Assembly (NCBI GenBank): GCA_032718475.1
Contig: JAUCBJ010004651.1
Location: 62,001 to 126,000 of the forward strand
From: Nemertoderma westbladi
Taxonomy: Eukaryota > Animalia > Xenacoelomorpha
DNA length: 64,000 nt
Direction of reading: 5' to 3'
The position numbers were made by a program, and so were the translations under genes. A model generated the notes under the pieces. That model had not been told where the DNA came from and did no database searches. It was given only the letters and a program-made list of their open reading frames with translations. Of this stretch, positions 1-64,000 are shown piece after piece (positions within the stretch are counted from its first letter, which is position 1; each line of letters begins with the position of its first letter).

Positions 1-306
1 TCCTAAAGGAACTGTTAATATTTCCCGAAAGTTAATAATATCTGTCAGAAATTAATTATTAGTGATCTATCGAATAATACAATAGGTTTACACTGCAACC
101 TTACACTGCAATAATAAAATCTAAGCATCCGAATTCAGCCTCCCGGGTGTAGATCCATCGGGTGAATGATCGCGCATGGGCTGGCTTCGGCTAATGTTTT
201 GTTTATTAGCATAAAATATTGTCGTATGCTAAAGGTGTGTTAATTAACTAAAAGACATATAAATTTTGGCAGGTTAAACTGCTAAAGGTCTTCAAAAGCG
301 CGAACA
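1..306 (+). repeat. 3' part of the 5' LTR of element A
   Basis: No difference seen by eye from 10762-11067; ends in ACA. Confidence 0.93.
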
Positions 307-318
307 GTAACAGTTATA
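307..318 (+). promoter_or_regulatory. Non-canonical primer-binding site GTAACAGTTATA (second copy at 390-399)
   Basis: Directly abuts the LTR end; no TGG; exact reverse complement TATAACTGTTAC at 10315-10326 in the LTR. Confidence 0.65.
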
Positions 319-745
319 ATCTTATTGCAGTAGGCAATAAGGTTGCAAGTGTAGGCATTAAATACAGTTTAATACTGTTCTGTCGAACAGTAACAGTTAA
401 CGATCTTATTGCAGTAAGCAATAAGGTTGCAAAATACCGTAGTGACCGGTAAAACTGAACCGGTACTTCTGCAGGTCAGTAGGCCTAACTGTCATCACCG
501 GTACCGGTACTGCTGTACAAGTACATTTAGTATTATTTCGATTGTGATCTATTGTATATTGTAGGCTGCCAGGGGAATAGGGATTGATCACCCCTCATTC
601 TTTTGTATAGTTTACTTATTTCTGTCGGTTTTATTTACTAGTAGGCTAATATTGAGCAGAAGGCGTGTGACCCTGCTCAGATTGTTCAGATAATTGTAGG
701 CTGAGCTGCTGTCTGACTGTTGTTGAGTTTGGAGAGATTACGGCA

Positions 746-1265
746 TGTGTAGAGTTGGTCTGATCAAGTGCCGTTAGTAAGTTGGGGCAGCCATATGCTG
801 AAGGTCAATCCCCTCTTAAAGAATAAGTCGTACTACCGTGTTAGAACGCATACTAACTAACAGTTTCAGAATCTGCATATACTGTAGTTTATTTAGGCTT
901 GATCGTAGTCTGCCAGTGTTTTAGTCTGTGTTTGTTTGTGTGGTCTGTTCAGGTACCGTAATAGTTATTACTCAAATATTTTGTAGGCTAGATTGTTGTC
1001 TAGCTATTTTTAGGTCTGAAGGGATTGCTGCGTGTGTAGAGTTGGTCTGATCAAGTGCCGTTAGTAAGTTGGGGCAGCCATAAGCGGTAAGGTCAATCCC
1101 CTCTTAAAGAGTAAGTCGTACTACCGTGTTAGAACGCATACTAACTAACAGTTTCAGAATCTGCACATACTGTAGTTTTTTTAGGCTTGATAGTAGTTTG
1201 CCAGCGTTTGGTTTGTATTTGTTTGAGTATTCTCTACGGGTAGCGTAATATTTATTATTCAGAGT
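746..1265 (+). repeat. Two ~287-bp tandem direct repeats in the 5' leader of A
   Basis: TGTGTAGAGTTGGTCTGATCAAGTGCC... at 746 and 1033, near-identical for ~175 bp then diverging. Confidence 0.85.
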
Positions 1266-2587
1266 TTATGCGATTATTCGCAACATTCATGTCCCCAAGT
1301 TTATTCCTACAGTAATTGTGCTTGTTATACATACCGTTATAGTTAAACTAACCCCGGTACTACATCAGGGCTGCTTGGCGTAGGTAAAGACTGACGACTT
1401 TGTGCTTCGGTCACTCCAGCAGATGCCGTGGTTCTTTTAACTGTTCAAGTATATTTAACTACTGATTATTTGTTATACCGGTACTTGTACCTAATTTAGG
1501 GTTTAGTGTACAGTGCTTTCCGAAGTAATTAGTGTAGGCAGTATATTTGTGTTGTAAAGTGGTTGATAGGCACATTCGTTAGCTCTATTAGCTACTGGGT
1601 AGGAACAATCCGTGATACATAACGTAGTACCTATAGCGATACGGTTATAGGTCGTCAGGCGGTGGTATTTTCCTATCTGGACAACGCAGTGTATTTACTA
1701 CTACTTATTATTTTCAAATACCGTAGTACCCTGTTCATTGTAATAACCAGAATTCTAACCCTTTGTTAGGCTGGTTTGTAGACTTCCTGTAAAATTACCC
1801 TAAAAATTTTGTACGTAATATTTTTGTTGTGTTTAATTAGAGAATTAATCTCACCCATATCGTAAGTAATTTGTAGTATTAAGTAACTTAGGTAAATTAG
1901 AATTATCAGTTTTAGTGTCTCAATAAGTAACACTTCACTGACAGCGCACAGCTTCTGTGTAGTGATTCCCCCAGAAATAATAACATTTATTTCAAATATT
2001 GACAAAAAACCCATTTAAACGGGTATATATCTATTATAAATCAACTCAAACGATTTATAAGTAGTAGGCCTGCCATACAACAACTAGGTCTCAAAATCAG
2101 TTGGACTACTGCTTAAATAACGGTAACAAAGTAAGTTAAAGTAACCAAGTAACCCTAAATATTCAGAAATTCAATTATTCTAAAATAATTGACATACCGG
2201 TATTTACCATAGGCTTATTATATTTATTTCTATAAATTTGAGCTGAAATCATACCGGTATTCTGTAATCAATTTTAGTTCATAGTTATACTTTATATATA
2301 TTATAAGTGTAAGCTGTATACCGGTATCCACGATAGGCCTATTATATATTTATATATTTATATATATATTTGTGCTAAATTTATACACCGGTACTCTGTG
2401 GCAAATCTAGTCTGTAATAATACTTATATATACTATAAGCATACCGGTATTCTGATATAATATATATATATCCCGCTATATTAAGTAGCAGTATCGGTAA
2501 TTAATTATTAGGCTAGCAGTGATACTGAATTACTAGACTTGCTTTAACTGTATTTATAGCCGTAGGCATTCAACTGTGTAAACAAAC

Positions 2588-5500
2588 ATGTCGGACACAA
2601 CCCAATCACTGTCGGATAGTCTTTTGGAAAGTGTTAGAATGACTGTTAGACAGTGTCTTAAAAAGATCAGTGACCCAGATCCCAGTATAGAACATCCTAG
2701 ATCCAAGTCTAAGTCACCTCCTGCTGTAAGAAAGGCCATCCCTACCGTAGTAGTGTCAGACCCTAGACTAGTAGAACACCGTAGGTCTATCATCGGAACT
2801 CGGGCCCAAGTCAAGCGGGATCAAGAAGCAGCTATCAAACAGCAGCAACCTCCTAGCCCAGAACCTAGTTCTCAGCGGCCCGATGGCTCCAGTAGTTCGG
2901 ATACTGCTGAGCGGAGACCCGAACACGGAGCGAAGATGGCGGATACGGTTTATGATGAGCGACCAACCTTTGAAGAATCAACCGACGCTGCTTCTCCTCA
3001 AGTGGAAAGCGAAGTGGAAAGCGAAGTGGAAAGCGAAGTGGAAAGCGAATTAACAGCAGCAGAGAAGCCGCGAACTAGAGATGCCATTGACATCTATCTG
3101 TCAGACTATCAGCGATTCATAGGAGACGAAGAGTTGAGGAGACGACTGTCTGGACTTCGCCCTAATAGTGAAGGAACCAAGCTTGTGTTGGACGCACTCG
3201 ATGCCGAAATGTTAACTGCAAACCAAGCTGAATGTGATGAAAAACTCCGCCTCACTAGAGTCCGAGAAGAACAAGTAAAGAAAGAACTGATAGAGACAAG
3301 AAGGGTAGCAGCAGCAGAAGCAGCGGAAGCAGAAGCAGAAAGAAAGGCAAAAGCGGCGGAAGCAGAAGCCGAAAGAAAGGCAAAGGTGGCAGAAGCACAG
3401 CGGAGAGCTTCTGAGGAGACTATTCGATTAGAGTTGGAAAATCTGCAAGAGACACAAGACAGTATAAATAAACAGTTTACTGCTAATCAAATGCAGATGA
3501 TGAGAAAATCTACTCCCAGACGTCAGGGATACACATCATCGGAGGAAGGCGAGACCACCGATCCTGAAGGCGGAGGAAATAGATCTCATCTAAGTAGGCG
3601 TAGAAAAACATCTTACCGTCACAAATTGCCTGATTTGCCCCCAGCTGTTAGAAGACAACTAGCTAGCACAGACTTAGGTAGTACAGAACCCACAGAACAA
3701 ATTATTCAGGTCACAAGACTCCCTACAATAGTTGATGAGCCTGAAATAATTAGGCCTGTCGTTCCCAAAGTCACTTCTGTGTTAGAGACCCCTGTACTTC
3801 CAGAGCTTAACTCTAAATTCCCTTTACATAGTACTACACTGCCTGTACCCGGTGGAACAGTCCATGCAAATACCCCTGTCCAGATAGCAGAGAGAGAAAT
3901 CAATAATTTGTCTCCCGTCGTCCCGCGTCAGCCCGCTACTATGTTGGCGACTCCTGCTTCGGCGGTTGAGTGGGTGGAAGAGGGACGGCGGGGGATGAAT
4001 CTCCTGCTAGGACAGATGCAGGAGACTGTCCACCAACTTAAGGGAACAGTGAGGGAAGGTAGAGCAGAGTTGCAAGAAGTGCAGCAAAGTATCGCACTAG
4101 AACGCGATAAATTAGTCAATATACAAAAGGGCATACCAATACCCCCTGTAACATTGTGTCAACCTGTTAGGTCTGAAGTATTACATGCGCAAGGTGTGGA
4201 GCCTACACGCATCTATACTGCTAGTGAAGTAGAAACTCCTATAGCAAACCCTATTAAGGGTGATTATAGACCTGTTATTAATGATATTCCCTATAGACCT
4301 GATAATGATCCGAGAAATTTATATACCGATAATTCGATATTAAATAACACGATGGCCCAAGAAAGCTTTATGCGTCAGATGGCTAGAACAGAAGCCCGCC
4401 AAGCGGTCAAAGTGGGAGAGATCGTCAAATTCAATGGAGATGAGATGAAATGGTTACCTTTCAACGAATATTACAAAGATAGCATACAGAACTCTGTACT
4501 ATCTAACGGAGAGAAACTTAGATTCCTCATCAAGTGCTTGGAAGGACCTCCCAAGTTAATGGCGTTAAAGTTTATTGGACATCCAGATGGATTAAGACAA
4601 GTTTGGGATACATTAAACATCAGGTATGGTAACAAGGATAACATAGCTAAGTATTTGTATGCAAAATTAGTAGCCCCCAGACACTTCCTTAGTAGCGGGA
4701 TTATAGAGTTTTCAGATGAAATTCAAGAGATCTGTAGACAACTGGACTGGTTAGGTAAGTCGCATGAATATCAGAGTTCCATGGTTATTGGAGCCGTAGT
4801 CTCTACTTTACCAAAGGGTGGAGTATGTACACGCTGGGACAAGAAAGTGTTGTACATGAATGAACAACAACGACGAAGTCCTACCATGGCTGATCTCATG
4901 TCCTTCTTAGATAATGAAGTAAAATTACAACTCATAAAGCAGTCCAGAGAGAAAACATCGGAAAATAAGGTAAGTGAGAAACCCGTTTCTAGGAGAAGGA
5001 TAATACCAGTGTGTTATACTGACGACGGCGAAAGCCAAGCTTCTCAAGAAGAGGACAGCGGGAAAGACACCGAACGATCTTACTATGACAACAAGACCTA
5101 TAAAGACGTAAGTAAATACAAGTCTCGAACCAGTGACAGGAGAGAACAGGTAACAACAACTCCTCCTACGTCACCTAAGAGAATTCACGGAAGAAAGCCC
5201 GAAGAAAGAACGAGAGTGCAGAACGTTAACCAAGTTAAGGTGAGTAACATCAAACCAAAATGTGCGATGTGCGACGGGCCCCACCGTTTGAGTGCGTGTG
5301 CAGAATTCCTAAAGAAATCCCTGGCAGATAGACGTGGAGTCCTGTGGGATAAGCGGTTATGTTATAACTGTCTCAGACGCGGACACCAGCGGCGAACCTG
5401 TTACTCTGACGCAAGGTGTGCCAAGTGCGGCGCGAAACATCATAGCTTGTTGCACACGGAATTCGAACGAAACAGCCCGAGTCAGGTAAGTGAGCCCAAA

Positions 5501-6691
5501 TCACATGTCCAATTCAGTGATGTGAACGACACTGACCAAAGTTCTGAGTGGGAAGGATTCTATACGGACGAATTCTCCGATGCCAACGAATCCTGTTATC
5601 TAATAAATACCGCAGTGTATCGAGCACTTACGTACGAAAAAGACACCGACACGGAGTTCCCCCCAACCACCTTTGACAAACAACCATCTTGGAAAGCTCC
5701 AGCTTCCAACGTAGGAATCAGAGAATTTCCTGTAGTTCAAGTAAGAGTTCACGGTCTTAACAAAAGCTACATAGTGAACGCCCTCCTTGACTCCGGCAGC
5801 ACAGGAACATTCATCGATCAAGAACTAGCCGAAGATATCTTTGCTGGACAACCCAAGTTCCGGACTAAATTGAATATGTCAGGAATTATGCAGGTTTGGA
5901 AATCTACCCTAACGGCAGATTACTATGTAGGTGTGTTGTCCACCCCCCAGGATAAGTTAGGAACACAAGGTATAAGGTCAGTAAAAATGGTGGCTATAAA
6001 GAACTTTGCTACTACTCAAGCAGAACCTTATAACTGGGACGAGGACGAGTGCATCCAACATCTTGAGATACCTCGATTCCAAACCGATTATCCTGGAGTG
6101 CAAATACTCATCGGCCAAAACGCGCATGAGGCGCTCGAGCCATTAGAGAAACGGCCTGCTCAACCACAGCCACTACAAACCTATGCGGTAAGAACTAGAG
6201 TAGGTTGGTACTTCACTGGCCCTTCCCGTAGAACTCTCAAAGAGAGATTACCTCAACAACAGGTATACCAAGTAAAGGGGGAAGTGGAGAGCAGTGATGT
6301 GGACGACCCAACTGAGGGAACACCATACTCCTCAGATAATGACGATATTAACTCCAATGTAGATCAATGGAGACATTGCCTTGGGACGATTAATCCAGCC
6401 GACATCGCTTCCAGAGGAGCAACTCCTCAAGAACTGATAGATACTCCAGGCTGGATAGGTGGATCCGACTCCTTAAGAAAAGAAGAAGAAGAATGGCCTC
6501 CTCATCTTACCACGGCAGAAATTAGACAGGCCAAGGGAGCGGAGAAAGTAACACCACAACTCAATCGCCCAGCTAGTCGTTTATGTTCACTGGAAAGAGA
6601 CCGAAAACTGTCCGAAAACTATGGAAGGCAAAATACTCTTCCTACGACTACTTCCCTAATCCGACAAATATCTAGGGACTCCATAACGTGA
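2588..6691 (+). CDS. gag: Bel/Pao Gag-protease polyprotein fused in frame to the C-terminal end of the Pao RNase H region; RT and integrase missing
   Basis: KFNGDEMKWLPF..KLRFLIKCLEGPP (DUF1759-like Gag); three Cys/His knuckles (CAMCDGPH..C, CYNCLRRGH..C, CAKCGAKHHSLLH); aspartic protease LLDSGSTGTF; QWRHCLGTINPADIASRG..W (Pao RNase H end); no YVDD. Confidence 0.9.
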   Translation: MSDTTQSLSDSLLESVRMTVRQCLKKISDPDPSIEHPRSKSKSPPAVRKAIPTVVVSDPRLVEHRRSIIGTRAQVKRDQEAAIKQQQPPSPEPSSQRPDGSSSSDTAERRPEHGAKMADTVYDERPTFEESTDAASPQVESEVESEVESEVESELTAAEKPRTRDAIDIYLSDYQRFIGDEELRRRLSGLRPNSEGTKLVLDALDAEMLTANQAECDEKLRLTRVREEQVKKELIETRRVAAAEAAEAEAERKAKAAEAEAERKAKVAEAQRRASEETIRLELENLQETQDSINKQFTANQMQMMRKSTPRRQGYTSSEEGETTDPEGGGNRSHLSRRRKTSYRHKLPDLPPAVRRQLASTDLGSTEPTEQIIQVTRLPTIVDEPEIIRPVVPKVTSVLETPVLPELNSKFPLHSTTLPVPGGTVHANTPVQIAEREINNLSPVVPRQPATMLATPASAVEWVEEGRRGMNLLLGQMQETVHQLKGTVREGRAELQEVQQSIALERDKLVNIQKGIPIPPVTLCQPVRSEVLHAQGVEPTRIYTASEVETPIANPIKGDYRPVINDIPYRPDNDPRNLYTDNSILNNTMAQESFMRQMARTEARQAVKVGEIVKFNGDEMKWLPFNEYYKDSIQNSVLSNGEKLRFLIKCLEGPPKLMALKFIGHPDGLRQVWDTLNIRYGNKDNIAKYLYAKLVAPRHFLSSGIIEFSDEIQEICRQLDWLGKSHEYQSSMVIGAVVSTLPKGGVCTRWDKKVLYMNEQQRRSPTMADLMSFLDNEVKLQLIKQSREKTSENKVSEKPVSRRRIIPVCYTDDGESQASQEEDSGKDTERSYYDNKTYKDVSKYKSRTSDRREQVTTTPPTSPKRIHGRKPEERTRVQNVNQVKVSNIKPKCAMCDGPHRLSACAEFLKKSLADRRGVLWDKRLCYNCLRRGHQRRTCYSDARCAKCGAKHHSLLHTEFERNSPSQVSEPKSHVQFSDVNDTDQSSEWEGFYTDEFSDANESCYLINTAVYRALTYEKDTDTEFPPTTFDKQPSWKAPASNVGIREFPVVQVRVHGLNKSYIVNALLDSGSTGTFIDQELAEDIFAGQPKFRTKLNMSGIMQVWKSTLTADYYVGVLSTPQDKLGTQGIRSVKMVAIKNFATTQAEPYNWDEDECIQHLEIPRFQTDYPGVQILIGQNAHEALEPLEKRPAQPQPLQTYAVRTRVGWYFTGPSRRTLKERLPQQQVYQVKGEVESSDVDDPTEGTPYSSDNDDINSNVDQWRHCLGTINPADIASRGATPQELIDTPGWIGGSDSLRKEEEEWPPHLTTAEIRQAKGAEKVTPQLNRPASRLCSLERDRKLSENYGRQNTLPTTTSLIRQISRDSIT

Positions 6692-7207
6692 TAGCATGTG
6701 GAGTGGGCGTGTGGCTATATCATTTTATATTTGTTTTTATTTTATATTTATGTATGTATTATTATGTAATTTTATTATAATCGTTTTCTTTAATTTTATT
6801 TAGTAGAATGTTATTTTAGAATATTTAGTAAATTAGTGCAATATATTAGTGTTTATTACGTATTTAATTACTTACAATATATTTAGTGCGACGGCAAGAA
6901 ATAATTATTTTTCTCTTTCCTTACTGTCCGTATTATATTATAAATGCGAGACTATAGTAAGATGACATGTCAGTACTTCTTAAAGTACAATAAAGCCACT
7001 ACTATATTTAAGTATTATTGGTAGGCAGAGTATTAGGAATGCAAAGTTCAGATCCTTGTGTCTCGGCTAAGCCAAGCTCTGGGTAGACCTTGGAAACGAC
7101 TTGCCTCTTCACACTGACATTGCTTCGTGCGATATTGCTCTTCTACCTTATAACAAATAATACATATAGTAGCGTGATGTCCCTCTAACAGTAGCGTAAA
7201 TCGCAAA

Positions 7208-7780
7208 TAAATCTGTTAAACTTTTGACCATCTGTAATTCTAGTCAATTAAGATATCGTGGCACCCACCGATATACTTGAAAGACAAATTCTAGAATCAG
7301 TGGTTAACGTCCCCAGACAAGTTCTGGAATAAATCGGTGCCCATCCTAAATATTAATTTAATATTTATTAAAATCTGTAAAATTCAGATCCGTTAACGAT
7401 TCTAGTCGATTAAGATATCGTAGCACTTACCGATACTCTTAAAAGACAAATTTTATAGAATTAAGGATCCTAAGTCCCCAGATATGCTCTGGAATAAAAT
7501 TTGTGTCAATTTAACATCAAATAATAAAATTCACGGGAATAAATTTAAATTCATATTCAAATGAATTTCATAAATTGTCATTTTGTGCAATTTATAACAT
7601 TCCCAAAATTCCAGTAATTAATAGATCATGGGAGCGGAGATTCATATTGAGTGTATTAGAGTGTGAGAATCTCCAACATATAGTCAATAGCCGATAAAAT
7701 TTATAAAATCATGCATAAAGAGGATATTGACAATTAAAGAATTACTATTAAATAACATCCCAGATCTGTATGCATGAGAA
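7208..7780 (+). ncRNA. Three tandem predicted structured RNA modules between pol remnant and accessory ORF
   Basis: Copies at ~7208-7345 and ~7370-7510 with covarying stems; third divergent module ~7613-7777; shared TAGTC..GACAA(A)TT and (T)CCCAGA motifs. Confidence 0.5.
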
Positions 7781-8309
7781 TTACCCTAATTCTACCGCTA
7801 GTTTTCCATAATGTCACCATGGCAACACCCACGCTAGAATTAGAAGCAAGTTAAAGGAACAATAAAGGCTTGCCCCATTGCGTAGCATAAGAGAATACAT
7901 AGCGCACTATTAGTATCCAAGGATACATAGTAATAACGTGACATTCTGGAAGACAATGACTAACGGACAAAATGGCTTGCATGTGTGCAGTAAGTAATGA
8001 TTGTATGGAATTTGTGCGTTTATAGGTGAATGATACTACTAAAGTGTGTTTACAGTAGCTAATCGCAATTGTAAAGTAGCCTAACTCTACCGAGATAACC
8101 TCAAGTGGATTCAAGCCTTTGGGACGGACAGTGGTGGGACTTGTGTCGATTATCGTTGTCGTGCTGTTGCTACATGTTGGCGCAAACACCGCGACAACGG
8201 TACATCGGCGCTGAGAAACCCACTGTCCGGGGTCAAAGACTAGTAGGCAGCGACGCCCGCTTGCCTAAATATTGACTCATACTAATATTAATAAACTCAG
8301 ATAGCAGAT

Positions 8310-9759
8310 ATGACGGAATTAATAGAAGATGACCTTGGTATTAGAGAGCGATATACTCTACCTTTACAAGCGTTTGTGGATAGCTTGATACGCGGTGAAG
8401 CCGATCCGACTATTACGGAGGACGATGGTCATTATATCGAACCGCCGATGTCCCAAGAGCAACTTACGCGTGAATTGGACTATCGAAAATTAACCGCTCG
8501 CTATACGCATCGTAATGGTACGTATATGGACTTCTTAACTACCGGCCATCCTATCGATTTACATGATACGGACAATGTAGACACCCTAAAGGGAAATGGT
8601 TCTATTTAAATATCATACCCAGCGGAGTCGTAACGATAAACCGAGAATAGATCACGAAAATTCTATTCGTAACAGACTGGGAAGACGAACCAATATGCCT
8701 AGAATCTGAGGAGATTCAGCCTATCGCGCTCGGAACAGCGACTACGATTACAGCCTAGAATGGTATCAAAGTCCACAGTGTCTCACTGCGTACGATTATC
8801 GCCATGCCAACTATGTTTCTCGGCAACGTTGTCGGTTATGCGCATCGAGAGACCATGTTACGCCCATGGACACAAACGTCCGCTGTTCCTATTTCCACGA
8901 ACAACCGGCGATGGAAATTTATTGCGCGTATTGCAGATTTAATAATTTGCACATTTTTGCGGTTTGCCCTCAATTTATGACTCAATGTCACCATTGTCAA
9001 CTAAAGGGACATGCCAGTTTCGATTGCCCTTTTAATCACGATTTGGAAAGCGTAGATGAAATGATCACACTACGTTACATCAGAGCTTGGGAAGCGAACA
9101 CTGATTTATATTGTGATTCGCGCCATCGCTATTATCCCGGACGCGCTTACGAAGGAGTTTATGCATTACATCCTTATCTATTCGCTTCGGTTGAACAGAA
9201 ATCACGCATATCAAGTTACGAGCTACTGAAGCGCGTCGGAGAATGTATTTCAACCAAATTCGTACGCAAATTTCTCAGGAGTGTTAATCCTAGCGACCTT
9301 CATCCCTATAACTTAATCAATCATATCCGTCAGGATCCGGACTATGGAGACTTATTCGTCAACTCACACCCTGAGTTACAGGAAGTATATCGACGGCCTT
9401 ACGAGTACCGAGCCCGCGAACGCGAGTTGGAAAGAACCATTAAACCAAGGAAGTTTCTAACTGCCTATGGTCCACCCACGGCCCTCGTGCAGACCACTCG
9501 TACAGGACCCGTAAGAGCGGCTGTCTTGAAACGAGCTCTCAAAGCCGTTAGACCCCTCTCCCCGGACGTTGATGTCAATCAACCCGGTACTTCGACCGGC
9601 GGATATACCGATCGCAATCCCATACCTTCTGATGCAATCATATTGCACCCTTCACCCAGGAGTTATAGCCCTCCTCGTAAAGTGGCTCGCCCCAAAGAGA
9701 AAAGGACTCTTGCTAGCTTTAAAAAACTGCGTAAACGCCGTCCGCGCAAGAAAGACTAA
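8310..9759 (+). pseudogene. Deleted, frameshifted copy of the accessory ORF (paralogue of 11733-15986); keeps the N-terminus and C-terminal zinc-knuckle/NLS part
   Basis: MTELIEDDLGIRERY start and FKKLRKRRPRKKD end identical to the 1417-aa ORF; +1 frameshift near 8586; ~2.8-kb deletion near 8690. Confidence 0.9.
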
Positions 9760-9837
9760 CTGTTTAGAGTATTTACGTATATTAGAAACTGTGATTTTTG
9801 TATATTTATAGACTCAAATCCCATTTTCTGGGAGCGG

Positions 9838-11067
9838 TGTAAAAGCTTCTGTGGGATATAACTGGCCCCTTTTGCTTCGCAATCCAGTTTCCCCCCAGGC
9901 GCTGGAATACTCTAAAAAGGTTCTCTAACTGTATATATATTCCCCTCGCCCGCAAGGTACCGTTACAGGTGTTTTAACGGACATAAAAGTCATTCTGCTA
10001 TATACGTGTTTTAGCGGACATGGTAAGGCAAAAAACCTGCAATGCACCAAATACCTTTCACAGCTTAGCCGTGATGATTCATATTACGACATCTAACAGC
10101 TGGTTGCTGACATGGAAACAGCCATTGGATGCATGGTTCTTTGTTTGGCTTGAGCCAATCAGAGCGTTTTTTCCTGTCGACGTGTAGCTTTTCGGCCGAT
10201 CATAAGGAGAGTGTTCAGTCTTACTGTTTTTACTTGATACTTTGTTGTTATTGCTGTCTAAGCCAGAAACACCGGCTCTAAGAACTCTAGTAAAACTGCT
10301 TAGATTATAGAAAGTATAACTGTTACCGGCAGTGTTACCTCACTTAATTTAATTGCACTAATCATATTGTTTGTACTGCTATTTACCGTCAGTTATTAAT
10401 TGTATCTATTTGTTGATGGAAATATTGCTCTTTGGAGAATACGGATAAATCACCCCAAATTCCCAATTTTCTTGATACACTACAGGTTAGAGAGGCGGGC
10501 TATATATAACAATTGCGATTTATATCAATGTGGTGTGTATTGAATCTAATGTTATTTAGTAGACACTACCTGAGTCAATTGCTGTTCTCTTTATGTGTGA
10601 TCAAATATACTGACGGTCGGCAGAATAGTGTGCATGATTGTGAGTGTGATGTGACTGGTAACAAAGCATTTCCTAAAGAATGCGACTTATACTTTAATCA
10701 TAAGCCTTATCGTTGCGTTTAGTATAAGTCCTAGCTCTGTTTAAATAGATAGAGCGCCACGTCCTAAAGGAACTGTTAATATTTCCCGAAAGTTAATAAT
10801 ATCTGTCAGAAATTAATTATTAGTGATCTATCGAATAATACAATAGGTTTACACTGCAACCTTACACTGCAATAATAAAATCTAAGCATCCGAATTCAGC
10901 CTCCCGGGTGTAGATCCATCGGGTGAATGATCGCGCATGGGCTGGCTTCGGCTAATGTTTTGTTTATTAGCATAAAATATTGTCGTATGCTAAAGGTGTG
11001 TTAATTAACTAAAAGACATATAAATTTTGGCAGGTTAAACTGCTAAAGGTCTTCAAAAGCGCGAACA
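9838..11067 (+). repeat. 3' LTR of element A (1230 bp, TGT...ACA)
   Basis: Preceded by PPT-like TGGGAGCGG; CCAAT box AGCCAATCAG ~10154; end matches 1-306. Confidence 0.9.
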
Positions 11068-11155
11068 GGCCCTACCAGTAAATTTAGAAATAGTTTGTAA
11101 ATATTTTATATTTCGATTGGTGAAAACAGCCTTACTTACTGTTTTCATGGAGCGG

Positions 11156-11527
11156 TGATGAATTATTTCACTATAAGATAGCATTTGTAGTTTAACTTTA
11201 ACGTAAAAACTTTCGAAAATCCGACGTATTTTGATTAAGTTACAGTAATGTAATATGCCTATTCATATTTGTACACATAAAACCCTTAGGTACTCTCGTG
11301 GCGTAGTGGTCAGATGGTTAAGGCGTTGGTTACATTACATAGGTTACGAGTTCGAATCCCAGTCGGGAAATTTGTATTTTGGGGCCATTTATTTTCGTGT
11401 GGTGCTAATTGGTAGGCCAATGAGAAGCGTACAGCGTAGCGAATGATGAGCCAGGCCAATCATAGGGCATAAATTATCTTATTGCTCAAATGTGAGGCAG
11501 TGGAAAATTCTGTTAGGATTCCATGCT
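11156..11527 (+). mobile_element. Truncated LTR of a further Bel/Pao family ('D') with tRNA-like Pol III boxes
   Basis: PPT-like GGAGCGG then TGATGAATTATTTC, similar to the start of the element C LTR; A/B-box-like sequence at ~11300-11365 followed by CCAAT boxes. Confidence 0.5.
11299..11370 (+). ncRNA. tRNA-like sequence (degenerate A box, B box GAGTTCGAATCCC), not a functional tRNA
   Basis: TGGTCAGATGG and GTTCGAATCC at tRNA-like spacing; no convincing acceptor or anticodon stems. Confidence 0.55.
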
Positions 11528-11732
11528 AAGCCTTTGGGACGGACAGTGGAGTGACTTGTGCCGGTTATCGTTGTCGTTGTACAGCTACGTCGTTGGCGAA
11601 AGTACAGCTACAGCGGTACATCGGCGCTGAGAATCTCCTACTGTCCGGGGGCAAGGGAGAAATAGGCAGCGACGCCCGCTCGCCTAACGATATATAAACT
11701 CATTATAATATTGGTGAACTTGTATAGCAGAT

Positions 11733-14700
11733 ATGACTGAATTAATAGAAGATGATCTTGGTATCAGGGAGAGATATACTCTACCTTTACAAGCGTTTGT
11801 CGATAGCTTGATACGCGGCGACGCTGATCCAACTACTACGGAGGACGATGGTCGTTATATCGAACCGCCAATGTCCCAGGAGCAACTTACGCGTGAATTG
11901 GATTATAGAAAGTTCACTGCTCGCTACACGCATCGTAATGGTACGTATATGGACTTCTTGACCACTGGTCATCCTATTGATTTACACGATACGGACGATG
12001 TAGACACCGAAAGGGAAATGGTTTTATTTAAATATCATGCCCAGCGGAGTCGAAACGATAAATTGAGAATAGAACACGAGAACTCTATTCGAAACAAACT
12101 CGAAAGAGAAGACGTTGAAGAACCTGATAAACGTAACGGTTTCAACGATTATCTAGAATTCTTACGAGAGACCTATCTCAATGTTGCCAGTCAACAAAAC
12201 CTCGAAACTCGATATCCCCAAGGTATACATCCAGATCCTATAATGGAACTCAAACGGCTCTATTTTACGATGATGTATCTTACCGCCGATCGACCGCTAC
12301 CTGTCGTTCCAGATAGCTTCGAACAGATGGAGGAATATTGTAAAACTGGAGAGCGATCACCCGCGTTTCCCCTTCAAGACGTGCGTCTTTGGTATTACTG
12401 TGACGAATGCCCTAGACCTAACCAGCAAATCGAAAGGCATAAACATCCTCGGAGACGTTGCGCTAAACACAGTTTTACGCGATATACTTATGGGAGTTTC
12501 GAGCGTAACCTTTTCGACGTATCACCTACGGTCGCGCGCCTTAAGCGATCATTGAATAAACCCATGATCAGAGTTCCGGAATACTCGGTCAGACCTCCCC
12601 ATTCACAAGTGATACCTCAAACTCTAGATCCTAATAGTATTACGGATCCTCCCGAACTGTACTCACTGTTCAAAGATCTAGTGTTACCTGAACAGTTGAT
12701 TGGTGGCACTCCGGTAGTGGGTTCGTTGGATATTCGCCAACCTTACCTCGCTGGACTAGGACGCGGTCATCTAATATCACCGTTTAACCCCTACAACCGT
12801 CCTGGCCTTCCTCCGATCCAACCTGTTACAGAAGTCGAAGAGAGCGTGATACGAAATGCATTGGACGCTATTCGGCAGAAAATCGGAAAAGGAACTTACG
12901 ATTGCTTGGAGAAACGTAAATTGCAACAACAAGTCCAAGCGGTGAAAGAACTAGCTTTACCCCAGTTCGATAGAGAAATACAAAATCTAGAGGAGGACAT
13001 CGAACGTGGACGAACCTACTCTTTACAGGAATTCCTGGACGAGCGCTTGCAACAACAAGCGGAGGAAAATCAACTCGAGGAGAGACATATAGAGCTGACT
13101 GAGAGGGAAGAAGCAGCTTTAGCCCAACCAGAAGCTCAAATTCTAGTGACGGATCTCTATTCCAAAACGATCCTCCACCCCTCGATGGTTCCTCAGTTTA
13201 AAGACAAGCTCTTTGCTACGGTACAGCCTCAACCGGTTAATACTGATCTCAGCTCTCACGAGCTCGTTGCTGATGCTCCCATGCTACAACGTCCACCCAT
13301 CGAGGCCGCTCGTGTAGATGGTTTACTTGTTGAGCCTCCGGACAATAGAGCGGATCTTGTCCGTCGCATGGTGCACGATGTTAACATACGCGCTAGACCT
13401 TTGCCGGACTCATTTTATGGAATTAAGGATCATCCTTATTACGTCAATTTAAAGCAATATTACATGGTGAAACCAGAAGATCCTACGCATAGTCTGAAGT
13501 TTCTACCATTGATCAATCCTCTCGACCTTGTCGAACTCGAACAACTACAAAAACACCTAGATCAGCTAGTTAAACTAAACTCATTTAGAAAACCGTATAA
13601 TATTTCTAGAATAGAGAAAGAAATATCACCTCCGTACAATCTTGATGGATTTATTAAAACTCGATTGGTGCACTGGAATCTTGACGTGTTATTCGAGGAA
13701 GAAAGAATAAAACGATATGGAGATGTGGAAACCTATACTACACAATGCTTAAAGTATGGAGATTTACCCAATGCTAACGAGTGTGCTACTTTGTGGCATC
13801 CAGTGGGAATGACTCTCGAAAACGCCACTAAAGAATGGAACGAGACTCTTAACGTTATCGAGATGTATGGCGTTGTTACTTACGACAACGAAGGTAGCGT
13901 TCCGGTGGGAGAACTAGGAACTACGCGAATGATACATATACGAGGACTCGCTGGTTCTACCCACGTATTCACTCGAGCGTGTTCTGACGTGATTGATTAT
14001 TCTTTTGAAACTCTTACGGAGATACAAAAGAAACTTCGACATGGACAATTCGAACTCGCGCAGCGTTACGTCACCGACACCGAACGCAAACCGGCCATGG
14101 GTATCGATGGATCAATATTACCCCAACCTGTACTCGCAATGTTGTTTAACGAAAGAATTCTAAAAATCGGCTCAGCTGTTTATGGAGATCTCCAAAACGA
14201 CTTCCGGAATATGGAGAACATTCCATACCCTTTCGTTGATACTCAGCTGATTGCTCCTTGGGCCGAAGGCCGAGGTTTCTTTCGCACTATGTATGCCAAT
14301 ACACCCAGCGGCATTACTAAAGTACAACGGACATCCATCGGACATCTTGCCTTTCAAGAATATGGTTGGAATTTCAAAGTTGGAAATCCTATAAATTACC
14401 AGCAAGTATATGGGGATCATTACTCTCGTTTATATTTTGATGGACCGTTAACTGCGCCTGGTGCCGTATATAGCTTTATGAGTGTTCCCCTTCGCCCTTC
14501 CTTAGCTATATACACGATCTTTGAAAACGCAGCACTTGCCGGTTGGCTAGCCGATGTGTGCAGTCGTACCATACGCGCTCACCCGTTAATACTTGGAACT
14601 AAACTCGCCAAGTTAGACGAACACAATAAGTTCATACGTTTCGAATGTTTCCGGTGCTTTCCGACTCCGTTCCGTAACGTCGATAGTCAGTTCAAGGACC

Positions 14701-15986
14701 GCGCGCTGACCAAGCTCAGTCTTAGAGACTCAGCTGCGGAGAAACTGAGTAGCGCTGGATTTGCCGTCTTTCAAGACGTTTCTATACAGAACCTACATTC
14801 ATCCGTTATACAAAGACCCCGAATATCTACAGGTTATTCTGTCGTGGAAATACAGACAGTGGGTCCACTTACGGAAACCGACGCACCCACTTCGTCTATG
14901 CAGCTGGAGGATGAACCAGTATGCTTGGAATCAGAAGCGATTCAACCTACGGCTTCCCGGAGCAGTGACAATGATTATGTCATAGAGTGGTATCAAGGTC
15001 CACAGCGTCTCACAGCGTACGATTATCGACACGCCAACTACGTTTCCCGAAAACGTTGTCGATTATGCGCATCGAGAGACCACTTCACTCCTCTAGACTC
15101 GAGCGTACCTTGTTCCTATTTCCTCGAACAACCGATGATGGAAATATATTGTGCTTATTGCCGGCTTAATAACTCTCATATATTTGCCGTCTGCCCACAA
15201 TTTATGACTCAATGTCACTACTGCCAACTTAAAGGACACGAAAGTTACAATTGTCCCTTTAATCGCGATTTAGAGAGCGTAGACGAGATGATCACCCTGC
15301 GATACATCCGAGCTTGGGAAGCGAACGCAGATTTACATTGCGAATCCAGACATCGCTATTACCCTGGACGAGCTTACGAGGGAGTTTACGCGTTCCATCC
15401 TTACCTATTCGCGTCGATTGAACAGAAAACACGCGTACCAAGTTACGAGTTAATAAAGCGTGTTGGTGAGTGTATTTCCACCAAGTTTGTCAGAAAATAC
15501 CTTAGAAATATCAACCCTAATGATATAACCACATATCACCTGATCAATTTTATCCGTCAGGACCCTGAGTATGGCGACATTTTCGTGAACTCGCATCCTG
15601 AACTCCAGGAAGTATCTCGGCGCCCATACGAATATCGAACCCGAGAACGCGAGCTGGAGAGAACCATTAAACCGAGAAAGTTCCTCACCACTCACGGTCC
15701 ACCCACCGCTAGTGTCCAGACGACCCGTCAAGGACCCGTAGGAGCTGCTGTCCTGAGACGCGCTCTAAAGGCCGTTAGATCTCGCTCCACTGAGGTTGAT
15801 ATTAATCAACCAGGTACTTCGACCGGCGGGTATACCGATCGTAACCCTGCACCTTCTGATGCAATTATATTGCACCCTTCGCCTAGGAGCTACAGCCCTC
15901 CTCGTAAAGTGGCTCGCCCCAAAGAGAAAATGACTCTTGCTAGCTTTAAAAAACTGCGTAAACGCCGTCCGCGCAAGAAAGACTAA
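11733..15986 (+). CDS. Accessory retrotransposon protein (1417 aa): WRN/EXD-like DEDDy 3'-5' exonuclease domain, CCHC zinc knuckles, C-terminal basic NLS
   Basis: ExoI GVVTYDNEG (D718,E720); ExoII LPQPVLAMLFNERILKIGSAVYGD (D819); FVDTQLIA; SIGHLA..YG..K; ExoIII-like PLRPSLAIYTIFE (Y927,E931); CHYCQLKGHESYNC and CAYCRLNNSHIFAVC; KKLRKRRPRKK. Confidence 0.78.
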   Translation: MTELIEDDLGIRERYTLPLQAFVDSLIRGDADPTTTEDDGRYIEPPMSQEQLTRELDYRKFTARYTHRNGTYMDFLTTGHPIDLHDTDDVDTEREMVLFKYHAQRSRNDKLRIEHENSIRNKLEREDVEEPDKRNGFNDYLEFLRETYLNVASQQNLETRYPQGIHPDPIMELKRLYFTMMYLTADRPLPVVPDSFEQMEEYCKTGERSPAFPLQDVRLWYYCDECPRPNQQIERHKHPRRRCAKHSFTRYTYGSFERNLFDVSPTVARLKRSLNKPMIRVPEYSVRPPHSQVIPQTLDPNSITDPPELYSLFKDLVLPEQLIGGTPVVGSLDIRQPYLAGLGRGHLISPFNPYNRPGLPPIQPVTEVEESVIRNALDAIRQKIGKGTYDCLEKRKLQQQVQAVKELALPQFDREIQNLEEDIERGRTYSLQEFLDERLQQQAEENQLEERHIELTEREEAALAQPEAQILVTDLYSKTILHPSMVPQFKDKLFATVQPQPVNTDLSSHELVADAPMLQRPPIEAARVDGLLVEPPDNRADLVRRMVHDVNIRARPLPDSFYGIKDHPYYVNLKQYYMVKPEDPTHSLKFLPLINPLDLVELEQLQKHLDQLVKLNSFRKPYNISRIEKEISPPYNLDGFIKTRLVHWNLDVLFEEERIKRYGDVETYTTQCLKYGDLPNANECATLWHPVGMTLENATKEWNETLNVIEMYGVVTYDNEGSVPVGELGTTRMIHIRGLAGSTHVFTRACSDVIDYSFETLTEIQKKLRHGQFELAQRYVTDTERKPAMGIDGSILPQPVLAMLFNERILKIGSAVYGDLQNDFRNMENIPYPFVDTQLIAPWAEGRGFFRTMYANTPSGITKVQRTSIGHLAFQEYGWNFKVGNPINYQQVYGDHYSRLYFDGPLTAPGAVYSFMSVPLRPSLAIYTIFENAALAGWLADVCSRTIRAHPLILGTKLAKLDEHNKFIRFECFRCFPTPFRNVDSQFKDRALTKLSLRDSAAEKLSSAGFAVFQDVSIQNLHSSVIQRPRISTGYSVVEIQTVGPLTETDAPTSSMQLEDEPVCLESEAIQPTASRSSDNDYVIEWYQGPQRLTAYDYRHANYVSRKRCRLCASRDHFTPLDSSVPCSYFLEQPMMEIYCAYCRLNNSHIFAVCPQFMTQCHYCQLKGHESYNCPFNRDLESVDEMITLRYIRAWEANADLHCESRHRYYPGRAYEGVYAFHPYLFASIEQKTRVPSYELIKRVGECISTKFVRKYLRNINPNDITTYHLINFIRQDPEYGDIFVNSHPELQEVSRRPYEYRTRERELERTIKPRKFLTTHGPPTASVQTTRQGPVGAAVLRRALKAVRSRSTEVDINQPGTSTGGYTDRNPAPSDAIILHPSPRSYSPPRKVARPKEKMTLASFKKLRKRRPRKKD

Positions 15987-16064
15987 CTGTTTAGAGTATT
16001 TTTGTATATTAGAAATTGTGATTTTGTATATTTTATAGACTTAAATCCCATTTTCTGGGAGCGG

Positions 16065-17277
16065 TGTAAAAGCTTTTGTGGGATAACTGATTCGTTTGCC
16101 TTGTTGGCCAGTTCCCCCCCGGTCGCTAGAATAGTGCAAGCTTTAATAGCACGCTTAAAATAGTGCAAGCTACCAGCTTATTGGCTGATTTGCTGTACGC
16201 AGGTATCTGGGCTCTGTTTAATCGGCCAACTAGCCTAGGAAGGTTGCGTCATAGCCTTGTTTTTGTATCTCCCAATAGAATTTGAGTTAGCCTTGATTTT
16301 GACCTATCACAGAGCTACTGAACTGAAAATTTCCTATCTCACTGCTCTTTCTCTGTGTTGAACGGGAGCTTCGTGGAATAAGGGTAGTTGGTATCCTCGT
16401 ATAGAGAGTAGTCACGAGTTTTTCAAAGCCACGAAAGAACGGCTTTTTAGTGTTTTGTGCTTTCTGCTTTTTAGCTCAACACTAGTAGGTTTAATTATAA
16501 GGACATATATCCTTTAACTGCAATTTCGTAATCACTGCAAACTGCTGACGCACACGGCTTTTAATCTTGAATATCTCACTGCTAAAAATTACCTGCTCAA
16601 TCAATACGGTATACTGCTATTTGTTGTCGGTTATTCATTATATTTGTTGATGAATTATTATATTGGAATAACGAGAAATAACCCCGAAAACCCAATATTC
16701 TTGATATACCGAAGGTAAGAGAGAAAGGTTACCTATAACGATTGTGACTTATGTTAAAGTGGTTTGAAGTGAATCTAATGTTATTTGATAGACCCTACAT
16801 GAGTCAGTCTGTGTTCCTTTTATATGTGACTAAAATCAGTGAAGATTGGCAGATTAGTGTGCAGTATTGTGCAGCATTGTGTATGAGTGAGTCTGTTAAA
16901 GAAGCAATTCCTAAAGAATGCGCCATATATGTGAATTATAATTAAGCCATATCGTTGTGAGTAGTTTAAGTCATAACTCTGTTTATATAAATAAAGCGCC
17001 ACGTCCTAAAGGAACTGTTAATATTCCCTAAGGTGAATAATATTGTCAGAGATTATATAATACTGTCAGTCGAATAATACATTAGGCTTACATAGCAATA
17101 AAATTAAACCGTCGAACCCAATCTCCCGGGAATATCCAGCGGGTGAATGATCGCGCACAGATTGGTTTCGACTAGTGTAGTGAATCAAATTCTTGTCATA
17201 GGCTAAAAAGCGATTTAATATCTAGAAGACATCTTAATTTGGCGGATTAAACTGCCAAAGGTCTGAAAGCGCGAACA
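16065..17277 (+). repeat. 3' LTR of element B (1213 bp, TGT...ACA)
   Basis: PPT TGGGAGCGG|TGTAAAAGC; ends AAAGCGCGAACA; 3' half homologous to LTR A. Confidence 0.88.
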
Positions 17278-17482
17278 GTGGGCGTATTAAAAAGTATCAG
17301 ATAAGGCATATAAACTACTACATAACTTGTTGAAATCGGAGTAGGAGATAAAGGTTTATTAAGTTATTTTTATCACACTGACAACATTGAAACCTTCCTT
17401 ACATACCGTGTAGTGCGTTACATACCACTAATAAACAGAAACTAACCAACATAACTTAATTCAAACCATTTTATTGTATCAG

Positions 17483-18678
17483 GGCGAACGTCGAGTATCA
17501 GCCACGAAGTGCTCGGGTTCGATACCGAGGGAAACCCATTGGATTTCTCCAACGGGCGAACTGTAGAGGAAATCTGTGAAACCGCCTCCAAACTCATCAC
17601 ACTCATAGACCTCGCCGGCCACCACAAATACCTAAAGACCACGATATTCGGGCTCACAGGCCACTGTCCCGACTTCGCTATGCTTGTCGTCGGCGCCAAC
17701 ATGGGTCTGGTCGGCATGGCTCGCGAGCACCTGGGCATCGCGCTCGCCCTCCAGGTCCCCATATTCGTGGTCGTCTCCAAGATCGATCTGTGCCCTGCGC
17801 GGGTCACGGACGCCACTTTGCGGCAGGTCGAGTCCCTGCTGAAGAGCCCCGGGTGCAACCGGGTCCCGCACCGGGTCGTCGACGCCGGTGACGTCACCGT
17901 CGCGGCGCAACGTTTCCCGGAGGGCGCCGTGACCCCGGTGTTCGCGATCTCGTCCGTGTCCGGGGAGAACCTCGGGTTGCTGAAGCGGTTCCTCAACCTG
18001 TTGGCGCCGGGCCGCAGTCGGGTGGAGTTGGAGAGGCTGAGTCAGGAGGAGACGGAGTTCCGTGTGGAGGAGACGTTCGAGGTGGGGGCCGTGGGTGGCG
18101 CTCTGTGTGGTGAGGGGGGCGCGGGGGGCACTCAGTGCGGCTCGGGGGGCACTCAGTGCGTGGTTGGGGGAGCCTTACAACGCGGCGTCGTCCGCGAAGG
18201 CGACGAACTGGCTGCGGGGCCGCGAGTCGACGGCTCTTTCTTCCGGGTCCGAGTGGTCTCGGCGCGCCGCAACCGGACCCCGTGCCGCGTGGTCCGCGCC
18301 GGCCAGTGCGCCACGCTGGCGCTGGAGGGCGCTACACCCTCGGCCTACCGCAAGGGGATGGTGTTGCTGAGCGGGTTGCTTGGGGTTCACGCCTGCGACA
18401 CGTTCGAGGCCGACGTCTACGTTCTTTTCCACGGGAGCGCCATCTGTCGCGGCTTCCAGGCCACCGTCCACGTAGGTAATGTGTGCCAGACCGCCGCGAT
18501 AGTTCGTCTCAGCACCACTAAGGGGCTGCGGACTAACGAGACCGCCACCGTGACCTTTCGCTTTCTGCGTCACCCAGAATTTATTAACGTCGGCGCTAAA
18601 CTCCTCATGCGAGAACGATCTACTAAGGGGATTGGACACGTTACTAAAACCTTCCCAATGGGCGACGACCCAACGTGA
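17483..18678 (+). CDS. GTPBP2: GTP-binding protein 2 (translational GTPase, EF-Tu/eEF1A-like), terminal exon; upstream exons outside the window
   Basis: Acceptor TTTTATTGTATCAG|; GRTSSISHEVLGF..EEICETASKLITLIDLAGHHKYLKTTIFGLT; REHLGIALAL; SKID (G4); beta-barrel domains to TKGIG; TGA at 18676. Confidence 0.9.
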
Positions 18679-19193
18679 CGTGACGTCACGCAGTCTAGTA
18701 GTCCTAGCAACGTTGGAAGTCGTATTAACTTATTAGTTTTGGTTTGATTTTATTAGGTGTAGTGAGTTATACTATTACAATAATATTATTCCCTTACACT
18801 TTGCTTTTTATTAATTAATTATTAGTTCACTTTTTATTAATTAATTATTAGTTCACTTTTATTAATTAATTATTGGTTTAATTTTAATTTTTAGTGTCAT
18901 AATTAATTAGCTAGAACAATAATTATTAGTTCCATTGATTTAATCGTACTCATTTATGTCATTCTCGGTTGCGAGATTTATACATTTTGCAATATTAGTG
19001 GTTAATATTTTAGTATAGTTGCAACCTATATCGCCCCGATGCTTTTAATAATCTCATTCTCATACATTGCAGTCACAATAATAATTTATACTTTGTTTAT
19101 AATATCTAACCTTTAGCATTAGGTTTTTCTCACTTATCTGCTTACAAAATAAAATATTTCAAATGTTGAACAAAAGAACGCACTGATGGCATA

Positions 19194-20676
19194 ATTAATC
19201 AGGTACACATGCAGCTATCATAGTTAATCAGGTACACATGTAGCTATCATAGTTAATCAGGTACACATGTAGCTATCATAGTTAATCAGGTACACATGCA
19301 GCTATCATAGTTAATCAGGTACACATGTAGCTATCATAGTTAATCAGGTACACATGTAGCTATCATAGTTAATCAGGTACACATGCAGCTATCATAGTTA
19401 ATCAGGTACACATGCAGCTATCATAGTTAATCAGGTACACCTGTAGCTATCATAGTTAATCAGGTACACATGCAGCTATAATAGTTAATCAGGTACACAT
19501 GCAGCTATCATAGTTAATCAGATACACATGCAGCTATCATAGTTAATCAGGTACACATGTAGCTATAATAGTTAATCAGGTACACATGCAGCTATAATAG
19601 TTAATCAGGTACACATGCAGCTATAATAGTTAATCAGGTACACATGCAGCTATCATAGTTAATCAGGTACACATGCAGCTATCATAGTTAATCAGATACA
19701 CATGCAGCTATCATAGTTAATCAGGTACACATGCAGCTATAATAGTTAATCAGGTACACATGTAGCTATAATAGTTAATCAGGTACACCTGCAGCTATAA
19801 TAGTTAATCAGGTACACATGCAGCTATCATAGTTAATCAGGTACACATGCAGCTATCATAGTTAATCAGATACACATGCAGCTATCATAGTTAATCAGGT
19901 ACACATGTAGCTATCATAGTTAATCAGGTACACATGCAGCTATAATAGTTAATCAGGTACACATGCAGCTATCATAGTTAATCAGGTACACATGCAGCTA
20001 TCATAGTTAATCAGATACACATGCAGCTATCATAGTTAATCAGGTACACATGTAGCTATAATAGTTAATCAGGTACACATGCAGCTATAATAGTTAATCA
20101 GGTACACATGCAGCTATAATAGTTAATCAGGTACACATGCAGCTATAATAGTTAATCAGGTACACATGCAGCTATCATAGTTAATCAGGTACACCTGTAG
20201 CTATCATAGTTAATCAGGTACACATGCAGCTATCATAGTTAATCAGGTACACATGCAGCTATCATAGTTAATCAGGTACACATGCAGCTATCATAGTTAA
20301 TCAGGTACACCTGTAGCTATCATAGTTAATCAGGTACACATGCAGCTATCATAGTTAATCAGGCAGATGCAGCTATCATAGTTAATCAGGTACACATGCA
20401 GCTATCATAGTTAATCAGGTACACATGTAGCTATCATAGTTAATCAGGTACACATGCAGCTATCATAGTTAATCAGGTACACATGCAGCTATCATAGTTA
20501 ATCAGGTACACATGTAGCTATCATAGTTAATCAGGTACACCTGTAGCTATCATAGTTAATCAGGTACACATGCAGCTATCATAGTTAATCAGGTACACAT
20601 GCAGCTATCATAGTTAATCAGGTACACCTGTAGCTATCATAGTTAATCAGGTACACATGCAGCTATCATAGTTAAT
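19194..20676. repeat. 29-bp tandem minisatellite (AGTTAATCAGGTACACATGCAGCTATCAT), ~51 copies
   Basis: Direct reading; few recurring variants. Confidence 0.97.
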
Positions 20677-21221
20677 GGGTCCAAGTAGAGAAATTAGTAC
20701 ATTTTGAGAATACGAGTTTGTTTACATTTCTGTTCATTATTTTAATGTTGTTTCAACGTTTTCTTTATTAATTTTTATTTATTAATATTCAATATGGAGC
20801 TATTTAATATTTATACTCATGGCTTTACGAATTTTGTCTCTGATCTGGTTTATTTAGGATTTATATTTAGGTTCAATTTATTGTTTGTTGGTTAATATTG
20901 AGGCTACGGTTTTGTATATTTTGGAATAATTTTGGTTTTAGTGCTGATGTTCTATGTGAAGCAAATGGTGCCATAATGTTTTTATAGTATTATTATTTTA
21001 TATAAATTGTAATTAACTTTGTCAATAAAGTCTAAATGAAGCTGCGAGAAACTGATATTTATGTTTGTTCATCGCATAACCAGTGTAACTATTAATATTG
21101 GAAGCGGAAGGTGTCCGAGGCGGAGAGTGGCCAACTGCTGCTCTAAGGGGACTATTACCCCCAACCGACCGACCAACTGACCTGCACAAAAGTTTCCATA
21201 TTTCTCGTACAAACGGTTTTT

Positions 21222-21312
21222 TGTGACGTGACGTTCAAAGGGGGGGGGGGGGGGGGGGGGTCGAAAATAGTAAAAAAAGAGCGTGACATCATTTGTGCAC
21301 TGCACAGACCCT
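21222..21312. mobile_element. MITE-like fragment (GTGACG..poly-G..GCGTGACATCATTT)
   Basis: Poly-G with GCGTGAC motifs typical of small animal MITE ends; partner terminus not found. Confidence 0.3.
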
Positions 21313-23697
21313 TCCCTTGGTATAATAATTGTAGAGAGTGCAAATAGAAACTCGAAATAAGGTGTCCTATATAAATAATAAATATATAGTATACAATACT
21401 CTGTATATATTTATTATACTCACATATTTTTTACTCACAATACTCTTAATTAAACGAAGTGGAGCTATAAAAAAATAAAACGAGTAGGACCCAATTTATC
21501 TTAGACAAGTTTAAAATATCGTAAAATCCTTGTCGTGTTATCCCGAGAAATTGATTTCACTAATACTGTTGTACACAAGACTACCTGGTGACAGGCTCTT
21601 CCTGTAAAGCAAGAATGGTGCTAGTTTTTAATTATTATTATAATTTTTTTTTTTGGGGGGGGGGGGGTTACGGCGTAAAAGAGTTGGTACCAGGCAGCAA
21701 GTCAGAACCCACCTGTCAAAATTACGAGTAAATTAATCGGGAAACAAAAAGCGACGGAAGCAAATTCTGCACCTATTCGGCGCACAATGATGCCCTGCTG
21801 CAAACAACCTCTAATTAATGAAACGTAAAACTGTATTTGAATAGAAAACTCAGCAAATTCCCGTGATGTACAGATAGTAAGGTTAGTTGGCGGTAATCAC
21901 CTCATCAAGTTGGCAAATATTTGCCGGTTACCAACTATATACAAGCCCTCGCACTGATTGGCAAACACCGAATCTCAAGATAAGAGACCCTACACAATTA
22001 TGACGGCTAGTTAAAATCAACGGCCTTTTCGGGGAATTTAAACACGTCCAATCCTCCCACGTGCCTACTAGCCTAACCATGCGGCTATGTTTGTCGTTTG
22101 ATTTAACGAAGTGTTTTATGTCATTGCGGTGTGTAATTGCAGTCTTGTCGTTAACATCATCCACACCATTACCAGTTTGAAGCACGTTCCGGCATCGTAT
22201 AGGAATCACTAATTATTAAACACATTTACGCAACGTTATGTTTCAAATGATATTATTCATTGAGCACGCGTTCTGTTTTTTCCTTTGAATTGCCTAAGAA
22301 GAGTCCTTACGGGCGCTAACCTTAAGCAATGATTGGATGAAATCTGAAAGGAACTCTTATCTGATTGGATGAAGCAGACAAATTCAAAGTTACTTATATA
22401 ATAACAGGTAATAAATACTGACGTAGCTGAAGAAGATGATGAAAATATATTTTACTGAATTGTGTCTTGTGAGGTGCCATTTTTTCTTTCTCGGCTTCTT
22501 TTCATATATCAAACGTTTTGTAATAGTTTTCTTAGATTTTAAGTTATAATTTTAAATCTACCGTTTTTTTCACACATACGAGGTTCACTTAGTATAAAGG
22601 GCTTATTATAAGCCACTGAGAATTTTTACAATATTATTGTACTTTCATTTAAATCACCAATCATTATGGAGATTATCCCAATTTATAGACTTTGTATCAT
22701 GTCGTTTTTGATCGTCGCAACTTCATCTAGAGGTGAGTGGCTGGTCTGCTATACAAAACGAATAGCTCGAATCATTTGCGTGAGCCCCGACACTTACCGA
22801 ATCTTTTGACACTGAAATAAATGAATTTCATGAAGCAATGAATTTGTATTGCTTGCTGATTGCTCGCAGTTCTGACTCTCCCCACAATGCTAGAATTATT
22901 AGTTTGGTGGTGCGTTTTTATGGCTTTCTATTCGATCCTCTATAATTATATACAAACACTAAACGAATCCTTGAATAGCGCACGCCTCTGATGTGGGCCC
23001 TACTAAACTTACTTGCAGGTGTTTCAGAATTTTTTTTTCAATTATGAAAATATATTTGGCCTGACAACTTAAACCCAGTTTACAGAATTTGAATTTATAT
23101 ATTTACCTCTTCGTTCACCTCTTACATTAGGTATTCACAAATTTCCTAAAACATAAGAGGGATTAAAGTGACCATCAAGAGATAAATTGTGATTTTAACA
23201 GTGTAGGCCTCATTGGACTAGGAGACTGGTAGAAACTCAGAACTGGCAATGCAGTAAAGTATGCTTACACAGTAGAAGTTCAAAACCGCTTTGAAGTACT
23301 TCATTCAGTCAATGGATGAAGACCATCAGTCTACCGATTCAATATACCAGAATATAATAACAGCCCACAAGGAATCAGCTAAGAGGCATATTCCCCAGAA
23401 ACCCAAACGAAAACATTATGTGCCATGGCAAGACTCTGGGGTTACTTGTAAGAGAGGTTACTTGTTAAGATAGCCTACAAAGTAAAAACCGAACAACCAA
23501 CAACCGAAAACATTAACAAGGTTGAGAAAGCTAAGGACGATATTAAATTGGCCTACAACATCAGCCAGGAGAAGTACATACAGGACAAAATTGAAGCAAT
23601 TACAACTACTCACATACAGCAACAATCAAGACTTACCTGGCAAACTGTAAATTAGGTATCTGGTCGGAAAAGTTGTGATAAGGGGCGCCTCAAAGCT

Positions 23698-23740
23698 CTC
23701 ATTTCCACTGTCCGAGTTCGCTCGACCTAGTAGTAGTAGT
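23698..23740 (+). mobile_element. 43-bp 5'-truncated copy of the same RTE 3' end, with TSD AAAGCT
   Basis: Matches the 3' end at ~27238-27275; AAAGCT at 23692-23697 and 23741-23746. Confidence 0.85.
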
Positions 23741-25059
23741 AAAGCTGATATGATAGTCAGTCCTGAAGAACGTGTTGGGAAATGAAAAGTTCACTTCAGC
23801 AACTTGCTTGGGCAGCCACCAAACATCGAGGTCAGCCCTACAAGGAAAATACAGTATATGACAAGACGCTACCTATAGAAACAGGGGACTTCACACCGGA
23901 TAATTATAAAACCCGAAAATAACGAAATGATCGAAACGAAATGAAAAAGACGAAATGATCAACGAAAATATCGAATTTATCAAACAATCTGCAAATTCTC
24001 GCTTTCCAGTACAATAGGTATTATTAGAAGGCACACTTTACATTTTTAAATTAATCAAATCCGATAATTTCGCCCCATTTTCGACCTTAAAAGTAATTTA
24101 ATACCAAATACTGTCTGCTGGTTGGTTGTTGTGTTAGCTGTTGACCAATGGCGGCTTGGATGAAATCAGTGTACTGCAGTATTGGTCTGGTGAATTACAG
24201 ATGTGGCGCTACAGGTGTACTGGTGTACATCTTCAACAGTACAACCAGGCCATGGTCAGCATGGTACAATAGCACGGTACAATAGCATTTAACATTACAT
24301 ATGAATCATATCAGTGCGGTATTAATTCGAGTCATTGCTTTTAACGTCAATGTTGATTATTATGGGGGGGGGGGGGGGGGGGGGTTGTGGGGCACACCGG
24401 ATTTGAACCTGAGCAGCCAATCACTATTTTGCACTGTATCCACTCGGACATTGTAATTTCGTACAATACATAGTATTCGACACTTTACCTACGGTTATAG
24501 CCAATAGAGGGGAGCCTATGGGTCACCAATAACTTTGCTTAGGCTAAGATCTGCCCCAAAAAGAAACACTCTGTAACCCGCCATATGAAATTGTTTACCA
24601 AACGGCTAGTATAAAATAAATAAAACCAATAAAATAAATAAGTCGAAGAAAGATCGCAAAATGATTAAAGTAAGAATTAATTAAGATAAATTAAGTGACG
24701 AGTCTTGTAAGTGAAAAGCGAGACGCAGATGGGATAGATCGTCCGGTTTAGTAGAAGGCTGCATTGTAACGAGTGTAGAATATCTGTGGCAGGCGTGCCA
24801 CAAAACCGACAATGGCAGGAGTCAGAAGGCCTCCCTCCAACAAGAGTGAACACAGTTACTTGCTAATCCCGCACCAAATTAATATGACAAATTGCAATAT
24901 TATATTTATACTGTATTACAGTAGTTTACTACATGCTACATTTTACACCGAAATTAAACCATCACAACAACTGTACCAAATTTAAGTTTAAATAAATTTT
25001 ACCAGAATTAGTTATAGTTGTACTAAAATTAAACTGTTACTTCAGTTCAGGGCGCGGAG

Positions 25060-25208
25060 TTCGTCTCTAGATAAGTTGTTTCGTCTCTAGATAGGTTGTT
25101 TCGTCTCTAGAGGTTGTTTCGTCTCTAGATAGGTTGTTTCGTCTCTAGATAGGTTGTTTCGTCTCTAGATAGGTTGTTTCGTCTCTAGATAGGTTGTTTC
25201 GTCTCTAG
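25060..25208. repeat. 20-bp minisatellite TTCGTCTCTAGATAGGTTGT, ~7 copies
   Basis: Direct reading. Confidence 0.9.
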
Positions 25209-25321
25209 GTTGGTTGGGTGACCTGAGGTCAACTCAACCCGCCCTACCCCAAACTGTATCGAAACCGTTGTAAACTCGTTCTCCCTCAGGGAATCCATCA
25301 TTTGCCTAATTCGGTAGGCCT

Positions 25322-25551
25322 TGGTTTAATGGACTCCGTCACCAACGTCCCAGGCTGCCAGGTTTAAAAGAGACCATGGTTCCAGGTTTAATAGACTCCG
25401 TCTCCATCGTTCCGGGTATAATAGACCCCGTCGCCATTGTTCCGGGTTTAATTCTACTCCGTAGCCATCATTCTAGGTTTAATAGACTCCGTCGCCATCG
25501 TTCTGGGTTCAATAGACTCCGTCGCCATCGTTCCGGTTTAATAGACTCCGT
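25322..25551. repeat. ~30-bp degenerate minisatellite GGTTTAATAGACTCCGTCGCCATCGTTCC
   Basis: Direct reading. Confidence 0.85.
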
Positions 25552-25694
25552 TGCTCTGATAGTCCTGTAGTAATCTGTTGTTGAACTACCTCCTAATGCT
25601 GAATGCAGAATACCTAATCCCCTATCGTTCAGTGTTGGTTTAGGGTACCGGTGTCCCAGTCGAAATTGCCCCCCTGTAGAATACCCCCCCCCCC

Positions 25695-25949
25695 CCGGGC
25701 GTAATCGCCTAGCGCGTAATGACCCCCCGGGTATGCTCGCCTAGTGCGTAATGACCCCCGGGGTAAACTCGCCTAGCGCGTAATGACCCCCCGGGTATGC
25801 TCGCCTAGCGCGTAATGACCCCCCGGGTATGCTCGCCTAGTGCGTAATGACCCCCGGGGTAAACTCGCCTAGCGCGTAATGACCCCCCGGGTATGCTCGC
25901 CTAGTGCGTAATGACCCCCGGGGTAAACTCGCCTAGCGCGTAATGACCC
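25695..25949. repeat. ~31-bp minisatellite CCCCGGGTATGCTCGCCTAGCGCGTAATGAC, ~8 copies
   Basis: Direct reading. Confidence 0.9.
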
Positions 25950-27390
25950 TCTTCCGCGCCAAATGCCCCACCCCAATTGCAAAGAATTAAGATAAGATTC
26001 AGAATTAAGATAAATAAGCTGACAGTGCAGCAGTTAACGGTGATGGTAGGGCTGCAAATTAATATCCCGCCTCAATGTTAAAGTCTCAATTTAGGGAAAG
26101 GAGCAGGTTACAGTGGCACGTTATTTTAACCAAAACAATAAACTAAACACAATAGAACAGGTTACAGTTTTATTTTTGAGAATAATCCGCTGTTATTTGC
26201 GTCGAATATTCCCTGGAGAGGGATGAATTGTTATTGCGTCCAGATTGTTTGATAAATTCGATATTTTCGTTGATCATTTCGTCTTTTTCGTTATTTTCGG
26301 GTTTTATAACTATCCCTCCACACCCGCCGAACTCCAATGGATTAGATTAAATCCCTGCAGAGGTATGTATGGAAAACAGGAGTGCTAAACAGACCATTAT
26401 TGGATGTTTGCAACCGGATGCTGAAAGGGGAAAAGCCACCACCAATTTGTACTAAAGGTCAACTAAAGCCTCTCCCTAAGAGGAGACCTCGGTGTACTAA
26501 CATACTATCGTGGGGTCTATCTGCTTATGGTAACCTGCCAAAATACATCACAAAATGATTCTATAGGCCCCTATACTGTAAAATTAGACCTCACATAGAG
26601 AAACTGCTGCGTAAGAGCCAAAACGATCATGACATTTAATTCATGACATTTAATGTTAATGGAAACTTGACAACATGTGATAATAATCAACTAAGGAAAA
26701 GGTTGATGACTTCCAGTACCTTGGATCATGGATAGAGAGTAGCAAAAAAGACAGAAGTTAGGAAAGCTAAGGCTTGGATAGCTCTATTAAAAATGGATAC
26801 CATCTGGAAATCAGATCTCTCCAGGCACCTGAAGATTAAGTTCTTTCGAGCCACAGTGGAAAGTGTACTTTTATACAGGGGTGAGACCTGGACACTGACG
26901 AAATCACTTGAACACCGAATTGATGGTTGCTACACAAGACTACTAAGGGCAGCCCTAAACATCAGCTGGAGACAACACATGACAAACGCCGAGCTCTATG
27001 GTACTATACCACCTGTATCAACCACCCTCCGTGAATGCAGATTAAGATTCAGTGGGCACTGCTGGAGAAGTAAAGACGAGGTCATACCAGATCTACTTTT
27101 CTGGCAACCAACTCATGGAAAGCGTACCCGTGGACGACCGGCTATAACATATGTATATAGACCAGCTTGAAAGGGATACTGAACTTGAGAGAAACGAAAT
27201 TGCGACAACTATGGAGAATCGGGAAGCCTAGAAGGATCTCATTTCCACTGTCCGAGTTCGCTCGACCTAGTAGTAGGGCCTACTGTAGTAGGAGGCCTCA
27301 TTGTTTATACTTTGTCCTAAATTAACTCATTTTTTGCTGTATGTCCCCAATATCAGTTATGCGATCCCCCAGATTTTGGCTTCTGCCCCC

Positions 27391-27422
<32 letters not shown>

Positions 27423-28781
27423 ATCCCTAGATATTATGATCCCCATTCATACGGTTCTGGAGTTAATCTGTGAAATCCTGGAAGATATAATACAACATCG
27501 AATACGAATAGGTAGGTATTCAGTGCATCTGGTATACCTACTGTACAACAGTGATGTGTGTTGTATTGTTAAAATAATTGGTTGTGTCACAAGAAAGATA
27601 GGCTAAGCTAAACAAGTGTAATTTAATTAATTCACGAAAGGGTAATTTTCCACCTGCAACGCATTCAAATGATATCTGTGCACCACAGGCCTTACTCTTG
27701 TCATCAATTTCCCTACGGCGGAAGTGTAAGAATGAAATCTTTGTCTAATAGCTATCTTGAGATTTTACGGTAATTCCAATTTCCAACACGCCACAACCAT
27801 TATGGATGCTACTCACGTTCGTGGGGATTGAATTTCAATACTTGTAACAACCCTAGCAGCTGCGGCATCTGATTCGCGGACTACTGATTAGGTTATAGTT
27901 GAAATCTACAGTTTTATTTTCTTCTATCGCCGATAAGTTTCGATCCTACTCTATGGTCACATTTTGATCAACGTTTCATCAAAAGATAGATCAAGTTATT
28001 TGACTATTATTCATCACAATTGCATTAACACAATTGGCTAATTTTATTATCAAAAGGGAAAGGGTAAATGTGTCACTCAACTATCGTTTTGGTGCTTTTC
28101 TGGTGGGACGAAAAATACAAGTAGCATAAAATTTCAAAAGGAAAAAATTGAATTTGGTTGGATAATACGATATTTTTGAGTGTCATACTCGTGATCAGCA
28201 TCCCAAAGAACCTATATGGTCATAAAATCAATTTAATTTTGGGGTGGTTTTTCATTATCGAATTTGCACACTTGTTTTTTTCGTGCCCCAGAGGGCACAT
28301 TTAAAATTACCAAAAATTTTCTCGAATGTTATATTTGAGTTCTATAATCGTGATCAGTGTCCAAAAAACCGTTATACCGCAAATAACGTAATTTTAGTAA
28401 AATATAAAAACTTTTGAAAATTTTAGCACGAAAAATACTGGAGATGGATGCCAGAAAGGAACCACAGCACGAAAACTACATTGCCATGTAAATGGCGTTT
28501 GCTTTGCTGGATAGCCCATTAAATTTTAGAAAAAGTCACGAAATCTCGGTTTTCCCAACAAACCTGACTCAGAGTTACAGATAAATTACTGCACAAAAAA
28601 ATATAAAATGACCCCCCCCCCCGGGCCAAATACCTAGGTTTAAGATATAAAGTATGTAAAATACAGATAAATGCAGTTGATATATCGATCGAAGTTAATT
28701 GTATACTGTAGATTAAAAATTATTATTAAACTGCAAGAATCCCTGTAGTAATGATGAACAAGGAAAAGTAAACTACGCAAT

Positions 28782-31700
28782 AGAGAAGGGTATTAGCAGG
28801 CGTACATCAAACAATAGTAACCACATGGAATGAATGTACAGTGGCAGTGCGTACATCAAACAATGGTTACCACATGGAATGAATGTGCCGTGGCTGTGCG
28901 TACATCAAACAATAGTAACCACATGTAATGAATGTACCGTGGCAGTGCGTACATCAAACAATAGTAACCACATGGAATGAATGTACAGTAGAAGGGTATT
29001 GGCAGTGCGTACATCAAACAATAGTAACCACATGGAATGAATGTTCAGTAGAAGGGTATTGGCAGTGTGTACATCAAACAATAGTAACCACATGGAATGA
29101 ATGTACAGTAGAAGGGTATTGGCAGTGTGTACATCAAACAATAGTAACCACATGGAATGAATGTACAGGCAGAGCGTACATCAAACAATAGTAACCACAT
29201 GGAATGAATGTACAGTAGAAGGGTATTGGCAGTGCGTACATCGAACAATAATAACCACATGGAATGAATGTACCGTGGCAGTGCGTACATCAAACAATAG
29301 TAACCACATGGAATGAATGTACAGTAGAAGGGTATTGGCAGTGCGTACATCAAACAATAGTAACCACATGGAATGAATGTACAGGCAGTGCGTACATCAA
29401 ACAATAGTAACCACATGGAATGAATGTACCGTGGCAGTGCGTACATCAAACAATAGTAACCACATGGAATTAATGTACAGTAGAAGGGTATTGGCAGTGC
29501 GTACATCAAACAATAGTAACAACATGGAATGAATGTACAGGCAGTGCGTACATCAAACAATAGTAACCACATGGAATGAATGTACAGTAGAAGGGTATTG
29601 GCAGTGTGTACATCAAACAATAGTAACCACATGGAATGAATGTACAGGCAGTGCGTACATCAAACAATAGTAACCACATGGAATGAATGTACCGTGGCAG
29701 TGCGTACAACAAACAATAGTAACCACATGGAATGAATGTACAGTAGAAGGGTATTGGCAGTGCGTACATCAAACAATAGTAACCAGATGGAATGAATGTA
29801 CAGGCAGTGCGTACATCAAACAATAGTAACCACATGGAATGAATGTACCGTGGCAGTGCGTACATCAAACAATAGTAACCACATGGAATGAATGTACAGT
29901 AGAAGGGTATTGGCAGTGCGTACATCAAACAATAATAACCCCATGGAATGAATATACCGTGGCAGTGCGTACATCAAACAATAGTAATCACATGGAATGA
30001 ATGTACAGTAGAAGGGTATTGGCAGTGCGTACATCAAACAATAGTAACCACATGGAATGAATGTACAGGCAGTGCGTACATCAAACAATAGTAACCACAT
30101 GGAATGAATGTACCGTGGCAGTGCGTACATCAAACAATAGTAACCACATGGAATGACTGTACAGTAGAAGGGTATTGGCAGTGCGTACATCAAACAATAG
30201 TAACCGCATGGAATGAATGTACCGTGGCAGTGCGTACATCAAACAATAGTAACCACATGGAATGAATGTACAGTATAAGAGTATTGACAGTGCGTACATT
30301 AAACAATAGTAACCACATGGAATGAATGTACAGGCAGTGCGTACATCAAACAATAGTAACCACATGGAATGAATGTACAGGCAGTGCGTACATCAAACAA
30401 TAGTAACCACATGGAATGAAAGTACCGTGGCAGTGCGTACATCAAACAATAGTAACCACATGGAATGAATGTACCGTGGCAGTGCGTACATCAAACAATA
30501 GTAACCACATGGAATTAATGTACAGTGGCAGTGCGTACATCAAACAATAGTAACCACATGGAATGAATGTACAGTAGAAGGGTATTGGCAGTGCGTACAT
30601 CAAACAATAGTAACCACATGGAATGAATGTACAGTGGCAGTGCGTACATCAAACAATAGTAACCACATGGAATGAATGTACCGTGGCAGTGCGTACATCA
30701 AACAATAGTAACCACATGGAATGAATGTACAGTAGAAGGGTATTGGCAGTGCGTACATCAAACAATAGTAACCACATGGAATTAATGTACAGTAGAAGGG
30801 TATTGGCAGTGTGTACATCAAACAATAGTAACCGCATGGAATTAATGTACAGTAGAAGGGTATTGGCAGTGTGTACATCAAACAATAGTAACCGCATGGA
30901 ATTAATGTACAGTAGAAGGGTATTGGCAGTGTGTACATCAAACAATAGTAACCACATGGAATGAATGTAAATCAATCTGGCTGTAAATCGTGAATGAATG
31001 TTCAGTAGAAGGGTATTGGCAGTGCGTACATCAAACAATTTTTAACCACATGGAATGAATGTTCAGTAGAAGGGTATTGGCAGTGCGTACATCAAACAAT
31101 AGTAACCACATGGAATGAATGTTCAGTAGAAGGGTATTGGCAGTGCGTACATCAAACAATAGTAACCACATGGAATGAATGTACCGTGGCAGTGCGTACA
31201 TCAAACAATAGTAACCACATGGAATGAATGTACAGTAGAAGGGTATTGGCAGTGCGTACATCAAACAATAGTAACCACATGGAATTAATGTACAGTAGAA
31301 GGGTATTGGCAGTGTGTACATCAAACAATAGTAACCGCATGGAATTAATGTACAGTAGAAGGGTATTGGCAGTGTGTACATCAAACAATAGTAACCGCAT
31401 GGAATTAATGTACAGTAGAACGGTATTGGCAGTGTGTACTGTACATCAAACAATAGTAACCACATGGAATGAATGTAAATCAATCTGGCTGTAAATCGTG
31501 AATGAATGTTCAGTAGAAGGGTATTGGCAGTGCGTACATCAAACAATTTTTAACCACATGGAATGAATGTTCAGTAGAAGGGTATTGGCAGTGCGTACAT
31601 CAAACAATTTTTAACCACATGGAATAAATGTTCAGTAGAAGGGTATTGGCAGTGCGTACATCAAACAATAGTAACCACATGGAATTAATGTACAGTAGAA

Positions 31701-32966
31701 GGGTATTGGCAGTGTGTACATCAAACAATAGTAACCACATGGAATGAATGTAAATCAATCTGGCTGTAAATCGTGAATGAATGTTCAGTAGAAGGGTATT
31801 GGCAGTGCGTACATCAAACAATTTTTAACCACATGGAATAAATGTTCAGTAGAAGGGTATTGGCAGTGCGTACATCAAACAATAGTAACCACATGGAATT
31901 AATGTACAGTAGAAGGGTATTGGCAGTGTGTTCATCAAACAATAGTAACCACATGGAATGAATGTAAATCAATCTGGCTGTAAATCGTGAATGAATGTTC
32001 AGTAGAAGGGTATTGGCAGTGCGTACATCAAACAATTTTTAACCACATGGAATAAATGTTCAGTAGAAGGGTATTGGCAGTGCGTACATCAAACAATAGT
32101 AACCACATGGAATTAATGTACAGTAGAAGGGTATTGGCAGTGCGTACATCAAACACTAGTAACCACATGGAATGAATGTACAGTAGAAGTGTATTGGCAG
32201 TGCGTACATCAAACAATTGTAACCACATGGAATGAATGTTCAGTAGAAGGGTATTGGCAGTGCGTACATCAAACAATTTTTAACCACATGGAATAAATGT
32301 TCAGTAGAAGGGTATTGGCAGTGCGTACATCAAACAATTGTAACCACATGGAATGAATGTACAGTAGAAGTGTATTGGCAGTGCGTACATCAAACAATTG
32401 TAACCACATGGGATGAATGTTCAGTAGAAGGGTATTGGCAGTGCGTACATCAAACAATAATAACCACATGGGATGAATGTTCAGTAGAAGGGTATTGGCA
32501 GTGCGTACATCAAACAATAATAACCACATGGGATGAATGTTCAGTAGAAGTGTATTGGCAGTGCGTACATCAAACAATTGTAACCACATGGGATGAATGT
32601 TCAGTAGAAGGGTATTGGCAGTGCGTACATCAAACAATAATAACCACATGGGATGAATGTTCAGTAGAAGTGTATTGGCAGTGCGTACATCAAACAATTG
32701 TAACCACATGGAATAAATGTTCAGTAGAAGGGTATTGGCAGTGCGTACATCAAACAATAATAACCACATGGGATGAATGTTCAGTAGAAGGGTATTGGCA
32801 GTGCGTACATCAAACAATAATAACCACATGGGATGAATGTTCAGTAGAAGTGTATTGGCAGTGCGTACATCAAACAATTGTAACCACATGGGATGAATGT
32901 TCAGTAGAAGGGTATTGGCAGTGCGTACATCAAACAATAATAACCACATGGGATGAATGTTCAGTA
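28782..32966. repeat. Complex satellite: 60-bp monomer with 49/47-bp deletion variants and higher-order blocks
   Basis: CAGTAGAAGGGTATTGGCAGTGCGTACATCAAACAATAGTAACCACATGGAATGAATGTA; insert AAATCAATCTGGCTGTAAATCG recurs four times. Confidence 0.97.
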
Positions 32967-35900
32967 ATAATTAATGAAAGTTTATCAATTCAAAAGGTTT
33001 ACAGCTTTAACAGGATTGATCTACTGTATTGAATTTACTGCGATCGATATATCAACTATATTTATTACCCTGATATTTTGTTATTTTTCCGGTTATTTTA
33101 ACCCGAGGAACAGGAACTAGCCGAGGCGTAGCCGAGGCTTTCCTGTTCCGAGGAACAGGAATTTCCATTTAATTATTTCATTTAATTACTAGAATATAGC
33201 ATGATTAAGACCCAAGTCAGGTCGAAAAATTGCAAACCACACAACTTTTTAGCACTGTATTGGCTTGAATAAATTACTAATTCAATTTATATTAAAATAT
33301 TCAATTGAAAAGCCGGATTGTGCCCGCGTCGGTTGAATGTTTGGTTCTATAATATTCACACAAGACCTACAGTATATAATGTATATACTGTACATTATAA
33401 AATAATTATTATACTTATTATACATCATAATTATATTATTATATATTATAATTTATAATTTAGGCCTAATAATGCATAACGTACTGTAGTACCTGTAGGC
33501 CTATGCATACTGTACAGAACCACCCCCCATCCACACAATTAGGATGCAATGACCACGCTTATGCATCATTACCAAAAACTGCATTCCTTCTCACACCATA
33601 GACTTATTGCTATTATTATTATTATATATTATTATTGCTATTGCAGTAGTTTACATTTTGCTACATACAGTAGGCCTAGTTGCATATATTTATATGCTAC
33701 TTATATCTACTTCTATAAATTTGTATTATCCTAGGCAGAAATGATGCAGCCATCACCAGTTCAGAACCGAAATATACACAACAAGATGAAAGCGACAACG
33801 GAGATTCCAATATACCATCAAAAAATCTATACCACTTCTTAAATAAAATACCGGCGAAAACCGAAACGGTAAGTAAATAATAACTCTGAAAATACAATAT
33901 TATTTAGGCTTAACTACTGTACTGGGCGTGCACTAGGCCTAGGACTTAGGCAGGCCTATCTGATTTTAGATTTAATAAATCTGGAATATTGATTCCCCAT
34001 CTAAATTTCCTACAGATGGAAATTCTAAAGAAATTGGCATATTTTAATACAACAGTAATTTGTTTTTGCATTTTTTTGGAGCATGGGTATTTTGTCATCT
34101 TTATACCCGCAGGTACTCTCAAAGTTTTTTAGGGACTTTAGTACCATTTTATATCGCGTAAGCCACACACCTGTTTTAGTATATTGTAATACCTTGTACC
34201 TTAATAAACTTCACTTGTTAACAAAATATTTATTTGTTAAAACATATTAAACAACATTCAGTTCCATGAAACATACAGTACATTAAGACCAAAGATACCC
34301 CCAAGACTTGACTGCCCGTTCTGTAGAAAACAAAGAGGTACAGTAAAGTAGCGTTAGGTCCCAAAGAACGTTAGGCCCCATTGTCATTTAAAGGAGCAGG
34401 TTACTGTACAGAGGCGTGATGGGGGAACCAAAACAATAAACGAAAGTTAACACATGTTACAAGATTATGCAGATCTTTATAATTGGGTCTTTAGTTTTAG
34501 TTTTGTACGCCCCCTACTCACCCGACAATAATTGCTGAACCTACAACTGTAGGCTCTACACTCTACAGCCTACACGCATATTCGTAGTCCGTTCGATTTC
34601 ACCCTAAAACAAGTAATTGTTCATGATCGAGGTTATGACGTAGTTATGGTATAACTAGAGTGTACAGTATGTACATTGCACAGTGAGGTAGGACATTTAT
34701 GGCATTATCCTAATAAAGTACAATATTCTTGTAGGGAGATTGCTGCGCTTTGCTGCATAATAATTAGTTAAAATGTCGAGCTGTCATCCTCAAAACATTT
34801 TATGAGGTTTGGCATTAACTGCATAAATTATTCAAATACCCGCAAAAAGTTAGTAGTATACAGTACAGTAGTACTAAGATTAAAATCCCCCCCCCCCCCC
34901 CCCCTCCCCAATTCTTAGTTTGCCCTAATTTTATTATAGTAAGTTGTCTGTCATAATTGTGACATTGGAAAAAAACATTAATCAATCTGTGTTTTAGGCC
35001 ACGAGCCACGAGGATCAGAGCACTGTAAAGTGCTACAGTACTTTGCCACAAGTATGTATGTAGTTTTATTGCAAAATTTTAACATTACGAAATGATTGTA
35101 TATTATAAGTGATAGAAACTGCACAAATTAAATTAGTTGAGGTATAAATAAGTGTAAAAATGACATAAATAATGTTTTAAAAAAGTTAGCTTCTATTTAT
35201 TTGTGGCGTTTGGAGCCATGTTAATAGTTTATAGCTACTGGATATTAATAGCTACCGGTAGGTATTGCAGTAGGCCTACCTGGCTGTCAGGCAATTAATA
35301 ATAAATACCAACTATTGTTTATGTGGTAACCATGACGGCGTGTTGTAAAGTCCCGCTAATGGGACATTACAGTACATAAATAATACTGTAATACACCAAT
35401 ACAATACTAATTGTACAGTCCAATATAAAGCTCTAATTTCCTCTACAGTTGTAATGTGCTAACTAACAACTCGCTGTTAATACTATCAGCATTGAGTAAT
35501 GCAACAATTTTGGAATAAAAGTTATACAGTACTTAAGGGGAGTGGTGGGGGGTGGGGGGGGGGGGGGGGGGTGTACACAGTTTTGGTCCAAAATATGTTG
35601 AAATTATTTTTATGATATATATTATAATGCACGATTAAATTGTGTTTCCAAATCTGAAAACTGCTATTTAATAGCTCTTTAGTTTTCAGGTTATAACAAT
35701 TTCCATTTAGGGATTCCTATTGAAATTACTGTTACTTTCTATAATGAAAGGTCGATTATCTCCAAATATTTTTTCATGAATTTGCCAGCTTCAAAACCCT
35801 ACTACCACAATTTTTGAGCAGTTTGTCTGAAAATGTCTGTGTGTGTCTAAATAGCCACCCTGCATAAAAGTATCGGACAACTTTTTGAAATTTTTTGTTA

Positions 35901-38900
35901 ATAAAATTTACTACTACAGTACACTACTGTATTTATAACAAACCTAATAAATTAGCATAAATTTGCAGCCAATCATACCAAGTCCAGGCCACGTGCCCAT
36001 GTACCATGTGCAGGTGTTAGCCATGTTACCAATTTTACTTATACAGTATATAAGGATAAATTTAGCTCGCTTACGTTGGGGTTATGAAATTACATAAAAT
36101 TCATACAGACCACTGTAATTTGAGCCAAGCAATTGTTACTAATGTTCCCCTCTGCTTACCTCAATAATAAAGAAAAGGGGGAATTATCGATTATTCGTAT
36201 CTACGTATTCTCCAAATATAAACATCAATTAAATATGTGACCAAATAACAATGAATAACAGTATTATATGCGGTGCCGGCAGTTAATCAGCAGTCAGATG
36301 TTTGCCTTAGTTATTAAGGCAGAAGTCAGAATCAATGATTTAGAGATGGGTGCATAGAGAGTAGTGCAGAGATAAGTTACTATAATCTATAATACTCTAG
36401 CCGCTGATGGTCTTGGGCAGAAGTCTGAATGAATGATTTTGCCGCACTGCGATATATTCATATGTAAACAAGGCCTCAAGAATTGGCAAAGTGAAAATTG
36501 TGCTGATTGTCTGGGAAAATAACATAGAGGCTACGGGACAAAGAAAATACTGACCAATCTATACCAAAATAAACGCTAAAGGGCGTAAGTTTTATGTGCT
36601 CTCAAAACCCTTGAGATACTGCCAGTTTTAGAGTAGTTCGCGTTTTGCACAAAAACGACACATTTTTGCCGCAAAGGCTTTAACATCGCCTATAGTTATG
36701 TTGCACCATCTTTGATCTATCATATAAAAAAACTTGCTCATATGATTAGATTCAAAACTGTAAAAGCCTTAGGGTTTTAAGCGAAACCAAGTTTTTTTTA
36801 TAGTTATAACTAGTACTACAACTGTAACCAATATTAAATATAGCGAAAAATAAAATTTTTCTGACCTGTCATGTAGAATAGCCTCTTAGGTACTTATTTT
36901 CCAAATTATAGGCAAAACCAAACAATTTTAAAACGCCAAGAATACATAATCTTTGAAAGGCCGAGAGTGATAAATCGAAGAGTTATCCGAAAATAAAATA
37001 ATAAATGGCAGTAATTTTTTATGACCCCTTTTTTCCGACATTCAGCATGTACTGAAACAACATCCAGACGGTGATTCACACACATTCTCTCAGTCCTACT
37101 GTACTCAGTTTTAAAAAGTTATAATTTAAATACACACTACATTCAGACATTTCAAAATACAATTGAATTAAATCAATTCAACCTTAACGATATACACGCA
37201 ACATGGCATGTATGTATAAAGCTAAGGCATTTTTCTAACCAAAACAATAATCGATCAAGATCACTTTACCAATGAGGGGAAGGAAAAGGAGCAGTTTACA
37301 GTGGCGGGCTTTACCAATTAATGGAAAGGAGCACGTTGCAGAGGCGGGTTTTTCTAACCAAAAACAATAAACGATCACTTTAACAATTGATGGAAAGGAG
37401 TAGGTTACAGCGGCAGGCGTTTCTAAATAAAACAATATTGACATTGTTGATCTTGATGGTAGAGTAGGCAGTAGGCATGGTATAATATACAGTATATCAC
37501 AATATTCATTGTCAATTACAACACAAATCGATACAACAGCCGGTTAATGCTGCTCAGTATCGTAAACTACAGTACCCTGCAAACCATAGCAACATTATAA
37601 TAATGTTTATTAACATCTTTATTCAAATAATAAAATATTAAAATTCAAATGTTAAACTAATGCCAGTTTTAATATTTTTTTGGCAAAGCGCTCGGACCCT
37701 GTGCAATAAAAGTGCACTTTCGGCAGTATTCGGTAACCAATATTAATCAGTGTTATTATAACATTGGAATTCTAATAGTTAGTGGGTTTCCCACCCTTAC
37801 AATTCGAATGTTATTCTAACATTAAGCTAATATTGGAATTATTTCATAGCATTCTCATAGCATTCCTGATTTAGTTTCTCACTATTTTCTCATTATTATT
37901 CTAACATTAGTACATCAATACTAAAACATTATGATTTTAATGTTATTAAATGCATGGTATCTTGTAAAAGGCCTACATAGAGTTTCCATATAAACAATGT
38001 TATTTCTATAAATGCAAAAACTTAATACACCTGAACAAAATTGGTGCGGTTTGTTTTATAATATTACAGAATAACAATGGGTAAAAACGCTATTTATTAA
38101 TATTATAATCATAATATGAATAATAATATTAGCATTATGTGTAAAAAAAACGCAATGCTTTTATCTTATTATCTTATAGAAAATATAACTAACAACAGTA
38201 ATTTACAATAATGTCTGGTTAATCCCCAATGTAGTGCTAATCTCGTAGGTATAAAAACACAGAACGTTCCGATACCTAATAGGACAATCTATTACAATTT
38301 TATTATTAATTTAAAAGATATTGCAAGAAACAAACAATTAAAATTTGATATAAATATAAATAAAGGTTGACCTATTTTATGCACATGTATAGGCCTTACG
38401 GTATAAGTTCTTATAAGTCCAATCAAAATTCCAGTTCTCAATTCCAGTCTCGATTTCGTTTTCTATCTTTTCGATTGCGATACACTCCTCGGCTCCTCCA
38501 ACTTTTCTAGCACTGTAAAGTAATTAAGATTATATTAATTAAGATTACATTGATTACATTTTTAGATTACAGTACCATAATATTAAGTTGACAGCGACAT
38601 GGTATTCCGTCATATAAGTTAAGAAAATTATGTTATAGATACTCAAACCTAAACCAACCCACCCACATACATAATATTTAACACACAAATCCTCACCACT
38701 ATTATTTATCTAATACAAAACTAATCTTTCATTATATATACACATATATCATAATCTATACATTATAATATAATTTCTAACATGTTCTTTCAGTAGATCC
38801 ACCAGCGCGCCCGCAACTTGAACAAAATAGTTTGTAATCACTTTCTCCACCTTCGCGTCAACACCATAGGACTAGTGTTCAGTGAGAAAGCTAGAAGAAA

Positions 38901-39107
38901 TTTAATTTAAATTTAATTTAAATTTGTATCTCATGACTGAGCCTCTTGCTGCGCGAAGGCCCCACGGACGTGTTATTTTAGGTTATTATGTTACGAGATT
39001 CAAACTATAGCAGTTCTTCCTAGGGTACAGAATAAAGTTATTTACTTTACTTTCTTTACATAAAATGAAACACAATAATATTATGTTCAAATTATCCTAC
39101 TGCGTGA

Positions 39108-39290
39108 ATGTGGGGCGAGCCACGAAAGTAAGCGTTCTCTCGATCTGTGGGTCCGTGTTTTTAAATGTGAATAACTCGGCTAAATCTCGATGAAATCTAA
39201 TCCAACTTAGTACACATGTTGTTTGGCAAAAGTTTATCAATTTTCCAAATAGAATTTGCGTGGGGTCTTCAGGATGAGCTAATGAAGGAG
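39108..39290 (+). mobile_element. Helentron/DINE-1-like non-autonomous fragment
   Basis: Homologous to 43806-44060; AACTT(A/G)GTACACATG core. Confidence 0.45.
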
Positions 39291-39348
39291 ACTAGTATTA
39301 TGTTGACTATACTTGCAACTTTAGTACAGAATATCGGACGATATGGCT

Positions 39349-39890
39349 ACTACTACTAGGATCGGCATGCTGCATTGCAGCTGCATTTTTAAGAATGCTG
39401 TGCCGGCTTGTCAACAAAATTGCACCGCCACAACTCCCTATCACCCATGACATTTGCTAGATCATCCGCATCTTTAAGGCCAGTGTCCTTTAAGCATGCG
39501 TCTCAAGAAAGTCATGGGCTGTCCACCATGCTTATTCACTCCATGAGGCTGCCAAAGTACAAGATTATGCACTGGCTGGTCCTCACGGCGAAAGCAATGT
39601 CCTGCAAAGCGGAGGCGATTTTGTTCTAGTGTCAAGCTTGGGGAACCAATGAGACACCTCCAATGTTATATAGTGTCTGGTTGGAGATGTGTGCATTGTA
39701 CTTGACACAATGTACCCGGCGTAGCATTCTTGTGAATGTGCCTCCAGAGATTTGGTGTCCTCAGCAGTTAGAGCCCAGCATGGACTCCCGTAGAGGAGTA
39801 CTGGAACTACTGCTGCTCTAAATAATCGGACCTTAAGTTTCCGATTAATTCTCGGTGACTTCCATATCCTGGAAAGATTAGTCAAGGCTT
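39349..39890 (-). mobile_element. 3' fragment of a second RTE-clade LINE family
   Basis: IWKSPRINRKLKVRLFRAAVVPVLLYGSPCWALT; (TAG)n tail at 39349-39358. Confidence 0.8.
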
Positions 39891-42218
39891 TCTTATAGAC
39901 TTTCGCGCTTGCGTTTCGAAGGCCCTCACAATGCTGTCAGGATAAATGTCCCAGGTAACATAAATAAATCCACATGCTCATGCATACCATACTTTGCAGC
40001 TTATGCTCATCCTGTATCAGTAGACCGGCGTGAGGCCTATCAATGTTACTGTAACAATTCCATATCGGTATGTAACAGGAGATAATGAAAAATTGTCTAA
40101 CCTTTAAGCAGCATGTTAGAATGAGCTTAGGAGCGTTGGTCTCCCTCGAATGCATGTCTGAGCAGTTTTCCATATTTCTCGGCGAATGTGTTGTCCAGTC
40201 CAGGTCGTGCGCAGGATGTCAAAACTCGCAGCCGATAGTGATTGTGAGAAGTTGGAGAATTCGTCAATCTACAAAGATTAGAAAAAACTCTTCGCTTACT
40301 AACATTTTAATGCTAAAATATATAAACAATTATTACATTAGTAAAAATTATTAATTACTGATCTAGAATAAATAATATGAAATCAAAAGAATACGTTTCT
40401 AGAACGTATCAAGCAAAGCAAACAGTCGGCTGAAGCCGGAAGCGACCAGAAGGCTCCCCTTTCGATAGCTACTACCCGAAGGTATTGTAGTAATCTTCAA
40501 CAATTCATTATTCTGTTTTACTCAATTTGTTAAATAATTTAATGTCAATTTCGACTTCCCATATAGGATAAAAGGATAAAGATGCCATTATCATTCTCAC
40601 CTTATACTTTGCCAGTGCATTATTCTCCTTTAGGGCCTTTTCCCATTTGGCTAAATCCTCAGGAGTGTCCTACCGGCTGGTCGGGGAACAGGACCTCTGA
40701 ATGAAGAGTCTCTCCTTGAATCCATTCCATTATTTTTAAAGTTCCTTGGACACTCTTCAACTCCTCCTTCCTCCTTTATTTCCTCCAAGGAGGGAACAAT
40801 GTTGTGTAGAGGGGGCATGACAGGCAAACACCCACCCCGACCCCCCTCTCGAAGTTTGTTTATTGTGCAGATAATTTTTAACAATATTTAGTTATTTACT
40901 GTAACTAAAACGCAAGCTGCCTTTCGGATCTCGTGCGTGGTCTCTGTGGCACGTGCCTTATTGGTCTCATTGTTAATCCGCCCATGCATTTGATTGTGCA
41001 AAGCGCCACTCCCCCACCCCCACCTCTATCTGGTTGTGAAATACATGTACCCACCTAGGTTAATTTTGCATTCATTTGTTAGGGGTGGGAGAGGGGGTGG
41101 GTGTTCTGCCATTCTACTGTATGTATTATGTGACAACCGCGCACATTGGAACTGATATATCTGTAGGCCTACTGTAGGTATGGCTGTATGGAACCGTACT
41201 GAAAAACATCCATATACTGTACTGTAAGTTACGGTCCAGGAAAACCAAAACATGAACACATTTGGTTCATGTGGATGCAAATTAAATAATTAAAATTATA
41301 TAGTTGTACACCCTACAGTTATGTAGGCCTAGTTGACACGCACTGAGGTAGGTGTGTTAAACAATCTGCACTGGCAAGGACTGGACAATAACGATAATGA
41401 AAACAATGGAAATACACGTGCAAAGTTCTGTACCACAGAGGGCCTAATAAAGATAACATTAGGACAACATTAGAATAATATTGTTATTCAACGCAGTTGA
41501 AGTATGACCCGCCAACATTCGAAAAACAACGTTAGAATAACCTTTTCGCATCATTGTTATAACAATGCTATGATTCATTCCCAATGCAAATTCATTTCCA
41601 AAGAAAATATTCTGATTTGAATATTTCGATAACATTGGAAATAGATTATAATATCAATAGTATGGAATATAGTATTAGAATATCATTCAAAATATGTTGC
41701 GATTAAATGTGTTAAATAAAAAACATTGCTGTTCCAATGTATTCTGAATGTCATTTCACTATCTGAATTTTAATATTAGTATTTAAATATTATTTTAGAT
41801 TACTTCAATATTAAAATGTAAAATTTTGGGTTTTTCTCAAATAATTTGTCTCATTGCACTATTGCACAACTTTTTAGCAGCATTAAATTTCCAATACAAA
41901 ATTAATCCTCGGATACTTCTGGTTTGCAGGGTATACTCTATGCTATGGTTACTAAAAACAGGACAACAGTTTAGTAGGAACCGATACATTATGAAGAAAG
42001 GGGTCATAATGAGTAAAAAAATGTGGTCAGAAAAAATCTTTTTTTCATAATAAATTATAATACCGTTAATAATTAAAGGTATTAAAGATGTATGTAGCAT
42101 TCTTAATGAGGCTGTGTGCCAATTATAAATATACAGTGTAGATATATATATATACTTTCTATATACTTATTCACGTATATATACTTACGACTATATACTT
42201 CATTACGTAGCGTAAATA

Positions 42219-43102
42219 CACCATAACCCTTAATACAACAACCATTTTTAGGGGGTCGGAGCACCCCCCCCCCCCCTAATTTTTTTCAAATTTAATTAAA
42301 ATGCTACGAAATTTGGTATGATTATAGATCGACACCTTTTCTTACTGGTGGCCTGGCCGGATTTTTCAATTTCTCACTTATTTCCATACAACAATCCCTT
42401 AAAAAATGTCTATTTAGCAATGTTTAACCACCTCCTAGACTTTATTTTACGTCTTTGAAATGTAATTTAGATATCATTCGAAGCGCCTTCGTCTGTAGAT
42501 TCCGAATCTGAAAACAGTTTTAAATTTAACCAAACATTGGTAAAGATATTATCAAAATACTAATGTGTAAATTTAGAGACGTAAATCGCTATAATTCTGA
42601 TGTTTTGTTGTCTTTATTCTAGAATATTAATTATTATTAAGCTGAGCGTTTTAAAACTCCATCTTGTTTTTTCATTACCCATAATTAATATTCTAGAATT
42701 GAGTAAAAAAAACATTAGAATTATAGCGATTTACGTCACAAAAATTTACACCTTAGTATTTTGATAATATCTCCGTAAGTTCTTGGTGAAATTTACAACG
42801 GGTTTCATATTCGGAATCTGCAGATGAAGGTGGTTCTAATGATATCTAGATCTCATTCCCATGACGAAAAATAAAGCTGACACGGAGATGGCTAAATATT
42901 GCGAAATAGACGATTTTTAAGGGCTTGTTGTATCGAAATAGCTCATAAATTAAAAAATCTGACCAGGCCACCAGTAAGAAAAGGTGTCGATCTATCATCA
43001 TACCAAATTTCGTAGCATTTTATTGAAATTTGAAAAAAATTAGGGGGGGGGGGGGGGGGCTCCGACCCCCTAAAAATGGTTGTTGTATTAAGGGTTATGG
43101 TG
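42219..43102. mobile_element. Tc1/mariner-type foldback MITE (884 bp, nearly whole-length palindrome)
   Basis: CACCATAACCCTTAATACAAC../..GTTGTATTAAGGGTTATGGTG; TA at both flanks; arms pair for ~400 bp. Confidence 0.88.
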
Positions 43103-43144
43103 TATGATATCGTACTGTATAGTATATACGTACATATTTTTCAG

Positions 43145-43276
43145 GCGGAGAAGAGGAGCTGCGGTCTGCAAGGTCAGCACTGTTTCGCGGGAAACGGGGG
43201 TGGAGGATGCTGTTCTGGCTTCTCTTGTTCATGGCATTATCCAATGGGCGCTAGATGCTTGTTCGAACGGAAGTAG
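43145..43276 (+). CDS. Terminal exon encoding an inhibitor-cystine-knot (knottin) peptide after a KR cleavage site
   Basis: Acceptor TATTTTTCAG|; AEKR-SCGLQGQHCFAGNGGGGCCSGFSCSWHYPMGARCLFERK*; C-x6-C-x8-CC-x4-C-x9-C; AATAAA at 43391. Confidence 0.75.
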   Translation, partial: AEKRSCGLQGQHCFAGNGGGGCCSGFSCSWHYPMGARCLFERK

Positions 43277-43618
43277 AATAACCACCGGTAGCATTACCAA
43301 CTCTATCGGAATGATTTGATTTATGAACAGGTGGACTGTTCGACGGTTTTGTCAATTTTGTGACAGTAAATTTCTTACTTAATGTTGTATAATAAAACGA
43401 AGCTCTGGCAGTCACTAACGTTCCCCAAATAACATTATTTATTCGTCATTTCAAATCCAAGTAATTTTCATTAAAAGGAATAACATCGAACATTCTTTAC
43501 AGGTCTGGCATATGCAGAGCAGACGCACTGTGCTGTACTTTGATAATAAAATTTTACTTAATAGGCCTACAGTATGATGCGTTGTCAGCAATTACAAGTC
43601 ATTCAGACCGGAGCGCGA

Positions 43619-43717
43619 CTACTACTACTACTACTAGGATCGGCATGCTGCATTGCAGCTGCATTTTTAAGAATGCTGTGCCGGCTTGTCAACAAAATTG
43701 CACCGCCACAAAATTGC
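43619..43717 (-). mobile_element. Short RTE 3'-end copy (second family) with 12-bp TSD ACCGGAGCGCGA
   Basis: Matches 39349-39432; TSD at 43607-43618 and 43718-43729. Confidence 0.85.
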
Positions 43718-43805
43718 ACCGGAGCGCGAACTTTGTTCCTAACAAAGTTCGCAAAGTTGTTGAGAATTGTGTTCCACACCGAATTTTGTCCCTATGAAAA
43801 ATAAT

Positions 43806-44060
43806 TGTGGGGTGAGCGACGAAAGTAAGCGAGCTTAGCATACAGGTACCACTAACTCTATCGGTGTGTCTGTTACTCTGTTGTTCTGTCGATCTGTTGA
43901 TCTGTTGTTCTGTCGTTCTGTTGTTCTGTTGTGTCCAATTTTAAACGTTAATAACCCAGCCAAATGTTAATGAAATTTAACCAAACTTGGTACACATGTA
44001 GTTCTGCAAAAGTTTAGAAATTTTCCCAGTTGAATTTCCATGTGGCCTTCGAGAAGCTTA
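43806..44060 (+). mobile_element. Helentron/DINE-1-like non-autonomous fragment with (TCTGT)n microsatellite
   Basis: TGTGGGG..ACGAAAGTAAGCG, CTGT repeats, AAACTTGGTACACATG. Confidence 0.5.
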
Positions 44061-45009
44061 GATAATAGCAATTAATTAGTTAATTAAGTTGATTACGGTA
44101 AAAACTGCATTTTAAACCTGCCTGTTAAAGGAAATTAATTATTTTACAGTATAAGATTTAAATAATTATACTTAAAAATTATACAGATGTAATCCACATA
44201 CCCCATTCTATTATAGTTTTTAATTAGTTCTAGTGATTTGCTTTAATAAATGTGTCTTTAATTGATCTAAACGTAATTAAAGCGGCACAATTATTGAGTA
44301 CAAATTTAATCCTGCCCATTATTGGTTAACATAGTCTCTGCGGGGGTGTAAAGCTGCTAGCTGCTGGGAGATGTTGGTGTAGCCTTATCAGAGGCGAATT
44401 GTACTGTAATAGGCAGCCAGTAGTATTGCTATAGCAACCCAGACATAACTCCAACCATACACTGCCTCTTTTTCAATTCCTATTGACTCTATACTATAAA
44501 TGTTGTATTACTTACTATCTCAGGTGACAGAAGATATACTGTAATGACTGTTGTAGGCTTATATCTGAAATAGTTTAATCCGCAATATATTTGTCTGGTT
44601 ATTTTTTAATTGAATTTTTGCAAAGTAGTAAAATTAATGTTCTTAAAAATAATATTATTATTTTATATGTAACCTAGGCAATTAGCTACATTTTTTCGCT
44701 GCAGCTTTAAGAGTGTACATTGATTGATTTAATATTATTTCAATACCCATATTACTACATCGGCATACGATGCGTTGTATCACACATATCCACATAGATG
44801 TATCAACAGTTACTCGTACAGTTTCGAAACTTCGCATAGTTATAACTGTATAAAGATCGTCAGTCTTGGTTTAGGAAAAATATTTTAATGCAAAACAGGA
44901 CGAGCGCAACGAGGCATATAATGAAGACGAGTACTGTGTAGACTATATTCCTATTAACCATACCTGGCTTCATCTATTGGAGGCATCAGTAGTTATAAAA
45001 ATCGTCCGT

Positions 45010-46075
45010 TGGTAAGGCAAAAAACCTGTAATGCATTAACTACCTTTCACAGCTTAGCCGTGATGATTCATATTACGACATCTAACAGCTGGTTGCTGAC
45101 ATGGAAACAGCCATTAGATGCATGGTTCTTTGTTTGGCTTGAGCCAATCAGAGCGATTTTTCCTGTCAACGTGTAGCTTTTTAGTCGATCATAAGGAGAG
45201 TGTTCAGTCTTACTGTTTTTTCTTGATACTTGGTTGTTATTGCTGTCTAAGCCAGAAACACCGGCATTTTTTGGATAGATACTGCTGTACCGTAAACTGC
45301 TTGAATTATCGAAAGTATAAACTGTTACCGGCGGTGTCACCTTACTTAATTAACATACTCACTTAATTTAATTGCAATAATCATATTGTTTGTACTGTTA
45401 TTTTACCGTCAGTTATTAATTGTAAATATTTGTTGATGGAAATATTGCTATTTGGATAATACGGATAAATCACCCAATTCCCAATTTTCTTGATAACACT
45501 ACAGGTTAGAGAGACCGGCTATACATAACAATTGCGATTTATATTAATGTGGTGTGTATTGAATCCAATGTTATTTAGCAGACCCTACGTGAGTCAATTA
45601 CTGCTCTCTTTATGTGTGATCAAATGTACTGACTGTCGGCAGAATAGTGTGTATGATTGTGACTGGTAACAAAGTATTTCCTAAAGAATACGCTTTATAC
45701 TTTAATCATAAGCAGTATCGTTGCGTTTAGTATAAGTCCTAGTTCTGTTTAAATAGATAAAGCGCCACGTCCTAAAGGAACTGTTAATATTTCCCGAAAG
45801 CCAATAATATCTGTCAGAGATTAATTATTAACGATCTATCGAATAATACATTAGGTATACACTGCAACCTTACACTGTAATAATACAATTCAAGCATCCG
45901 AATTCAGTCTCCCGGGTGTAGATCCATCGGGTGAATGATCGCGCATGGGCTGACTTCGGCTAATGTTTTGTGTATTAGCATAAATTATTGTCGTATGCTA
46001 AAGTGGTTTTAATTAACTAGAAGACATATAAATTTTGGCAGGTTAAACTGCTAAAGGTCTTCAAAAGCGCGAACA
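45010..46075 (+). repeat. LTR of the A family (may extend to 44347 with a different U3)
   Basis: Aligns to 10021-11067 with scattered substitutions; ends GCGCGAACA; no TSD found. Confidence 0.9.
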
Positions 46076-46159
46076 GGTTCTGTCTCACCGTCAACAGTTA
46101 CTGTTGACGGTTGACTACTGTAGTACCAATAACAAAAATAGAACAAATATCTTTGAACC

Positions 46160-46335
46160 ATCTTACTAATCTGATTGCTGCAAAAATTCCATCAGAAATC
46201 CCATGTAATGAAAGTATGCTGAACATACGTGAGCGAGAGACTGAATCAAAGGGCTTGACGAAGTCAACAAAGCTAACAGCCAGATGTCTGTCTTTCTTTT
46301 TGGACAACTCTTCAATTATCCTTCTAAGTGAAAAA
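46160..46335 (-). pseudogene. Non-LTR reverse transcriptase fragment (RTE-like)
   Basis: RRIIEE..LAVSFVDFVKPFDSVSR..LSLHGI. Confidence 0.75.
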
Positions 46336-47130
46336 ATGGGCTACATGGTCCCACGACCTTTATACGGAACCCAAATTATCTCCAGCTACACTCACAACTG
46401 ATTGAACATCGTCAGCTACAATCACTACTGGTTGAAAATATCCAGCTACAATGACAACCGGTTGATCATGTGACGGGACTGACGGAGTTGGCAGTATCAG
46501 CTCCCGACCGGTGTAGGTTGTACGCGTCGTCACGTTTGTAAGCTGCTGGCTGAATGATGGATACGTTAGGCCGAAGGCTGTTGAAAAACAAAGATTTAAA
46601 TTGTCAGTGTTTATAATCACAGCGGTTGATAATAGCACAGTCTGAATATAATAATATGCAATGCAAAATAACAGTAACAATGATATAGTAACAGCGTAAT
46701 AACGACGGTCAAAAACTATTCCGGTCTCACACCGTAAGGGAATCAACTAACTCAACTAACTAATAATCAGTGATTACAAGAGTTATATCATTGACACATA
46801 TTGGTTTTAGCCCTACACTACTGGGCAGCCTCTAATACCCAATGGATGCGCTCTTGTCCTCCCCAATGTGCTTTCCTGCCCGCTATTGGCTTATATACTA
46901 ATTGTCACTTCGCCACTCCCTGTTGGTGTTACCCCTTGGTGCTAGCCTCACTAGCTGGTTTCTCCCTCTGAGGTGGTTTGACCTCTCACCTCTCTCTGTG
47001 GCTTACGGCGTGTATCCCCCCCCCCCCCCAGTTGGTTATGAGGTGAGATTATTATTGGTCATCTCACGTCGTCAGCTATATTTGTAAAATGCCACTAGTC
47101 CCTTTTTCGGTGGGTAGTGCATGTAATTGA

Positions 47131-47290
47131 ATTCACTACCAGTTGAACATCTCCAGCTATACTCACTACCGGTTGAACATCTCCAGCGACACACACAACC
47201 GGTTGAACATCTCCAGTTACACTCACTACCACTTGAACAGCTCCAGTTACACTCAGTTCTGGTTGAACATCTTCAGCTACACTCACTACT
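47131..47290. repeat. 30-bp minisatellite CCAGCTACACTCACTACCGGTTGAACATCT (also 46380-46465)
   Basis: Direct reading. Confidence 0.8.
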
Positions 47291-47371
47291 AGAGGATATC
47301 TACAGCTCTATAAAGTAACTTGTAATGGTCCAGTAGACTTGTAAATAATCTTGTACTTTGGAAGTCTCATG

Positions 47372-47564
47372 GAGTGAATAAGCATGGTGGACAGCCCATG
47401 ACTTTCTCGAGACGCATCTCAAAGGACACTGGCCTTGAAGATGCGGATGATCTAGCAAATGTCATGGGTGATAAGGAGTTGTGGGGGTATAATTTTGTGG
47501 ACAAGCTGGCACAGCATTCTTAAAATGCACCTGCAATACAGCGTGCCGATCCTAGTAGTAGTAG
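47372..47564 (+). mobile_element. RTE 3'-end copy (second family)
   Basis: Reverse complement of 39349-39545; GCCGATCC(TAG)n end. Confidence 0.8.
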
Positions 47565-48401
47565 TGTAAATGGATCCCCCCCACCCCCAGATTTTAATAA
47601 GCCTTATAAATAAAATTAGAATAAGCTTAAATAAGCTTTACACCTTTCCAGCTATTTAAATATACTGTTAGGTGTTGAGTAGATAACCTATTCATTTAAT
47701 ACTAATACCGTAGACCTACTTCAAAACTCACTCCATTAATTATTTCAAGGCCAATTATCCTATCATATTGTGGCAAACAAACGGGCATTTTCGGGGTTTT
47801 ATCAGAACGAATCATTAAAAGTCCCTCTGGCATTTAACTAATAAGAAACCCCCCAATATCTAATTTAAGGGGTTTTATCAGAAATTAAATCCCATATTGA
47901 AGGTGCTTAAACAGAGTTTTTTCCTATTTAGGTGGTTTTAACAGATCAAGCGATTTTTTGACGGGATCTTATTTTGAGTTTTTCTCGGTTTAAGGCTGTT
48001 TTAACTTCTGGGGTTTTATTAGAAGGTGGATATCAATCTAAGGTACCAGAAACACCAAAAACCTGAAAGTGGCCAAAAATCGACTTAAGGTATTTTACCA
48101 GATTACCCACGATAATAAATTTGGTAAATAGGTACCCAAGGTGTATTAATGATATTTATTTGCACTTGCACTGTTGTAACCCATGACTGCAATATTGTCC
48201 CATAATTCTAAATAAAATGCTCACGCAAAATGCAATATTTTATTCTCGATATTTTTCAACATTCGATATTTTAACTCTCGATAATTTTACTCTCTATATT
48301 TTTCAACACTCGATATTTTTACTCTCGATTAACACTCGATATTTTTACTCTCGATTAACACTCGATATTTTTCAACACTTGATATTTTTCATCTCGCGTT
48401 A

Positions 48402-49177
48402 TGTTGGAAGAGACGTACCTAATACACGGAATCCTGCAATATCATACTGTAAAGTCTGTGAATCAAAGCATAAATCCAACCTTCTCACCAAAACAGTAAA
48501 CTCTAAGTAAGCAAATCTATTGCAGTATCGGTCTCTTATAACCAGTGAGGCAGAAGACAGTCTACGAACGGACAAACTTCGATAAAACAAAATCCCGCGC
48601 AGCGAATCCTAAAATCGTGCTGACTCACTGACGGACTAAAGGCGCTCGTATACTTTGCCGCGGTGTGATTTATATGGGGTGGGTGAGGGTTGCTAGCTAA
48701 GGGTCTAACTAGCGGGCAAACTGCAGTACGGACAAAATTATTTTATATATTTCGAGGTGTAAATAATTCTTAACGCGTGTGTGTTTTGATTCTAACAGTC
48801 GAAATCGGTTTTAGATCCTTCACATATATAATTACTGGGTCCGGTGTACATTTTACAAATATTCTAATTTTGTAGTTTGTAGGTCCAATACTCACAAATG
48901 ATAAGGCTCCTTCCCCTTTTGTGTATTTCCAGGACTCAAATTCAGGCATAAGGTTAATACTACGCACGGAATTCGGCAATTTAATTTAACAGGTCCCTAA
49001 TACTAAGAAGAAATGTGTTAGTTTATTACAGTAGGCGTACAGTTACGAATATCTAGCCTGGCTTTCTATCTAGAATTTTGGTTGCCTAGGTGGGCACGGC
49101 AACTCCTTATCAGAATGTCGGCGGGGACACGGTAGATGTTAGTATCCCTAATAGCCTTAATTTATATGTGCGCCTAG
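48402..49177 (-). repeat. 3' LTR of C, truncated at its U3 end
   Basis: Matches 55984-56742 apart from a few substitutions and a 16-bp indel. Confidence 0.92.
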
Positions 49178-49204
49178 AGATGAGATTTATGACAAATTAA
49201 GCCA

Positions 49205-52200
49205 TTATAAATTATCGGACTCCAACTCAATATTGGTGATGACTTGATTGGTTGACCTTGACTTATGGATGTGAATTCGCTGAGCTTGTAGCTCAGCGCG
49301 TGGTGTCGTCATGTACTTAGTAGGCATGGTCTTAGCCTTAGAAGTAATGAGCGAAACATCGAACTCATCTGAGTCTACTTGTCTGCGCAGATACGCTGTA
49401 ACTCCAAAGCCGTTGTCACTGGTGTCGGAAAAACAATGTAATTCTAAGTTGTCAAGAAATGTCGTCTGTAATGGAAAATATACCCGGGGTATGGAATAAT
49501 CTTCTAGTGAAGACAATTGTGCCTCCCATAAGTCCTCATAAGTTTTCCATAAGTCTACTTGTTCTGATGAGATCGGTTTGTCCCATGTCAGTCCATCTTT
49601 CCAAATACTGCGCATGTATATTCTTGCTTGCAGTATTATTGGGCTGATAAAACCTAATGGATCGAACAATCTACTCAGTTTTGACAAGCAAGACCTCTTT
49701 GTCAGAGAATCTCCTTGAGCGTCCAGTCTTACTTTCATTCGAAAGTTGTCTGTGTTCGGATCCCAAAATAGTCCCAACACTTTTGTCGTTGGTAGTGGTT
49801 CGAATTCCAAATCAATGTCACCACCCCCACATTCGGTCGTTTCGAATGAATTCACTAATTCGGTACTATTTGAAGCAAACTTGGTGAGGTTAAAACCTCC
49901 GCCTGCTAAACAGTCCCGTAATTGATGTGCTACTGTTATAGCACGTTCTACTGTGTCACAACTTTGTAATCCATCGTCAACGTAAAAGTCTCGTTCTACT
50001 ATTTGGATTACCTCTGGGTCATACTTATGTTTCTGGTCCCTAGCGGTCTGCTTTAGGGCGTACATAGTACAATTTGGGCTGTCTCTGGCACCGAATACGC
50101 GAACTTGGTTGACTTAAGTCTCCATCCGGGTACCAGAGGAACCTCAAACTGTCTCTGTCTCGCTCTAATGCTTGCACTTGGTGAAACATCGCTTCTACGT
50201 CGCAAGTAAATGCTACTTGACGTTGACGGAAGCGCATAATCACCCCCATGAGATAATTATTCATGTTTGGTCCATCCATCAACTCCGTATTGAGAGACAT
50301 TCCCTCAAAAAGAGCCGCGCAGTCATTAACTATGCGTACCTTTTCTGGTTTGTCGGGGTGTCTCACATAGTGATGTGGCAAGTAGTATGTCTGATCTGTC
50401 ACAATCTCTGGGTTTGTCATTCGGATAGCGTACCCTTTTGTCAAATACGTCTCCATTTGAGTATTGTACTGTAAATGGGCTTTCTCGTCCTTTAATAAAC
50501 GTTGTCGTATTGAGTTTAAACGTTTTAAGGCTAGCGGATAATTATTTATAAGTTTAGGACATTGGTTACGCCATAACATCCCTACCTCATAATGTCCGTC
50601 TTTCGTCTGGCGGATAGTATCTTCCATGATCTTTAAAGATTGTTTCTCTTGTTCCGACATACATGGTTCGTAACTACCTGGTTCAGCGGTATCTTGTTCC
50701 AACCATTTGATAGTTTTCTCTGTTAATTCTTTGTCCAGTGCAGCTTGTTCCACTTGACAATTTCTTAATGCGTCGGCATCGACGGGCATTGATAAAGTTA
50801 TTGGTTTAGGTAGACTCGCAAGCCTTCCGGCGTTATCATCAAACTTACCAAACATCAATCTCTAAACTTACCTTTTTGTGGAGTGGTTTCTGCTCTTTGT
50901 GACTTATTGTACTTGCTACACACGTCGTACTTGTAACATTGTCGTGTTTTGTCGAACGTTGTGTAGTATAGTCTCTGTCGTTTGAAAAGGAATGAGTCAA
51001 AGTTGTAGTTAATAAACTACATGTACTTTGCACATCATCTTCCTCATCACTTATATCTAGTGTGCGCACAGGAGCTCGAGTATACCAACCTATCGGCGTT
51101 CTGCAGGCGTATGCGTTTCCTGCTACGACTACCGATGGTCTGGTTTCCCACACTTGATATAAGTTGAATTGGTCTGTCCCGATCAGCATTGCTACTGACC
51201 TGTAATTAACAGGACATTCAGGTACACCAAGGTGTCTAAAATACTTACGGTCCTCCAAGGGTTGTTCTGGCACAGGACCCAGTAGGTTACTAAAGTCCTT
51301 TGTGGCCGCAAAGGTTAAATCCTTAAAAGGTAGCAAAGACCTCTCCTCTTCGCTATGTTGCGATTTTGGAAGAAAGGTGTCCAAGTTTAACTTAACTCTT
51401 GTCACTGGTATTGCACGTTGTCCATGCGTACTACTTACAGTATATCTGACGTTCTTACCTTGTTGAAGGTCCGTCACGACGTCAGCTACCTTCTCATCCA
51501 CGTAGCTGTGAGATGAGGCTGAATCCAAAATAGCGTAGATCCGTTTGCTCCCTTTGGTGCCCATAATCTTAACAGGAATTACGCTAAATCCCTTCAGTTG
51601 ATCAGGCGTCAGAAGCGCAATCAATGGTTGTTCGTCCCCAGTGTTGAAATATACGTCGTCGTCTTCGGACTCTTCATCCGACGACCCGGATTGTTCTGGG
51701 AAACAATCCCGTATATGCGTCACAAAAGTTGGTGTTGTTTTCGATTCTCGTGTCTTGTATGCAGTGTTGCATTTCGCTGCTGCTTCTGGGTGTTCCCTGG
51801 TGAAGCGTTTCATCGGTGTATGACTATCCGTGTGGAGCAAAGCGTCATGATTGCGTCCACATGAAGGACAGGTGTCCATATTTGGGCAATCCTTGCGGAC
51901 ATGTCCGTGTTGTGTACACCTCCAACAAGAATCTAACGGCCTTATTTGTAGCCGTCGTTCTTCTGAGTTTAACTCGCGAAATAGTCGACATCCCCTTAAC
52001 TTATGGCTAGTATGCCGCTTACCCATCCGCTCGCAGTATTGACAACCGCTGAAGTCGGCAGTTAGTTGCTGTCTAGTCTGTTTGATCCCAATAGGTGGGG
52101 ACACTTTACAACCGTCGGAAAATTGTCGGGTTTCTGTTGGTGTAGCGTAGGTGACCGTCCTTGTGGATGTCGTCTGTGGGTTTTGTCGGTTGGAAGATGG

Positions 52201-55142
52201 CAAAGTAGATATTAATAGGTAGACATCTTCCAATCTCAAAAATCCACCCTTTTCTTCTCGCTGATACTCGATCTTTCTCCACTCCCTACGAAGTCGATGG
52301 TGTAGTCTCCCTATTATTTTCAATAGGACTGTAGGAGTGTTTGCGTAATCAAGTTGTCCAATTGATCGTAACGTCGTAATGGCGTTCTTAATTTCGTCAG
52401 CTAGTTTCAGTAAGTCAATGGGTTTTGTAATAGCCCCCCCCCCCCTTACAGAGTTCCTCTATTACCGACTTGGCCATACTTACTGTACCTCCGTAAATTG
52501 AAGTTAAGCGATCGTAAGCTAATTCAAAGGCGTCTGGTACACCGACAAAAGTCTCTGCTAGACGTTTTGGTTCTCCCGTCAGTGTTTTAAGCAGATAATT
52601 GAACTTTTCCCTCGATGTAAACGCACATGCGGCAATTTGAGATTCGATATAATCCACAAACGTATGCCAATGCTTGGAGTTACCGGAGAACTTTGGTGGT
52701 TGCTGCACTGGTAGTCCTTGCCTAGCTGCGAATTTAGCTATCTCCTCAGCGACATTCAAAGCTTCGCGTCCTTGGGTGGCAATCAAGTTAATATTCTCCC
52801 GTCTTGGCGCTTTCCTTTGGTACGAAGTATTTCTTGAAGGTATCGCTCTTTGCGGATCCTTCGGATTTCTAGTGTGTTCGAATTCTGTATTTCTCGAACT
52901 ATCGGTTTGAGCTTCCTCTAAGCGTTCTTCGATCTGGGCCAACTTGTTGACAACTGGTCGCATTAGGTCGGCGAATTGTTGCGTACAAATCACGTCCGTT
53001 GGTTGTAACGCTTTCTGTGGTGGTGTATTTTGTGGAGGATCATTCATAAAGGAATTATCTGAACACTCACGTTTGCATTCATCGGCCGCTCCTGTTCTAA
53101 ACACCTCGCGTTCGGGATAATCCGATTCGCTTGAAGTACTACTAATGCCTGGATACGGTGGCGACGTGCTCGCGTCCATTGTGTCGTCCGAATTCTAACA
53201 TTCCGTTTTGAAACATCGTCTACTGGTCTCCGTCGTTCGGTAGGCTCGCAAGTCTTCCTCGAAGTCGTAGATTGTGATGTAAACTGGTTAAGCGGTCGCG
53301 TGTCTACTGGTCTCCCTTGTTCGGTAGGCTCACAAGTCTTCCTCGAAGTTGTAGATTGCGATGTAAACTGAAACTGTGGTCGCGTAATGGCGTTTGCGTC
53401 TAAAGTCCTCGTAGGTCTAAACACGGTTGGGTTTGCGTAGTGAGTGACAGGTTTGGGTGTTGAAAGTTGACTCACCTGTTTAATCGTCAGTAATGCAGGC
53501 CCTGCCAATAAACTGCTACGATCTGTATTTGGCAGGTTACTTACCTTGACTTTCGGAATAGGCGATGACGTTGCTCTTCGCGGTATAAACTTGTCCGGAA
53601 TAACAAACCTGTGTTCCGTCGCATCGTGTATAGGAGATATACTGCTACTACCCGCAATCGAAACAGGTCCTTTATTCGTAATTGGTGCAAACATAGGTGT
53701 TACTTGAGGAAATCGTTGACATAAGTCTTTAACTATTTCCCGTTCTCGCTCAGGTGCTCCTACGCTTCCTTCCTTTATTCGTTCCTGAATTTGATGATGC
53801 CTTACCTCTATCCGGTCTAGATCGTGTCCGTCTCGAGATCTCATTGATCGATCGCGGGCTTGAAGATCCAGATCTTCCTTGGCGTTGGCTAATTCTCTCG
53901 CCTTCTTTTCGAGTTCGAAGTGAAGTTTAACTTCTTCTCGCGTTGTTCCGTCTGTTGTTGTTGCGCCTTAAACTCCGCTAGTCGTATAGCTGATTGAGCC
54001 TTTATCTGTCATTTTCTCAACTCGGCTCGGGCTTCCGAAACTCGCTTTTGTTCTTCCAACTCTGCTGCTTGTCGTTCCAACTCAGCTGTTGCTGCTCGTT
54101 GCGCTAACTCAGCTGCCGTTGTTTGCTGTGCTATTTCTAGCTCTAACCTTTCCATCTCAGCTGCTTCTAGTTCGGCTGCTTCTTGCAGATGAGAGATTCT
54201 CGCAACATTTGCGACGCGTAGTTTCTCTTCCTCTACAGCTGCTTGTACAGTTAATAATTGAGTTTGTTCCTCAATTTCTCGTTGTTGTCTGTAGAACTGT
54301 TGTTGCTGTCGAGAAATTTCTGACGTTACCATACTCACCTCGCCAATTTCGCTGCGAATACTCACCAATGATTGATCCAGTTTCCAGATCCAGATTCCCG
54401 GTGCCAGTTCGATTTGTACGGGTGAAGTTTCCCTCGTAGCCTCCGGCACAGTTTCCCAATCTCCGACGTCTTCGCCGCACATATGTAAGTGATCCGTCAG
54501 GTATTTCAATTGTCCATCCAGTCTGTACAGTTCCTGTTCTTCCTCGGGTTGCAATAATTTGTCGGAAACTGACTAACCTAACAACTGATCCTCTTGTTCT
54601 TGTTGAATCAGTCTAACGGCCGTCTTAAACTGAATTAGTTTCTCCCTAGCGATTATTAATTTCTCGAGGATCTTAAACTGTGTGTCCGTATCCTGTCTTT
54701 GTCTAGCTAGATCTTGTAGACTGATTAGGTTACTTACGGACTTATGTACTTTACTCTGTACTCTAACCTGTAAGGTATAGAACTCGAACCGGGACATCGG
54801 AGCGGTCAACTCGTTTAATATGCGTTGGACTTCTCCAATACTCCTGGTGATATGCGCCATGTATCCTCCGAAGCTTCTAACAACGCTCTCTTGGCTTCCT
54901 ACTGAACTTACCATGTCCGTTTCCCTTTATCTAGGTTGCGGAACTGTTAGAAAATCCTCAGTCCTGCCGTCGCCTCGTACTATGGCATCCGGTACTCCCG
55001 TTGGATGTACTGGTGACGCACACGGTGTAGGTTCGGTAGGCTCGCGAGTGTTCCCTTGTGGTTCTTCCGCTACTGACTTATCTGCGTCACATGAGTCATA
55101 GTCGGTATGTGTATTCTTCGTATAGTCCTGTTTGTCACTCAT
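49205..55142 (-). pseudogene. Frameshifted Bel/Pao gag-pol (Gag, zinc knuckles, protease, RT, partial RNase H)
   Basis: PPKFSGNSKHW..KFNYLLKTLTGEP; CWRCTQHGHVRKDC; ILDSASSHSYV; YYLPHH..KVRIVNDCAA..DVEAMFHQV; FYVDD; LHCFSDTS..TTPRAELQA; split over eight ORF pieces. Confidence 0.92.
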
Positions 55143-55972
55143 TTCAGTAGTTGTAAGTCAAGTAAAATGAGAGTGTCAAAGTATCAAACTTACCGTATTT
55201 ATATCAAAACGGTACTAATTACAATTCAAACATATAAAATTAGCCTACCGGCCGATTTTATAGCAAATGGATAAAATTAGCCTAGCTGCCAATTTTACAG
55301 CAAATAAATGTCACGGAATAAGTATATAATAAAATTAGCCTATCGGCCAATTTTATAACAAATAAATCGGATAACAATATATGTTATCAAAATGTAATTC
55401 AAACACAAATGATACGGACTAATTCAGCAATAAACAAAGAAATCGTACGGAATGCATAAATACTTGAGACAGTGGAACCCACAATAATTTTAACTAATAC
55501 GGTAATGCCTAACTGATTAATGCAACCTTTCGAACTTACCCCCTCCAAAATTCTCCAGAAAAACAGATTCCCAGATACAAACCGGACGTGAACCTTTCCG
55601 TTTCCAGCGTTGCGGACGAAGTGCGATTTTCCCCAACCAAAATTGTTGAGTTATCAATCTCCCAAACTTGCTAAACACGGTCTTGCTCCTGTTACAGTCT
55701 AGAAATGAACTCTGAATCCTGAAAAACAAAAGAGTTTGGTTTTACTTTTACGAAAAATTTTGTACCGGTACAATATGGTATTTAAACCCTTTTGAAACAC
55801 CGGTATTCAATTCCAAATATTTTACACACGGTTCAAATCAAAATTTTATTCAAAAAATCAGCACTTAGCTAATCAAATACAAATTTTTACCTCAAAATAC
55901 AAATTTTTTCAAATAATTTTTGTCCTACTGAACTATAGTTCAGTAAAACACATTCCTACTGTTGTGTAAAAC

Positions 55973-55983
55973 CACATTCCTAC
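55973..55983 (-). promoter_or_regulatory. Non-canonical primer-binding site GTAGGAATGTG of C (second copy 55949-55959)
   Basis: Abuts the LTR end CCAACA; exact reverse complement at 56987-56997 in the LTR. Confidence 0.65.
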
Positions 55984-57878
55984 TGTTGGAAGAGACGTAC
56001 CTAATACACGGAATCCTGCAATATCATACTGTAAAGTCTGTGAATCAAAGCATAAATCCAACCTTCTCACCAAAACAGTAAACTCTAAGTAAGCAAATCT
56101 ATTGCAGTATCGGTCTCTTATAACCGGTGAGGCAGAAGACAGTCTACGAACGGACAAACTTCGATAAAACAAAATCCCGCGCAGCGAATCCTAAAATCGT
56201 GCTGACTCACTGACGGACTAAAGGCGCTCGTATACTTTGCCGCGGTGTGATTTATATGGGGTGGGTGAGGGTTGCTAGCTAAGGGTCTAACTAGCGGGCA
56301 AACTGCAGTAAGGACAAAATTATTTTATATATTTCGAGGTGTAAATAATTCTTAACGCGTGTGTGTTTTGATTCTAACAGTCGAAATCGGTTTTAGATCC
56401 TTCACATATATAATTACTGGGTCCGGTGTACATTTTACAAATATTCTAATTTTGTAGTTTGTAGGTCCAATACTCACAAATGATAAGGCTCCTTCCCCTT
56501 TTGTGTATTTCCAGGACTCAAATTCAGGCATAAGGTTAATACTTCGCCCGGAATTCGGCAATTTAATTTACCAGGTCCCTAATACTAAGAAGAAATGTGT
56601 TAGTTTATTACAGTAGGCGTACAGTTACGAATATCTAGCCTTTTGGTTGCCTAGGTGGGCACGGCAACTCCTTATCAGAATGTCGGCGGGGACACGGTAG
56701 ATGTTAGTATCCCTAATAGCCTTAATTTATATGTGCGCCTAGCAATAAACTGCCCTACCGCCTGAACGGTACAATCTTAATTCAGGTAAAAGCACAGTAA
56801 CCTCTCCAAGCCTACAAACTCCAATGCAAACAATGGACACCGTTGTACTACAAAACAACCAACCAGCGCACCGATACCTGGCAAATGAGTTAGGCGTACA
56901 GTTTACTGTACCCTACCAATGTGTATGCCTTGTACTGGTGTGCCTGTGTCCTATCTGTGTACTAGTATCTCTCTGCCTGCCCTCCCGTAGGAATGTGAAG
57001 GTCTACTGCGGGTTTTTATCTGGATCAAGACAGTACAGTTCCTAAATTTAATTTTTAGCGCACAGCGTGTCACTACCTCTACCTTTGATCTCAGGTCTTA
57101 CACTTAGGTAGCAAGGCATCAAACGCTGTCTAACCTTTCAGGCGATGGGCGAATAACTAAGAATGGATATTGCGGGTGGTCTCCTTCCTACATTCCGCCG
57201 ATGTTCCCGTTTATTGCCACGGCCCGCTGTCTAGCCTGCCATATGTTCCTCAGTTGGGTTCACAGTGGTGAAGCATGATAAAACAGATGTAACAAATACT
57301 TCTAACTTTATTACAAAATAAACGATAAGGGTATATAATGTATAATAGCATAGATTAAAGTAACGTACTAAACACAATAATCTGAATACTAAATGAACTG
57401 AAGAAGTTTTATAAGTGAAGTGAAGATAGTTAACTAATGAACAAATCGCACCCTTTTATAGCAAATTAGTGCTGCTAACAATCGAGATAAATCTAGATTG
57501 TTCTATGAGTTCCATTAGATTTTTAAAGATAATCATTGGTCCAGCAAACGCGTATCTTGCACGACATTGGTTACTGTCAAATAACTGCAATCACATTGGT
57601 TAATCTACCTTAAGCAGATACAATTAAATCGTAGCGGTCAATTCAAATGAGTTGAAATCTAGCACAAAAAATAATTCGCACCTGCTAGGATTTGAACTCG
57701 ATACCTACTAAACGATTTTCTAACGCATAACCAACTGAGCTACTGAACCACTTGAACAATGTTGTACGAATAGCTATAGTAAATGCAAATAAGGACTTAA
57801 TGTAATCTTTATAACAAATTAATTCCAACAAAATAAAATTTTGAAAATCCACGGCTTTTATGAGGATATAATTCTATA
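55984..57878 (-). repeat. 5' LTR of C (~1.9 kb): tRNA-like boxes, CCAAT boxes, TATAAAA (57454-57460)
   Basis: Bounded by the TSD; outer terminus reads TAT instead of TGT; only 55984-56742 can be checked against the other LTR. Confidence 0.7.
57678..57749 (-). ncRNA. tRNA-like sequence with A box TAGCTCAGTTGG and B box GAGTTCAAATCC inside the U3 of C
   Basis: Boxes at 57731-57742 and 57688-57699, followed by a T-run; cloverleaf is degenerate. Confidence 0.6.
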
Positions 57879-59395
57879 CGTTATTTTTACTCTCGATATT
57901 TTTTAATCACATTAATTTCCAACACTCATTATTTTTACTCTCGATATTTTTCAACACTCGATATTTTTACTCTCGATATTTTTCAACACTCGATATTTTT
58001 ACTCTCAATATTTTTTAACACACTATATTTTTCACCGTTTGGTCGCATCAGGGGGCAAGGTCGAGCTCGATCGATGAAGCGGTAAAGAATGAGTAGAGGT
58101 GACCGGAAGGCTCGTGAGCCTACCGTTAGCATTAAGTACTCAGGATACGGACTAGATCAGTAGGACAAACTCTATAGTAGTCAGGAGGACATTTATGTTA
58201 TATTATTTGAGATTATTATGTTTCGTCTTATTTGAGTTAATTTAATTTGGTGAATTTATTATGTAATTAAATGATTATTATGTACGTTCTAAGAATATTT
58301 GCCTTAAATCATTTATATTATGTGATTGATGAAAGTTTTGTATTTTATGCACCCAAATTTAATATTAATTAGATAGTAAAGCTTGTATTTGTTGTATGTT
58401 CATAATGAAGGTTTTATATTTACGTATTATTTGGTCTAGCTAATCTTATTCACTGTTTGAGTTCTCGCTTAACTAATCTTACGATTATTATTCTTTAGTT
58501 AAAGTTTTGTTATTTGTAAAACTTTAGTAATTTGTTTAAAACTGTGTGATTACATTAAAAATATGTAACATGTACGTAGCTTTTAGCGTATCTATCTTAA
58601 GACAGCCAACGTTAGAAGATGGCTGCCGAAATGCTTAGGCCACAGTAACGCAATGGGGAGGAATGCCCGCAACGCATAAGGAACCTACACCATTTGCCTG
58701 CGCCCAACTAGACCATGATTCGACAGCTAGAAAGTGCCCATGCCCGAGGTAAGACTTTGTTCGACGCCTTTGCCCACCGTAAGACCGTAGATCAGGGCGA
58801 AGTATGTTGACGTCCTGGGACGCTGTAAAATTTAGGAGTAAAATATCTCAGATTCAGACAGGTGCGAGCTGTTTGCTAGTACACGCGAGTACACTAGGTG
58901 CAAATAGCATGCTCTATAATTTGGTGACTTTACCGTACTACCGATTCAGTACTGGTTAGCGCTGTAGGCTTTGCTGTTGTTTGTAGCTAAAGAATGAAAG
59001 CGAAAATAAAAATTCTGGCTCACCCAGCAAGGAGGAGAGAGGTGAAACTATCTCTGTTTCAAATTTCATGCAATCTCATTACGATTTGTAAAAAATTTTT
59101 TTTTTTTTTTGGGGGGGGGGGGGGGGGGGGAGGTACCTGAATAACGACACTATATTCCAGGACATGGTGTAACATATTCTAGTAGCTAGCGCCCGGTATA
59201 ATTATTTTGTTAAAGTCATCAAAACCTACTATTATCACGAAACCCAAAATTTCGCCTTATCGTAACACACACACACACACACGTGTCTTATGATTCTGTT
59301 TTCTGTTCTACTGATATTATACCCTTTTGACTGTCTTTTCTGTTGGCAGTAGTGTTTTACGCTAGTGTTTGGCTGACTCACTGGCTCGTATTATA

Positions 59396-59528
59396 CCCAT
59401 ATAAATCACAACGCGGCAAGTCTACAGTAGTTTTGGTCCATTAGCGGTAGTTAGGATTCGCTACGCGGGGATTGTTTTCTCGTGAGTTTGGTCTGTTTCT
59501 GTAGACTGTACATATGCCTCACCGGTTA
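59396..59528 (+). mobile_element. LTR fragment related to the C LTR, opposite orientation
   Basis: CCCATATAAATCACA.CGCGGCAA, TTAGGATTCGCT.CGCGGGATT and TGCCTCACCGGTTA match the reverse complement of 56122-56260. Confidence 0.7.
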
Positions 59529-59707
59529 GGGACTGGTCACCCTGATTATCAAGTTAGCCCGGGCAATTGATTCGCCCAAGTTTAGTGGAAGACATCAGGC
59601 AACGATCTCGCCGCCAGTAGTAGTTTGTGTACTTTGGTATCTATTATTTAGGCCCGATTGTTGGGATTTTACAGTAGATATTGTACAACAGTTACTGGAC
59701 TTTACAG

Positions 59708-62505
59708 TAGGGGTAGCAGAGAGGAGTTGGTACACATAGAGGGTGTAGGGATACCAGAGAGGAGTCGGTACACATAGAGATTGTAGGGATAGAAGAGTGG
59801 AGTTGGGACATAGAGGGTGTAGGGATAGCAGAGAGGAGTTGGTACATAGAGATTGTAGGGATAGAAGAGTGGAGTTGGGACATAGAGGGTGTAGGGATAG
59901 CAGAGAGGAGTTGGTACATAGAGATTGTAGGGATAGAAGAGTGGAGTTGGGACATAGAGAGTGACTACGGGATACCAGAGAGGAGTTGGTACATAGAGAG
60001 GGTAGGGATAGCAGAGAGGAGTTGGTACATAGAGATTGTAGGGATAGAAGAGTGGAGTTGGGACATAGAGAGTGACTACGGGATACCAGAGAGGAGTTGG
60101 TACATAGAGATTGTAGGGATAGAAGAGTGGAGTTGGGACATAGAGAGTGACTACGGGATACCAGAGAGGAGTTAGTACACATAGAGGATGTAGGGATAGC
60201 AGAGAGGAGTTGGGACATGGAGGGTGTAGGGATAGCAGAGAGGAGTTGGGACATAGAGGGTGTAGGGATAACAGAGAGGAGTTGGTACACATAGCGGGTG
60301 TAGGGATAGCAGAGAGGAGTTGGGACATAGAGGGTGTAAGGATACCAGAGAGGAGTTGGGACATAGAGGGTGTAAGGATAGCAGAGAGGAGTTGGGACAT
60401 AGAGGGTGTAGGGATAACAGAGATGAGTTGGTACACATTGTGGGTGTAGGGATAGCAGAGAGGAGTTGGGACATGGAGGGTGTAGGGATAGCAGAGAGGA
60501 GTTGGGACATAGAGGGTGTAGGGATAACAGAGAGGAGTTGGTACACATAGCGGGTGTAGGGATAGCAGAGAGGAGTTGGGACATAGAGGGTGTAAGGATA
60601 CCAGAGAGGAGTTGGGACATAGAGGGTGTAAGGATAGCAGAGAGGAGTTGGTACACATTGCGGGTGTAGGGATAGCAGAGAGGAGTTGGGACATAGCGGG
60701 TGTAGGGATAGGAGAGAGGAGTTGGTACATAGAGAGGGTAGGGATAGCAGAGAGGAGTTGGTACACATAGAGTGTGTAAGGATACCAAAGAGGAGTTGGG
60801 ACATAGAGATTGTAGGGATACCAGAGAGGAGTTAGTACACATAGAGGGTGTAAGGATAGCAGAGAGGAGTTGGTACACATAGCGGGTGTAGGGATAGCAG
60901 AGAGGAGTTGGGACATAGAGGGTGTAGGGATAGCAGAGAGGAGTTGGGACATAGAGGGTGTAAGGATAGCAGAGAGGAGTTGGTACACATTGTGGGTGTA
61001 GGGATAGCAGAGAGGAGTTGGGACATAGAGGGTGTAGGGATAGCAGAGAGGAGTTGGGACATAGAGGGTGTAAGGATAGCAGAGCGGAGTTGGTACACAT
61101 TGCGAGTGTAGGGATAGCAGAGAGGAGTTGGGACATAGCGGGTGTAGGGATAGGAGAGAGGAGTTGGTACATAGAGAGGGTAGGGATAGCAGAGAGGAGT
61201 TGGTACACGTAGAGGGTTTGGGGATACCAGAGAGGAGTTGGGACATAGAGGGTGTAGGGATACCATAGAGGAGTTGGGACATAGAGGGTGTAGGGATAGC
61301 AGAGAGGAGTTGGGACATAGGGAGGGTAGGGATAGCAGAGAGGAGTTGGTACACGTAGATGGTATAGGGATACCAGAGAGGAGTCGGTACACATAGAGAT
61401 TGTAGGGATAGAAGAGTGGAGTTGGTACATATAGAGGGTGTAGGGATAGCAGAGAGGGGTTGGGACATAGAGGGTGTAAGGATAGCAGAGAGGAGTTGGT
61501 ACACGTAGATGGTGTAGGGATACCAGAGAGGAGTCGGTACACATAGAGATTGTAGGGATAGAAGAGTGGAGTTGGTACATATAGAGGGTGTAGGGATAGC
61601 AGAGAGGGGTTGGGACATAGAGGGTGTAAGGATAGCAGAGAGGAGTTGGTACACGTAGATGGTGTAGGGATACCAGAGAGGAGTTGGGACATAGAGGGTG
61701 TAAGGATAGCAGAGAGGAGTTGGTACACGTAGATGGTGTAGGGATACCAGAGAGGAGTCGGTACACATAGAGATTGTAGGGATAGAAGAGTGGAGTTGGT
61801 ACACATAGAGGGTGTAGGGATACCAGAGAGGAGTCGGTACACATAGAGATTGTAGGGATAGAAGAGTGGAGTTGGTACATATAGAGGGTGTAGGGATAGC
61901 AGAGAGGAGTTGGTACACATAGAGGGTGAAGGGATAGCATAGTGGAGTGGGACATAGAGAGGGTAGGGATAGCAGAGAGGAGTTGGTACACATAGAGGGT
62001 GAAGGGATAGCATAGTGGAGTGGGACATAGAGAGGGTAGGGATAGCAGAGAGGAGTTGGTACACATAGAGGGTGAAGGGATAGCATAGTGGAGTGGGACA
62101 TAGAGAGGGTAGGGATAGCAGAGAGGAGTTGGTACACATAGAGGGTGAAGGGATAGCATAGTGGAGTGGGACATAGAGAGGGTAGGGATAGCAGAGAGGA
62201 CTTGGTACACATAGAGGGTGAAGGGATAGCATAGTGGAGTGGGACATAGAGAGGGTAGGGATAGCAGAGAGGAGTTGGTACATAGAGATTGTAGGGATAG
62301 AAGAGTGGAGTTGGTACATATAGAGGGTGTAGGGATAGCAGAGAGGAGTTGGGACATATAGGGTGTAGGGATAGCAGAGAGGAGTTGGTACACGTAGATG
62401 GTGTAGGGATACCAGAGAGGAGTTGGGACATATAGGGTGTAGGGATAGCAGAGAGGAGTTGGTACACGTAGATGGTGTAGGGATACCAAAGAGGAGTTGG
62501 GACAT
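59708..62505. repeat. Purine-rich 36/38-bp satellite (GTAGGGATAGCAGAGAGGAGTTGGGACATAGAGGGT and variants)
   Basis: Direct reading; produces spurious long ORFs on the - strand. Confidence 0.97.
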
Positions 62506-63342
62506 TGCCGGTTAGCAGTATGCATTGAGTCTACATAATCATACTCGCAGCAGATACAAGGTCTCGTATCACAATTTAAACCCAAATTAACAGATGGCAA
62601 TTACATTAAATGTGCTAACAGCCAAATGGTATGAAACTTTGCACCAATCATGTATTTACAAATCATTTGCAAAGCTTCGTTTAGCACTTTAACATCAAAA
62701 GTTAGTTCTAGATGTAGCTATAGCCGTTAAGAGTTTCTACAAACATTATTACTCAACTATTATGATACATCTGCTGTAAAGAACCAAACATTGTTACACA
62801 ACTATATTACACATCTGCATTAAATAACAAACTAACAGTGCGGTTCTCCCCAAGACACTCCACAGCTAAAAGAGCTGCCAGAGTTATAAGTAGAATAGTT
62901 GCTTTTAACATAGTAGAGTTGTTACGGTAAACGAATGACTTTTCGCAAGTGAAAACTACAATCTTTGGTGAACAGTGAGTGAATTTAAAATATTAAATTA
63001 AATTAAATATTAAACAAAATGATAGGCAACTTATTAGACACTAGGAACAGGCTGCTGCATAATGGATACAAAAGTAGCTCAATGTTATTAAATGGGACAA
63101 TCTATATGAATAAATAATTGGTGTATTTTATAATATAAAGTAAGGCACTGATAGCTCAACAGGTACTTTCCTACTAAAAAGTGTGTAATAGGTACCAGCG
63201 AACCAGCTGTTACTTCATAGTCTATGGATAGAGGTTATGGACAAGTAGAAAGAGCAAACCATATGAATTGTTGAAATATCTACTTCATCAGTCACGCAAA
63301 CAGTAGCAGCAAGAGAGTGCAATATGACTAATATATATACTA

Positions 63343-63398
63343 TACTACCAGGTTAAGCGAACTCGGATAGTGGAAATGAAAATCATTCCAGGCTTCTC
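63343..63398 (-). mobile_element. Short RTE 3'-end copy (first family)
   Basis: Reverse complement of ..GAAGCCTAGAAGGATCTCATTTCCACTGTCCGAGTTCGCTCGACCTAGTAG. Confidence 0.75.
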
Positions 63399-63594
63399 AT
63401 TATGATCCACTACTGTCACAAGTTTCATTTCATTCATATCTATCTATGATACCCACAAATAAACTCAAATAAGCAATTCGTTTTGTGTTTGAACAAAATG
63501 AAACTGAATGATACATCACTGTACACGTAAAAGCAATTAAGTAAAACTATCTATCAATTCAATATTAACTTAATGTGTAATGCAAAGTACCAAT

Positions 63595-63721
63595 AAATGG
63601 GTGTCGACGCCACCGACAGCCGACAAGAGATCCGTTAAATGGGTGTCGACGCCACCGACAGCCGACAGGAGATCCGTTAAATGGGTGTCGACGCCACCGA
63701 TAGCCGACAGGAGATCCGTTA
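63595..63721. repeat. 42-bp tandem repeat, 3 copies
   Basis: AAATGGGTGTCGACGCCACCGACAGCCGACAGGAGATCCGTT. Confidence 0.92.
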
Positions 63722-64000
63722 TTTATTGGGAATTCCCATTAACGGGAATAACCGTTTATAGAACGGGAATTGACTACTGGACCGCAAGAAAAAAAGGATC
63801 TAAAAGCGATAAATTTCGAGAATTATGGCAAAAAGTACTATAATCTTTCAGATTTCATTTTGAAACAGTATTAGTTGCAGCATATCCTATTTCTAACAGC
63901 GGAACTACCGGCCTAACGTACGTTTAGAGTGAAACAGGAGGGAAGTACAAATAAATATATATTCAGCTCGAGTATTAATTGCTGATAAGTGATATTATTA

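Follow-up and report, generated by a model that had tools for sequence, protein, structure and literature searches.

Candidate self-priming in Bel/Pao-lineage retrotransposons of Nemertoderma westbladi and their distant relatives

Introduction

How does an LTR retrotransposon start reverse transcription when the expected tRNA-binding site is missing? The question is raised by a 64,000-nt stretch of Nemertoderma westbladi DNA (the window) that carries three elements, here called A, B and C. The ICTV profile of Belpaoviridae (2021), which describes Bel/Pao replication as poorly understood, gives priming by a host tRNA at an 18-nt site for tRNA-Arg or tRNA-Gly; A and C, in contrast, lack a TGG at the LTR edge. 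An earlier note on the same DNA had proposed that such elements prime with RNA from their own LTRs and that an exonuclease encoded in an extra ORF may trim the primer to a ..TAC-OH end.

Elements in the window

Both A and C encode a DUF1759 Gag (E 8e-12 and 6e-9, respectively, in a domain search), and C encodes a Pao Peptidase_A17 region (E 9e-36). PF05380 is present in 17 of the 23 RT matches, and the closest matches are proteins of sea urchin, cnidarian, hemichordate, nemertean, limpet and goby. The LTRs, purine tract, Gag–protease–RT–RNase H order and target duplication of the ICTV profile also occur here, the order from protease to RNase H being visible in C and the target duplication being found for C only. 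The tRNA-type site of the profile is not found, and for this reason we describe A, B and C as Bel/Pao-lineage elements departing from the profile and not as textbook members. Neither ARAGORN nor Rfam placed a tRNA gene in the window, and no Bel/Pao relatives were found among viral contigs.

The 5' LTR of A is cut by the window edge; its 3' part (1–306, plus strand) ends in ..GAACA and is 100% identical to 10762–11067. A Gag-protease ORF (2588–6691, plus strand) has, besides DUF1759, Cys knuckles and a weak aspartyl protease match in the domain search, and is followed by a short piece that we take to resemble the end of RNase H. A lacks RT and integrase; a broken copy of the extra ORF (8310–9759, plus strand) retains the N- and C-terminal parts and has lost the nuclease part near 8685, and the 3' LTR (9838–11067, plus strand, 1230 nt) adjoins the purine tract GGGAGCGG. 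The 3' LTR of B (16065–17277, plus strand, 1213 nt) is ~73% identical to the LTR of A across the 3' 700 nt. Element C lies on the minus strand (57878–48402), beyond the piece (1–17277) for which the earlier note gives coordinates, and its 5' LTR (55984–57878, minus strand, 1895 nt), the start of which is set by a 5-bp target duplication, TAACG, begins with TA and not TG. Its gag-pol (49205–55141, minus strand) contains stops and frameshifts and breaks off within RNase H, with a deletion of integrase and of any extra ORF, and a 3' LTR remnant (48402–49177, minus strand) is 97% identical to the end of the 5' LTR.

Primer sites and their complements

Directly behind the 5' LTR of A, with zero spacer, the primer-binding position GTAACAGTTATA (307–318, plus strand) is the exact complement of 12 nt within the element's own LTR, the predicted self-primer (10315–10326, plus strand). 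The corresponding position of C, GTAGGAATGTG (55973–55983, minus strand), is the exact complement of an 11-nt predicted self-primer (56987–56997, minus strand), which has a pairing probability of 0.97 in a fold beginning at that site. For B, a single contig of run X4 extends past the LTR end at 17277, and the 12 added letters are the exact complement of 16506–16517 (plus strand), the predicted self-primer of B. The complements of the A and C sites each occur once in the whole window. When the elements' own LTRs were shuffled, the complement was held by 0 (A), 3 (C) and 5 (B) of 10,000 shuffles, and by 10 (A) and 9 (C) of 5,000 if offsets 0–4 were allowed. Matches between the site of one family and the complement of another are of only 4–6 nt, and site and complement change in step between A, B and C. 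The published criterion for self-priming, as given in the part of the source available, is a complement of at least 10 bp within 0–5 nt of the 5' LTR; in all three elements the pairing begins with the very first base behind the LTR and exceeds that length, that of B from one contig.

The primer-site word of B lacks a GTA start, so GTA is not general, and we rejected it as the common start of primer sites; the relatives described below share GT or AT. Among the 40 of 147 variant places listed from contigs, too few rows to speak of conservation, none fell within the complement of C. In an A-type solo LTR piece (45010–46076, plus strand), 89% identical, one base is inserted within the complement and the match is of only 9 nt, which counts against self-priming. 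At two ACA|GTA junctions (7191 and 59674) the complement never exceeded 7 nt in the upstream DNA searched, the LTRs being possibly truncated, and an intron-split complement for these junctions was rejected after a search.

The junction of LTR end and primer site is duplicated in A (300–348, repeated at 384–432 on the plus strand with LTR end, primer site and stem arm) and in C, where a second copy of the primer-binding position lies at 55949–55959 (minus strand); the second A primer site (390–399) pairs over 10 nt. In A, folding joins an LTR arm (86–114, plus strand) and a leader arm (321–352, plus strand; all ends approximate) in a strong stem (z −6.1; 0 of 200 shuffles). The corresponding count for C was 3 of 200 shuffles with the leader behind the duplicate and 197 of 200 directly behind the first site, and in none of 12 relatives did a stem beat the shuffles; as a conserved feature the LTR-leader stem was rejected.

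Much of what the earlier note had read from the window is thereby borne out. A and C do belong to Bel/Pao families without TGG and with dissimilar LTRs (zero BLAST similarity between the two), and each has an exact complement in its own LTR. The junction duplication holds for both elements; the enclosing stem, also claimed for both, stands in A and fails in C directly behind the first site.

Distant relatives

The wider sample consisted of 80 distant Bel/Pao loci in 45 families. In 24 of these families the complement is split by a GT–AG intron inside the LTR; it is unbroken in two (L057 and L062, whose LTR ends were set without independent fixing), and none was called in 17, seven of which had 770–1850 nt of upstream DNA. 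In 12 families the LTR ends were fixed independently, by LTR–LTR comparison alone. There the unbroken complement measures only 4–7 nt, and removal of a GT..AG intron extends it to 10–15 nt in 10 families, with 0–7 of 300 shuffles and 0–12 of 255 other end dinucleotides in the controls; the remaining two reach 11 nt, in one case (L066/L067) when the 3' LTR or else a sister copy is used and in the other (L006) at offset 5. Two of the 24 split calls, and one unbroken call at offset 6, depended on search rules relaxed post hoc. Weak 9-nt calls (the first call of L019, L068, L070 and L079) and the off-end call of L033 were dropped, and for L012, L034 and L066 the top de novo match was passed over in favor of the site lying where the LTR end had been fixed independently. 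With the three different pairs of the window and 26 of 45 related families, tRNA-independent self-priming, the core of the earlier proposal, is well supported at the level of sequence and probably characterizes a wide branch of Bel/Pao.

An alternative is that the pairing is a regulatory fold hiding the site, with a fragment of a host tRNA, or some other small RNA, as the true primer. The ICTV profile does state tRNA-Arg or tRNA-Gly priming for the family, and half-tRNA primers without TGG occur in plant copia elements, according to the portion of that literature available. However, beyond their first two bases the sites vary between families and track the element's own LTR, with no fixed sequence, and the pairing stops precisely where the site starts, on its first base. 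A TGG at 7 nt or less from the LTR end was found in only one of the 12 families, which also has a split complement, the other 11 being like A and C in this respect. We consider a regulatory fold very improbable.

The primer site starts with GT in 21 of the 24 split families; the primer ends in ..AC in 21 of 24, and the following base is C in 20. As a description of the primer end, ..AC fits better than the ..TAC-OH expected earlier. Self-priming with a primer end made by a host nuclease, either by small-RNA-guided slicing or by a cellular exonuclease, is conceivable, as the relatives already rely on host splicing for their primer and encode no extra nuclease. Against this, very different sequences share a nearly constant ..AC|C end, which suggests that one element-encoded enzyme fits better than guide-dependent slicing, and Tf1, in the accounts available, relies on its own RNase H; a host-made end seems quite improbable. 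Still less credible is that the primer is simply the element's own cleavage and polyadenylation end in the 3' LTR. That would supply a 3' OH without any further enzyme, but in none of 22 relatives does a poly(A) word lie within 40 nt before the primer end, and in 18 of the 22 one lies behind the acceptor. In the window elements, the AATAAA words are 377–578 nt downstream of the primer, the nearest upstream word, in C, being 66 nt off. On these positions the primer end was rejected as a poly(A) site.

The relatives are distant. In a quick tree, which leaves out 12 of the 80 loci and in which long branches meet at C, C sits on a long branch in no supported group, with a best identity of 40%; the Gag of A is 21–26% identical to those of the sampled relatives.

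The extra ORF

Element B carries an open extra ORF of 1417 aa (11733–15986, plus strand) with an AG acceptor-like site directly before the ATG. Its RNase D-like domain (13878–14531, plus strand) contains D-x-E (13878–13895), D (14178–14195) and Y-x-x-x-E (14511–14531), and three Cys knuckles follow (15057–15260, plus strand; end approximate). Between A and B, dN/dS is 0.046 and 0.089 outside the nuclease part, and 24 of 33 extra-ORF variants among those listed are synonymous. The ORF is real, conserved and RNase D-like, and the exonuclease-type motifs and zinc knuckles that the earlier note had seen are present; the nuclease activity is putative. In a 14-sequence alignment, ExoI D-x-E and ExoII D align with the motifs of RNase D and PolI, although two-sequence alignments put ExoI elsewhere. 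The third motif, ExoIII, departs from the canonical Y-x-x-x-D by a Glu in place of Asp; it was read from the 14-sequence alignment for P0001 and from a pairwise alignment for the window protein, the third motif of which was left unplaced by the joint alignment. P0001 (E 7e-5) was the single protein retrieved among 1.8 billion representatives, and further sequence searches gave no relatives beyond it. The hhalign probability was 92% for P0001 and 21% for the window protein; comparison with PF01612 clusters by Atlas features gave 0.91, structure predictions were of low confidence (pLDDT 30 and 34), and a Pfam search of the window protein yielded zero nuclease matches.

The extra ORF was found in none of the 80 related loci, L057 and L062 included, and in 40 of them a polypurine tract lies 85–544 nt behind pol and leaves no room for it. 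As 24 split and two unbroken families occur among loci that all lack the ORF, self-priming probably extends over a wide branch and would not require the exonuclease. The suggested tie between exonuclease and priming finds no support, the two families with an unbroken complement included, and the co-occurrence of ORF and type of primer site, set beforehand as a test, gave way to independent distribution across the wider branch. The extra ORF is probably occupied with another job.

On the other hand, given the low identities above, the missing ORF of the relatives need not apply to the A/B lineage, and a trimming role may exist there. The exonuclease-knuckle protein of A/B would then act on LTR-derived RNA, be it the copy from the 3' LTR or a 5' piece cut without precision, and shorten it as far as the duplex, which would create the 3' OH. 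Strong purifying selection on the ORF, nucleocapsid-like knuckles and the likeness to RNase D, a class that trims structured RNA ends, are all consistent with this, as is a lineage with long LTRs and a poly(A) word 377–578 nt behind the primer; 3'-end processing of element RNA has been suggested for the rotifer ORFs, in the part of the report available (PMC5408684). Given the 80 of 80 loci without the ORF and the Glu in the third motif, however, we regard trimming by this protein as unlikely.

Proposed mechanism

The best explanation, which we favor with moderate confidence, is that Bel/Pao-type elements prime with their own LTR RNA after a cut by RNase H, the exonuclease-like protein probably having another function. 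The LTR site would be transcribed from the 5' LTR and fold onto the primer site; the element's RNase H would cut the RNA immediately past the paired stretch, in most cases following ..AC, as in Tf1, and RT would then copy the 3' part of the LTR. In most relatives the primer would form only once the LTR intron is spliced out, and the intron would be retained over time since the RNA's 3' LTR copy escapes splicing and templates that part; in the window families and in L057 and L062 the primer would be ready-made. The protein of the extra ORF, made from a spliced subgenomic RNA, would act on RNA, in defence evasion or RNA clean-up, and be dispensable for priming.

For the history of the system, we think it quite probable that a large Bel/Pao branch dropped tRNA priming, with most primers assembled by the spliceosome and some, including the three of the window, ready-made after intron loss. 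That the A/B lineage in addition acquired an exonuclease-knuckle protein and uses it to trim its own RNA as far as the end of the primer, a route without known parallel, appears improbable.

If the elements do prime themselves, a third LTR superfamily would join those with self-priming, the tRNA rule would not hold across a wide branch of animal elements, and such elements would escape annotation tools that need a tRNA site. In the relatives, a primer split by an intron would link the onset of reverse transcription with host splicing and demand that one LTR copy be spliced and the other unspliced. Nematode Cer elements have reportedly been proposed to encode their own tRNA-like primer.

Relation to known systems

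The closest parallel comes from Tf1/Tf2 of Schizosaccharomyces pombe and the Tf1/sushi and Tcn1 chromoviruses, which likewise have an 11–12-nt site complementary to their own LTR and no tRNA site, as far as the available descriptions go. The window elements would work like Tf1, with a predicted cleavage step, but they are not members of Tf1/sushi: the Tf1 group belongs to Ty3/gypsy, whereas Peptidase_A17 and DUF1759 place the window elements in a different superfamily. According to the same partial sources, cleavage by RNase H has been demonstrated in Tf1, while we infer it for the window elements, and the Tf1 primer consists of the RNA's initial 11 bases. Promoter-like words here lie some 100–460 nt upstream of the complement (100 nt in A, 416–463 nt in C), so that here, in contrast to Tf1, the primer may not lie at the very start of the RNA. 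The intron-split primer of 24 related families was absent from all the literature covered. For the TAR lineage of plant Ty1/copia, self-priming has been predicted by the same criterion of LTR complementarity; that lineage belongs to another superfamily and kingdom, and the available part of its description mentions neither an intron-split primer nor a nuclease ORF. For Bel/Pao, the parts of the literature covered contained no report of self-priming, of a primer split by an intron or of a DEDD ORF, and Repbase, GyDB, subscription journals or supplements may hold one.

For the extra ORF, the parallel lies in bdelloid rotifers, where the LTR elements Juno and Vesta and the Athena retroelements have an RNase D-like ORF between pol and the 3' LTR, as here (PMC5408684, as for all rotifer statements, which draw on the part available). 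One acidic residue is changed in the rotifer DEDDy ORF3 and likewise here, a likeness by description only; the rotifer change is given as DEED, and the window ORF has Glu in the last motif. Juno, Vesta and Athena are not described as Bel/Pao, and, unlike rotifer ORF3, the window domain is part of a 1417-aa protein that has three knuckles. The paper itself is silent on priming, with zero mentions of PBS, tRNA or self-prim. The conserved nuclease-like ORF would extend to Bel/Pao a type of gene that rotifer retroelements are reported to carry. In Belpaoviridae the third ORF is env-like, whereas that of the window is nuclease-like, and the LTR of C, at 1.9 kb, exceeds the family range of 0.2–1.2 kb.

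Primer Sites Complementary to the Elements' Own LTRs

In the elements studied here, a tRNA-type primer-binding site is absent, and the complementarity between the site directly behind the 5′ LTR and a word within the LTR changes in step between families. Two related Bel/Pao-type elements, A and B, lie within positions 1–17277 of the window. Element A, cut by the window edge, extends to 11067 and begins with the end of its 5′ LTR (1–306); it has a Gag-protease ORF with DUF1759 (2588–6691), a broken extra ORF (8310–9759) and a 3′ LTR of 1230 nt, and its RT and integrase are missing. Element B (11528–17277) retains only an open extra ORF (1417 aa) and a 3′ LTR ∼73% like that of A, and element C, on the minus strand (57878–48402), has a 5-bp target duplication; its gag-pol is broken, and only a remnant of its 3′ LTR is left.

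As the earlier note had claimed, the sites of A and C are complementary to their own LTRs: the first 12 bases behind LTR A are the exact complement of 10315–10326 and the first 11 bases behind LTR C that of 56997–56987, each complement being single-copy in the 64-kb window. In dinucleotide-shuffled versions of the own LTR, the complement appeared in 0/10,000 trials for A and 3/10,000 for C; with the site start allowed 0–4 bases later, 10/5,000 (A) and 9/5,000 (C) shuffles were positive. The leader of B lies outside the window, which made a test on outside sequence possible. Past the B LTR end on one contig of the public run X4 (n = 1), the next 12 letters are the exact complement of 16506–16517 in the element's own LTR (5/10,000 shuffled LTRs), at a distance from the LTR end about equal to that in A; the 12-letter word, seen in this one contig, lacks a GTA start. 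The words of A, B and C match the LTRs of the other families over just 4–6 bases, and in a solo A-type LTR, the complement match is shortened to 9 bases. Two additional ACA|GTA junctions had no complement within the DNA searched.

When C was folded from the complement through the leader, with the fold start picked by the analyst, complement and site paired with a probability of 0.97. The duplication of the LTR-end/site junction reported previously is seen in both A and C. The accompanying claim of an LTR-leader stem around the site stood in part: the stem is strong in A, and in C, it is found only behind the duplicate (3/200 shuffles, compared with 197/200 directly behind the first site). It was absent around the site in 12/12 relatives.

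Intron-Split Complements in Related Elements

Searched with an alignment of proteins related to the C RT, metagenome contigs yielded 80 loci (the best 80 of at least 461 confirmed), which were grouped into 45 families. For 12 families, comparison of LTR copies alone was enough to fix the LTR end. TGG was found within 7 bases of this end in one of the 12, and the unbroken LTR complement was 4–7 bases long, not above shuffles where tested. A pyrimidine tract with AG precedes the short match; the remaining complement lies further upstream, before a GT donor that is mostly GTAAG or GTGAG. Once the intron is removed, 10/12 fixed-end families show 10–15 exact bases, with controls at 0–7/300 for shuffles and 0–12/255 for other end dinucleotides; the other two reach 11 bases when the 3′ LTR or a sister copy is used, or when the site is offset by 5. 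Cross-family (off-diagonal) pairs score below own pairs, the exceptions being close sisters and a few matches of 10–11 bases with any GT.

A de novo search for split complements with block-shuffled controls, the criteria of which were loosened twice after inspection, brought the count to 24/45 families (best 80 of at least 461 loci), the intron in the LTR measuring 71–371 nt. Two further families, L057 and L062, have an unbroken, window-like complement of 12 bases (0/50 and 1/50 shuffles), the acceptor half alone was found in 2/45 families, and 17/45 gave no call, 10 of these 17 having <200 bases upstream. Among the 24 split families, the site starts with GT in 21 and with AT in 3, and a C follows the predicted primer in 20. 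In a quick tree, split families are spread throughout, and C of the window forms a long, unplaced branch. A purine tract lies 85–544 bases behind pol in 40 of the 80 loci. Relatives with paired LTRs have the intron in both.

The Extra ORF

The extra ORF of A and B is conserved as a protein since, in the parts common to both, dN/dS is 0.046 and 0.089, and 24 of the 33 variants listed from public contigs are synonymous. Its sole relative among 1.8 billion representatives is P0001, a 648-aa protein on one 9449-base contig with the same nuclease-plus-knuckle layout. P0001 matches a 12-sequence RNase D/PolI profile with 92% probability. On its own, the window protein matches this profile in the second motif block only (21%), gives a weak match to an RNase D model (E 0.008) and scores 0.91 against PF01612 clusters in the Atlas. 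The earlier note had ascribed DEDDy exonuclease motifs and zinc knuckles to this ORF. The knuckle layout holds, and in a joint alignment, D-x-E and D fall on the canonical motifs, with two-sequence alignments shifting the first motif elsewhere; the reading falters at the third motif, which is Y-x-x-x-E. The ORF likely belongs to an RNase D-like family and encodes a putative nuclease. For rotifer elements, DEDDy extra ORFs are described in passages of PMC5408684. LTR A (10485) and LTR B (16696) have donor-like words at corresponding positions, 158–196 nt behind the complement, and an AG immediately precedes the ORF's ATG (8307, 11730), which suggests that the extra ORF of A and B may be made from a spliced subgenomic RNA.

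The proposal of a combined self-priming system with a priming exonuclease was not supported by the comparison with relatives. Across the best 80 of at least 461 loci, neither the extra ORF nor P0001 had matches except for Gag knuckles, so self-complementary sites, split or unbroken, exist without the ORF. The self-complementary feature is real and, in relatives, independent of the extra ORF. That the conserved extra protein trims the RNA to the primer end, an explanation for the A/B lineage only, appears improbable to us.

Proposed Priming Mechanism

The Bel/Pao-type elements here very probably self-prime. The LTR complement would be transcribed, as poly(A) words sit downstream of it, and would then pair with the site, the RNA being cut behind the last paired base. 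For this cut we favor the RNase H encoded by the element, working on the 5′ copy: such a route is described for Tf1, the self-primed element of Schizosaccharomyces pombe (passages of PMC6317226 and PMC7175516), it needs no extra gene, and the ..AC|C end hardly varies. We lean, with some reserve, toward this full route of self-priming with an internal RNase H cut of the 5′ copy. With an intron in both LTRs, one LTR RNA copy must stay unspliced to be copied and the other be spliced to serve as the primer. The ready-made primer state of the window may have arisen through intron loss.

According to the ICTV profile (PMC8742986), Bel/Pao elements are primed by tRNA-Arg or tRNA-Gly, and passages of PMC6317226 and PMC7175516 describe self-priming in Tf1/sushi, Tcn1 and TAR. 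The feature in the window would work like Tf1 self-priming but in a Bel/Pao lineage, and the primer may, unlike that of Tf1, include a longer 5′ part. A term look-up in PMC554778 and PMC3118150 found no PBS or tRNA text, and passages of PMC8220671, PMC3601003 and PMC5443660 hold nothing on Bel/Pao priming. Within the openly accessible papers listed by our searches, some of which may have missed the slash spelling, we found no report of Bel/Pao self-priming or an intron-split primer.

Other Features of the Window

At 11286–11365 (plus strand) and about 57761–57680 (minus strand) lie two segments that resemble tRNAs and contain A-box and B-box words, each followed by CCAAT words; ARAGORN and Rfam made no call on either, and no match to the primer sites was seen by eye. 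The latter sits within the upstream part of LTR C and the former behind a GGAGCGG|TG junction (11149–11157) resembling the beginning of an LTR from a different family. Within A, a noncoding stretch (6699–8113) starts with TG and has an ACA|GTA junction at 7191, for which a complement was searched for and not found, a 100-nt duplication (7237/7399) and the word GGGAGCGG at 7630; it is possibly a nested, deleted element. At 59330–59710 (plus strand), a piece resembling the end of LTR C (75% over 145 nt) is followed by three consecutive ACA|GT junctions and a long 36/38-bp tandem array. The flanking DNA has a G behind all three A/B-type LTR right ends (11068, 17278 and 46077), reflecting either chance or a target preference. 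Directly behind B, a single GC-rich open frame (17455–18678, plus strand) has elongation-factor-type GTPase domains and looks like the C-terminal portion of a GTPBP1/2-type gene.

Follow-up and report, generated by a model that had tools for sequence, protein, structure and literature searches.

In the long terminal repeat (LTR) retrotransposons Tf1 and Tf2 of Schizosaccharomyces pombe, and likewise in Tj1, Tosmo1-3 and the Tf1/sushi group, there is no primer-binding site (PBS) for a tRNA, and the site that follows the terminal CA of the LTR complements the element's own LTR (accessible parts of PMC4600332 and PMC10085805). The same partial sources describe, for Tf1 and its relatives, a self-primer lying at the mRNA 5' end that pairs with the PBS in a leader of three duplexes (PMC10085805, PMC4600332). 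Self-priming has also been predicted, from complementarity alone, for TAR (Houba, Osr-1) in Ty1/copia and for Tcn1 in Ty3/gypsy (PMC6317226, available in part). The accessible portion of PMC3601003 discusses an ancestral versus a repeated origin of such hairpin priming. BEL/Pao is a major LTR superfamily of animals; tRNA-independent priming has so far been demonstrated for Tf1 and predicted in some plant lineages. The ICTV profile of the Belpaoviridae gives an 18-nt PBS that complements the 3' end of tRNA-Arg or tRNA-Gly, with LTRs measuring 0.2-1.2 kb, and it describes BEL/Pao replication as poorly understood and assumed to be tRNA-primed (PMC8742986). We found no report of self-priming in BEL/Pao in the openly accessible parts of the literature (subscription journals, Repbase, GyDB and supplements may mention it), and terms for the PBS are absent from the accessible portions of the papers on Sinbad and on the BEL/Pao survey. 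Here we describe two BEL/Pao elements, A and D, in a 64-kb stretch of a Nemertoderma westbladi contig (the window), in each of which the site after the LTR end is an exact complement of a segment inside the element's own LTR (Table 1).

Table 1. Coordinates of the features of elements A and D and of the LTRs related to A, in positions of the window.
Feature	Position	Strand	Remarks
A 5' LTR, 3' part	1..306	+	ends CA; rest off-window; 100% identical to 10762-11067
A PBS, non-tRNA	307..318	+	flush with LTR end; exact complement of 10315-10326
A predicted 12-bp hairpin	317..345	+	just 3' of PBS; ViennaRNA local fold; recurs after second junction copy
A second LTR-end/PBS junction copy	380..399	+	10-nt match at 390-399, 83 nt downstream of first
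A gag-protease ORF with RNase H C-terminal remnant	2588..6691	+	open; the 1,369-aa frame spans 2582-6691
A copy of extra ORF	8310..9759	+	internally deleted, frame-broken; of the B residues, only 1-124 and 1058-1404 are matched
A polypurine tract	9830..9837	+	immediately before TG at 9838
A 3' LTR	9838..11067	+	1230 bp, TG...CA
A candidate self-primer	10315..10326	+	contiguous, in 3' LTR, 741 nt before LTR end
A only AATAAA of LTR	10874..10879	+	547 nt downstream of primer 3' end
Element B LTR	16065..17277	+	~73% like A; 5-nt core only at primer position; own PBS off-window
LTR C	45010..46075	+	89% like A
LTR C primer site	45316..45328	+	one extra A; complementary to the frequent PBS variant that has an extra T
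Element D	48402..57878	-	broken BEL/Pao; 5-bp target duplication; integrase and first part of 3' LTR deleted
D PBS, non-tRNA	55973..55983	-	flush with LTR end; without TGG; second copy at 55949-55959
D 5' LTR	55984..57878	-	1895 bp, TA...CA
D candidate self-primer	56987..56997	-	exact 11-nt complement of PBS, in same 5' LTR, 1003 nt before LTR end

The long open frame of element A contains DUF1759 (PF03564, E 8e-12 in Pfam), three Cys-His knuckles are visible in its Gag translation, and 44 of 45 homologues of the frame carry PF03564 and/or PF05380. When the element was mapped by tblastn against full polyproteins, the alignment covered Gag and protease (PR) and then jumped to the C-terminus of RNase H (RH), so that A lacks reverse transcriptase (RT), the greater part of RNase H, and integrase (IN). 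Since PR leads into an RNase H tail and both RT and IN are deleted, we classed A as a non-autonomous BEL/Pao derivative; judged from its sequence, it is a young, non-autonomous BEL/Pao LTR retrotransposon. Membership of Tf1/sushi (Ty3/gypsy chromoviruses) was also considered, and was rejected because Gag, PR and RH are all of BEL/Pao type.

A sequence-only reading of the window had claimed that the 5' LTR of A is followed by no TGG, and that the site found there instead is an exact 12-nt complement of the element's own LTR with the pairing flush to the LTR edge. Both claims were borne out. The LTR ends in ..GAACA, with its CA at 305-306, and the PBS follows directly, TGG being absent at 307-318; the window's + strand contains the reverse complement of the PBS a single time, at 10315-10326, where pairing ends at 12 nt. 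Because the 306 nt of the 5' LTR that lie inside the window equal the 3' LTR, a 5' copy of the primer is expected ~435-446 nt before the window start. The same reading had put the chance of such a match at about 1e-4. The match is indeed rare, and the figure itself proved slightly too low: dinucleotide shuffles of the A LTR gave 12 nt at offset 0 in 8 of 20,000 trials and at offsets 0-3 in 21 of 20,000, and 20 of 63,970 window positions score at least 12 nt against the A LTR, which corresponds to a chance level of ~3-4e-4. A longer, bulged extension of the pairing, which uses a repeat of 4 nt lying upstream of the primer, is missing in LTR C and was taken as chance.

LTR C does keep the primer site with a 1-nt insertion, as had been noted from the sequence. 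Identity between the LTRs of A and B ranges from 0.54 to 0.78 upstream of ~10340 and from 0.60 to 0.92 downstream, too blurred to place a U3/R border. We noted that the base after the 3' LTR end is G, the first PBS base, in all three A-family LTRs (11068, 17278 and 46076); this is not so for D, nor for some flanks in sequencing run X5. The recurrent G may reflect a target preference or a retained primer base. Polypurine-tract-like sequences are also present upstream of A's extra ORF (7625-7638) and past A's 3' LTR (11140-11152), each followed by a promoter-like stretch, and A may have inserted into the internal region of B.

Next, we compared sibling copies. The A-family LTR is present in six of nine sequencing runs, all as contigs, and the contigs of four runs (X1, X3, X4 and X5) were compared over positions 200-470. 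Over this interval, no variant that would make a TGG is among those listed at 1% or more for the sibling contigs of the four runs, and no TGG stood at the LTR end among the 22 listed of 66 loose ends. The objection that siblings with a normal TGG PBS would expose A's junction as a deletion artefact thus found no backing among the variants listed for these runs. By depth, a T inserted behind 313 is present in all four runs, making up 25% of the summed depth in X1 (74,571/301,809, 27 contigs), 19% in X3 (28,649/147,555, 5 contigs), 63% in X4 (27.4/43.4) and 100% in X5 (266.4/266.4). With this insertion the PBS is an exact 13-nt complement of the LTR C site, as matched by eye on short, unphased contigs. 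A second variant, G307A, accounts for ~31% of the depth in X1 (101,919/330,686), 20% in X3, 37% in X4 (16/43.4) and 0% in X5. It counts against self-priming, as the terminal primer pair would be broken unless the LTR changes along with it. The junction repeat of A is skipped in one X4 contig. The B-family PBS, which we had predicted beforehand, was not among the sibling rows listed; this, like the 5-nt core left in LTR B, is a further point against.

Element D represents a second, unrelated family. It carries PF05380 (E 9e-36) and PF03564 with the order PR-RT-RH; its Gag/PR is 24-32% identical to that of A, and the two LTRs do not align. Another D copy, from run X4, has a purine-rich tract before the same LTR start. 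The complement of the D 11-mer has its only + strand match in the window at 56987-56997, and shuffles of the D LTR reached 11 nt at offset 0 in 3 of 20,000 trials and at offsets 0-3 in 30 of 20,000. D shows the 5' LTR primer copy directly, and it does so in letters that differ from those of A. In both elements the LTR-end/PBS junction is repeated in tandem (307-399 in A, 55949-55983 in D), with periods of 83 and 24 nt, respectively. Upstream of its primer, the D LTR has a TATA-like box (57460) as well as two AATAAA motifs; their use would leave the primer outside R and so would count against self-priming. No variant of the D primer or PBS occurs among the 40 listed of 252 variant rows, a count that is uninformative.

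Several further observations concern the D LTR. It starts with TA, not TG, its first 590 nt resemble a self-contained promoter and poly(A) unit, and contig depth is low at 57254-57401; the LTR is possibly composite. Another LTR fragment, at 59396-59528, is 74% like the D LTR and lies in the opposite orientation.

To place A and D among their relatives, we used a BEL/Pao RT alignment, which led to 14 loci (L002-L015) in genome contigs of bacterial metagenome-assembled genome (MAG) assemblies. These are probably animal host contigs contaminating bacterial MAGs. Three loci with no LTR (L003, L004 and L015), one with no readable LTR end (L013) and one whose 5' end is off the contig (L010) were left out, giving nine readable junctions, with inferred LTR ends for L007 and L012; Pfam identified BEL/Pao domains in each of the 10 scanned ORFs, which come from the nine loci used. 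None of the nine junctions has a TGG in its first 8 nt. At offsets 0-2, an 11-nt match to the own LTR across a GT..AG pair was found in five of the nine (0-2 of 300 shuffles). With stricter splice patterns and offsets 0-6, the own-LTR complement reached 11 nt in seven of the nine, as did 1-12 of 1000 shuffles for each; the offset range had been widened after two cases were seen by eye, and L007 needs offset 5 and L014 offset 4. Six of the seven primers are split by a predicted intron, and that of L014 is contiguous. A split primer was considered for A and D as well and rejected, the best split scoring 6-9 nt, below the contiguous match. The two weaker loci are L006, with 8 nt (75/1000), and L011, with 9 nt at offset 5 (24/1000). 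As L002/L008 and L005/L009 are related pairs, the seven positives amount to ~5 independent groups.

A cross control supported the specificity of the matches. All 11 PBS scored best on their own LTR, with two ties, both between the related L002 and L008, and among 110 cross pairs 11 nt was reached in two and 10 nt in four. Between L005 and L009, whose LTRs are 85% alike, two PBS letters differ, as do the two matching letters at the exon ends. An AATAAA, which strand transfer would require downstream of the primer, is found downstream of the primer 3' end in 8 of the 10 LTRs examined. A Copia element nested in L002 (1671-6390, - strand), taken as a control, has a different PBS, and the complement of that PBS in its own LTR is at most 4 nt. 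In a quick tree, built without an outgroup or named lineage references and with six proteins left out, D and all the loci fall outside the arthropod clade (SH-aLRT 99), D on a long branch whose position is weakly supported; these elements may have Sinbad/Suzu affinity. Two scans of viral contigs yielded 0 loci. The only match of a metagenome pattern scan, L001, was set aside as a bacterial sequence that matched by chance and is not similar to the window. On balance, we lean slightly towards the view that a broad, mostly marine-invertebrate branch of BEL/Pao dropped tRNA priming and primes from its own LTR, most of its families having the 11-nt primer put together by host splicing of an LTR intron, and A and D being intron-free with a duplicated junction.

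We then investigated how the proposed primer might fold onto the PBS. When 1.1 kb of RNA beginning at the primer was folded, the predicted D helix had pair probabilities of 0.94-0.98. This depended on where the RNA was taken to start: the D helix scored 0.98 from 56999 and 0.0 from 57100, 57440 and 57878, and the A helix scored about 1.0 from 10313, 0.55 from 10215 and 0.01 from 9838. The predicted D helix extends by 6 bp across a 4-nt bulge at the LTR end. The same geometry appears at the second junction copy of A, where the predicted pairing joins 380-385 to 10327-10332 over a bulge of 4 nt; this 6-bp flanking duplex was not predicted at A's first junction. In a two-strand fold of A, the primer paired with the duplicate at 390-399, the PBS at 307 having a probability of 0.0, and by a rough additive estimate pairing at 307 is ~17 kcal/mol worse than at the duplicate. 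Since the LTR end requires priming at 307, this preference of the A fold counts against the proposal, as does the dependence of both helices on the RNA start.

Collectively, the complementarity and the analogy with Tf1 make it probable that the A family self-primes minus-strand reverse transcription in cis, from its own LTR RNA and not from a host tRNA. The self-priming that the sequence-only reading had implied is thereby supported at the level of sequence, and the mechanism is one that we infer. By analogy with Tf1, the A transcript would start at or near the primer, or be processed there, and the primer of 11-13 nt would fold onto the PBS. A nuclease, probably RNase H, would cut just 3' of the primer; the primer of Tf1 is reportedly released by RNase H cleavage. 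As A has no RT of its own, the RNase H would have to be supplied in trans. RT would then extend the new 3' OH across 741 nt of R-U5, and plus-strand synthesis would copy the primer into the next PBS. Such copying of the primer into the progeny PBS would explain the insertion at the LTR site that has its mirror image in the PBS. In the relatives from other animals the primer would mostly be joined by splicing of the predicted LTR intron, whereas A and D would carry it ready-made.

The same pairing could instead be a conserved RNA structure, such as a leader switch, a cyclisation helix or a packaging helix, with a different true primer. This would suit the strong dependence of pairing on the RNA start, the preference of the A fold for the second junction copy, the 4- to 5-nt offsets needed by L007 and L014, and the G307A variant. 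We nevertheless regard a structural helix as unlikely, given that the match has a primer-like length of 11-12 nt, that in A, D, L002, L008 and L012 it stops flush at the CA closing the LTR, for which there is no purely structural reason, and that all 11 scored elements are without a TGG site after the LTR end. It is also conceivable that the primer derives from the element and acts in trans, a short RNA (a piRNA or a processed fragment) that ends at 10326 annealing to a PBS on a different molecule. Transcription would then not have to start at the primer, in agreement with the folding results; the great abundance of the D family in the sequencing runs compared is a further point in favour. The 6-bp extension predicted for D and for the second copy in A, however, resembles a leader fold in cis, and we consider trans priming very unlikely.

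Half-tRNA priming exists in Copia lineages (PMC6317226, available in part), and the PBS might accordingly bind half of a tRNA, or some other RNA, of the host, the LTR match being a captured copy or incidental. Against this, nine elements with ~8 different PBS sequences each match best on their own LTR, six of them only across a predicted intron, and no tRNA gene (ARAGORN) or Rfam match was found within the window. Independent capture of the right fragment by each family would be unparsimonious, and this explanation is highly improbable. That the match arose by chance, or at a deletion junction peculiar to copy A, is hardly credible: a single 4e-4 event could be selected from many looks at 64 kb, and A is internally deleted elsewhere, but the junction is common to siblings in four runs, D repeats the pattern and so do seven of nine external elements.

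The extra ORF that lies before the 3' LTR is open over ~1,417 aa in element B (11733-15986, + strand), where it has zinc-knuckle-like motifs. It has no sequence homologues, no Pfam match and no PDB sequence match in our searches, and its fold prediction (pLDDT 30) was unusable. Atlas features linked residues 700-960 to the 3'-5' exonuclease family PF01612 (0.93, 24 of 30 matches; 0.87 for the whole protein). As a lead from this model, the product is possibly a DEDD 3'-5' exonuclease. DEDDy ORFs occur in LTR elements of rotifers (PMC5408684, available in part). We think it quite unlikely that the A/B-family product, if it is such an exonuclease, helps to trim the primer.

Other features of the window were also recorded. 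Segments with tRNA-like A and B boxes lie inside the elements, upstream of CCAAT boxes, at 11299-11375 (+) and 57742-57670 (-); neither ARAGORN nor Rfam made a call on them. Right after the LTR of B, a GC-rich frame of 407 aa (17455-18678, +) encodes a translation-factor GTPase (PF00009), presumably GTPBP-like. Large minisatellite arrays with periods of 29, 47-60 and 36-38, together with a 900-bp imperfect palindrome, occupy 19046-20900, 28800-33000, 59600-62500 and 42216-43105.

If A and D do prime themselves, self-priming would occur in all three LTR superfamilies, and, should the broader reading of the BEL/Pao branch hold, reverse transcription in one of them would be gated by splicing. Such a distribution would be relevant to the question of an ancestral or a repeated origin of hairpin priming. 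Self-priming would also explain failed PBS searches on elements of this kind and, by our own reasoning, would place them outside tRNA-fragment control of the PBS. From the claim follow exact predictions, different for each family, of where 5' ends and cDNA junctions should lie.

In most respects these elements conform to the Belpaoviridae (Semotivirus), having LTRs, a polypurine tract, a 5-bp target duplication (in D), a DUF1759 Gag with three Cys-His knuckles, a Pao-type RT/RNase H in D and an extra ORF before the 3' LTR. They depart from the family profile in that A, D and nine of nine external junctions have no TGG PBS, that the D LTR measures 1.9 kb, and that A is without RT and integrase. 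TAR and Tcn1, for which the prediction was of the same kind, belong to other superfamilies and to lineages of plant hosts. The proposed working of A and D is that of Tf1 self-priming, without membership of Tf1/sushi. One flanking duplex is predicted for D and for the second junction copy of A, whereas the 'pretzel' of Tf1 has three duplexes. Unlike Tf1, A and D are BEL/Pao elements whose primers lie 741 nt (A) and 1003 nt (D) before the end of the LTR, their junctions are tandemly duplicated, and the position of the primer at the mRNA 5' end is here a deduction. By further contrast with Tf1, the primer is split by a predicted intron in six of the nine external relatives.

What the first reader, a model, noticed from the sequence alone, without database searches (positions are those of the whole stretch)
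11733..15986. Large non-Env accessory ORF with a WRN/EXD-like DEDDy exonuclease and zinc knuckles
The ORF occupies the env position but shows no signal peptide or transmembrane helix. Motifs read by eye match DnaQ-like exonucleases of the WRN/EXD2/Mut-7/Egalitarian group: D718-x-E720, LP..L..L....ILK.G.....D819, and PL.....Y927-x3-E931, where Glu replaces the usual last Asp. There are three C-terminal CCHC-type knuckles, an N-terminal CDEC..H..C motif, a coiled coil and a basic NLS; about 700 N-terminal residues are unrecognised. Possible roles: primer trimming, RNA 3' processing, or interference with small-RNA defence, since EXD1 and Mut-7 relatives act in those pathways.
Basis: partly seen in the sequence, partly recalled or inferred. 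Interest (0 to 1): 0.85.

Follow-up and report, generated by a model that had tools for sequence, protein, structure and literature searches.

The report
Bel/Pao retrotransposon exonuclease accessory gene
A high-copy jumping gene of the Bel/Pao group carries, where retroviruses carry their envelope gene, a large, selection-maintained gene whose protein contains a predicted RNA-trimming enzyme joined to zinc fingers that likely grip RNA, probably to help the element evade the host's RNA-based defences, although no activity has been tested.

Summary
The 1417-codon ORF (11733-15986) is real. It is the third ORF (ORF3) of a high-copy Bel/Pao LTR retrotransposon family. This intact copy belongs to a 5'-truncated sister element (B). 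The neighbouring young non-autonomous element (A) carries a deleted copy in the env slot. Shared parts of the two copies give dN/dS 0.105.

Residues ~686-945 are a DnaQ/DEDDy 3'-5' exonuclease domain: an ordered-motif test was matched by 0 of 200 shuffles, profile-profile probability was 93-96%, and the ESM Atlas returned PF01612. D718, E720, D819 and Y927 fall on ExoI-III, and Glu931 replaces the last Asp. A distant relative (P0001) has the same Y-x3-E and the same downstream triple zinc-knuckle module, so this looks like a family trait, not decay.

No 3D confirmation was obtained (pLDDT ~31), and the WRN versus RNase D subgroup is unresolved. The N-terminal ~680 residues stay unidentified. 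The element lacks a tRNA primer site and shows a self-priming signature, so tRNA-primer trimming is unlikely.

DEDDy ORF3s are already described in bdelloid Juno/Vesta elements. This is a new variant: Bel/Pao host, 1.4k residues, knuckle module, DEDE site. Best guess: a nuclear RNA exonuclease acting against host silencing (~0.4).

The parts
11733..15986 (+). Intact ORF3 of element B, 1417 aa
   Evidence: dN/dS 0.105 (95% bootstrap 0.075-0.148) against the remnant in element A over 463 codons
11725..11730 (+). Candidate splice acceptor two bases before the ATG, also present before copy A's ATG; suggests an env-like spliced subgenomic mRNA (inferred)
   Evidence: sequence
12399..12470 (+). Cys/His motif, residues 223-246, possible metal site (untested)
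   Evidence: sequence; no Pfam hit for residues 1-400, no usable Atlas hit
12855..13127 (+). E/Q-rich, proline-poor stretch, residues ~375-465, likely coiled coil (by eye and composition)
13788..14567 (+). DnaQ/DEDDy 3'-5' exonuclease domain, residues ~686-945; ExoI D718/E720 (codons 13884, 13890), ExoII D819 (14187), ExoIII Y927/E931 (14511, 14523); ~35-residue insert between ExoI and ExoII relative to the references
15057..15482 (+). Triple zinc-knuckle module (C1109-C1174) plus a conserved helical tail to ~1250, shared with P0001 and present twice in P0002
15948..15980 (+). Basic C-terminal tail, predicted nuclear localisation signal
   Evidence: sequence
11528..11732 (+). Leader of ORF3; similarity to element A starts abruptly here (5' breakpoint of element B)
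   Evidence: blastn 8113-8685 vs 11528-12107, 86%
16057..16064 (+). Polypurine tract of element B
16065..17277 (+). 3' LTR of element B (1213 bp, TGT...ACA), ~73% identical to A's LTR in its 3' half
1..306 (+). End of element A's 5' LTR, 100% identical to its 3' LTR over the 307 bp held, so a young insertion
307..318 (+). Non-tRNA primer-binding site of element A; exact reverse complement of LTR positions 10315-10326
   Evidence: 0 of 2000 LTR shuffles reach 12 nt; 3 of 9494 internal positions do
2588..6691 (+). Element A gag-protease ORF (DUF1759, three-knuckle NC, aspartyl protease); RT, RNase H and integrase absent, so non-autonomous
   Evidence: DUF1759 E 8e-12; no RT, Peptidase_A17 or rve hit
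8310..9759 (+). Broken ORF3 copy of element A in the env slot: frameshifted near its start, ~2.8 kb deleted including the whole exonuclease domain
9838..11067 (+). 3' LTR of element A (1230 bp), preceded by a PPT at 9830-9837
11068..11527 (+). Spacer between A and B with pol III A-box and B-box motifs (tRNA-SINE-like; no tRNA called)

Best explanation
This is the accessory third gene of a Bel/Pao LTR retrotransposon family, and it encodes a protein with a DnaQ/DEDDy 3'-5' exonuclease domain and a triple zinc-knuckle module that likely enters the nucleus, is predicted to bind single-stranded RNA through the knuckles and trim it from the 3' end, and probably serves the element in trans by degrading or diverting the RNAs that drive host silencing of it.

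Shown: the ORF, its place in the family, purifying selection on the parts shared with copy A, homology to DEDDy exonucleases, and the motif residues.

Inferred: expression from a spliced subgenomic RNA, nuclear import, two-metal catalysis with Glu931 as fourth ligand, an RNA substrate (by analogy with TbRND), and the counter-silencing target.
For: Element gene, not a host gene: it lies before a PPT and LTR; a second copy sits in the same slot of element A; reads show many diverged copies, e.g. one ORF3 contig at depth 457 against 14 for the single-copy host flank in run X1.

Kept by selection: dN/dS 0.105 over 463 codons. All 12 indels listed, of 88 found, lie outside the three ORFs (table 4).

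DEDDy fold by sequence: (1) an ordered five-block PSSM from 13 bacterial RNase D/PolA-type domains scores 57.3 against a shuffle mean of 27.6 +/- 4.4, with 0 of 200 shuffles as high, and it places ExoI on D718/E720 and ExoII on D819; (2) hhalign with query alignments made without reference rows gives 93.4% and 94.2% (E ~1e-7), and the single sequence scores 29.4 against a maximum of 23.6 in 100 shuffles, with signal only in tiles covering the domain; (3) ESM Atlas 0.93 to PF01612 clusters; (4) RNase D TIGR01388 at E 0.005.

Catalytic set conserved: P0001 (30% identity, E 3e-7) has D62, E64, D130, Y229 and E233 in the same register, followed by the same knuckle module.

Analogy: TbRND joins a DEDD exonuclease to CCHC fingers that bind the RNA upstream of the active site (PMC7797062, passages).
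Against: There is no direct evidence on substrate or target.

The fourth acidic ligand is Glu, not Asp. My PSSM preferred an alternative ExoIII register (Y913-x3-S917, no acid), as did hhalign. Only the pairwise match to P0001 favours Y927/E931.

P0002 keeps the knuckle module twice, but its N-terminal domain fails the exonuclease tests (score 30.0, hhalign 0.6%), so catalysis may be dispensable in the wider family.

Selection was measured only on the N- and C-terminal parts, because copy A lacks the exonuclease domain. An hmmsearch with the same references matched only the ExoII region, and 1 of 500 shuffles scored as high. Pfam and PDB sequence searches of the ORF found no exonuclease. Both AlphaFold models were unusable. 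piRNA processing is largely cytoplasmic (own knowledge), which sits awkwardly with a basic NLS-like tail.
Confidence: 0.42

Rival explanations
1. Pseudo-nuclease: the DEDE site is weak or dead, and the protein works by binding RNA (exonuclease pocket plus knuckles) as a decoy, chaperone or adaptor, as EXD1, Maelstrom and Egalitarian do.
For: Asp-to-Glu at ExoIII; an alternative ExoIII register without an acid; P0002 retains and doubles the knuckles while its N-terminal domain has degenerated. PMC5408684 notes that Maelstrom and EXD1 are inactive DEDD derivatives. That Egalitarian is inactive is recalled, not from a call.
Against: All four acidic positions and the Tyr are kept in two proteins only 30% identical. 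A dead site would be expected to drift.
Confidence: 0.25
2. Processing of the element's own RNA: the enzyme trims a 3' overhang back to the 12-nt duplex between the LTR segment and the PBS to make the self-primer, or trims the RNA 3' end.
For: Element A has no tRNA-type PBS; nt 307-318 pair exactly with LTR nt 10315-10326. The solo LTR has a one-base-longer LTR motif, and a matching one-base insertion behind 313 occurs in about a fifth of the depth in runs X1-X3 (linkage on one molecule not shown). Single-strand-specific 3'-5' exonucleases stop at duplexes (own knowledge).
Against: A second, distant Bel/Pao element in the window shows the same kind of signature (11 nt), so self-priming looks like a lineage trait; whether that element ever had an ORF3 is unknown. 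Tf1 self-primes by cleavage without an ORF3 (PMC4600332 passages; that RNase H makes the cut is recalled). An NLS-bearing 160-kDa protein is an unlikely particle component.
Confidence: 0.18
3. DNA-directed role: a WRN-like exonuclease that trims or proofreads cDNA ends or integration intermediates in the nucleus.
For: Atlas neighbours are PF01612 eukaryotic 3'-5' exonucleases; a basic NLS-like tail; DEDDy enzymes can act on ssDNA (PMC5408684).
Against: CCHC knuckles next to a DEDD domain bind RNA in TbRND. Bel/Pao elements are described with gag, pol and at most env (PMC8742986), so such a step is not generally needed.
Confidence: 0.1
4. Not an exonuclease, or a host gene or domesticated copy rather than element cargo.
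For: No Pfam or PDB hit at a standard threshold; no usable fold; the intact copy is cut off from gag-pol by an LTR and a spacer.
Against: Shuffle-controlled motif and profile tests; the same slot in element A; its own PPT and LTR; high copy depth.
Confidence: 0.05

Closest known systems
DEDDy-type ORF3 of bdelloid rotifer LTR retrotransposons Juno and Vesta, and of Athena/Terminon elements (Rodriguez et al. 2017, PMC5408684; passages and sections 13 and 14 read)
   Same: Non-env ORF3 after pol with an RNase D-like DEDDy domain, an altered acidic motif, no TM domain and untested activity. The same roles were proposed there (3'-end processing, silencing).
   Different: Here the host is a Bel/Pao family. 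The protein is 1417 aa with a predicted coiled coil, a triple knuckle module and a basic tail; that paper says its DEDDy ORFs lack coiled-coil domains. The motif is DEDE here and DEED there. Selection between subfamilies is strongly purifying here.
Trypanosoma brucei RNase D (TbRND; PDB 7C42/7C45; PMC7797062, passages)
   Same: DEDD 3'-5' exonuclease followed by an array of CCHC fingers in place of an HRDC domain.
   Different: TbRND is a cellular guide-RNA trimmer with four fingers on a ~30-residue linker and a canonical D80/E82/D145/D230 site. Here there are three knuckles ~160 residues downstream and a long unknown N-terminus. No direct sequence hit to it was found, so this is an analogy only.
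WRN exonuclease / EXD2 / Mut-7 / RNase D / Rrp6 (PF01612 group; EXD2 site D108, E110, D171, Y242, D246 in PMC6648332, passages)
   Same: Order and spacing of ExoI D-x-E, ExoII D followed by a DTQ motif, and ExoIII P-L-x6-Y-x3-acid.
   Different: The last acid is Glu; there are inserts of ~35 residues after ExoI and longer loops before ExoIII; the scores are below every curated cut-off; the subgroup is unresolved.
Belpaoviridae / Bel/Pao elements (ICTV profile PMC8742986, whole text; PMC3118150, passages)
   Same: DUF1759 Gag, three-knuckle NC, protease, PPT, TGT...ACA LTRs of about 1.2 kb, and a third gene slot.
   Different: The third gene is an exonuclease fusion, not env-like, and there is no tRNA PBS. 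Neither text mentions an exonuclease.

Membership tests
DnaQ-like DEDDy 3'-5' exonuclease | ExoI D-x-E at the end of the first core strand | tested here: met
   D718/E720 are placed on ExoI by the PSSM and the multiple alignment; D62/E64 in P0001
DnaQ-like DEDDy 3'-5' exonuclease | ExoII Asp | tested here: met
   D819 aligns to the RNase D ExoII Asp, followed by DTQ
DnaQ-like DEDDy 3'-5' exonuclease | ExoIII Y-x3-D | tested here: not met
   Y927-x3-E931 (P0001 Y229-x3-E233); alternative register Y913-x3-S917. A DEDE variant, not canonical DEDDy
DnaQ-like DEDDy 3'-5' exonuclease | Profile-level homology to the fold | tested here: met
   hhalign 93-94% non-circular; 0 of 200 shuffles; Atlas 0.93
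DnaQ-like DEDDy 3'-5' exonuclease | RNase H-like 3D fold with clustered acidic residues | tested here: inconclusive
   Single-sequence AlphaFold pLDDT 30.7 and 33.2; Foldseek found nothing at E<=0.001
DnaQ-like DEDDy 3'-5' exonuclease | Two-metal 3'-5' exonuclease activity | not testable with these tools
   needs an assay
WRN/EXD2/Mut-7/Egalitarian subgroup | Closer to WRN-type than to RNase D/Rrp6 domains | tested here: inconclusive
   The Atlas gives eukaryotic PF01612 clusters. The only named weak hits are RNase D. No WRN-type sequences were on hand for a tree
Bel/Pao LTR retrotransposon | Pao-type Gag (DUF1759, three-knuckle NC) and aspartyl protease | tested here: met
   Element A. Element B is assigned by 81-86% DNA identity to A's 3' part
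Bel/Pao LTR retrotransposon | RT, RNase H and integrase in gypsy order | tested here: not met
   Absent from copy A; B's pol is not in the window; no genome held
Bel/Pao LTR retrotransposon | LTRs with TG...CA ends and a PPT | tested here: met
Bel/Pao LTR retrotransposon | tRNA-complementary PBS (ICTV profile) | tested here: not met
   No TGG-type site after the 5' LTR; a 12-nt self-complement instead, which meets the >=10 bp criterion used in PMC6317226
Env-like ORF3 | Signal peptide and transmembrane anchor | tested here: not met
   Maximum hydropathy window 1.19; acidic N-terminus, basic C-terminus
Bdelloid Juno/Vesta DEDDy ORF3 clade | Sequence grouping with those ORFs | not tested
   Sequences not available through the tools; supplements of PMC5408684 were not opened

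The most novel reading that the evidence does not exclude
A lineage of tRNA-independent Bel/Pao elements carries a dedicated, catalytically active DEDE-type exoribonuclease with a zinc-knuckle RNA clamp. It belongs to an undescribed protein family spread over unrelated genomes (P0001, P0002), and it either destroys host silencing RNAs or matures the element's self-primer. That would make it a retrotransposon-encoded enzyme with a defined counter-defence or priming role.
Probability: 0.25. Interest if true: 0.85.

Novelty: new variant of a known kind. Interest (0 to 1): 0.58.

Why it matters
How animal retrotransposons counter piRNA and nuclear RNA surveillance is largely open, and the role of exonuclease ORF3s, first noted in rotifers, has not been tested in the papers I read. 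This copy gives an intact, strongly conserved protein from a very abundant family, with named catalytic residues and a separable RNA-binding module, so the question can be assayed directly. It extends exonuclease cargo to Bel/Pao elements and defines an exonuclease-plus-knuckle architecture with an unusual Glu in ExoIII.

Tried and rejected
Databases without a hit: Pfam, PHROGs and PDB sequence searches of the ORF gave no significant exonuclease hit. Three word-indexed homologue searches found nothing new. The viral and metagenome contig scans with the ORF and tblastn against phages and plasmids were empty or chance. The full HMMER scan (residues ~490-1296 only) gave 2 proteins at E<=0.001; residues 1-489 were not searched there.

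Structure: both AlphaFold jobs were single-sequence and failed, so the Foldseek results say nothing either way.

N-terminus: residues 1-400 gave no usable Atlas hit. Weak Rad4/BHD_1 hits at E 0.11 and tyrosinase hits for the knuckle tail were rejected as chance.

Expression: no listed holder run is on record as RNA, which is no evidence either way.

Not available: no host genome is held, so full-length elements, target-site duplications and B's 5' part could not be examined. No variant table focused on the exonuclease domain was obtained, so selection on that domain is unmeasured.

Corrected or dropped: the first dN/dS for codons 1-91 was out of frame and was corrected. The hhalign used a query aligned together with the references and is partly circular; one search is the clean test. 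78 of the 80 near-identical RNase D loci were left out of the reference alignment, and the 2 kept were dropped from the PSSM.

Literature: ten searches found no Bel/Pao exonuclease ORF3. Subscription papers and Repbase are not covered. I have an unverified recollection that nematode Cer elements were once described with an extra exonuclease domain; the paper I tried was not held.

Readings rejected: env function, tRNA-primer trimming, and derivation of the knuckles from the element's own Gag (no blastp hit at E<=1).


Full report
1. The observation. The window holds a stop-free frame at 11733-15986 (+), 1417 aa. There is no hydrophobic window above 1.19 and no signal-peptide-like N-terminus. 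There are three Cys/His knuckles at 1109-1174, a Cys/His motif at 223-246, an E/Q-rich stretch at ~375-465 and a basic tail.

2. Context. Self-comparison shows two related elements. Element A runs from a 5' LTR (ending at 306), through a gag-protease ORF (2588-6691; DUF1759 E 8e-12; no RT, RNase H or integrase hit) and a broken ORF3 (8310-9759, frameshifted and lacking ~2.8 kb including the exonuclease domain), to a PPT and a 1230-bp 3' LTR (9838-11067). Its two LTRs are identical over the 307 bp held, so it is a young non-autonomous copy.

After a 460-bp spacer with pol III A and B boxes (no tRNA or Rfam hit), element B starts abruptly at 11528. It consists of a leader, the intact ORF3, a PPT and a 1213-bp LTR (16065-17277). 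B is 81-86% identical to A in the leader and ORF3 parts and ~73% in the 3' half of the LTR. Either B is 5'-truncated or A inserted into it; no genome is held to decide. A host GTP-binding-protein exon begins at a splice acceptor near 17482. So ORF3 sits in the env slot of a Bel/Pao family, though this copy is not contiguous with A's gag.

Public runs show a very abundant, diverse family. Single contigs reach depth 457 in ORF3 against 14 on the host flank (run X1), and 9251 in gag-PR against 26 (run X3) (depth is not a copy number).

3. Selection. Over the 463 codons shared by A's remnant and B, dS is 0.74, dN 0.078 and dN/dS 0.105 (bootstrap 0.075-0.148); for codons 1-91 it is 0.05 and for 1076-1417 it is 0.11. 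The 12 best-supported indels shown, of 88, all lie outside the three ORFs. Non-coding AT runs are indel-prone, so this is supportive only. The exonuclease domain itself could not be measured. Of three ORF3 positions where this copy differs from nearly all reads, two change the amino acid and none touches a catalytic codon.

4. The exonuclease domain. Standard libraries miss it, but several sensitive tests agree. The ESM Atlas puts residues 640-990 at 0.93 with PF01612 clusters; 25 of the 30 hits share that set, and the top hit is an unnamed cluster. NCBIfam gives RNase D at E 0.005 over ExoII.

With 13 bacterial RNase D/PolA-type domains as references, an ordered five-block score is 57.3 for the ORF against 27.6 +/- 4.4 for shuffles (0 of 200 as high) and 62.5 for P0001; true members score 110-154. 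hhalign with query alignments built without the references gives 93.4% and 94.2%. The single ORF domain scores 29.4 against at most 23.6 in 100 shuffles, and of 13 tiles across the ORF only the three overlapping the domain score above 20. A plain hmmsearch is weaker: only ExoII matches, and 1 of 500 shuffles ties it.

ExoIII has two candidate registers. The reference-based methods chose Y913-x3-S917. The pairwise alignment to P0001 puts Y927/E931 on Y229/E233, in a P-L-x6-Y-x3-acid pattern that matches the references. I take the second, which makes Glu for Asp a shared family trait. Both structure predictions failed, so clustering in 3D is untested, and WRN-type versus RNase D-type is unresolved.

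5. Relatives. A full HMMER scan with residues ~490-1296 found 2 proteins at E<=0.001 among 1.84 billion. P0001 (648 aa) has the exonuclease with D-E-D-Y-E, a linker and the same knuckle module. P0002 (633 aa) has the module twice and an N-terminal domain that resembles P0001 by eye but fails the tests. Eleven of the twelve knuckle ligands share columns across all four modules, followed by a conserved aromatic/Arg tail; the module is not similar to the element's own Gag knuckles. P0002's contig (L001) shows a purine tract, then ~550 bp, a TGG-type PBS-like site and a new acidic ORF, which suggests but does not prove an LTR-element 3' ORF. P0001's context could not be fetched.

6. Priming. Element A has no tRNA-type PBS. 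Its first 12 nt after the LTR are the exact reverse complement of LTR nt 10315-10326 (0 of 2000 shuffles; 3 of 9494 internal positions). The solo LTR at 45010 has a one-base-longer motif, and reads show the matching one-base insertion behind 313. A second, distant Bel/Pao element on the minus strand shows an 11-nt match about 1 kb upstream of its LTR end, unique on that strand of the window. This meets the criterion used for self-priming in PMC6317226, argues against tRNA-primer trimming, and looks lineage-wide rather than tied to ORF3.

7. Mechanism. Shown: an element-borne, conserved ORF3 with a DEDDy-homologous domain and a knuckle module. Inferred: translation from a spliced RNA (acceptor-like site before both ATGs), nuclear import, RNA binding by the knuckles as in TbRND (PMC7797062), and 3'-5' trimming. 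I put counter-silencing by an active RNase at 0.42, a binding-only pseudo-nuclease at 0.25, self-primer or own-RNA processing at 0.18, a DNA-end role at 0.10, and not an exonuclease or not element cargo at 0.05.

8. What is known. DEDDy ORF3s in the env slot are published for bdelloid Juno and Vesta elements, with a DEED motif and untested activity (PMC5408684: passages and sections 13-14; reviewed in PMC5718144 and PMC6431247, passages). The ICTV profile (whole text) lists only gag, pol and env for Belpaoviridae. PMC3118150 and PMC2774666 have no occurrence of 'exonuclease' in their main text. PMC3985635, PMC6648332, PMC4600332 and PMC3601003 were seen as passages. Ten searches found no Bel/Pao exonuclease ORF3, but coverage excludes most subscription papers and Repbase, no supplements were opened, and an old report for nematode Cer elements cannot be excluded (recalled). 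Unchecked notes of this scan report Rrp6-like or dead DEDD cargo in Gypsy elements and self-priming in other Bel/Pao elements; they are leads, not support.

9. Verdict. Real, ordinary in kind and new in form: a new variant of exonuclease-carrying LTR retrotransposons. Interest 0.58.

Noticed in passing
window 307-318 and 10315-10326; solo LTR ~45316-45328: Self-priming signature of element A (12-nt LTR/PBS complement, no tRNA PBS), with a matching one-base length variant in the solo LTR and in reads.
   Followed up: partly
window 48402-57000 (- strand): Second, distant Bel/Pao element: frameshifted gag-pol (Peptidase_A17 E 9e-36) cut off after RNase H, LTRs 97% identical over 776 bp, and an 11-nt complement of its PBS at 56987-56997.
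   Followed up: partly
window 2588-6691: Element A keeps one open 1367-aa frame although RT, RNase H and integrase are gone, with short remnants of the intervening pol regions in frame (recognised by eye); it may encode a functional Gag-protease.
   Followed up: partly
window 45010-46075: LTR of the A family, 89% identical, lacking the first ~180 bp and with no matching target-site duplication; a perfect hairpin follows its 3' end.
   Followed up: partly
window 11068, 17278, 46076: All three LTR 3' ends that face flanking DNA are followed by G, and two of the three read G-N-N-N-C; possible target-site preference.
   Followed up: no
window 17482-18678: Large terminal exon of a translational GTPase gene (GTP_EFTU E 6e-16; resembles GTPBP2, name recalled); the elements probably lie in its intron.
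   Followed up: partly
window 11290-11370: tRNA-SINE-like sequence with A and B boxes between elements A and B; not called by ARAGORN or Rfam.
   Followed up: partly
window 694-1261, 301-432, 7237-7498: Internal direct repeats in element A's long leader (288-bp tandem pair; 48-bp repeat of the LTR/PBS junction) and in the pol-ORF3 spacer.
   Followed up: no
window 42216-43105: About 890-bp palindromic (foldback) sequence, 83% self-complementary.
   Followed up: no
window ~19050-20800, 28800-33000, 59600-62600: Long minisatellite arrays (29-bp unit; 47/49/60-bp units; a further array whose unit was not determined) that create spurious ORFs.
   Followed up: no
L001:124-3685: P0002 (doubled knuckle module, degenerate exonuclease-like N-terminus) is followed by a purine tract, a PBS-like site and the start of an acidic ORF; possibly tandem LTR elements.
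   Followed up: partly

Follow-up and report, generated by a model that had tools for sequence, protein, structure and literature searches.

A BEL/Pao retrotransposon with a primer-binding site matched in its own LTR: a probable case of self-primed reverse transcription

Self-priming, the use of an element's own RNA instead of a tRNA to start reverse transcription, is described in the available parts of three sources for Tf1 and Tf2 of Schizosaccharomyces pombe, for Tj1, for Tosmo1-3 and for the Tf1/sushi group of Ty3/gypsy chromoviruses (PMC7175516, PMC4600332, bioRxiv 2022.12.06.519325). For Tf1, the folding of an RNA primer onto the primer-binding site (PBS), its cutting by RNase H and its extension by reverse transcriptase (RT) have been shown, according to the accessible text of PMC7175516. 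As stated in the excerpted text of bioRxiv 2022.12.06.519325, Tf1 requires a central primer:PBS duplex together with two duplexes between PBS-adjacent sequence and the LTR downstream of the primer. Self-priming is also predicted for the Tcn1 (gypsy) and TAR/Houba/Osr-1 (copia) plant lineages, in the portion of PMC6317226 that was available. For the Belpaoviridae, the ICTV describes LTRs between 0.2 and 1.2 kb and an 18-nt PBS that pairs with the 3' terminus of tRNA-Arg or tRNA-Gly, and calls BEL/Pao replication poorly understood (PMC8742986). The words 'primer', 'PBS' and 'tRNA' are absent from a large BEL/Pao survey (PMC3118150), the Sinbad paper mentions laboratory primers only (PMC554778), and the available parts of PMC3601003, PMC5443660 and PMC8220671 do not connect the superfamily with self-priming. 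In the literature searched, mostly open-access main texts, BEL/Pao elements were nowhere reported to prime themselves.

The window, i.e. the whole 64,000-nucleotide stretch of DNA analysed, contains a defective BEL/Pao LTR retrotransposon, element C, which occupies 48402-57878 on the minus strand and has the following parts.

57879 to 57883, no strand: outer copy of the target-site duplication (TSD), CGTTA on the plus strand
55984 to 57878, minus strand: 5' LTR, TATAG...CCAACA, about 1895 nt, delimited by the TSD, the repeat with the 3' LTR remnant and contigs
49205 to 54926, minus strand: gag-pol region in several reading-frame pieces, with DUF1759, Cys/His zinc knuckles, protease, RT (FYVDD) and Peptidase_A17
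48402 to 49177, minus strand: 3' LTR remnant, the last ~760 nt only, with the primer-bearing part deleted
48397 to 48401, no strand: other copy of the TSD, CGTTA on the plus strand, within a host tandem repeat

The CGTTA pentamers bordering both sides set the insertion at 48402-57878 and the 5' LTR at about 1895 nt. In the self-comparison of the window, the 3' LTR remnant is 97.2% identical to 55984-56742 over 776 nt. The reading frame is interrupted several times and the integrase is gone, the region with the integrase and the polypurine tract before the 3' LTR being deleted in the window copy. Element C fits BEL/Pao (Belpaoviridae) in its Gag/Pol domains, DUF1759 and Peptidase_A17, in its paired LTRs, of which the 3' one is shortened, and in its 5-bp TSD. 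All 79 of the 79 homologues found carry PF05380, with a top identity of 38%. Its assignment to BEL/Pao is by protein phylogeny, while the ICTV description of the primer does not match it. Its proteins being BEL/Pao, element C does not have the Ty3/gypsy chromovirus RT and integrase that characterise the Tf1/sushi group. In a quick tree that included no named references for BEL/Pao subgroups, it forms a long branch next to 57 rows from mostly aquatic hosts. A TA terminus also occurs in two relatives (L015 and L053), at the 3' LTR end. A Gag/protease query against metagenome contigs confirmed 0 of 93 candidates, and among viral contigs 0 of 10 and 0 of 31 were confirmed.

Three features, all on the sense strand of element C, define the candidate priming system.

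55973 to 55983, minus strand: PBS copy 1, GTAGGAATGTG, at offset 0, adjoining the LTR end
55949 to 55964, minus strand: duplicated LTR end and PBS copy 2, CAACA GTAGGAATGTG, copy 2 itself being 55959-55949
56987 to 56997, minus strand: candidate self-primer (anti-PBS), CACATTCCTAC, contiguous (intron-less) and AC-ending, overlapping an initiator-like TCACATT

The initial annotation had proposed that the sense sequence CCAACA closes the 5' LTR (55984), with GTAGGAATGTG next to it and again 24 nt further on behind its own CAACA, and that the exact complement CACATTCCTAC lies at 56997-56987. Both statements proved correct, and the complement is the sole such site in the window. The PBS starts with GTA and TGG is absent from its first 9 nt, so that it does not correspond to the 18-nt tRNA-Arg or tRNA-Gly PBS of the ICTV; instead, an 11-nt complement of the PBS is present in the LTR, in register with the LTR end, as in Tf1-type elements. 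Dinucleotide shuffling of the LTR gave an 11-mer at offset 0 in 5 of 20,000 cases and at any offset from 0 to 6 in 72 of 20,000; with offsets and splice junctions both allowed, shuffling of the PBS gave one in 4 of 150. The chance level of 5e-4 estimated earlier thus stands for the exact register and is lost once offsets (72/20,000) or splicing (4/150) are allowed. A blind scan of the 815 AACA sites in the window returned, besides the two of element C, one 12-nt and one other 11-nt AT-rich match. The 11-mer is therefore not rare by itself, and its weight comes from its position at a true LTR end. No splice junction improves the primer of element C (best 7 nt vs 11 contiguous), and the idea that a fourth element, near 59690, also has a self-complementary PBS was discarded, no match of 9 nt or more being present. 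Neither tRNA nor Rfam matches were found in the element C region, nor any tRNA in the window or in the 88 loci of relatives described below.

Because the 3' LTR in the window is truncated and corresponds to 55984-56742 alone, it cannot confirm that 56997-56987 belongs to the LTR. Its membership rests on the CGTTA duplication and on contigs of other copies. Contigs from four public DNA runs, representing no more than three samples, overlap across 56915-57878, cross both 57192 and 57309-57444, and have their starts at 57878/57879, in one case behind 29 unrelated letters; this support consists of overlapping pieces, with no single contig covering the whole LTR. An LTR that excludes 56987-56997 in other copies, which had been named in advance as evidence against the pairing, was not seen: the contigs span 56915-57878 and the TSD agrees. 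A start of the LTR at 57192, at the junction CGGCGGAA/TGTAGGAAG, was rejected, as contigs run through it, copies diverge there and the TSD lies at 57879. This junction resembles the polypurine/TGT boundary of the relatives' clade and may be a relic of LTR lengthening. Whichever boundary is taken, 57192 or 57878, 56997-56987 is inside the LTR. Among the 40 family variants listed of 117, none falls within 56984-57008, while positions 56975, 56976, 56979, 56983 and 57009 vary.

Candidate promoter and poly(A) signals in the LTR are located as follows.

57453 to 57460, minus strand: candidate upstream promoter TATAAAA(G/A), conserved among copies, which diverge just downstream (57430-57172)
56604 to 56609, minus strand: AATAAA, the first canonical poly(A) signal past the primer (+377 from the primer end), candidate end of R
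56250 to 56257, minus strand: TATAAATC, conserved in the diverged LTR fragment 59396-59528, either a TATA box or a variant poly(A) signal

The start of the candidate primer overlaps an initiator consensus (A at 56996), and a DPE-like AGATA is located one base off the usual position of this motif. GATAAAAA at 57020 was considered as a TATA box and dropped, as it loses 2 nt in many copies and is not conserved. In the relative L065, TATATAAG is found at -31 from the primer start. A canonical TATA near -30 from the primer is present in 1 of 15 elements and an initiator within 6 nt of the primer start in 2 of 15; a fixed spacing of TATA, initiator or DPE over the 15 elements was not found. The fragment 59396-59528 (+) is a diverged (75%) C-like LTR piece that begins at a conserved CCCATATAAATCAC block and is followed by a G-rich tandem array of 36/38 nt (59700-62500). 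In the U3 part of element C's LTR, 57750-57670 (-) contains A-box- and B-box-like (tRNA-like) motifs with no ARAGORN or Rfam match. Contigs of one run (X4) pile up on this stretch more than on the remaining LTR, and it may be shared with another repeat.

A second family in the window, element A, contains a 12-nt self-match in the same register (7/20,000 shuffles), and its primer ends in AC as in element C. The proposal that 'PBS and anti-PBS changed together' between the two holds as an independent co-occurrence in two unalignable families, but not as compensatory change at aligned sites, because the LTRs do not align and the proteins share 24% amino-acid identity. A duplicated PBS is common to A and C and present in none of 13 relatives; in element A, the LTR end and PBS (301-420, +) are duplicated about 83 nt later. 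A predicted LTR-leader helix is likewise common to A and C. In A, the leader pairs with the LTR beside AATAAA (0/300 shuffles), a pairing that could mask the 5' poly(A) signal. Judged from these sequences, A and C probably carry, without an intron, the kind of primer that many relatives are predicted to assemble by splicing.

Family A is also represented by a 5'-truncated solo LTR at 45010-46077 (+), whose primer site contains one inserted nucleotide. Element B has its 3' LTR at 16068-17278 (+), with similarity to A only in the 3' 700 nt. Downstream of pol, elements A and B contain a further large ORF of 1422 aa (11718-15986 and 8295-9759, +), which is open in B and internally deleted in A and has Cys/His motifs near its C-terminus and no Pfam match. 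Amid repeats, 17455-18678 (+) holds an uninterrupted 407-aa frame with GTP_EFTU and GTP_EFTU_D2 matches, and 42216-43105 is an imperfect palindrome of about 890 nt, foldback- or MITE-like.

Relatives were collected by RT-RNase H alignment, which yielded 88 loci or 51 families at 80% identity. Thirteen families with a full LTR were tested, their LTR end being set by the divergence of the 5' and 3' repeats and not by pairing; one of them (L015) was included at 74% LTR identity. The other 38 of the 51 had no usable LTR end, among them L083 with tandem repeats at its ends. L020, L077 and L087, whose ends were poorly set, did not pass; L002 and L016, which belong to the same families, took their place. 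A perfect self-complement of 10-14 nt at offsets 0-5 after the LTR is present in 11 of 13 families, each reached in at most 1 of 150 shuffles. Eight of these 11 match only across a GT-AG junction, with a predicted intron of 76-366 nt, and three are contiguous. The 11 families contain nine distinct primers, because L002, L032 and L078 share one, and the primer ends in AC in ten families and in ACT in one. As for the two remaining families, L040 shows its match (10 nt, 0/60 shuffles) only when the donor is relaxed, and L085 fails the perfect-match test (15/150) but shows by eye an 11-nt junction match with one mismatch. TGG at offset 0-1 occurs in 3 of 13 relatives, two of which pass the strict test, the third being L040. 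The primer lies 78-202 nt from the LTR end in passing relatives, compared with about 1 kb from the PBS in element C. In 7 of 11 passing families it is upstream of AATAAA/ATTAAA in the LTR, which fits cis priming from genomic RNA. Element C falls outside the clade of tested relatives on its long branch (support 92, quick tree), so the relatives show a common signature, not close kinship. Nine contigs of prokaryote assemblies (L080-L088) contain BEL/Pao elements, four of them with both LTRs, and are probably host DNA carried into these assemblies.

For the RNA of element C, three helices in the layout of the Tf1 'pretzel' are predicted, i.e. primer:PBS, primer flank:U5 end and LTR segment:leader. 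In addition to the primer and PBS, they involve the following segments.

56981 to 56986, minus strand: 3' flank of the primer, which in the second helix is predicted to bind the U5 end (55993-55988), leaving an AACA bulge
56306 to 56325, minus strand: LTR segment of the third (crossing) helix, predicted to pair with the leader, also a polypyrimidine tract before CAG at 56303
55911 to 55930, minus strand: leader partner of 56325-56306, its 5' part alternatively closing a 13-bp hairpin (55950-55921)

The primer:PBS1 helix has a predicted energy of -15.6 kcal/mol. The primer-flank:U5 helix ranks in the top 2% of LTR windows and is found in the minimum-energy fold, and the common variant at 56983 would keep its pair as G-U. 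The pairing of 56325-56306 with 55930-55911 over 19 bp, noted in the initial annotation, is reproduced as a bulged helix with a predicted -16.5 kcal/mol, and its local-alignment score is reached by 1 of 300 shuffled LTRs. The third helix crosses the first, an arrangement that the folding program cannot model jointly, and competing helices are equally stable. For an RNA starting at 56997, the predicted probability of primer:PBS1 pairing is about 1. With a start at 57010 or 57430, the model instead sequesters the primer in a local helix with 56817-56794, and its predicted pairing with the PBS drops to 0. An 18-bp primer:PBS2 helix is equally stable (-20.7 vs -20.4 kcal/mol). Partial PBS look-alikes in the LTR at 57199-57186 and 56817-56794 (-), which pair with the primer region at -9.6 and -20.4 kcal/mol, are possible decoys by this modelling. 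Over 15 elements, the primer-flank helix is in the top 10% in 4, with a combined p of 0.05. The LTR-leader duplex was rejected as a feature of the clade, being seen in 1 of 13 relatives. By these fold comparisons, the side helices are weak in the relatives and not general among them.

The exact in-register complement, the lack of a TGG-type PBS and the presence of the same signature in different letters in 11 of 13 families argue that reverse transcription in the element C family starts from the element's own RNA and not from a tRNA, a reading to which we assign a probability of about 0.75. By analogy with Tf1, transcription would start at or upstream of 56997, and the RNA would fold the LTR-encoded 11-mer 56997-56987 onto the PBS beside the LTR end. 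RNase H of the RT would then cleave after 56987 (3' AC), as in Tf1, and the freed primer would be extended into the LTR, yielding about 1 kb of minus-strand strong-stop DNA. For strand transfer to work, R would extend beyond 56986, as far as a poly(A) site at around 56600 or further downstream. Under the standard retroviral scheme, the primer sequence would be copied anew into the PBS of the next generation during plus-strand synthesis. Recopied in this way in each cycle, the PBS would stay matched to the primer without paired mutations. More tentatively, and with less than even confidence, a broad part of BEL/Pao might have given up tRNA priming for a self-encoded AC-ending primer, mostly splice-built and elsewhere ready-made. 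The lineage of A and C might then have a layout of its own, with the primer 0.75-1 kb off, a duplicated LTR end and PBS, a crossing LTR-leader helix as a switch, and the choice of start site (56997 vs 57430) setting the ability to prime.

Within the self-priming reading, an unlikely variant is that genomic RNA starts at TATAAATC (56257) and that the primer is supplied in trans, by a transcript from the upstream TATAAAA (57460) or by the 3' LTR U3 of a co-packaged RNA. The conservation of this TATAAAA among copies that diverge right after it, the retention of the 56257 motif in the diverged LTR fragment and the greater distance of the primer in element C than in passing relatives are consistent with such a supply. 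Both the primer-flank:U5 and the LTR:leader helix, however, fit one folded 5' RNA, and the relatives' primer sits upstream of the poly(A) signal. Moreover, the 56257 motif could be a poly(A) signal variant, TATAAATA of L040 overlapping its AATAAA, and a separate upstream transcript is not favoured as the source of the primer. Marginally less improbable is a regulatory or structural function of the pairing, which could act as a switch that controls packaging, dimerisation or translation or that masks the 5' poly(A) signal, with priming by something else. The several mutually exclusive helices of similar energy around the PBS point in this direction, as do the three occurrences of CAGTAGGA, all able to pair with 56314-56306, but a match that stops at the LTR boundary, its length of 10-14 nt and the AC end in nine sequences would be left unexplained, and no alternative primer is left.

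Half-tRNA priming, by a tRNA fragment, occurs in some copia lineages. By comparison with this process, the PBS of element C could be read by an unrecognised host RNA, the LTR match being a chance hit or a captured copy; of the explanations weighed here, this is the least probable. The tRNA-Arg/Gly priming of the ICTV description (PMC8742986) and the modest strength of the element C match when taken alone with all freedoms counted (4/150) speak for a host RNA. It is difficult to reconcile with a PBS lacking TGG in its first 9 nt, with the lack of tRNA or Rfam matches in the element C region, and with PBS sequences that differ between families and each match their own LTR, eight of them only after splicing. 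Self-priming by the element's own RNA is thus retained as the preferred reading. If true, it would establish a third LTR superfamily with self-priming, over much of the aquatic diversity of BEL/Pao, in which the primer often depends on host splicing. It would also bear on whether self-priming is ancestral or arose repeatedly and on the escape of such elements from tRNA-fragment silencing, and annotation tools that require a tRNA PBS would overlook such elements.

In its proteins and organisation, element C resembles the Belpaoviridae of the ICTV, with DUF1759, Cys/His knuckles, the order protease-RT-RNase H and a 5-bp target duplication, but it lacks the 18-nt tRNA PBS and its LTR (~1.9 kb) exceeds 0.2-1.2 kb. 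With Tf1/sushi elements, as far as the available text describes them, it shares the absence of a tRNA PBS and an 11-nt perfect complement in its own 5' LTR, and its three predicted duplexes come in the order of Tf1. Unlike these elements, it belongs to BEL/Pao and not to gypsy, and many of its relatives are predicted to assemble their primer by splicing. In Tf1 the transcript begins with the 11-nt primer, and a transcript of element C may do so too; the candidate primer of element C is about 1 kb away from the PBS, within a 1.9-kb LTR. The PBS of element C is duplicated, and its third helix starts 43 nt after PBS1 instead of adjoining it. Self-priming in element C is predicted from sequence, as it is for Tcn1 and TAR/Houba/Osr-1, which belong to other superfamilies and hosts than element C and for which the available part of PMC6317226 does not describe a splice-built primer. 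Taken together, these comparisons suggest that element C is likely a long-range, intron-less case of Tf1-like priming within a superfamily for which priming by tRNA is described.
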